Of a stretch of DNA of 44,207 nucleotides, positions 1 to 44,207 are shown piece by piece. Each line of letters begins with the position of its first letter. Within the stretch, counting starts at the first letter, position 1. The DNA comes from Nemertoderma westbladi (Eukaryota > Animalia > Xenacoelomorpha). The stretch covers positions 1 through 44,207 of the forward strand of contig JAUCBJ010005380.1 in the NCBI GenBank assembly GCA_032718475.1. Direction: 5' to 3'. The notes beneath the pieces were generated by a model. It did no database searches. It had not been told where the DNA came from and worked only from the letters and a program-made list of their open reading frames with translations. The position numbers and the translations under genes were made by a program.

Positions 1-3000
1 GATTTACGCATCCCTCAGAAGGGGATGCGGAAAAAGTGCCAAAAATATACCAAAATCGGTCTGATTTACGCATCCCTCAGAAGGGGATGCGGAAAAAGTG
101 CCAAAAATATACCAAAATCGGTCTGATTTACGCATCCCTCAGAAGGGGATGCGGAAAAAGTGCCAAAAATATACCAAAATCGGTCTGATTTACGCATCCC
201 TCAGAAGGGGATGCGGAAAAAGTGCCAAAAATATACCAAAATCGGTCTGATTTACGCATCCCTCAGAAGGGGATGCGGAAAAAGTGCCAAAAATATACCA
301 AAATCGGTCTGATTTACGCATCCCTCAGAAGGGGATGCGGAAAAAGTGCCAAAAATATACCAAAATCGGTCTGATTTACGCATCCCTCAGAAGGGGATGC
401 GGAAAAAGTGCCAAAAATATACCAAAATCGGTCTGATTTACGCATCCCTCAGAAGGGGATGCGGAAAAAGTGCCAAAAATATACCAAAATCGGTCTGATT
501 TACGCATCCCTCAGAAGGGGATGCGGAAAAAGTGCCAAAAATATACCAAAATCGGTCTGATTTACGCATCCCTCAGAAGGGGATGCGGAAAAAGTGCCAA
601 AAATATACCAAAATCGGTCTGATTTACGCATCCCTCAGAAGGGGATGCGGAAAAAGTGCCAAAAATATACCAAAATCGGTCTGATTTACGCATCCCTCAG
701 AAGGGGATGCGGAAAAAGTGCCAAAAATATACCAAAATCGGTCTGATTTACGCATCCCTCAGAAGGGGATGCGGAAAAAGTGCCAAAAATATACCAAAAT
801 CGGTCTGATTTACGCATCCCTCAGAAGGGGATGCGGAAAAAGTGCCAAAAATATACCAAAATCGGTCTGATTTACGCATCCCTCAGAAGGGGATGCGGAA
901 AAAGTGCCAAAAATATACCAAAATCGGTCTGATTTACGCATCCCTCAGAAGGGGATGCGGAAAAAGTGCCAAAAATATACCAAAATCGGTCTGATTTACG
1001 CATCCCTCAGAAGGGGATGCGGAAAAAGTGCCAAAAATATACCAAAATCGGTCTGATTTACGCATCCCTCAGAAGGGGATGCGGAAAAAGTGCCAAAAAT
1101 ATACCAAAATCGGTCTGATTTACGCATCCCTCAGAAGGGGATGCGGAAAAAGTGCCAAAAATATACCAAAATCGGTCTGATTTACGCATCCCTCAGAAGG
1201 GGATGCGGAAAAAGTGCCAAAAATATACCAAAATCGGTCTGATTTACGCATCCCTCAGAAGGGGATGCGGAAAAAGTGCCAAAAATATACCAAAATCGGT
1301 CTGATTTACGCATCCCTCAGAAGGGGATGCGGAAAAAGTGCCAAAAATATACCAAAATCGGTCTGATTTACGCATCCCTCAGAAGGGGATGCGGAAAAAG
1401 TGCCAAAAATATACCAAAATCGGTCTGATTTACGCATCCCTCAGAAGGGGATGCGGAAAAAGTGCCAAAAATATACCAAAATCGGTCTGATTTACGCATC
1501 CCTCAGAAGGGGATGCGGAAAAAGTGCCAAAAATATACCAAAATCGGTCTGATTTACGCATCCCTCAGAAGGGGATGCGGAAAAAGTGCCAAAAATATAC
1601 CAAAATCGGTCTGATTTACGCATCCCTCAGAAGGGGATGCGGAAAAAGTGCCAAAAATATACCAAAATCGGTCTGATTTACGCATCCCTCAGAAGGGGAT
1701 GCGGAAAAAGTGCCAAAAATATACCAAAATCGGTCTGATTTACGCATCCCTCAGAAGGGGATGCGGAAAAAGTGCCAAAAATATACCAAAATCGGTCTGA
1801 TTTACGCATCCCTCAGAAGGGGATGCGGAAAAAGTGCCAAAAATATACCAAAATCGGTCTGATTTACGCATCCCTCAGAAGGGGATGCGGAAAAAGTGCC
1901 AAAAATATACCAAAATCGGTCTGATTTACGCATCCCTCAGAAGGGGATGCGGAAAAAGTGCCAAAAATATACCAAAATCGGTCTGATTTACGCATCCCTC
2001 AGAAGGGGATGCGGAAAAAGTGCCAAAAATATACCAAAATCGGTCTGATTTACGCATCCCTCAGAAGGGGATGCGGAAAAAGTGCCAAAAATATACCAAA
2101 ATCGGTCTGATTTACGCATCCCTCAGAAGGGGATGCGGAAAAAGTGCCAAAAATATACCAAAATCGGTCTGATTTACGCATCCCTCAGAAGGGGATGCGG
2201 AAAAAGTGCCAAAAATATACCAAAATCGGTCTGATTTACGCATCCCTCAGAAGGGGATGCGGAAAAAGTGCCAAAAATATACCAAAATCGGTCTGATTTA
2301 CGCATCCCTCAGAAGGGGATGCGGAAAAAGTGCCAAAAATATACCAAAATCGGTCTGATTTACGCATCCCTCAGAAGGGGATGCGGAAAAAGTGCCAAAA
2401 ATATACCAAAATCGGTCTGATTTACGCATCCCTCAGAAGGGGATGCGGAAAAAGTGCCAAAAATATACCAAAATCGGTCTGATTTACGCATCCCTCAGAA
2501 GGGGATGCGGAAAAAGTGCCAAAAATATACCAAAATCGGTCTGATTTACGCATCCCTCAGAAGGGGATGCGGAAAAAGTGCCAAAAATATACCAAAATCG
2601 GTCTGATTTACGCATCCCTCAGAAGGGGATGCGGAAAAAGTGCCAAAAATATACCAAAATCGGTCTGATTTACGCATCCCTCAGAAGGGGATGCGGAAAA
2701 AGTGCCAAAAATATACCAAAATCGGTCTGATTTACGCATCCCTCAGAAGGGGATGCGGAAAAAGTGCCAAAAATATACCAAAATCGGTCTGATTTACGCA
2801 TCCCTCAGAAGGGGATGCGGAAAAAGTGCCAAAAATATACCAAAATCGGTCTGATTTACGCATCCCTCAGAAGGGGATGCGGAAAAAGTGCCAAAAATAT
2901 ACCAAAATCGGTCTGATTTACGCATCCCTCAGAAGGGGATGCGGAAAAAGTGCCAAAAATATACCAAAATCGGTCTGATTTACGCATCCCTCAGAAGGGG

Positions 3001-4224
3001 ATGCGGAAAAAGTGCCAAAAATATACCAAAATCGGTCTGATTTACGCATCCCTCAGAAGGGGATGCGGAAAAAGTGCCAAAAATATACCAAAATCGGTCT
3101 GATTTACGCATCCCTCAGAAGGGGATGCGGAAAAAGTGCCAAAAATATACCAAAATCGGTCTGATTTACGCATCCCTCAGAAGGGGATGCGGAAAAAGTG
3201 CCAAAAATATACCAAAATCGGTCTGATTTACGCATCCCTCAGAAGGGGATGCGGAAAAAGTGCCAAAAATATACCAAAATCGGTCTGATTTACGCATCCC
3301 TCAGAAGGGGATGCGGAAAAAGTGCCAAAAATATACCAAAATCGGTCTGATTTACGCATCCCTCAGAAGGGGATGCGGAAAAAGTGCCAAAAATATACCA
3401 AAATCGGTCTGATTTACGCATCCCTCAGAAGGGGATGCGGAAAAAGTGCCAAAAATATACCAAAATCGGTCTGATTTACGCATCCCTCAGAAGGGGATGC
3501 GGAAAAAGTGCCAAAAATATACCAAAATCGGTCTGATTTACGCATCCCTCAGAAGGGGATGCGGAAAAAGTGCCAAAAATATACCAAAATCGGTCTGATT
3601 TACGCATCCCTCAGAAGGGGATGCGGAAAAAGTGCCAAAAATATACCAAAATCGGTCTGATTTACGCATCCCTCAGAAGGGGATGCGGAAAAAGTGCCAA
3701 AAATATACCAAAATCGGTCTGATTTACGCATCCCTCAGAAGGGGATGCGGAAAAAGTGCCAAAAATATACCAAAATCGGTCTGATTTACGCATCCCTCAG
3801 AAGGGGATGCGGAAAAAGTGCCAAAAATATACCAAAATCGGTCTGATTTACGCATCCCTCAGAAGGGGATGCGGAAAAAGTGCCAAAAATATACCAAAAT
3901 CGGTCTGATTTACGCATCCCTCAGAAGGGGATGCGGAAAAAGTGCCAAAAATATACCAAAATCGGTCTGATTTACGCATCCCTCAGAAGGGGATGCGGAA
4001 AAAGTGCCAAAAATATACCAAAATCGGTCTGATTTACGCATCCCTCAGAAGGGGATGCGGAAAAAGTGCCAAAAATATACCAAAATCGGTCTGATTTACG
4101 CATCCCTCAGAAGGGGATGCGGAAAAAGTGCCAAAAATATACCAAAATCGGTCTGATTTACGCATCCCTCAGAAGGGGATGCGGAAAAAGTGCCAAAAAT
4201 ATACCAAAATCGGTCTGATTTACG
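1..4224. repeat. 62-bp tandem satellite, 68 full copies plus 8 bp, no variant copies seen
   Basis: Unit GATTTACGCATCCCTCAGAAGGGGATGCGGAAAAAGTGCCAAAAATATACCAAAATCGGTCT recurs at 1, 63, ... 4217 and runs off the left edge of the window. Confidence 0.99.
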
Positions 4225-5592
4225 GAACCCAGCCGCAGTAGAAACATTGTGTCGACTGGAGAGGGGTGTAGAAGTGAAGTAAGAGGTAGCGGCGTGATAT
4301 GTGGCGAGTGGGGGGGGGGGGGGGGGGGGGGGGGGGGGGCTATAGGAGCCCCACAGCAAGAAGTTAGTGGCGAGAGGGGGGGGGGGCAGAGAGTGTCCCA
4401 CAGGCGTCGGCGGATAATGCGCGGGCCGAATTAGGTAAACCGCAACACCCGGCGACGGAGAGTGATAGGGGGATTGCGAGTATCCCCAGCGGTGTGCGAT
4501 CGAGCAGAGAGAGGCAGGTTGACGTCGCGAGAGGGCGGACGGAGCGTCGAGCCCAATCAGAAGAGGGAAGAAGAACAGTGGAGTTTAACCGGGAGGTCGA
4601 CGAGAGATCTCACGAGCGGGAATACTGCACTGAAAGGAGAAGAAGAGAAGACAGTAGGAGAAGTATCGCCGCGAATGATAGGAGAGCGAGGACGGATAGC
4701 GAGCCGTCGGTAGTCGAGATGGAAAGAGAGTGTCGGTGGGGTCGAACTTCGGGAGATTGCCGTCGTCCCGGAGAGACGCGACCTGACGAGGCGCATTACG
4801 CGTCGAGAGAGGGGTACACGATGTACCGGTACGAAGACGAAAGCAGTAGAGGGGGTCGAAGAGAAACTTTCCGACGGGATACACCTACCGATCGAGAATA
4901 CGGTAGCCGCGGGGAGGATTATTCGAGAAGAATAAACTTCGATCCCGAGCGACACACACAGACTGTAGGACATACTGTAGGCCTTACTGCACATACCATA
5001 GGCCATGCTGACAGGAATAATGTAGGCGATAGGATAGCGCGGTCGACGGGATTAAACCCGGAAGTCGCGGAGTACATACCGGCAGGTAGGCCAGAAGCTG
5101 ATAGGCCTATACCGGTACCAGTACAGCAGTATGACTATAGCATGCAAGGACATAACATATACCCAGGGGAGGGGGGAATTATTGCGGATAGGTGCATGGG
5201 CCCCAATATATTAACATCAACCCCAGTACCAAACATACCGGTGGGGGGGGGGGGGGGGGCAGGATGACATTCCCCCATCACAATATCAACAATATACCCC
5301 GATAGGAGCAAGAACAACGAGACCCTTGGATGAAAATAGATCATGCGACACGGAAATATGGAGGGGGCCGCTACCCCCAATGATATACCCAGGCCAAAGG
5401 AAGGCAAAAAATAGGACGGACGGACCACAACCAACAGGAGAAACTATACAACATCCATCGAACCCATTGGAAGCGCAGGCGATGGGGATGGCACGTTGAT
5501 CGATGCGTTAAAAATGAGGATCGAGTTACCACCCGTGGAACCATTCAAATTCGATGGGAGTAGGCCGGAAGAATATCTCCAGTTTCGGCGTA

Positions 5593-5962
5593 CTACTACT
5601 ACTAGGATCGGCATGCTGCATTGCAGCTGCATTTTTAAGAATGCTGTGCCGGCTTATCAACAAAATTGCACCGCCACAACTCCCTATCACCCATGACATT
5701 TGCTAGATCATCCGCATCTTTAAGGCCAGTGTCCTTTAAGATGCGTCTCAAGAAAGTCATGGGCTGTCCACCATGCTTATTCACTCCATGAGGCTGCCAA
5801 AGTACAAGATTATGCACTGGCTGGTCCTCACGGCGAAAGCAATGTCCTGCAAAGCGGAGGCGATTTTGTTCTAGTGTCAAGCTTGGGGGAACCAATGAGA
5901 CACCTCCAATGTTATATAGTGTCTGGTTGGAGATGTGTGCATTGTACTTGACACAATGAACC
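5593..5962 (-). mobile_element. 5'-truncated RTE-like LINE 3' fragment inserted in BEL-1 gag
   Basis: Minus-strand ORF RLRFAGHCFRREDQPVHNLVLWQP...DRELWR resembles an RTE C-terminus. Microsatellite tail (TAC)n at 5591-5604. 7-bp TSD CGGCGTA at 5586-5592 and 5963-5969. Confidence 0.8.
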
Positions 5963-6611
5963 CGGCGTAGCATTCTTGTATAGTAACGAAATACTAACAA
6001 AGAACTTGACGCAGGCGGAGTGCCTAAAATATCTGCAAGTATACACAGGAGGCCCAGCATACGACATCGTGAGGCAATACCAGGGCATAGAGGGCGGCTT
6101 CACGACGGCATGGCGGGCACTGGACAGGGAATACGGACACCCGGCCAAGATCATCAGGCAAACCCTGAGGGGCATAACATCGGGTGGCCTACAGGATAAT
6201 CCCGTTAGCATAAAGACATTCGCAACAAAGTTGAGAAGGCGCTAATCATGCTAAAGACGCTAGACGCGCCATACGAACTCAACGCGTCCAACAACATCAC
6301 CACGATAGCGCAGGCACTACCGATGTGGCTGCGCAACAAGTGGAGGAAGATCGCTTTCTCCACTCGAGATAGGAAGGGTGCGGAACCGGGTTTAGAAGAA
6401 ATGTCGAGCTTCTTAAACTACGAAGCCGAATTAATAACCGACCCAGTCTATGGTGAGGACAGCCTGGGAAAGGGACCAAGAACCGACTACCATAGACCGA
6501 AACCAGAACACAAAACGTCAAATGCATTACCAAAGCTCAGGCAATCATTGCCATATGCAGCGACGCAGGGGACTGCAAGTCCACAGGTAGCCGGGGGTAA
6601 GACCACATCAT

Positions 6612-7847
6612 TATTGGTAGTTATTAGAGGTATTGCGCATAGCAACTGGTGCGCCTTCTAGAACCCAACATTCGAAACTATACAATGAGTGTGGAATTCA
6701 AAATCTCTCCGACAGACGGACTGCTAATTGCCTTCTTTATTTCTATAAAATTATTCATGGAATGGCCCCTGAGTACTTGAGACGTCGTATTCCTCCTACC
6801 GTTGGCCAGACTTCAAACTATCATTACTCTCTTCGGAATAATAATGACATCGCACTCCCCATTATACGGAAGGAACTCTATGCTAGATCATTTTTTCCGC
6901 ACACTAGTAATTCTTGGAATAATCTACCTAGTAGCATCAGGCAACTATCCTTGCCGTTATTCAACGCGAAATGTTTCCTCTTCTCAAAGTTAACAAATAT
7001 CACTACTTAGGTGATCGTTTTACAGAGGTAATTCTCTGTCAACTACGCCTAAATTGTAGTACTCTTGCATCTGATATGGTAAAGCGATACCTAATGGATT
7101 CAACTGAATGCACCTCTTGTGGCCACTCTTGTGAGGATTCCGAGCACTATCTTATCTTTTGTCCAGCATATCAATTTCCTCGCTCCAAACTATTATTATT
7201 TTTGTCCTCAAATTCAATTCCTCTTGCTGTGTCTTCTCTTTTGCATGGTCATAATGTTCTTCCCTCTCTCCAATCGATCCTCGCATCTGAACTAGGGATA
7301 TTCATTCGTGCCTCTAAACGTTTTAAGACATTCTAATATATGCCGATGATATTTTGCCAATGGTGATCTGGCGTCTTCTAAATACCTAGTTGTGTATTTT
7401 TTCAGGGGGTCCCCCTACCATGTCCAAGGATGAAGTGTAAGGCGAAAATATAGAATGTAAAGCACTTTTTTCTCAAAACCGTAAACAAAATATCTATTCA
7501 TATATTGGTGATTATAAATTGTTGTACTTGTACAAAGAGGATTAGTTTTGTGGAGTATTATATTTGACTTATACATATGCAGTTTTATGATATGCTATAT
7601 ACCATTAACACTATCTAAAACATTCTTTGTACAACTTCCAGTGCCACTATTGCATTTTTAGTATTGTACTATTATAGTTGACTGTAGGCCCTATATTTGT
7701 TTCTAGATTACACAGCAACTGGATATAGGGGCATAACCTTTTGTTTGTTTTTTTGTTTGTGGTTGTATTATCTTAATATTTTGTTTAAACCCTGCTAAGT
7801 TGCCTTATTATACGTAATACCATGTTTAAAAAAAAAAAAAAAAAAAA
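6612..7847 (+). mobile_element. 5'-truncated CR1/L2-group LINE 3' fragment with 3'UTR and poly(A)
   Basis: ORF2 C-terminus LSDRR..CLLYFYKIIHGMAPEYL...SFFP..WNNLP and CTSCG..EDSEHYLIFCP. A20 tail at 7828-7847. 13-bp TSD AAGACCACATCAT at 6599-6611 and 7846-7858. Removing the insert rejoins gag as GGKTTS|WSGQG. Confidence 0.9.
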
Positions 7848-8180
7848 GACCACATCATGGAGCGGACAGGGGAAAGATAACAACACAAATAAATATAACC
7901 CTAGTACGCCCAGTAGGCCAAACCCAAACAACAAGAATAATAGGGACTTTGGTGCAAATGCAACTGCGATACGCAATGCACTGTACAAGGACGGCTACAA
8001 CCCAAAGAGCAAATGCCAGCTACATACAAATGCGCTTCATCAAACCATGAACTGCAGTGCAGGTACTGGCAAGCGCTACCCAGGGAAGATCAGGTAGAAT
8101 ACGCGGCGAGGAACGATATCTGCTCGCAATGTGTGATGAGTGGGCATAGAGCTAGGCAATGCAAGGAGACGCCAATTAAG

Positions 8181-11100
8181 TTCGGTCAAAGCAAAGGCCA
8201 AACGATGGCAACGAGCACGGTAGGGGCGAAGAAGAGAGGAACGGTGCTACTTGGGGTAGTACCAGTGCGAGTGATTGGAGAAGGCAATCGATCAGTGACC
8301 ACACTGATGCTGGTCGATAGTGGAGCTGCCTTCACATTAATCGAAAATTGGGTGGCCGAAGAGATAGGATTGAGAACGAGGCCAAGTAGAATGGCGGTGA
8401 CAACGATTTCTAGCAAAGATGAGGTCCTGGAGATGAGGACCGGACGGTGCGCAATTGCAGCAGTGGCACCGGGATGCGACTACGGGGCGACCATCGACCC
8501 CATCCAAGTGATAGAGTCAATAAATATCAATGCCAGGCGACCAACCAACATCGAGGTCAAACAATATAAATTCCTGGACGATATCGACTTCTCAATCCCA
8601 GAGGTGGACGTCAGGAAGGTATCCATCATAGTAGGAATGGACTGCCCGACAGCCCACGAAAGAATGCAAACGGTCTTCGGCGAAGACAAGCAGTGTGATC
8701 CGGTGGCAATATTGACGCCGTTCGGGTGGACGCTGAGTGGCCCAATTAAGAGTAGGATACCATTTAGGATGTCGGAGACATCGGGATGCATGTTCGCGGG
8801 AACTATGCAAGAAATAGGGGATGAGAGAGCGGATAGCGAACAGCTCAAAAGACTGCTCAGGCAAGACTTTGAAGGACTAAAGGAGACCGGGGTAGGAACC
8901 TCGGTGGAAGACAAACAGGCTCAGCAGAGCGTAGAAGAGTCTATGAGATGCGATGAGGGGCGGTATACCATAGGAATGGTATGGAAGCTACAAAAGCTAC
9001 CATTGCCCGATAATAAAGCGATGGTACTCACGAGACTTCGTAAGTTGAAACAGACGTTAAAACGGAGCCCCGAAAAGAATGAGTACATTCACAAAACGAT
9101 CAGAAAGTACGTCGAGAAGGGATGGGCCGTGGAGTTACCGGTCGACGAACCAAACACGGACAGGACATATTACCTGCCACTCCACGTGGCTTTAGATCCG
9201 AAGAAAGGTAAACTGCGGATGGTAGTGGATGCATCGGCAAAGACCGCCGGGAAATGCCTAAACGACTATCTGCTAGAAGGTCCCAACATATACAACTCAG
9301 GGATAGAGGTCCTACTCAGATTCAGGAATGGAAGACACGCCTTTACCTGTGACATTTAAGGCATGTTCAACCAAGTCCGTGTGACGGAAGAGGATAGCGA
9401 CAGTCTACGCTTCCTATGGTACAACGGTGACGTGGAACCGTCGACAATACCGATGTACAAGATGATAGTACAGAATATGGGAGCCAAGTCATCTTCATTT
9501 ACGACGACTATGGCCGTAAGAGACACAGTAAAGGGAAAGGAAGATAAGTACAGCACTAGAGCCGTTGATATGATTCGACGCGGCTTCTACGTAGACGACG
9601 GGATGGAGTCTGGAAATACGGTTAAGGAGCTACTGGACACAGGGCGCGAGGTTCGCGACATCCTTAAGGGATCCGGCTTCAACCTAACCAAATTCCAATC
9701 CAGTTCGAAGGAATTTATCGAGGCGATAAAAGACGAGAGACCAGGATCGACCATGGATAATCCCACAACAGCCAAGGGGCAAGACATGGCGAACAAGAGA
9801 ATAGAGTCTCAACAGAAGGCACTGGGAATCGTGTGGGACAGAGAGACGGATGAACTGAAGTACCAGTTGAGTCAGGAGGGTGCAGATATCCACACAAAGA
9901 GGGGCTATGTGTCGTACATAGCAAGGATATACGATCCCCTAGGCCTAGCATCCCCACTACTAGTCACGGGGAAACAGATACTCAAGAAAGTATACAAGTT
10001 AAAGGACGAGTGGGACGCAGAGGTCCCAGAAGAAATCAGAAAGCAGTGGCATAAGTGGACAGAGAGCCTGGAGCAGATGGGAACATACAGCATGCCAAGA
10101 GTGTATTTCCCGGATGGGGACATGACGAATCTGGACTTACACATGTTCTCCGATGCGTCGTTAGAGGCATACGGAGCGGCACTCTATTTAGTACAATGAG
10201 AAGGGGCTCACAAGCCCAGACTGGCCTTCAGCAAAGCGAAGTCAACGCCGCCAGATTCAGCATCAGTTCCCAAACTAGAATTGACAGCTGCGAGACTAGG
10301 AGTTAGGGCGACAGCCTACCTAGTGGATACTATTCCCAACATAGTGGAGACACTCTACTGGACGGATTCCATGGTAGTGCTTGGTTGGCTACATAACGAA
10401 AGGACGAGATACCCTATATTCGTCGCGAACAGAGTGGACGAAATAAGGGCGACCACAGAACTGGATAGGTGGCACTACTGCCCAACGGACGAGAACCCAG
10501 CGGACTTGTTATCGAGGGGTGTGGTACGCCACACTTTCTTGAAGAAGGAAGTATTGTGGCAACACGGGCCACAGTTTCTGAGCGATAGGGAGGCCTGGCC
10601 ACCGATGAGAAAGGTGGACCCGGGCTCAGGAGAAGTAGTGTTAGAAGGAGAAGAGGGAGATTCAGAGGGAGAAGAGATATATTCCCAGATGGTGAGGGAG
10701 ATTAGGGACGTGCAACCAAAACCAGGAGAACTGTGTGATAACCCGACGGATAAACTCCGTAGCTACAGTTCTAGTTGGTATAAGACCAAGAAATTAGTGG
10801 CGTACTGGAGAGCCTTCGGGAATTTCCTCAGGGGAGTTGGCAAAGACGCGGAGATTAGAACGACAATCGATCTGGAAGGAGCGGCCAAAGCAGTCATCCG
10901 CTACGAGCAAAAGAAGAACTACGGCGACGAGGTGGAGCGCGTCGGTAAACAACAGCATCTTCGGCGGGACAGCGAGTTGATCACGCTGTCACCATAACTT
11001 AATGACGACGGGATCCTAGTAATGAACTCTAGGGTGGGATACAACAACAGTATCGTTGTACCACCGAAGCCCATCATCATCCCCACAGGATCGCCGATAG

Positions 11101-12206
11101 TCCACCAGATTATTTGGGACTCCCACAAGTCGATATTGCACGGGGGCACCAATCGAACCCTCACGGAAATAAGGAGGACCTTTTGGGTCAAACAGTTAAG
11201 GAAGAAGGTAAAGGCGGTAGTGGGGCAGTGCCAGACCTGTCGACGAGCGAAGAAGGAGCGAGCCATACAGGAGATGGCACCACTACCAGCAAGTAGGGTA
11301 AGACAGCACGACCCGCCATTTACGCATTGTGGTGTGGACATGTTCGGGCCGATAAAGATCAAGGTGATGTGGCACACAGAGAAACACTACGGTATTATCT
11401 TTGTATGTAACAACACGCGGGCGGTAGGGATAGAACTCGCCCAAGATGCAACCGCATCGGCATTCATTAATGCCTTAGAGAGGTTTAGAGACCGCAAAGG
11501 TGGGACGATCGCAGTAATATACTCCGACAACGGAACCAACTTTGTGGGAGCAGAGAACGAGATGGCAGAGGCCTTGGACATCTTGGAAGGGGAGGAAGTC
11601 AGGGCAGCCATGAGACGACGACAAGTAAAGTGGGAGAAAAGGACGCCGTATGCACCACATACACTAGGATGCGTCGAGAGACTGGTGGGCAGTTCAAAGC
11701 GTCTCATGACGAAGTTAATGAACACCCATATGGTCACGGAGGACATCTTGAGAACAGTACTTGCGAAGTGTGAGGGTATCATTAATAGCAGACCGCTATA
11801 TCCGGAGAATGACGACCCTGAGTCACTAGATGTGCTGACGCCCAGCCATTTTCTAATGACTGTAGATCCAGATGACATACACTCCCGCCAGAGTTGGAAA
11901 GTCGCTAAAGCGATAAGCGCAGAGTATTGGAGGAGGTGGGTTGAGGAATACCTACCCACGCTTCACAAAAGAAGCAAGTGGAGGAAGTCGAATAGGGAGT
12001 TAAGAGAGGGAGATCTCGTAATCGTTACGGATGATACTATCATCAACAACCAGTGGCGGTTGGCGAGAGTTGTAGGCACTTACTCCGATGGGGACGGAAG
12101 AGTCCGATCGGTAGAAGTGCGGATAGGTGGCAAGATAGGTGCGAAAGACAGGAAAACCTACAGAAGGGCTGTAGGGAAATGCTGTCTTCTAGAGGGAGCA
12201 CCTTAG
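8181..12206 (+). pseudogene. pol: BEL-1 pol (PR-RT-RNase H-IN) with in-frame stops
   Basis: ORFs 8013-9359, 9363-10199, 10281-10997 and 11022-12206 share one frame and are separated by single stops. BEL signatures include YLPLH, LNDYLLEGP, RIYDPLG, WHYCPTDENPADLLSRG and YWRRWVEEYL. Confidence 0.92.
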
Positions 12207-12247
12207 TATAGAGCTTGAGAGGAGTTTAGTCGTCCAAATTTTGGACT

Positions 12248-12260
12248 GAAGGGGGTGGGA
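12248..12260 (+). promoter_or_regulatory. Polypurine tract of BEL-1
   Basis: GAAGGGGGTGGGA lies just after the pol stop and 1 nt before the TG that starts the LTR. Confidence 0.75.
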
Positions 12261-12261
12261 T

Positions 12262-12919
12262 TGAGGGCGAGACGCCCTTCCCACACAAAAAATAAAATAA
12301 AAAATAATAAAAGATAAAAGTACATAACTAGGTACGCAGTAAGTAGGCAGATAGAAGTTAGATAGTAAGAGTAAGAGGGTACGTAGTACCGTTAGTTAGT
12401 TAAGAGTGTTATATAGTAAGAGTAAGAGGGTACGTAGTACCGTTAGTTAGTTAGGAGTGTTAGAAGAGTAAGAGTTAAAGGGTATGTAGTACCGTTAGTT
12501 AGAGAGAGTAAGAGTTAGAGGGTACGTAGTACCGTTAGTTAGAGAGAGTAAGAGTTAGAGGGTACGTAGTACCATTAGTTAGAGAGAGTAAGAATTAGAG
12601 GGTACGTAGTACCGTTAGTTAGAGAGAGTAAGAATTAGAGGGTACGTAGTACCGTTAGTTAGAGAGTTAGTAAGAATTAGAGGGTACGTAGTACCGTTAG
12701 TTAGAGAGTTAGTAAGAGTTAGAGGGTACGTAGTACCGTTAGTTAGTGAGGAGTTAGAAGTTAGTAAGAAAGTACGTAGTACTAGTTAGTAAGAGATAGA
12801 GGTAGAAGGGTATATATAGTATAGATATTAGTCAGTATTTAGTAGCGAGAGGGGGGCATATGAGTACAGCTGGATAAATCGTGTAGGCCGCGCGACGCAT
12901 ACTGTTGTACTGTTGTACA
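12262..12919 (+). repeat. Putative 3' LTR of BEL-1
   Basis: Starts TG after the PPT. TATATATA at ~12811. Ends ...TGTTGTACA, where LINE-coding sequence begins. The right boundary is inferred because there is no second LTR to compare. Confidence 0.6.
12366..12790. repeat. ~38-43-bp tandem repeat inside the BEL-1 LTR
   Basis: About 10 copies of (GAG)TAAGAGTTAGAGGGTACGTAGTACCGTTAGTTAGA with small indels. Confidence 0.9.
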
Positions 12920-13090
12920 AAAAAATAAGTAAGAATAAAGATAACCCTAAAAGTCTATGGTCTACCCTAAAATCTTTAGGTTATAAAAACCTTAAATCGA
13001 AATCGAATATTGTTCTGCAAGATAACGGTGAGCTGATTCATGATCATACTCTAGTTAGTAATTTATTTAATAATTATTTTACTAATGTTC
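12920..13090 (+). mobile_element. CR1/L2-like LINE ORF2 fragment (EN-RT linker)
   Basis: NKDNPKSLWSTLKSLG...LVSNLFNNYFTNV resembles the usual linker before LINE RT. Probably the target into which BEL-1 inserted. Confidence 0.65.
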
Positions 13091-13176
13091 GACCTGGAGC
13101 TTAAGCTCTAGCGGTAGTTAAAGTTTACGGAGTGCTACCGCACAGAGCACCCATACGGTTTTGCGTACCCATCCAT

Positions 13177-14339
13177 CTACAGCTGATAACAACCGTGGTA
13201 TGGTTATATATATAATATCTCTATTGTGTAGCTGCAGCTGATAACAACCATGGTATGGCTATATAATATCTATATTGTGTAGCTGCAGCTGATAACAACC
13301 ATGGTATGGCTATATAATATCTCTATTGTGTAGCTGCAGCTGATAACAACCATGGTATGGCTATATAATATCTCTATTGTGTAGCTGCAGCTGATAACAA
13401 CCATGGTATGGCTATATAATATCTCTATTGTGTAGCTGCTGCTGATAACAACCATGGTATGGCTATATAATATTCATATGTAGCTGCAGCTGATAACAAC
13501 CATGGTATGGCTATATAATATCTCTATTGTGTAGCTGCAGCTGATAACAACCACGGTATGGCTATATAATATCTCTATTGTGTAGCTGCAGCTGATAACC
13601 ACCATGGTATGGCTATATAATATCTCTATTGTGTAGCTGCAGCTGATAACAACCATGGTATGGCTATATAATATTCATATGTAGCTGCAGCTGATAACAA
13701 CCATGGTATGGCTATATAATATCTCTATTGTGTAGCTGCAGCTGATAACAACCACGGTATGGCTATATAATATCTCTATTGTGTAGCTGCAGCTGATAAC
13801 AACCATGGTATGGCTATATAATATCTCTATTGTGTAGCTACAGCTGATAACAACCATGGTATGGCTATATAATATCTCTATTGTGTAGCTACAGCTGATA
13901 AGAACCATGGTATGGCTATATAATATCTCTATTGTGTAGCTACAGCTGATAAGAACCATGGTATGGGTATATAATATCTCTATTGTGTAGCTACAGCTGA
14001 TAACAACCATGGTATGGCTATATAATATCTCTATTGTGTAGCTGCAGCTGATAACAACCATGGTATGGCTATATAATATCTCTATTGTGTAGCTACAGCT
14101 GATATCAACCATGGTATGGCTATATAATATCTCTATTGTGTAGCTGCAGCTGATAAAAACCACGGTATGGCTATATAATATTCATATGTAGCTGCAGCTG
14201 ATAACAACCATGGTATGGCTATATAATATCTCTATTGTGTAGCTGCAGCTGATAACAACCATGGTATGGCTATATAATATCTATATTGTGTAGCTACAGC
14301 TGATAACAACCATGGTATGGCTATATAATATCTCTATTG
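13177..14339. repeat. 51-bp minisatellite, left part (~23 copies)
   Basis: Unit TGTAGCTGCAGCTGATAACAACCATGGTATGGCTATATAATATCTCTATTG, with shorter variants and point variants. Confidence 0.98.
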
Positions 14340-14451
14340 TGTAAGCCCCCGTTTGCCGTACCCACCGCTATCATGAAGTAATCAAATAATCTCTCAATCT
14401 AATATAATATATAATCTTCTTCCATGGCCTACTCTGTATCATATCCTTACA
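14340..14451 (-). repeat. Gypsy 3' LTR (112 bp)
   Basis: Identical to 29311-29422. 6-bp terminal inverted repeat. Preceded on the minus strand by the purine tract GCGGGGGGAATG (14452-14463). Confidence 0.95.
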
Positions 14452-14688
14452 CATTCCCCCCGCACAAAAAAAAGGCACTCTTGCCACAGAGTGTCAAAAG
14501 AAAATTCGTAATAGCTAATACTGTAGCTCACAAAAAATATACCGAAAAATAATAAAATTAAGCACAAAACACATATATAAGCACAAAACAAAACAAAAAA
14601 TGTAAATCTTATATGTCTCAAGAATAATAAAAATACGCACAAAAATAATATATAAATCTCATATATTTATATCCCAAAAATAATAATT

Positions 14689-15157
14689 TTACTTCCCAGT
14701 ATAGGACTGACTTGGTACTTCCGATTTACAATTACGTAATCGGTCAATGTTTACAAATAAAATCTTATCATGTGGCTTGTCAACCAATCTTATTTCTGCA
14801 TTATTGGCGACAATTTTTAGAATTCTATAAGGCCCATGAAATGGCCTAGTGAGTTTATGATACTTTCCTTTCACCAAATCAGGTCGGTGAAGGAACACCC
14901 TATCTCCGACTCGATATGTTACTGATTTACGTTTTTTATCAAACTGTTCCTTATATTGCACCTGCGCCTTATTTATGTTGCGTCGTGCAATATCCCACGC
15001 CGTAGATAGATGATCTGACAACTCAGTTCTATAATCATCCAAATCCACTTGATAGACTGTCCGAGGTCTATTCAAAGCCGTTTCGGTTGGCAATCGGGCA
15101 TCCCACCCATATAACAAAAAAAACGGCGATTCATTTGTACTAGAGTGTTGTGATGTT
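14689..15157 (-). pseudogene. pol: Gypsy integrase C-terminal part (GPY/F)
   Basis: Removing BEL-2 and one TSD copy gives in-frame YRT-SQHSSTNESPFFLLYGWDARLP...KLTRPFHGPYRI. Confidence 0.92.
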
Positions 15158-16380
15158 TGTTCGCGCTTTCAGACCTTTGGCAGTTTAACCCGCCAAATTA
15201 GGATGTCTTCTAGATAATAAATCACCTTTAGCCTATGACAAGTATTTAATTCACTACACTAGTCGAAACCAATCTGTGCGCGATCATTCACCCGTTGGAT
15301 ATACCCGGGAGATTGGGTTCGACGGCTTAATTTTATTGCTATGTAAGCCTAATGTATTATTCGACTGACAGTATTATATAATCTCTGACAATATTATTCA
15401 CTTTCGGGAATTATTAACAGTTCCTTTAGGACGTGGCGCTCTATCTATATAAACAGAGTTATGACTTAAACTACTCACAACGATATGGCTTAGTTACAAT
15501 TCACATATATGGCGCATTCTTTAGGAAATGCTTCGTTATCAGTCTCACTCATACACAATGCTGCACAATACTGCACACTGATCTGCCGATCTTCACTGAT
15601 TTTAGTCACATATAAAAGGAACACAGACCGAATCATGTAGGGTCTATCAAATAACATTAGATTCACTTCAAACCACTCAACATAGGTCGCAATCATTTAT
15701 CTGTAACCTTTCTCTCTTACCTTCGGTATATCAAGAATATTGGGTTTTCGGGGTTATTTGTCGTTATTCCAAATATAATAATTCATCAACCATATTATGA
15801 AGAACTGACAGTAAATAGCAGTATAACAATATAAAAGTATGCACAGTGTTACACAGTATGCAGTGTATGCAGTACTGCAGTATGCAGTATGCAGACATCA
15901 GTCATCAGACATCAGTTACGTTTGCAGATAACGGATATATGTCCTTATAATTAAGCCTACTAGTGTAGGACTAAAAACTGAAAACACGGAGGTGCCAAAA
16001 GCCGGTTCTTAGGCTCTGGGCAAAACATAACACTGAACTACTGAGTTTCTGTATACACCTCCAACACAGAGACAACAAACGCTCTGATTGGTCAACCTGA
16101 ACAACGAGAGAACAAAGAAACAAAGAAACGTCGACGTGGCAATATCAGCTGCTAGCCGTCGTCATGGTAGCGACACTGTTTTCAAGAGTATCGAGCTTTT
16201 ACGTCACGGAATTACGGATTATGTCCTCTAAAGTACAAATACAGAAGAAATAGCTTTTATGTCCGCTAAAACACCAGTACAGCAAGGACACGGCCTTTTT
16301 ATGCCTGGTAAACCAACTACAGAGTATTTTACGGGAAAAATAAGGAAAAATAACCGGACAATTCAGCAAAAGCTTTTACA
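15158..16380 (-). repeat. BEL-2 3' LTR
   Basis: Matches 25946-27175. The only difference I noticed by eye is one fewer 7-bp GCAGTAT unit. Confidence 0.96.
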
Positions 16381-19300
16381 CCGCTCCCAGAAAATGGGAT
16401 TTTCAGTCTATAAAATATAAAAATCACAGTTTCTAAAACATAAAGATACTCTAAACAGTTAGTCTTTCTTACGCAGACGGCGTTTACGCAGTTTTTTGAG
16501 GCTAGCAAGAGTCTTTTTCTCTTTGGGGGGAGCCACTTTACTAGGAGGGCCATAACTCCTGGGTGAAGGGTGCAATATGATTGCATCAGAAGGTGTAGGA
16601 TTGTGGTCGAGGTATCTGCCGTTTCGATATGCTTCTCCTCGAGCTGATTTTCCTCCGCTCGTAGCTGGATACGTTCATCCAAAAACTCTCGCAGAGAATA
16701 AGATCGTCCAAGTTCGATAACTTCTTAGAGATTCTGGATTTCCCAATCGAATTGAGATAAGGCCAATTCATTTATCGATTGGACTTACTGTTATAACTTA
16801 CGTTTATCTGAACAAACGCAGGTTTCCTTTTTGATCTTTATAGAATAGCGTTTAACTCATTTCGTACAACGCTCTCCTTCACCTTGATGAGGTGTTGTAT
16901 CGCATTAAACGTGGACGACCATACGGTTGGATAGTGATATTAGGTGTCCGCGTCACAATCCGGCTAGGTAAGATGGGCGGCTAGCTAGAAATCACTGTCG
17001 GAGTGTTACCGATTAATTGTTAGGGTAGCACTAGATCTTTGAACAGTGAATACAGTCCGCGAGGATCCGCGACACCACCAGGATCGCAGGTCTGAGGTCC
17101 AACTAAGGAATGAGGAGGTTTGACCGAGTATTCCGGGACTCTGATCGTAGGTTTACTCCAGGATCGTTCGAGCCGAGTGAGCATAGGTGATACGTCAACA
17201 AGTTTCGGTTTACGTGGATGTTTATGTCTTTCCGTTTATTAGTTGGGTCTAGGGCATTTATCGTAATAATACCAAAGACGCACGTCTGGTAGGGTAAACG
17301 CGGGTGATATTTATTTGTTGTTACAATGCTTCTATCAAGAATTCCAAATATACGTTGGAGTTACCGCGTCCATTTGTTTCTTTAGTGTCTTTTCTTTCGA
17401 GTCGATTTCGAACAGAATTTTCGCATTCGAATTTCCGTTTATGGTTCCGACTCCGCTGGGCAGGATATATAGTCGACATAGTCCGTATTGTGTAAATCGA
17501 TAGGATGACCAGTAGTTAAGAAGCCCATATACATACCATTACGCCGCGTATATCGAGCAGCGAATTTTCTATAGTCCAACTCGCGCGAGCTGCTCTTGGG
17601 ACATTGGCGGTTCGATATAACGACCATCGTCCTCCGCAGCAGTTGGACTAACGTCGCCGCGTATTAAGCTATCAACAAACGCTTGTAAAAGTAGAGTATA
17701 TCGCTCCCCGATACCAAGACCATCTTCTATCAACTCCGTCATATCTGCTATATATGAGTTTATCCATATTATAATGAGTTTATATTTAGGCGAGCGGGCG
17801 TCACTGCCTACCCCAATCAACCCCGGACAGTACGAGATCCTCAGCGCCGATGTGTCGTCGCCGCTGTACTTTCGCCAACGACGTAGCCGCACAACGACAA
17901 CGACAACCGGCACAAGTCACTCAACTGTCCGTCCCAAAGGCTTAGATGTACTTCAGGTTTTCCTTGGAGAGTTAGGTTACTTTTACGATTGCGACTAGCT
18001 ACTGTAAACACACCTTAGCAGTAACATTCACCTATAAACTCACAAATACCACACAACTGGTCACAACTACGCACATTTGGGCCATTTGTCCGTTAGTCAA
18101 TGCCTTCCAGAATGTCACTGTATTATTATGTATCCTTGGATACTAGTAGTGCGCTATTTATTCCCTATGCTATTCAATGGGACAAGCTTTCTATTGTTCG
18201 TTTAACTCAATTCTAATTCTAGCGTGGTTGTTGCTATGGTGACATTATGCAAAGCTAGCGGTAGAATTAGAGTAATTCCAATGCATACAGATCTGGGATG
18301 TTATTTAATAGTATTCTTTAATAGTCAATGTTCGGTTTTATACATGACTTTATGAATTTTATCGGCTATTGACTATGTTTGGGAGACTTTCGCACACTCA
18401 TAGGCATAATAAGATAAATCTCCGCTCCCTTTATCTATTAATTAATGGAATTTTGGGAATGTTATAAATTGCGCAAAAATGGCAATTTATTAAATTCATT
18501 AAAAGGCATGAATTTAAATTATTCCCTGAAATTTTATTATTTGATAATTAAATGGACATATTTTGATTCTAGAATATGTCTGGGGACACAAGATCCTTAA
18601 TTCTATGACAATTGTCTTTTTAAGAATATCGGTAAATGCTACGATATCTTAATTGACTAGAATTGTTGAAGGATCTGAATTTACAGATTTTGATTTATTA
18701 GATTTGCAAATATTAAATAATTAATATTTGAGATGGGCACCAATTTATTCCAGAACTTGTCTGGGGACGTTAACCACTGATTCTAGAATTTGTCTTTCAA
18801 GTATATCGGTGGGTGCCGCGATATCTTAATCGACTAGAATTACAGATGGTCAAAGGGTTTAACAGATTTATTTTGCGTGATACGCTACTGTTAAAGGGAC
18901 ATCACGCTACTATATGTATTATTTAATATACGGTATGAGAGCAATATCGCACGAAGCAATGTCAGTGTGAAGAGGCAAGTCGTTTCCAAGGTCTACCCAG
19001 AGCTTGGTTTAGCCGAGACACGAGGATCTGAACTTTGCATTCCTAATACTCTGCCTACCAATAATACTTTAATATAGTAGTGGCTTTATTGTACTTTAAT
19101 AAGTACGGACATTTCATCTTACTGTAGTCACGTATTTATAATATGATACGGACAGTAAGGAAAGAGGAAAAGAATTATTTCTTGCCGTCGCATTAAATAT
19201 AATATATACGTAATTAAGTAATAAACGCGAATATATATTGCACTAATCTACTAAATAATCGCTAAAATAACATTCTACTGAATAAAATTAAAGAAAACGA

Positions 19301-19406
19301 TTATAATAAAGTTACATAGTAATACATACAGAAATATAAAATAATAAAATAATATAAAATAATAGAGTCACACACCCACTCCATATGTTGTTACGTTATG
19401 GAGTCC

Positions 19407-20750
19407 CTAGATGTTTGAAGGATTAGGGAGGTGGTCGTGGGAAGAGAATCTTGCCTTCCACAGTTTCCGGAGTCCTCTATTCCCTTCCGGTAAACACAAA
19501 CGACCGACTGGGTGATTGAGTCGCTGCATCCCGAATACAGTTCCAGGTTTCCTCTTCGTCCTGGAATAGTGACGATAGAAACATCGCTCTAGGTACACGA
19601 CGGCCTTACAAAGCCGATTCCAGGAGCTATAGTGGTCCGTCGCTCCCTGCAGGAGAGGTGAGAGTCCCTGCGAGACGTCTGATGTTCCAGAGCTCCAATC
19701 GCTCTCTCTGATCTTCATGAAGGATCCACTCGCGGTGGGGAGGTCCAGATCCACGGCGTCGTCCCTGGCAATATGTAATACCGACAGATCTATCCCGGGT
19801 TCAAATAACTCCGCTCCACCCGTCCGGGTTTTTGGTTTGACTTTCTCCGCTCCCTTGGCTGGTCTAATCTCAGTCGGAGTAAGATGGGGAGGCCATTCAT
19901 CCTCCTTACTCAGGAAGTCGGGTTCACCTAACCGGTCTGTAGTATCTGTCAGTTCTTGAGGAGTTGCTCCTCTGGAAGCGATGTCGGCTGTATTCATCGT
20001 CTTGGGGCAATATCTCCATTGATCTACATTGGAGTTAAGATTGTCATTATCTGAGGAGTGTGGTGTTCCCTCAGTTGTGTCGTCTCCCTCACTAGTATCG
20101 TCTTCCCATTCACTCACCTGGCAGACGCGATCTTGAAGCAGTCTTTCCCTGAGCGTTCTACGGGAAGGTCCAGTAAGGTACCAACCTACTCTAGTTCTTA
20201 CCGCATAGGTCTGAAGTGGTTGCGGTTGAGTAGGTCGTTTCTCTAATGTCTCCAGCGCCTCATGCGCGTTTTGGCCGATGAGTATTTGCACTCCAGGATA
20301 ATCAGTCTGGAATCGAGGTATCTTAAGATGTTGGATGCTCTCATCCTCGTCCCAATTATAAAGGTCTGCTTGAGTAGTAGCGAAGTTCTTTATTGCCACC
20401 ATTTTGACTGACCTTATACTGTGTTCTCCTAGTTTATCCTGTGGAGTGGACAACTCACCTATATAATAGTCGGCAGCCACAGCAGATTTCCAAACCTGCA
20501 TGATCCCTGACATGTTTAGCTTGGTTCGGAACTTGGGTTGTCCAGCAAAGATGTCTTCGGCTAGTTCTTTATCGATGAATGTTCCCGTGCTGCCGGAGTC
20601 CAGGAGGGCGTTCACTATATAGCTCTTCTGAGGTCCGCGGACCCGTAACTGGACTACAGGAAATTCTCGGGTTCCTATATTGGAAGTTGGCGCTTTCCAA
20701 GATGGTTGTTGATCGGAAGTAGTTAAGGTAAGGTCGCTGTCTGTGTCTTT
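19407..20750 (-). CDS. pro: BEL aspartic protease fused to residual pol fragments (RT, most of RNase H and IN missing)
   Basis: In frame with gag after a single TAG. ALLDSGS, ILIG, GWYLTGP, then WRYCPKTMNTADIASRG, YSSWNRL and HPVGRLCLPEG. Confidence 0.8.
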   Translation of the reverse strand, partial: KDTDSDLTLTTSDQQPSWKAPTSNIGTREFPVVQLRVRGPQKSYIVNALLDSGSTGTFIDKELAEDIFAGQPKFRTKLNMSGIMQVWKSAVAADYYIGELSTPQDKLGEHSIRSVKMVAIKNFATTQADLYNWDEDESIQHLKIPRFQTDYPGVQILIGQNAHEALETLEKRPTQPQPLQTYAVRTRVGWYLTGPSRRTLRERLLQDRVCQVSEWEDDTSEGDDTTEGTPHSSDNDNLNSNVDQWRYCPKTMNTADIASRGATPQELTDTTDRLGEPDFLSKEDEWPPHLTPTEIRPAKGAEKVKPKTRTGGAELFEPGIDLSVLHIARDDAVDLDLPTASGSFMKIRESDWSSGTSDVSQGLSPLLQGATDHYSSWNRLCKAVVYLERCFYRHYSRTKRKPGTVFGMQRLNHPVGRLCLPEGNRGLRKLWKARFSSHDHLPNPSNI

Positions 20751-23700
20751 CTAATGCACGAGTACTCGATACACTGCGGTGGTGTTTATTAGGTAACAGG
20801 ATTCGTTTTGGTCGGAGAACTCGTCCGTATAGAATCCTTCCATCTCAGATTGATCAGTGTCGTTCACATCACTGAATTGGACATGTAGTTCGGACTCACT
20901 TACCTGACTCGGGCTGTTTCGTTCGAATTCCGTGTGCAACAAGATATGATGTTTTGCGCCGCACTTTGCACACCTTGCGTCGGAGTTACAGGTTCGCCGT
21001 TGGTGTCCTCGTCTGAGGCAATTATAACACAACCGCTTATCCCACATGACTTCACGTCTATCCTCGAGTGATTTCCTCAGGAATTTATCACACGCATTTA
21101 AACGGTGGGGCCCATCGCACAGCACACATTTCGGCTTGATGTTACTTACCTTAACCTGTGCTATGTGGTGCACACTTGTTCTTTCCTCGGGCTTTCTCAC
21201 CTGAATTCTTTTAGGAGACGTAGGGGGGGTTTTTTGTACCGGTTCCCTTCTGTCATTGGGTCGAGACTTGAATTTACTTACCTGGTCTTTAGGCGTTTTG
21301 TTGTTGTAGTAAGATCTCTCAGTGTCTTTCCCGCTATCCTCTCCTTGAGAAGTCTGGCTTTCGCCGTCGTCTGTATAACACACTGGTGTTACCCTTCTCC
21401 TAGAAACGGGTTTCTCACTTACCTTGTTTTCCAGTGTCTTCTCTCTGGATTGCCTTAGGAGCTGTAATTTCACTTCTCTATCTAAGAATGACATGAGATC
21501 AGCCATGGTAGGGTCTCGTCGTTGTTGTTCCATCATATATAACACTTTCTTGTCCCAGCGTGTGCCTACTCCACCCTTGGGCAAAGTAGATGCTAGGGCT
21601 CCTACAACCATAGAATTCTGGTATTCATGAGACTTACCTAACCAATCTAGTTGTCTACAGATCTCCTGAATCTCGTCGGAAAACTCTATAATCCCGCTGC
21701 TAAGAAACTTTCGGGGCGCCATTAATTTCGCATATAAATACCTAGCTATGTTAGTCCTATTACCATACCTGATGTTTAGTGTATCCCAAACTTGTCTTAA
21801 TCCATCTGGATGTCCAATAAATTTTAACGCCATTAACTTGGGAGATCCTTCCAAGCACTCGATGAGGTATCTAAGTTTTTCTCCATTAGATAGTACAGAG
21901 TTCTGTATGTTATCTTTGTAATATTCATTAAAAGGTAACCATTTCATCTCATCTCCATTGAACTTGACGATCTCTCCCACCTTTACCGCTTGCCGGGCTT
22001 CGGTTCTAGCCATTTGACGCGTAAAACTTTCTTGGGCCATCGTGTTATTTAATATCGAATTATCGGTATATAAATTTCTCGGATGATGATCAGTTCTATA
22101 GGGAATATCATTATCAACAGGTCTATAATTACCCTTAATAGGGTTCACTATAGGAGTTTCTACTTCGCTAGCAGTATATATGCGTGTAGGCTCCACACCT
22201 TGCGCATGCGATACTTCAGACCTAACAGGTTGACACATTGTTACAGAGGGTGGTGGTATACCCCTTTGTGTATTTACTAATTTATCGCGTTCAAGCGCGA
22301 TACTTTGCTGCACTTCTTGCAACTCTAGCCTACTTTCCCTTACTGTGCCCTTGAATTGCTGGACAGTCTCCTGCATCTGCCCGAGCAGGATATCCATCCC
22401 CCGCCGTCTCTCGTCCACCCATTCGACCGCCGAAGCGGGAGTCGCCAACGTTGTAGCGGGCGGACGAGGGACAACGGGCGACAAATTGTGAATATTTCGC
22501 TCGGAGTCCAGGGTATGCACTGTCTCATGGAATGTTCTGCTGGGCACAGGTAGCTTAGTGCTGTGCAAAGGGAATTGAGAAGTAGGTTCAGGGAGTACAG
22601 GTGTCTCTACGACCGAAAGGGTAGCTTCGGGAACAGGCCTAATTATTTCAGGCTCATCTACTATAGTAGGGAGTCTCTCTATTGTAATTATTTGGTCTGT
22701 GGGTTCTGTACTACCTACTTTGGTGTTATTTAGTTGCCTTCTAACAGCTGGAGGCAAATCAGGCAATTTCTGACGGTGGAATGTTCTTTTACGTCTGCTT
22801 AGGCGAGATCGATTTCCTCCGCCTTCAGTGTCGGTGGTATCGCCTTCCTCAGATGATGTATACCCCTGTCTCTTGGGAGTAGATCGACTCATCATCTGCA
22901 TATTGCTCGCTGTTAACTGTTTATTGAAGTTGTCTTGCTTCTCTTGAAGAATTTCCAACTCTAGTTGGGTTGCCTCTTCAGATGCCCTCCGTTCTGCTTC
23001 TACCACTGCCTCTGCTATTGCCAGTGCCGCTTTTCTTTCGGTTTCTGCCGCTGCCTCTGCTATTGCCAGTGCCGCTTTTCTTTCGGCTTCTGCCGCTGCC
23101 ACTGCTGCTGCCACTGCCGCTGTCTTTCTATCTTCTATACGTTTTTTCTTTACTTGTTCTTCTTGTTCTCTAGCGATGCGGAGTTGTTCATCGAATTTAG
23201 CTTGGTTCGCCGCTAACATTTCCGCATCGATGGCATCCAACACAAGCTTGGTTCCTTCACTATTAGGGCTAAGTCCCTCTAACCTTCTCCTCAACTCGTC
23301 ATCACCTAAAAAACGTTGATAGTCTGACAGATAGATGTCAATGGCATCCCTCTTATGCGGTTTCTCTGCCGTCGCTTCGCTTTCTTCTTGAGAAGAAGTG
23401 GCGTCTGTTGATTCTTCATAGGTTGTCCGCTCATCATAAACCTTATCCGCCATCTTCGCTCCGTGCTCGGGCGTCCGCTCAACAGTATCCGAACTACTGG
23501 AGCTGTCGGACCGCTGAGAAACAAGTTCCTGGCTTGCGGGTTGTTGCTGTTCCGCTGCTTCTTGGTCTCGCTTGACCTGAGGTCGAGTGCCTATGATAGA
23601 CCTACGATGTTGGACCAGCCTCGGTTCTGTTATTAATACTGTAGGGATGGCCTTGCTTACAGTAGGAGGGGACTTGGACTTTGGTCTCAGACGCTCTATA

Positions 23701-23798
23701 CTCTTAGCTGAGTCCCAGATCTTTTTAAGACCCTGTCTAACACTCATTCTAGCACTTTCTAAGAGGCTATCTGACAATGTTTGTGGTGAGTCAGACAT
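20751..23798 (-). CDS. gag: BEL/Pao Gag, 1015 aa, intact
   Basis: Coiled-coil N-terminus, DUF1759-like KFNGDEMKWLPF...KLRYLIECLEG, and the BEL-typical triple knuckle CX2CX3HX4C / CX2CX4HX4C / CX2CX3HX4H. Confidence 0.92.
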   Translation of the reverse strand: MSDSPQTLSDSLLESARMSVRQGLKKIWDSAKSIERLRPKSKSPPTVSKAIPTVLITEPRLVQHRRSIIGTRPQVKRDQEAAEQQQPASQELVSQRSDSSSSSDTVERTPEHGAKMADKVYDERTTYEESTDATSSQEESEATAEKPHKRDAIDIYLSDYQRFLGDDELRRRLEGLSPNSEGTKLVLDAIDAEMLAANQAKFDEQLRIAREQEEQVKKKRIEDRKTAAVAAAVAAAEAERKAALAIAEAAAETERKAALAIAEAVVEAERRASEEATQLELEILQEKQDNFNKQLTASNMQMMSRSTPKRQGYTSSEEGDTTDTEGGGNRSRLSRRKRTFHRQKLPDLPPAVRRQLNNTKVGSTEPTDQIITIERLPTIVDEPEIIRPVPEATLSVVETPVLPEPTSQFPLHSTKLPVPSRTFHETVHTLDSERNIHNLSPVVPRPPATTLATPASAVEWVDERRRGMDILLGQMQETVQQFKGTVRESRLELQEVQQSIALERDKLVNTQRGIPPPSVTMCQPVRSEVSHAQGVEPTRIYTASEVETPIVNPIKGNYRPVDNDIPYRTDHHPRNLYTDNSILNNTMAQESFTRQMARTEARQAVKVGEIVKFNGDEMKWLPFNEYYKDNIQNSVLSNGEKLRYLIECLEGSPKLMALKFIGHPDGLRQVWDTLNIRYGNRTNIARYLYAKLMAPRKFLSSGIIEFSDEIQEICRQLDWLGKSHEYQNSMVVGALASTLPKGGVGTRWDKKVLYMMEQQRRDPTMADLMSFLDREVKLQLLRQSREKTLENKVSEKPVSRRRVTPVCYTDDGESQTSQGEDSGKDTERSYYNNKTPKDQVSKFKSRPNDRREPVQKTPPTSPKRIQVRKPEERTSVHHIAQVKVSNIKPKCVLCDGPHRLNACDKFLRKSLEDRREVMWDKRLCYNCLRRGHQRRTCNSDARCAKCGAKHHILLHTEFERNSPSQVSESELHVQFSDVNDTDQSEMEGFYTDEFSDQNESCYLINTTAVYRVLVH

Positions 23799-25114
23799 GT
23801 TTGATTGTACAGTTGAATGCCTACTGCTAGATTACAGTCTGAGCAAGTCTAGTAACTCAGTATTAACTGCTAGCCTAGTAATTAATTACCGGTACTGCTA
23901 CTCAGTGTAGCGTGATATATATAATATATTAGAATACCGGTATGCTTATAGTATATATAACTATTATTACAGACTAGGTTTATCACCGAATACCGGTATA
24001 ATTTTAGCACAAATATATATAATATATAATAGGCCTATCTGCAATACCGGTATACAGCTTACAGTTTGTAGGATATATAATTCTGAAATAGAATTAATTA
24101 CAAGTACTGGTATAATTTCAGCCTAGATTTATAGAAATAAAGATAATAGGCCTATCGTAAATACCGGTATATCAATTATTTCAAATAATTGAATTTCTGT
24201 TACTTTAGGGTTACTTTGTTACTTTACTTACTTTATTACCGTTATTTGAGCAGTAGTCCAACTGATATGGAGACCTAGTTGTTATATGGTAGGCCTACTA
24301 TTTATAAATCGTTAGATTTGATTTATAATATATATATACCCGTTTTAATGGGTTTAGTCAATGTTTGAAATAAATGTTATTATTTCTGGGGTAATCACTA
24401 CACAAAGCAGTGCGCTTTTAGTGAAGTGTTACGTATAGGACACTAAAACAAATAATACTAATTTACCTAAGTTACTTAGTACTACAAATTACGTACAATT
24501 CGGGTGAGATTACAATCTCTAAATAAACACAAAAATTTACAAAACACAAATACGAATTTTTAGGGTAATTTTACAAGAAGTCTACAAACCAGCCTAACAA
24601 AGGGTTAGAATACCGGTTATTACAACGGACAGGGTACTACGGTGTTTTGAAATAATAAGTAGTAGTAAATACACTGCGTTGTCTAGATAGGAAAATACCA
24701 CCGCCTGACGACCTATAGCCGTATCGCTATAGGTTCTACGTTATGTATCACGGAGTGTTCCTACCTAGAAGTTAATAGAGCTAATCGAATGTGCCTATCA
24801 ACCACTTTACAACACAAATATAATGCCTACACTAATTACTTCGGAAAGTACTGTACACTAAACCCTAAATTAGGTATGAGTACTTGCATAACAGATAATC
24901 AGTAGTTAAATATACTTGAACAGCTAAAAGAACCACGGCATCTGCTGGAGTGACCGATGCACAAAATCACCAGTCTTTACCTACGCCGAGCAGCCCGTGT
25001 AGTACCGGGGTTAATTTAACTATAGCGGTATGTATAACAAACACAATTACTGTAGGAACAAACTTGGGGAATGAATGTTGCGGATAATCGCATAAACTCT
25101 GAATAATAAATATT

Positions 25115-25672
25115 ACGCTACGCGTACAAACTACTCAAACAAAATACAGACCGAACACTGACAGACTACTATCAAGCCTAAACAAACTACGGTATATGCA
25201 GACTCCGAAATGATTAGGGAGTATGCGCTCTAACCCAGTAGTGCGACTTATTCTTTAGTTGGGGGTTTACCTTACAGCATTCGCTGCCCCTACTGCCTAA
25301 CCGTACTTAATCGGACAGATGATCTACACACGCGGCAATCCGTTCAGACCTAATAACAGCCAGACAACTATCCAGCCTACAAATTATCTAAATAAAATTA
25401 TACGCTACCCGTACAGACTTACACAAACAAAGTACAGACTAAACGATGGCAGACTACTCTCAAGCCTAAATAAACTACAGGACATGCAGACTCCGAAATG
25501 ATTAGGGAGTATGCGCTCTAACCCAGTAGTGCGACTTATTCTTTAGTTGGGGGTTTACCTTACAGCGTTCGCTGCCCCTACTTCCTAATCGTACTTAATC
25601 GGACAGGTGATCTACACACACTGCAATCCGTTCGGACTTAACAGCAATCAGACAACAGCTCAGCCTACAAAT
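25115..25672. repeat. 288-bp direct duplication in the BEL-2 5' UTR
   Basis: GACTCCGAAATG at 25201 and 25489. Identical ~83-bp core with diverged flanks. Confidence 0.92.
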
Positions 25673-25933
25673 CGTCTGTACAATCTGATCAGGTTTACAC
25701 GCCTTCTGTTCAATACTGGCCTACAAATAAATAAAACTTGACAGAAATAAGTAAAAATCTCAATAAAAAACCAGGGCTGCAGTCCCTGATTAATTATTAA
25801 GGCCTACTGGTATATAATAATCAAAATCGAATAATACTGCTGTAGGTACCGGTCCGGATGATCAGGCAGTCAGGCCTACTGGTTACCGGTCGACCGGTAC
25901 TTTCGACTTTATTGCTTACTGCAATAAAGAAGC

Positions 25934-25945
25934 TATATCCGTTAT
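25934..25945 (-). promoter_or_regulatory. Candidate self-complementary primer binding site of BEL-2
   Basis: The 12 nt right after the 5' LTR read ATAACGGATATA on the sense strand (no TGG). They are the exact reverse complement of the sense-strand LTR sequence at 26723-26734. Confidence 0.6.
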
Positions 25946-27175
25946 TGTTCGCGCTTTCAGACCTTTGGCAGTTTAACCCGCCAAATTAGGATGTCTTCTA
26001 GATAATAAATCACCTTTAGCCTATGACAAGTATTTAATTCACTACACTAGTCGAAACCAATCTGTGCGCGATCATTCACCCGTTGGATATACCCGGGAGA
26101 TTGGGTTCGACGGCTTAATTTTATTGCTATGTAAGCCTAATGTATTATTCGACTGACAGTATTATATAATCTCTGACAATATTATTCACTTTCGGGAATT
26201 ATTAACAGTTCCTTTAGGACGTGGCGCTCTATCTATATAAACAGAGTTATGACTTAAACTACTCACAACGATATGGCTTAGTTACAATTCACATATATGG
26301 CGCATTCTTTAGGAAATGCTTCGTTATCAGTCTCACTCATACACAATGCTGCACAATACTGCACACTGATCTGCCGATCTTCACTGATTTTAGTCACATA
26401 TAAAAGGAACACAGACCGAATCATGTAGGGTCTATCAAATAACATTAGATTCACTTCAAACCACTCAACATAGGTCGCAATCATTTATCTGTAACCTTTC
26501 TCTCTTACCTTCGGTATATCAAGAATATTGGGTTTTCGGGGTTATTTGTCGTTATTCCAAATATAATAATTCATCAACCATATTATGAAGAACTGACAGT
26601 AAATAGCAGTATAACAATATAAAAGTATGCACAGTGTTACACAGTATGCAGTGTATGCAGTACTGCAGTATGCAGTATGCAGTATGCAGACATCAGTCAT
26701 CAGACATCAGTTACGTTTGCAGATAACGGATATATGTCCTTATAATTAAGCCTACTAGTGTAGGACTAAAAACTGAAAACACGGAGGTGCCAAAAGCCGG
26801 TTCTTAGGCTCTGGGCAAAACATAACACTGAACTACTGAGTTTCTGTATACACCTCCAACACAGAGACAACAAACGCTCTGATTGGTCAACCTGAACAAC
26901 GAGAGAACAAAGAAACAAAGAAACGTCGACGTGGCAATATCAGCTGCTAGCCGTCGTCATGGTAGCGACACTGTTTTCAAGAGTATCGAGCTTTTACGTC
27001 ACGGAATTACGGATTATGTCCTCTAAAGTACAAATACAGAAGAAATAGCTTTTATGTCCGCTAAAACACCAGTACAGCAAGGACACGGCCTTTTTATGCC
27101 TGGTAAACCAACTACAGAGTATTTTACGGGAAAAATAAGGAAAAATAACCGGACAATTCAGCAAAAGCTTTTACA
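25946..27175 (-). repeat. BEL-2 5' LTR
   Basis: Matches 15158-16380. The minus strand has CCAAT (~26882) and AATAAA (~26121) candidates. Confidence 0.96.
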
Positions 27176-27908
27176 ATGTTCTATAAGCAAACAATACACA
27201 AGGCAACACCCGATCCCAATCGTTATTGTGTCTGTCAGCTATTTTGGCTAACATGTCTAACAACGTTCTGTTAAAACGTTCTATCATTCCATCCGTTTGA
27301 GGGTGAAATGCACTAGTATTAATTTTCCAAATCCCGCACAAAACGCACACAGATAAAAATAAATCAGACAAAAAGTTAGTACCTCTGTCTGATAACAGCT
27401 CCCGAGGTACTCCATGCCTGCCAATAAAATCTATGAAACAATTTGCTACTGTCTCCGCTTTTTCATCTGGTACCACATATGCCTCAATCCATTTTGTTAA
27501 ATAGTCTCCAAATAAAATACACTTTTTATTACCCAGTTCCGTTAATGGTAAAGTTAAAACATCAACAGCTACTCGCTCAAATGGGCCCCCAACCGGTAAA
27601 GGTTGAAGCAAAGGCTTCTGCCCACGCCCAGGATTCCTCGTAGCACATTGCAAGCAACTGTGACACCAATGAAAAATATCAACCCGCATACGTGGCCACC
27701 AATATTGTAATCTTAGCACACTCCAATCTCTATGATCAGAGAGATGGCCAGCAAATTTACCCCCATGAATTTCATTCAATAACTTAAATCTCCACTCCTT
27801 TGGGACAGCTAAACGCGGCTGCCGAAAATCAACATTATCTTCTACTTTATATAAAACACCGTCAATTAGAGTGGTATTATCAGAATTAGTTTTTACAAAA
27901 TCTCTCAT
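27176..27908 (-). pseudogene. pol: Gypsy integrase N-terminal part (HHCC and DDE core)
   Basis: HGGKFAGH...CLQC, VAVDVL, SDRGTNF, HPQTDGMIERFN. Cut at LFAYRT by the BEL-2 insertion. Confidence 0.93.
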
Positions 27909-27959
27909 CTTTTTGTCACTGGGTACTATTTTAGATACATGAAAATCAATAAGTGCACG

Positions 27960-29310
27960 TTAATCAGAATCAGTATACTGTAACTCTTTCAATAATTCCG
28001 TCTCCTGCCGTAACTTTTCAAAAGACTCACATATATTTGAGCTAGCACAAATACCGTTTTGGTTGCTAGTAGCAACCGGAATTCTCGAAAGAGCATCAGC
28101 ATTACCATTTGCTTTGCCCGGCCGATGAAAAACATGATCAGGATTAATATACTCATTGATATTAAATACCCACCGCGCTAATGGACCGGTTAATTCAGTA
28201 CGCCCACGCAACAACCCCTTAATAGAAGCGTGGTCTGTATAAACAACATTACTACTTATTCGACCATATAAGTATGTACGAAAATGATTACAGGCCCAGT
28301 TCAAACCCCATAATTCTAGATGAGGCGCACTGTACCTACGTTGTGCGTTATCAATATGTTTAGACGCATATGCAATGGGATGTAACATCCCATCACGATC
28401 ACAAATTTGTGATAAAATTGCACCAAAACCTATTTCACTCGCATCTGTTTCCAAAATAAAAGGTTTATCAAAATCTGGATATTCTAGAACTGGTGTGGAT
28501 ACCAACCGGTTCTTTAGTTCCCAATATGCCAAGCGAGTGGAATTGGTCCAGACAAATACAGTATTTTTCCGTAACAGTTCGTATAAAGGTTTAGCAATAC
28601 TTCCATAGCCCTCAATAAAACGTCTATAATAGTTTGTTAACCCTAGAAAACCTCTAAGTGTTTTAAGGTTATGGGGCTCCGGATAATTCAGAACTTTATC
28701 AGTTTTTTTAGGGTCCGGGCTAATACCATTTCTAGAAATGATATGACCCAAGTAATTAGTTTGAGACTTAAAAAAGGTACATTTCCTTACTTTGGGTTTT
28801 ACCTTTTTGGTTAATAACTGTTCTAGAATAAGTTTTACGTGGTTTAAATGGCTAATAAAGTCATCCGAGTTAATTAATATGTCGTCAATAAATACGTTAT
28901 ATGGATTTTTCCCTACCACACTAATACCCCGCAACATTTTCTCCATAGCGCGTTGAAAAGATGCCGGAGCATTACATAACCCGAAGGCTAACACAATAAA
29001 TTCATAAAACCCTGACGAACAAGTGAAAGCTGTTTTGGGAATATCATCATAGGATAACGGAATTTGCCAATATCCCATGGCTAAATCTAGGGAGGTAAAG
29101 TACTTTGAAGAACGCAAACGGTCCAATATAGGATAATTATCTTTGACCGTGTAACTATTCAACTTCCGGTAGTCTACGCAAAACCGAACAGACCCATCGG
29201 GTTTCGCTGCTAGTACAATTGGGGAAGACCACGGACTCTGAGATGGCTGAATCACCCCCAAATCTAACATTTTCTTTATTTCCTTGGCCACAATTGCCTT
29301 TAATTCGTGG
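27960..29310 (-). pseudogene. pol: Gypsy RT-RNase H
   Basis: SPWSSPIVL, RFCVDYRKLN, LDLAMGYWQI, FGLCNAPASFQR, FIDD, ETDAS, TDH, ADALSR. An apparent short deletion at YP|ILDRL and a frame break before IN. Confidence 0.93.
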
Positions 29311-29422
29311 TGTAAGCCCCCGTTTGCCGTACCCACCGCTATCATGAAGTAATCAAATAATCTCTCAATCTAATATAATATATAATCTTCTTCCATGGCC
29401 TACTCTGTATCATATCCTTACA
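29311..29422 (-). repeat. Gypsy 5' LTR (112 bp)
   Basis: Identical to 14340-14451 and joined directly to RT-coding sequence. Confidence 0.95.
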
Positions 29423-32400
29423 ATTGTGTAGCTGCAGCTGATAACAACCATGGCATGGCTATATAATATCTCTATTGTGTAGCTGCAGCTGATAACAACC
29501 ATGGTATGGCTATATAATATCTCTATTGTGTAGCTGCAGCTGATAATAACCATGGTATGGCTATATAATATTCATATGTAGCTGCAGCTGATAACAACCA
29601 TGGTATGGCTATATAATATTCATATGTAGCTACAGCTGATAAGAACCATGGTATGGTTATATAATATCTCTATTGTGTAGCTGCAGCTGATAACAACCAT
29701 GGTATGGCTATATAATATCTCTATTGTGTAGCTGCAGCTGATAACAACCATGGTATGGCTATATAATATCTCTATTGTGTAGCTGCAGATGATAACAACC
29801 ATGGTATGGCTATATAATATCTCTATTGTGTAGCTACAGCTGATAACAACCATGGTATGGCTATATAATATCTCTATTGTGTAGCTGCTGCTGATAACAA
29901 CCATGGTATGGCTATATAATATCTCTATTGTGTAGCTGCAGCTGATAACAACCATGGTATGGTTATATAATATCTCTATTGTGTAGCTGCTGTAGCTGCA
30001 GCTGATAACAACCATGGTATGGCTATATAATATATCTATTGTGTAGCTGCAGCTGATAACAACCATGGTATGGCTATATAATATCTCTATTGTGTAGCTG
30101 CAGCTGATAACAACCATGGTATGGCTATATAATATCTCTATTGTGTAGCTGCAGATGATAACAACCATGGTATGGCTATATAATATCTCTATTGTGTAGC
30201 TACAGCTGATAACAACCATGGTATGGCTATATAATATCTCTATTGTGTAGCTGCAGCTGATAACAACCATGGTATGGCTATATAATATCTCTATTGTGTA
30301 GCTGCAGCTGATAACAACCATGGTATGGTTATATAATATCTCTATTGTGTAGCTGCTGTAGCTGCAGCTGATAACAACCATGGTATGGCTATATAATATC
30401 TCTATTGTGTAGCTGCTGCTGATAACAACCATGGTATGGCTATATAATATCTCTATTGTGTAGCTGCAGCTGATCACAACCATGGTATGGTTATATAATA
30501 TCTCTATTGTGTAGCTGCTGCTGATAACAACCATGGTATGGCTATATAATATCTCTATTTGTAGCTACTGTAGCTGCAGCTGATAACAACCATGGCATGG
30601 CTATATAATATCTCTATTGTGTAGCTACAGCTGATAACAACCATGGTATGGCTATATAATATCTCTATTGTGTAGCTGCAGCTGATAACAACCATGGTAT
30701 GGCTATATAATATCTCTATTGTGTAGCTGCTGCTGATAACAACCATGGTATGGCTATATAATATCTCTATTGTGTAGCTGCTGCTGATAACAACCATGGT
30801 ATGGCTATATAATATCTCTATTGTGTAGCTGCAGCTGATAACAACCACGGTATGGCTATATAATATCTCTATTGTGTAGCTGCTGCTGATAACAACCATG
30901 GTATGGCTATATAATATCTCTATTTGTAGCTACAGCTGATAACAACCATGGTATGGCTATATAATATCTCTATTGTGTAGCTGCAGCTGATAACAACCAT
31001 GGTATGGCTATATAATATCTCTATTGTGTAGCTGCAGCTGATATATCTCTATTGTGTAGCTGCAGCTGATAACAACCATGGTATGGCTATATAATATCTC
31101 TATTGTGTAGCTGCTGCTGATAACAACCATGGTATGGCTATATAATATCTCTATTGTGTAGCTGCAGCTGATAACAACCATGGTATGGCTATATAATATC
31201 TCTATTGTGTAGCTGCAGCTGATAACAACCATGGTATGGCTATATAATATCTCTATTGTGTAGCTGCTGCTGATAACAACCACGGTATGGCTATATAATA
31301 TCTCTATTATGTAGCTACAGCTGATAACAACCATGGTATGGCTATATAATATCTCTATTGTGTAGCTGCAGCTGATAACAACCATGGTATGGCTATATAA
31401 TATCTCTATTGTGTAGCTGCTGCTGATAACAACAACGGTATGGCTATATAATATCTCTATTATGTAGCTTCAGCTGATAACAACCATGGTATGGCTATAT
31501 AATATCTCTATTGTGTAGCTGCAGCTGATAACAACCACGGTATGGCTATATAATATCTCTATTGTGTAGCTGCTGCTGATAACAACCATGGTATGGCTAT
31601 ATAATATCTCTATTGTGTAGCTGCAGCTGATAGCAACCATGGTATGGCTATATAATATCTCTATTGTGTAGCTGCAGCTGATAACAACCATGGTATGGCT
31701 ATATAATATCTCTATTGTGTAGCTGCAGCTGATAACAACCACGGTATGGCTATATAATATCTCATATGTAGCTGCAGCTGATAACAACCATGGTATGGCT
31801 ATATAATATCTCTATTGTGTAGCTGCAGCTGATAACAACCATGGTATGGCTATATAATATCTCTATTGTGTAGCTACAGCTGATAACAACCATGGTATGG
31901 CTATATAATATCTCTATTGTGTAGCTGCAGGTGATAACAACCATGGTATGGCTATATAATATCTCTATTGTGTAGCTACAGCTGATAACAACCATGGTAT
32001 GGCTATATAATATCTCTATTGTGTAGCTACAGCTGATAACAACCATGGTATGGCTATATAATATCTCTATTGTGTAGCTGCAGCTGATAACAACCATGGT
32101 ATGGCTATATAATATCTCTATTGTGTAGCTGCAGCTGATAACAACCATGGTATGGCTATATAATATCTCTATTGTGTAGCTGCAGCTGATAACAACCATG
32201 GTATGGCTATATAATATCTCTATTGTGTAGCTACAGCTGATAACAACCATGGTATGGCTATATAATATCTCTATTGTGTAGCTGCAGCTGATAACAACCA
32301 TGGTATGGCTATATAATATCTCTATTGTGTAGCTACAGCTGATAACAACCATGGCATGGCTATATAATATCTCTATTGTGTAGCTGCAGCTGATAACAAC

Positions 32401-33163
32401 CATGGTATGGCTATATAATATCTCTATTGTGTAGCTGCAGATGATAACAACCATGGTATGGCTATATAATATCTCTATTGTGTAGCTGCAGCTGATAACA
32501 ACCACGGTATGGCTATATAATATCTCTATTGTGTAGCTGCAGATGATAACAACCACGGTATGGCTATATAATATCTCTATTGTGTAGCTGCAGATGATAA
32601 CAACCATGGTATGGCTATATAATATCTCTATTGTGTAGCTGCAGCTGATAACAACCATGGTATGGCTATATAATATCTCTATTGTGTAGCTACAGCTGAT
32701 AACAACCATGGTATGGCTATATAATATCTCTATTGTGTAGCTGCAGCTGATAACAACCATGGTATGGCTATATAATATCTCTATTGTGTAGCTGCAGATG
32801 ATAACAACCACGGTATGGCTATATAATATCTCTATTGTGTAGCTGCAGATGATAACAACCATGGTATGGCTATATAATATCTCTATTGTGTAGCTGCAGC
32901 TGATAACAACCATGGTATGGCTATATAATATCTCTATTGTGTAGCTACAGCTGATAACAACCATGGTATGGCTATATAATATCTCTATTGTGTAGCTGCA
33001 GCTGATAACAACCATGGTATGGCTATATAATATCTCTATTGTGTAGCTGCAGATGATAACAACCACGGTATGGCTATATAATATCTCTATTGTGTAGCTG
33101 CAGCTGATAACAACCATGGTATGGCTATATAATATCTCTATTGTGTAGCTGCAGCTGATAACA
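29423..33163. repeat. 51-bp minisatellite, right part (~73 copies)
   Basis: Same unit, resuming in register after the Gypsy LTR. Confidence 0.98.
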
Positions 33164-33179
33164 GAACCGGAACAATAAG

Positions 33180-33862
33180 CGGAACCAGTACAACCCTCGT
33201 GTAACTGCTCCGGAACCAGTTCACACTTTAACCCTCGTGTAACTGCTCCGGAACCAGTTCACACTTTAACCCTCGTGTAACTGCTCCGGAACCAGTTCAC
33301 ACTTTAACCCTCGTGTAACTGCTCCGGAACCAGTACAACCCTCGTGTAACTGCTCCGGAACCAGTTCACACTTTAACCCTCGTGTAACTGCTCCGGAACC
33401 AGTTCACACTTTAACCCTCGTGTAACTGCTCCGGAACCAGTTCACACTTTAACCCTCCGTGTAACTGCTCCGGAACCAGTACAACCCTCGTGTAACTGCT
33501 CCGGAACCAGTACAACCCTCGTGTAACTGCTCCGGAACCAGTTCACACTTTAACCCTCGTGTAACTGCTCCGGAACCAGTACAACCCTCGTGTAACTGCT
33601 CCGGAACCAGTTCACACTTTAACCCTCGTGTAACTGCTCCGGAACCAGTACAACCCTCGTGTAACTGCTCCGGAACCAGTTCACACTTTAACCCTCGTGT
33701 AACTGCTCCGGAACCAGTACAACCCTCGTGTAACTGCTCCGGAACCAGTACACACTTTAACCCTCGTGTAACTGCTCCGGAACCAGTTCACACTTTAACC
33801 CTCGTGTAACTGCTCCGGAACCAGTTCACACTTTAACCCTCGTGTAACTGCTCCGGAACCAG
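33180..33862. repeat. Minisatellite with mixed 38-bp and 31-bp units
   Basis: GGAACCAGTTCACACTTTAACCCTCGTGTAACTGCTCC interspersed with GGAACCAGTACAACCCTCGTGTAACTGCTCC. Confidence 0.97.
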
Positions 33863-34317
33863 ATCATAGGAAGTGACAATACGAGGCCCTACAATCGATT
33901 TCATCTCCAATCATCACTGCCCCTTATTCCAGATCTCAATCAATCTCCCAGGTTCCTTCCAGAGTTTATACATTATTATGGAATGCTGAATGCCTAACTT
34001 CCCTGTTAGGGATATTACAGGCTGACACGCTTTCTTCTTGTGACTTCTTACTATTAAATGAAACCCTAGTTGCACAATCTGTTGATATTTCCGGATTTCT
34101 ATATCTTCTGCTCTCCTGCTGTAAAAACTCCTGGGCCAGGTAGGCCAATGGGTGGTATTACTGTGGCAGTTAAACCTTATTAAACACCCGCATGATAGCA
34201 ACATACAATTATGTGTGTGTCAGTACAAGTATTACCATTTTAATGTTTTGATACTTTCCGCTGACACTTCGAACAGAAGATCTTATAGACGAAGTCCGGA
34301 CTGTGTTAGTCATCATT

Positions 34318-36295
34318 ATCCGATTAGTGGTTAAGTATTATGTTGTTATTAGAGTATAAGAATTCGTATCAAGTGATGTTTCTTATATATTATATATACA
34401 GATTTTACTGATAATTTTAACTTGCAGGAACTCACAGCCAATAGGCATGCGCTGCGCAGTATTGCTTGACTTCTATGGTGTTACCTAATTAATACCCATG
34501 ATCTGCAGTATATATAATATATTGTGCCAATCAAATCTATCAATTACTTTGCAATAATGTGCTAGACATTTATTTTACGTATTATGTTTTTATGTATGTA
34601 TAGTAGGGCGAGCCACGTAGTCGGCGAGCCTTGGCATACGATTCATATAGGGCAAATGGGGCATGTCCGGCTGTCTGTCTGTCTGGTAAATCTTTGAACG
34701 CGAATTTCTCGGCATCGCTGATTCGAAATTGAACCAAACTTAGTACGTAAGTAGTAGAGGGAAAGTTTAGAAAATTTGTAAAGTTTGGTGAAAAATCATG
34801 CAGTCTGACGTCAGCTACGACAGATTATGTGGATTTTAGAAAATGTAAAATTGCTCGGGAACGCCTCATTTTCCAGACCTGAAATTTTGGTTGCTTGTAG
34901 AGAATCATAAAGTCTATCTTCTACGAAATTGAAAAGTTAAGACATTTAATTGGGGATCGGCTTGAGACTCCAAAGTAATGACATAGGCCTACCGGTACGG
35001 TACTGCTGTACTGTACAAGTACGAAATTGCAGAATAATAATTTGACACCACCTAGCGGATTAATATATAATTGTACATCGATCGAATACATTTTATAGCA
35101 TGGGGTATATGGTCCGAGCCACTAAGTTGGCGGAGCCTTTGCGAACTGACGCTATCTCTTAGGGGGGTAGGTCAATTATGGCAAATAGTTCATTCAATAA
35201 TGGTACTGTATGTCATCATCGTCGCTACGATTTTGACTTACTTATAACTTTGTCGGATTTAAAGCTTTCGAGTCTAAAATTAGTAGGCATCAATAAGACC
35301 ATAAGTTTTGTTTTTTAGAGACTTCCAGACACCATCAAATCCTCAGTCTCTCGCTAGAGGGCTACATTTCTAGATATTAAATATCCTCACATTTTCTTTG
35401 CTTTAAACCCGTTCTAGCTGAAACTTTGCATATTTGTACGAGACCATTAACTGTGTCATTCAAAGGAGGCTCTCCTGTCTGCAGTTCTCTAGTCTGCCGC
35501 TAGAAGGCAAAATATCTCAAAGTGCAATCACTGATTTAGCTGAAACATCAGATATGTGCTAGAACACGTCCGGTGCGTTTGCCGGGCTAGGAATCAGTCC
35601 GACCAGTTCCACCTCACCACTATTCCAGCAAGGTGTAATTCTATACAGTAGGACATGCAATAGTGTTAGGCCCTAGAGTAATAAGACGCAATAGTGTTAG
35701 GCCCTAGAGTAATAAGACAGCTTGCTTATTGTTTATCTCGCAAAATGATTGGCTGAGTATTTAATGGAGATTCTTTAGAATAAATATAGCTAAATAATTT
35801 TGTTGAGACATCGAGATGGTAAATTGATATTTCAGTATCAATACTAAAACGTAATAAGGTAAGTTATAATATTTCTTATAAATTGGGTCGCCTCCACGCC
35901 TAAAATATATTACTTTTAAAACACCATTTTTCTGTTAATACCTGCCTGTGAACAATCCTCTGTGTGCCTTTGGGTTTGGGTGCAGATTAAGGGGGGGGAG
36001 GGAGTTGAAAGCGAGCAACTTTCCCCTCTTATGATTTGTTTGCGGTTTGGTTAATTTCTTAAATACAGATTTTGTGTTAGAAATGCTCAATTTTAATTTG
36101 TATCTCATAACTGAGCCTCGTGCTGCGCGAAGGCCCCACGAACGTGCATAATATTGTCAAACCTTTTATTAAGTATTATGGCCGCCGTTATTTTATAATA
36201 CTTTACAATGCGCCGTTGATATAATATATTGCCATTTTAATATTGTTAATATAGCCGCTGGGGGCGCTAGCCCAGATGTTCAATTCAATTCAAAT
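34318..36295 (+). mobile_element. Retroposed non-coding 3' fragment (non-LTR type) inserted in the APE domain
   Basis: 8-bp duplication TCATCATT at 34310-34317 and 36296-36303. (TTCAA)3 tail. Removing it restores the frame VLVII|PQNNTLPFIIGGDF. Confidence 0.55.
34603..35915 (+). mobile_element. Putative HINE/DINE-1-like (Helentron-associated) non-autonomous element
   Basis: 5' GA-mismatch hairpin AGGGCGAGCC..GGCGAGCCTT, (CTGT)n at ~34670, several diverged CTGAAACTT-like core repeats, and a partial inverted copy GGGTCGCCT at ~35885. Boundaries are approximate. Confidence 0.4.
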
Positions 36296-36495
36296 TCATC
36301 ATTCCACAGAACAATACACTTCCTTTTATAATTGGAGGTGATTTCTACGCGAGGGTAGATGGTACCGAAAGCCGAGCCTCTCTTAATTGAAGGATGTCTA
36401 AATAATGCTTATGAGATTCTCACTGAAGAAATCCGGGCAGCTGCAGTTTCTAAGAAGCCTTATAACCGCCAATCCAAACCTTGGTTTGACAATGA

Positions 36496-37230
36496 GGTAC
36501 TACTTCGTCATGTCGACACCTCTGACCAATTTTTTTTACCTGTCACTTTTTGTGTTTTTTAATGATTTTTTGATATTGGTGAATGTAGTAGATATATTTT
36601 TTATGGTAGCTAGTGTTTTTTGAAAAAAAAATTGTACTTTTTTTTGTTAACATTAAAGTATATTTCTAGCTATAAATAATAAAGACCTGGTCTTGTAATG
36701 TTCTAGTATGATAGATAATACTCCAGTCACTTTAATAAATACTATCGTACATAACATAGTAGTGCCATACTATCTACATACTTTTCCATACTATTTTCTT
36801 CATAAACGTAAATTCTAGAAAACAAATGTAAAAAAAAACATGGTAACAATGAGTTTAAATGCAAATCATGTGGTTACAGATATTACGTAACTAATTATAT
36901 TTCATTAATAATGGATGAAACATAATAACTAAAACATAATAAAAACGTAATAAAAATACTAGCTAGCTACCATAATAAAATACCATTAAAAGTAGTAAAA
37001 AAGTGATAAAAAAAAATTTGGTTAATAAATACCAATAACAAAAATAAAAAAAATACCGTATATTTAAAGTTTAAATAAAATACTACCTAGTAAAAAAAAC
37101 ACTAGCTACCATAAAAAAAGATATCTACTAATGTTCTAGAACATTCATCAATATAAAAAGAACACTAAAAACACACAAAAAGTGACAGGTAAAAAAATAG
37201 CAGGTGGTGTTGACATGGCGAAGAAGTACC
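36496..37230. mobile_element. Merlin-like MITE (non-autonomous DNA transposon)
   Basis: ~125-bp imperfect TIRs with ends GGTAC...GTACC. 8-bp TSD GACAATGA at 36488-36495 and 37231-37238. AT-rich interior. GGNRM ends with an 8-9-bp TSD are characteristic of Merlin/IS1016. Confidence 0.75.
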
Positions 37231-37274
37231 GACAATGAATGTTTTCTAAAACCACAAGAATCCATAGGCTTCAC

Positions 37275-38003
37275 CAATCGAGTGAGGTGAAAGACAATCG
37301 AGTGAGGTGAAAGACAATCGAGTGAGGTGAAAGACAATCGAGTGAGGTGAAAGACAATCGAGTGAGGTGAAAGACAATCGAGTGAGGTGAAAGAGAATCG
37401 AGTGAGGTGAAAGACAATCGAGTGAGGTGAAAGACAATCGAGTGAGGTGAAAGAGAATCGAGTGAGGTGAAAGACAATCGAGTGAGGTGAAAGACAATCG
37501 AGTGAGGTGAAAGAGAATCGAGTGAGGTGAAAGACAATCGAGTGAGGTGAAAGACAATCGAGTGAGGTGAAAGACAATCGAGTGAGGTGAAAGACAATCG
37601 AGTGAGGTGAAAGACAATCGAGTGAGGTGAAAGCGAATCGAGTGAGGTGAAAGACAATCGAGTGAGGTGAAAGACAATCGAGTGAGGTGAAAGACAATCG
37701 AGTGAGGTGAAAGCCAATCGAGTGAGGTGAAAGACAATCGAGTGAGGTGAAAGCGAATCGAGTGAGGTGAAAGCGAATCGAGTGAGGTGAAAGGCAATCG
37801 AGTGAGGTGAAAGACAATCGAGTGAGGTGAAAGCGAATCGAGTGAGGTGAAAGGCAATCGAGTGAGGTGAAAGCCAATCGAGTGAGGTGAAAGACAATCG
37901 AGTGAGGTGAAAGACAATCGAGTGAGGTGAAAGACAATCGAGTGAGGTGAAAGACAATCGAGTGAGGTGAAAGACAATCGAGTGAGGTGAAAGACAATCG
38001 AGT
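37275..38003. repeat. 20-bp minisatellite (~36 copies) inside the LINE
   Basis: Unit CAATCGAGTGAGGTGAAAGA. Confidence 0.98.
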
Positions 38004-38623
38004 ATGTCTGTGTGAGGCAAAACGATCATATAAAGAGTTACTTAACTCAAAGAGGCAAACCTTCACATTGAACTTAGTACACAAACTGATCGCGGATGCT
38101 GAGGCTGAACCTTTCAAATGGTGTAAAGGAACCAAATCACCGTCTTCTTGAACAATCCCAGTCGAACAGTGGGAGCAGCACTTTACTTTAATCTTAAATG
38201 GAGACGACTCGTCACTCACTACCTACCTACCGACGTTCCCAGTCTAGTTTTAAACATTGATGATCAACATGATGCCTGCAATCAGAGTTTCACGGAGCAG
38301 AAAGTTAGAGAATAATTTCTAAAGAAAAAGAATGGAAATTCTGGTGGCCCGGATTCTATCCTTTATGAAATCTCCTTAACTCTCCACTTATAGGTTCTCT
38401 TGTTCAACGTCTGTCGAGCCTCTTCTGGTAACCTTGTTTTATGCTGGAAAAACCGTCTTGTTAAAGTTCTTTTTAAAGGGAAGGGTTCTCAAAACTTGAC
38501 GGACTATTAACGAGGTATAGTATTGCTATGCAACGCCTATAAACTGATTACCAGTCTAGTAGAGCATAGTTAATTTGGTCATTTTACATCATGTAATTCC
38601 TAGGGAACAATTTGGATTTATGC

Positions 38624-38970
38624 CCGGACGTTCCACGCAGCAACGGACGTTCCACGCAGCAACCAGCAACCGGACATTCTACACAGCAACAGGACATTCC
38701 ACGCAGCAACCGGACGTTCCACGCAGCAACCGCACATTCCACGCAGCAACCGGACGTTCCACGCAGCATCCGGACGTTCCACGCAGCAACCGGACGTTCC
38801 ACACAGCAACCGGACGTTCCACGCAGCAACCGGACATTCCACGCAGCAACCGGACGTTCCACGCTGCAACCGGACGTTCCACGCAGCAACCGGACGTTCC
38901 ACGCAGCAACCGGACGTTCCACGCAGCAACCGGACGTTCCACGCAGCAACCGGACGTTCCACGCAGCAAC
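38624..38970. repeat. 20-bp minisatellite (~17 copies) derived from the RT GRST motif
   Basis: Unit CCGGACGTTCCACGCAGCAA begins inside QFGFMPGRSTQQ. Confidence 0.97.
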
Positions 38971-39780
38971 TCAATTTATCAAAAGAATACGAGAAAAACT
39001 TTCGTCGCCAAGAAAACCTCTCAATGTCGCCTTTATTGATTTATGTAAGGCCTTCGATTCGGCTCCAAGATCTTGCGTACTATAGAAACTCGAACAGAAC
39101 TTCAAGGTCAAAGGTCGTTTATTGGATCTAATTAAAGCGATTCTCAGCTTATATTTTATTCAAGTCTTGGACGGGCTTCGAAAGTCAGACTTCATACATC
39201 AATCGAAAGGTCTCCTTCAGGGGGCAGCGTCAGCCCGTTTGTAGTCATCCTTTATATCCATTAATCCTTGATATTGTTAGAGCCATAAAGAAAGCTGTTA
39301 TGGATAGCGATACTACTCTTTCCAGACGACCCATTGTTGTACACTGACATTAGAGAATCACTCCTGGCAGCCTTGGACGCCAGACGCCACATGTCAGTGG
39401 GCTAAAGAAAACGGTTTATACGTAAATCTACAAAAAACTGAGACAATTAAATTCAGGAAGGCTGGTCGGCTAGCTGTTTCCGACTCCTTTACATTCGATA
39501 ATCAACCTTTTCGACAATATTCAACAATTCAACTATTCAACAATTTCGAACTCTTACTCATATCTCGGCATTGTGTTTCAAACGACACATTCCTTCACAC
39601 AGCGTCACACAAACTTCACACAAAGTTGTCACAAAAACTCTACAGGCAGTCCACTCCATTAAAAATCCAACGAACGGATGAAGTGGTAGGCATTCACCAG
39701 CGGCAGCATAGTGTAAAGATGATAAAAAAATAAAGTATTGAGGGTCTTTAGCTGGTTATATTATATTAGATAAAGATACA

Positions 39781-39820
39781 ATAGTAAACGTTTTCGACCT
39801 ACCGGTCTGCATCAGACTAT
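39781..39820 (-). ncRNA. Minimal type I hammerhead ribozyme-like motif of the Penelope pLTR
   Basis: The minus strand reads AUAGU-CUGAUGCA-GACC-GGUA-GGUC-GAA-AACGUU-U-ACUAU: a 5-bp stem I, a 4-bp stem II and a palindromic minimal stem III. Confidence 0.7.
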
Positions 39821-40323
39821 GTACTGGCAACTAACAGGAAAAGGTGGGGTCTATATATATATATATAAGTTTTAAAGGGGAATACCTGATAGGTGAATCC
39901 CAGAAAGGTTAACGTATATGTATGTACTGTATAACGTAAGGTAATTGTGATAGGGAAAGTACAGCGAGTTAGTTGTAAGCTGTCAATCTAAAGTACAAAT
40001 ATAGGGTTGCAGGTTGGGTTATAAGGTTGGGAGAAGTTGATAGGGAAATCCCAGGAATGGTCATGTGTCTACATACTGAATGGTATAATTGGATTAGGTA
40101 GGTTACATAGGATTATGAGGTATCTACTTAAAGCGCACGGTTAGGTAGAATGCAACATAATGATAGCTGTAATTTTTACAGAGTAAGAAATCACAAGAAA
40201 CAGAAAAAACCAAGACAAAAACAAAAAGGAAGGTAGGGGAAAAGCACATAAAACCCCGGAAATTCGCTATAGAGGGCACTGTAGTTGTGTAAGATATAGA
40301 ATGTATTATATAAAACATTGGGT

Positions 40324-42843
40324 TTAGATTGCTGGTCTTGCTACGTTAAGTGGGGGGTTGTATGTATAGATTAGGTTAGCTTCCGTCGCTAGTAGTTCGG
40401 GTATGTTTGTGAATTGTTTTATGGTTGCGGTGCGTAGATTTTCTAAACCACAACCGTATATGTGCCTAGCTAGGAGTATGTCTTCGTGTGTTTTTCCGTC
40501 ATTGGCTCGTGAGGGGTAGTGTCGTATGTTGTTGCGGTGTCCATTAAAGCGTTCGTGAAGTTTCTGTCTCGTTTGGCCTATGTAGTATAGAGTAGGGTGG
40601 CAGTGGCACCAGGCCAAGTAACATACAGTGTGGGACTTACATGTATAGTGTCCTTTTATCTTTTCACCCCATGGTGTCTGTTGTATGTTAGTGATAGTTT
40701 TGCATGTAAGGCAGCGGCTAGAGTTACATGGCTCATTAGTGGTGTTATTTGTGTGTGTTTGCGATTGAGTTTTATTTTTGGTTAGTATTTGTCCTAGTGA
40801 TGTGGGGTTCTTCGTGACTACATTAATGTTGATGTCAAGATCGTAGTTTTTGGAGTATCTACGTACAGTATTTTGGAATATGCCCTTCATCTGTTGGTTA
40901 GTGGATAGGTAAAATGTGGGTTTCGAGTTAGTGTCTTTAGGTCTAGTTTGGGGAGTCCAATGTCTAAGTTTGTTAAGGAGGTTCTGGGGGTACTGCCTGA
41001 GTAGACATTCGCCAAGGAATTCGTCTCTGAGTTTGGTATAGTCGTTAGACTCGCTACATCTGCGGTGGATGCGTAGGAGTTGGCTACGAATTACGGATAG
41101 TAGTAATTTCTTATCATGGAAGCTATTGTAGTGAATCGGGAGTTTATTGCTAGTTGGTTTTTTGTATAATGTAGTTGTTAGTGTTTCGTTGTTAATCTGT
41201 GTCAAGACGTCAAGGAATGGGAGTGATGTGTGGGAGTATTCAATGGTGAATTGTATATCAGAGTTTTGGAATAAGTCGTTACAAGCGGAGTTAGTGATTT
41301 TCTGTATGTTGTGAATGTCCTGTTCACTTAATATACGTTGTACTATACCATAGCTGTCGTCAACAAACCGTTTGTAGAATGGAATAGGGTAAGTTGTATT
41401 ATCGTCTGGGGGGGTTATGTTTGGATCCGAGGTTGAGGTAGTTTCGTTAGTTATGGTTATATTAGGATCTGAGATAGATAGGATAGTTTCTGGAATATTG
41501 ATGTTGGAATCAGGAGGTGTAAGGTTAGATATTGGGGTCGTTATTATTGGATCTGAGAAAACGGGGTTAGGTGTAGTGTTTGGTGCTAGTTTAGTTTTAT
41601 AAGTTACTGAGGTAGTTATATTATTACAGACTGGGGTGGAAGGGGTAGGTTCCGGGGTAGTTATATTAGTTCCAGGGGTAGTTATGTTAGTTTTGTTAGT
41701 TTCAGGGGTATTTATGTTAGTTCCATGGGTACTTATGGTAGTTTCAGGGGTAGTTATGTTAGTTTCGTTAGTATCAGGGGTAGTTATGTTAGTTTCATGG
41801 GTACTTATGGTAGTTTCAGGGGTAGTTATGTTAGTTTCGTTAGTTTCAGGGGTAGTTATGTTAGTTTCATGGGTACTTATGGTAGTTTCAGGGGTAGTTA
41901 TGTTAGTTCCAGGGGTAGTTCTGTTAGTTCCAGGGGTAGTTATGTTAGTTCCAGGGGTAGTTATGTTAGTTTCAGGGGTAGTTATGTTAGTTTCGTTAGT
42001 TTCAGGGGTAGTTATGTTAGTTTCGTGGGTACTTATGGTAGTTTCAGGGGTAGTTATGTTAGTTTTAGGGGTAGTTATGTTAGTTGCAGGGGTAGTTATG
42101 TTAATATCAGGAGTAGTTATGTTAGTTTCATGGGTAGTTAGGGTAGTTTTGGGGGTAGTTATGTTAGTTTCAGGGGTGGTTGTATTAGTTACATGGGTAG
42201 TTATGGTAGTTCTGTGAGTTTCAGGGGTGTTTTTGATAGATTTTAGGGGAGTTATACTAGGATTATATCTGGTCTTGTTAGTAGTGTTGGGATCAGTGGT
42301 TGTTGAGCTCGGGTTGGTAGGGGTGGTTAGATCCAGATCGGGTGTGTTAGTATCCAGGTTAGTTGTGTTAGGGAGTCTGTTTGATACACTCGCGTTTAGG
42401 TAGTTATTAATGGGGTTGTTCAGGATGTGGAGGAAGTGTATCTCTAATCTAGATATGGTTAGGCTAGCGTAGTTTTTCGAGAAACTGCTACCCATGGCTG
42501 CGCCTCGTAATTGAAGGTATAGTGTGTTATCAAAAGTGAAGTAGTTATGTTCAAGTATAAATCGGACGAGTAGTATAAAGTTATCTAATGAGATGAGTGT
42601 TTGTTGTGTGAAGTGCGTGTCCTCGGAGAGTGCTTGTCGTAGTGCCCTACATCCTACATCATGGGTAATGTTAGTGTACATGTCTACTACGTCCAGTGAA
42701 ATCAGAGTGCAGTCGGGTCCAATATCTCTAGGGAGGGCTGATAGGAAGTCGTCTGTCCCTTTCAAGTTAGACTCCAGGCGAGTGACCGCGGGTTCTAGAA
42801 GGTCGTTAGCAAAGCGGGAAAGTGGGTGTAGAAGGGTGCCCAT
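40324..42843 (-). CDS. Penelope RT plus GIY-YIG endonuclease with a Thr/Pro/Asn-rich insertion
   Basis: Uninterrupted 839-aa frame. The N-terminal continuation lies in another frame upstream (frameshift at ~42875). Confidence 0.88.
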   Translation of the reverse strand: MGTLLHPLSRFANDLLEPAVTRLESNLKGTDDFLSALPRDIGPDCTLISLDVVDMYTNITHDVGCRALRQALSEDTHFTQQTLISLDNFILLVRFILEHNYFTFDNTLYLQLRGAAMGSSFSKNYASLTISRLEIHFLHILNNPINNYLNASVSNRLPNTTNLDTNTPDLDLTTPTNPSSTTTDPNTTNKTRYNPSITPLKSIKNTPETHRTTITTHVTNTTTPETNITTPKTTLTTHETNITTPDINITTPATNITTPKTNITTPETTISTHETNITTPETNETNITTPETNITTPGTNITTPGTNRTTPGTNITTPETTISTHETNITTPETNETNITTPETTISTHETNITTPDTNETNITTPETTISTHGTNINTPETNKTNITTPGTNITTPEPTPSTPVCNNITTSVTYKTKLAPNTTPNPVFSDPIITTPISNLTPPDSNINIPETILSISDPNITITNETTSTSDPNITPPDDNTTYPIPFYKRFVDDSYGIVQRILSEQDIHNIQKITNSACNDLFQNSDIQFTIEYSHTSLPFLDVLTQINNETLTTTLYKKPTSNKLPIHYNSFHDKKLLLSVIRSQLLRIHRRCSESNDYTKLRDEFLGECLLRQYPQNLLNKLRHWTPQTRPKDTNSKPTFYLSTNQQMKGIFQNTVRRYSKNYDLDININVVTKNPTSLGQILTKNKTQSQTHTNNTTNEPCNSSRCLTCKTITNIQQTPWGEKIKGHYTCKSHTVCYLAWCHCHPTLYYIGQTRQKLHERFNGHRNNIRHYPSRANDGKTHEDILLARHIYGCGLENLRTATIKQFTNIPELLATEANLIYTYNPPLNVARPAI
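41655..42180. repeat. 21-bp-based coding minisatellite (ETNITTP)n in the Penelope RT
   Basis: TCAGGGGTAGTTATGTTAGTT units with 9-bp inserts and higher-order variants. The reading frame is preserved throughout. Confidence 0.92.
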
Positions 42844-43559
42844 GGTGGCAACTATAGGTCTGCCCTTAGGTAAGGTCTACCGTCGCCCCAGTTTATCCAT
42901 GATTCCCTGTCCTTGTGGTCTTTAATAGTGCAGTAGAAGTACGCTATCTTAGGGTGTTTAGGTAGTAGTAGTGGGTGTAGTGTGTGTTTGGTGTCGATAT
43001 TACAGGTTTGTAGTAGTGCGTCAAGTTGTGTTCTGTATTTATTAGTAGGGTCTTAAAAAGTTATAAAATGCTCAAATGTTCAAAGTACTTCTTATTTTAG
43101 TACTTATGTATGTATGTTGTAGTCTTTTAGTGTCTAGTTTTGCATTATTGTTATCTTTGAGGAAGTGATCGTTTACCGTTAGAATTACCGAATAGATGTG
43201 TCTCGAATCTCGTTATATATGGTTCGTTAGGGTGGTTTCGCATTGGTTTAATTTGGCTAAGATTAATAATTATTTTTTATATAATTTAAATTAGTAGAAA
43301 AACAAATTATTTATTTCCTGGCATCGTTGAAATTTGGCTTAATGTTAAGATTATCTACCTACTTGTGTAATAGACGAGGTAACAACATACAGTGTTTTAA
43401 TGGGCAGTGTGGTAATATAAACATTATTATTGGTTGCCCACGGTTATCATTAAGTTAGTGTATCAAATATACCATTTATATTCAATAAATCATTAATTAC
43501 ATAATTTATTGGTTGGTTATGTGTGAATAATATGTAGGACAGTACCTAATTGATAAACT

Positions 43560-44207
43560 AATAATAAATCAAATTAACAAAATTAATAAAGCAGAATTAA
43601 CGAAATAAGTAAGTCATGGTGTTCGCATGGCTGGGAGACTCACCTCACTGGATTCCATCCACAAATTGAGGGAAAATTAAGCTTCTGCGGAAACACATTG
43701 CGGCATTCCCACGCCTCAAGGACACAAACAAGTGTTGAAATAAGTGCTTGTCTGAGTCGGACACGGACACGGGAATGCCACGGCGCAGGCACTGCAGACA
43801 GGCAGGGTGCAGAAATGGCATTGGAGTGGGAATCCCATCCTCCCAAAGCCTCCACAACAAGGGGGGTGAATCCCGCACATGAGTTGCGGCTCTCCTACAA
43901 GTTTTCGCTGCAAGTTTTCGCTCCCAAGCAATTGAGAGTGCATGTCCAGGTGTGGTGGCGGGTTGGGAGATGGTACGGAATTGGAGAGGGGAGATAATGG
44001 TGATGTCCAGGGCCATGGGTCACGTCAACAGGGCGACTACGTGAGCCAGAGATAAAGCCAGGGATTTCACTCCGGGGCGCTAGTGCAGCTCATTGGGCTG
44101 CTTGGAATATAGCATTCCTGAGTGAGTTATGGCAGGTGATCCTGTCTCCCTCGCCGCCACAGCCAACGTGGTGGTCCCCAAATGGGTCTGAAGTGGTAGA
44201 GCAGGTG
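43560..44207 (-). mobile_element. CRE-like non-LTR retrotransposon 3' end (restriction-like endonuclease), decayed
   Basis: Across frames: C..SDPFGDHHVGC...CHNSLRNAIF, SRPVDV, ALDITIISPL, ERK, FTPLVVEALGGW, LRRGNAAM. Runs off the right edge of the window. Confidence 0.8.

Follow-up and report, generated by a model that had tools for sequence, protein, structure and literature searches.

The window analysed here is a stretch of 44,207 nucleotides from contig JAUCBJ010005380.1 of Nemertoderma westbladi. It contains, on the minus strand at 15158-27175, an LTR retroelement whose PBS (primer binding site) complements a segment of its own LTR. The features of the element are the following, with positions counted in the window.

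27176-27180, minus strand: upstream copy of the target site duplication (TSD) AACAT; the second copy is at 15153-15157
25946-27175, minus strand: 5' LTR, 1230 nt, TG...CA
26723-26734, minus strand: candidate unspliced self-primer, exact complement of the PBS of the window copy; its copy in the 3' LTR is at 15928-15939
26259-26727, minus strand: 469-nt GT-AG stretch within the LTR, a candidate intron on prediction only and with weak signals; its first ~130 nt are highly variable among copies
26254-26258, minus strand: the first five bases past the candidate acceptor, which after 26734-26728 complete a sequence complementary to the majority PBS
26120-26125, minus strand: AATAAA, likely poly(A) signal
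25949-26071, minus strand: long U5 stem enclosing a hairpin at 25964-25985 and stopping three bases before the PBS; prediction only
25934-25945, minus strand: PBS, flush with the LTR end and without TGG; the majority allele of the sister copies differs at 25941 and 25945
25907-25929, minus strand: perfect 9-bp leader hairpin immediately after the PBS
20751-23798, minus strand: gag, an open frame that encodes DUF1759 and three Cys-His knuckles and stops at TAG
19407-20750, minus strand: protease (DSG) joined directly to a short RNase H end; neither RT nor integrase is present, and most of RNase H is missing
16459-17916, minus strand: broken 3' reading frame without Pfam match
16381-16388, minus strand: purine-rich tract adjoining the 3' LTR, candidate polypurine tract (PPT)
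15158-16380, minus strand: 3' LTR, differing from the 5' LTR by a single 7-nt indel, located in a short repeat

The alignment of the two LTRs contains no substitution and a single 7-nt indel, and AACAT is present at both ends of the insertion, which interrupts a Gypsy integrase frame. The near-identical LTRs and intact TSD of the original prediction are thus confirmed; the element also has TG...CA ends and a candidate polypurine tract. The gag region matched DUF1759 (PF03564, E 2e-13) in a profile search, and the triple Cys-His box and the DSG protease were read from the translation; such a gag and protease are hallmarks of Pao/BEL elements according to the accessible part of PMC554778. In a tblastn search with 15 long BEL polyproteins the protease region (around residue 720 of P0041) was followed within ~130 nt by the RNase H end (around residue 1260), and neither RT nor integrase found a match in the element. 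What is left of pol is a short RNase H end matching BEL polyproteins, and with RT absent the element has no placement in an RT tree. Judged by its proteins, the element is of BEL/Pao descent and not a member of the Tf1/sushi group. Because RT and integrase are missing it is non-autonomous, and since its LTRs match, the window copy would have been mobilised recently by an autonomous partner. The recent transposition proposed earlier cannot have relied on the element's own enzymes.

The protease frame runs on in the same frame past the gag stop codon (TAG, 20751-20753, minus strand), which could be a site of read-through or a lesion; stop-codon read-through has been reported for Tj1 (PMC4600332). 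The broken 3' frame at 16459-17916 (minus strand) showed no Pfam match in three frames; it has a basic stretch at its end, just before the PPT, and may be the remnant of an extra gene. An AT-rich stretch at 18380-19383 (minus strand) carries TATA and AATAAA motifs and is possibly a 1-kb insertion; it is flanked by a 6-bp repeat, of which 2 were found in 762 tested pairs, near chance. The leader of 2.1 kb contains at 25098-25672 two tandem copies of ~288 nt that are 87.5% alike.

Immediately after the CA of the 5' LTR, at position 25945, begins the 12-mer ATAACGGATATA. Its complement begins at LTR position 442 (26734-26723, and 15939-15928 in the 3' LTR) and pairs at 12 of 12 bases. The 146 nt that follow the LTR contain no TGG, and the 18-nt tRNA-type PBS of the BEL/Pao description is not present; the element is for this reason a poorer fit to the ICTV description, and its protein-based descent is not affected. 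These observations agree with the original prediction on the exact complement, its place flush with CA and the lack of TGG. It had also put the chance occurrence of the complement at 7e-5 by assuming uniform bases; a first-order Markov model of the LTR gives an expected count of 2.3e-4. None of 3000 dinucleotide shuffles of the LTR contained the complement, and of 9540 internal start positions 2, the PBS among them, reach 12 nt of complementarity to the LTR. By a published criterion, self-primers have a complementary stretch of 10 bp or more that begins within 0-5 nt of the LTR end (PMC6317226); the window copy shows 12/12 at offset 0. A TGG-starting stretch ~40 nt inside the LTR end was considered as a PBS and rejected, being present in both LTRs. 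No tRNA gene was found in the 44,207-nt window and no Rfam match in 15100-27300.

If transcription starts at 26734, a CCAAT box lies at -152. There is no TATA box at -30, as noted earlier; TATAAG occurs at -10 and an Inr-like motif, TCAGTT, at -42. The predicted probability of pairing between PBS and primer is 0.85-1.0 for 5' ends from 26740 to 26734 and 0.77-0.91 for a 5' end at 26774, inside the Inr-like motif. It declines to ~0.5 at 26780, 0.2 at 26790 and 0.15 at 26800. Flanking duplexes of the Tf1 type are not beyond chance, since 31 and 130 of 300 shuffles reached duplexes as good as the best ones.

The LTR was found in six public runs from four studies, none of them recorded as RNA and the best of them perhaps the source of the window, and four of these (X1, X3, X4 and X5, all as contigs) were examined; our guess is that X4 is RNA. 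Summed depth over the LTR reaches 10^6 against ~100 on the flank, a measure of abundance in contigs and not a copy number, and the element family is very abundant. The depth collapses at the 12-mer, from 138,412 at 26720-26723 to 16,417 and then 1,355 in the two bins that follow in X1, and from 82,489 to 6,707 and 677 in X3. It is here that the LTR block shared among copies stops. Loose ends lie at 26720-26722, and among the 17 of 32 alignments listed at least four contain the aligned 12-mer and then unrelated sequence. A short-repeat tract begins at this edge of conservation and may itself break contigs, thus adding to the collapse. X3 and X5 have one contig each with a single-base variant of the primer that keeps a G-U pair with the PBS of the window copy; the bases on either side differ. 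The join between LTR and leader is common to many copies in the four runs.

The PBS itself is not uniform among the sister copies. The change at 25941 accounts for 318,181 of 463,687 in X1 (69%), 189,036 of 295,449 in X3 (64%), 16.6 of 22.3 in X4 (74%) and 0 of 20.9 in X5, and the change at 25945 for 66%, 53%, 74% and 0% of the depth in the same order; these shares come from the 40 of 177 variants listed, and smaller variants may be hidden. One contig of X4 bears both changes. Most sister copies therefore carry a PBS with two linked differences (64-74% of depth in three of the four runs). Against the contiguous LTR site this majority PBS has two mismatches, one of them at the 3' end of the primer, and it is left with 7 stacked pairs and an unpaired primer end (-7.3 against -13.3 kcal/mol). 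The original prediction of tRNA-independent self-priming is supported by the position, the exactness, the predicted pairing, the Tf1-like start of the PBS and the edge of conservation, but the majority PBS breaks the contiguous pairing. Loss of complementarity in relatives, which had been named beforehand as evidence against self-priming, is thus seen in part, as the two mismatches are real but the majority PBS matches a predicted exon joint.

In X1, X3 and X4, unlike X5, the window-type U3 reaches only ~1/5 to 1/3 of the depth of R/U5; its depth tracks the share of the window-type PBS across the four runs. In one X4 contig (depth 15) the part 26614-27104 is replaced by other sequence. Because of the low U3 depth in X1, X3 and X4 and of this replacement, the majority subfamily probably has a different LTR middle, and this may hold a contiguous partner of the majority PBS.

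Both PBS alleles share seven bases that pair with 26734-26728, and the partner of the remaining five is, in the window copy, the beginning of the candidate intron and, in the majority, that of the next exon. The joint 26734-26728 + 26258-26254, which would arise by removal of a 469-nt GT-AG stretch (26727-26259), is exactly complementary to the majority PBS (-11.6 kcal/mol). Only one GT/GC-AG joint in the LTR of the window fits this PBS. Among the 594 double-change neighbours of the 12-mer, three are made by any GT-AG joint in the LTR, and 15 of 3000 shuffled LTRs yielded a GT-AG joint for the majority PBS; with the donor held fixed, a downstream AG followed by the right five bases occurred in 240 of 3000 shuffles. 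The joint test was run on the window LTR only. The candidate donor (CC|GTTATC) is weak, and so is the acceptor, which has little pyrimidine tract. The 26258/26728 joint was absent from the 15 of 16 contig joints listed, where a first exon of 7 nt would escape listing; neither spliced RNA nor LTRs lacking the intron appeared among these joints. At the second base after the acceptor, variants make up 14% of the depth in X1, 17% in X3, 70% in X5 and 60% in X4. The values of X1, X3 and X5 are those expected if this base were unconstrained only where copies use the window-type PBS; that of X4, in which the majority PBS dominates, is not. The predicted strong-stop DNA would measure 777 nt with an unspliced primer and 308 nt with a spliced one. 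The predicted exon joint resembles the donor consensus of minor-spliceosome AT-AC introns, probably by coincidence. Inside the candidate intron a canonical donor (AAG|GTAAGA, 26508, minus strand) and a pyrimidine-rich acceptor (26593, minus strand) are seen. An internal exon of 85 nt, and splicing by more than one route, may therefore exist in the LTR.

It is likely that the family uses self-priming of some form, independent of tRNA. In the mechanism that we propose, transcription would begin at 26734 or up to ~40 nt before it, and the 5' part of the element RNA would fold back onto the PBS. The RNase H of an autonomous partner would then cut after the 12th base, as in Tf1, and RT would extend the 3' end of the primer through U5 and R. 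In the majority subfamily the primer would be joined by removal of the 469-base LTR intron. Since each cycle would rewrite the PBS as a copy of the primer, a single round with the other form of the RNA could change both bases together. The LTR would keep its intron because the intron part is copied from the unspliced 3' LTR. On the sequence comparisons at hand, an unspliced primer in the window copy and a splice-built primer in the majority subfamily is the reading that we favour, by slightly better than even chances. The wider proposal can be made tentatively and falls somewhat short of even: one BEL/Pao family could hold both states of a priming splice switch, spliced in the majority and unspliced in a sister subfamily that has switched, and the genomic PBS would record the priming RNA of the ancestor.

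All the evidence for self-priming in the window copy applies equally if both subfamilies prime in the plain manner of Tf1, without splicing, the LTR middle of the majority carrying a contiguous complement and the GT-AG match being coincidental. The weak splice signals suit this alternative. So does the U3 depth, which, by tracking the share of the window-type PBS, means that the LTR middle of the majority is unseen; two X3 contigs of low depth (60 and 64) moreover lose their alignment at 26724, as a contiguous majority partner would. However, the two PBS differences land on a GT and on a 5-mer adjacent to an AG in the part common to all copies, with the frequencies of 3/594 and 15/3000 given above. 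Nor was there, among the 17 of 32 alignments listed, any variant of at least 2% at 26727 or 26723, or any loose end at 26728, changes near contig ends being unlisted. On balance, plain self-priming in both subfamilies is unlikely, at around one chance in four.

Priming by a host RNA, either a tRNA half or another small RNA, with the fold-back pairing as a regulatory switch or a by-product, would have a parallel in the half-tRNA priming known in Copia lineages (PMC6317226). It is improbable, since no single host RNA can be exactly complementary to the two PBS alleles, for each of which the LTR can supply an exact partner; in addition, neither PBS 12-mer occurs in the seven supplements of PMC13524379, which hold the 12-nt tRNA 3' ends used as PBS and 3' ends only. 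Equally improbable is that the trait does not belong to BEL/Pao, the LTR-PBS module having come from a Tf1/sushi-type Gypsy element that captured a BEL gag-protease, or the PBS being a relic of template switching: the Tf1-like PBS start, the lack of an autonomous partner in sight and an AT-rich LTR-like stretch near 19380-18900 after the pol remnant would agree with it, but self-BLAST found no second, nested LTR pair around the BEL part, the internal frames scanned contain no Gypsy domain, and the LTR-leader join occurs in many copies of four runs, unlike a one-off relic.

Returning to self-priming with an unspliced and a splice-built primer, its nearest known counterpart is the Tf1/sushi group of Ty3/gypsy chromoviruses. 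Self-priming has been shown for Tf1, where RNase H cuts between bases 11 and 12 (accessible part of PMC7175516), the PBS at the end of the cDNA is made by copying the primer (accessible part of PMC11042837) and two duplexes flank primer and PBS in a 'pretzel' (accessible part of PMC10085805). It has been proposed for Tj1 (PMC4600332) and Tf2 (PMC5341516). Like Tf1 and Tf2 of Schizosaccharomyces pombe, Tj1 and Tosmo1-3, the present element has a PBS directly after the CA of the LTR, complementary to an LTR segment of 11-12 nt, and its first five bases are those of Tf1 (accessible part of PMC11042837). It differs from this group in its BEL/Pao gag and protease, its animal host, its non-autonomy and the ~780 nt that separate primer and PBS, with flanking pretzel duplexes no better than chance. 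The hallmark of the group, a Ty3/gypsy chromovirus pol with a chromodomain integrase, is absent, and the coding remains are BEL/Pao. The second PBS allele matching an exon joint is without counterpart in the accessible parts of the sources on that group.

The element shares with Belpaoviridae (BEL/Pao, Semotivirus; PMC8742986) the LTR size, the DUF1759 gag, the triple Cys-His box, the DSG protease and the Pao-type RNase H end. The family profile describes an 18-nt PBS for host tRNA-Arg or tRNA-Gly and a poorly understood replication (PMC8742986); the present element has neither this PBS nor RT and integrase. Self-priming has also been predicted outside Tf1/sushi, in the Tcn1 clade and in the plant Ty1/copia TAR lineage (Houba, Osr-1), by the same criterion of LTR-PBS complementarity (PMC6317226). 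Those elements belong to other superfamilies and hosts, and the accessible part of PMC6317226 describes no splice-built primer in them. BEL/Pao self-priming or a splice-built primer was not found in full-text literature searches, a scope outside which lie most subscription papers, Repbase reports and GyDB. There is no case of BEL/Pao self-priming in the accessible parts of PMC3601003, PMC6934838, PMC2864245, PMC13524379, PMC5443660 and PMC8220671, and the words primer, PBS and tRNA are absent from PMC3118150. The present family adds a pair of PBS alleles, one fitting the unspliced RNA and the other the RNA predicted after splicing. If self-priming holds, BEL/Pao would be the third LTR superfamily with this trait, BEL/Pao elements without a detectable PBS would be explained, and such elements could do without host tRNAs and escape silencing by tRNA fragments. 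If the splice switch holds, host splicing would gate retrotransposition at the priming step. The two natural PBS alleles make both claims testable.

Relatives were sought by several routes. A motif scan of metagenomes gave 10 loci with matches of only 18-24 nt, which were judged to be chance, and scans of genomes and viruses for the motif gave no match. Protein-based scans of viral contigs confirmed none of 49 and none of 13 candidates. In protein sets, no close relative of Gag was seen (2 matches among 1762 candidates). Distant Gag matches numbered 5713, the best 150 at 26-49% identity and without DNA context; some are from arthropods, sea urchins and abalone.

The window contains other repeats as well. 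The Gypsy RT-RH-IN element that served as the insertion target lies at 14689-15168 and 27171-29369 (minus strand) and is flanked by 51-bp satellite arrays. A second BEL/Pao element at ~4240-12990 (plus strand) is unrelated to the one described here and has a broken pol and insertions at ~5620-6020 and 6660-7850; because it is without 5' LTR and PBS, it provides no control for the primer site. A near-perfect array of a 62-bp satellite occupies 1-4230. At 40324-42876 (minus strand) is an open frame of 850 amino acids that by eye resembles a Penelope-type RT with a GIY-YIG end, and a long in-frame Thr/Asn-rich repeat lies in its middle.
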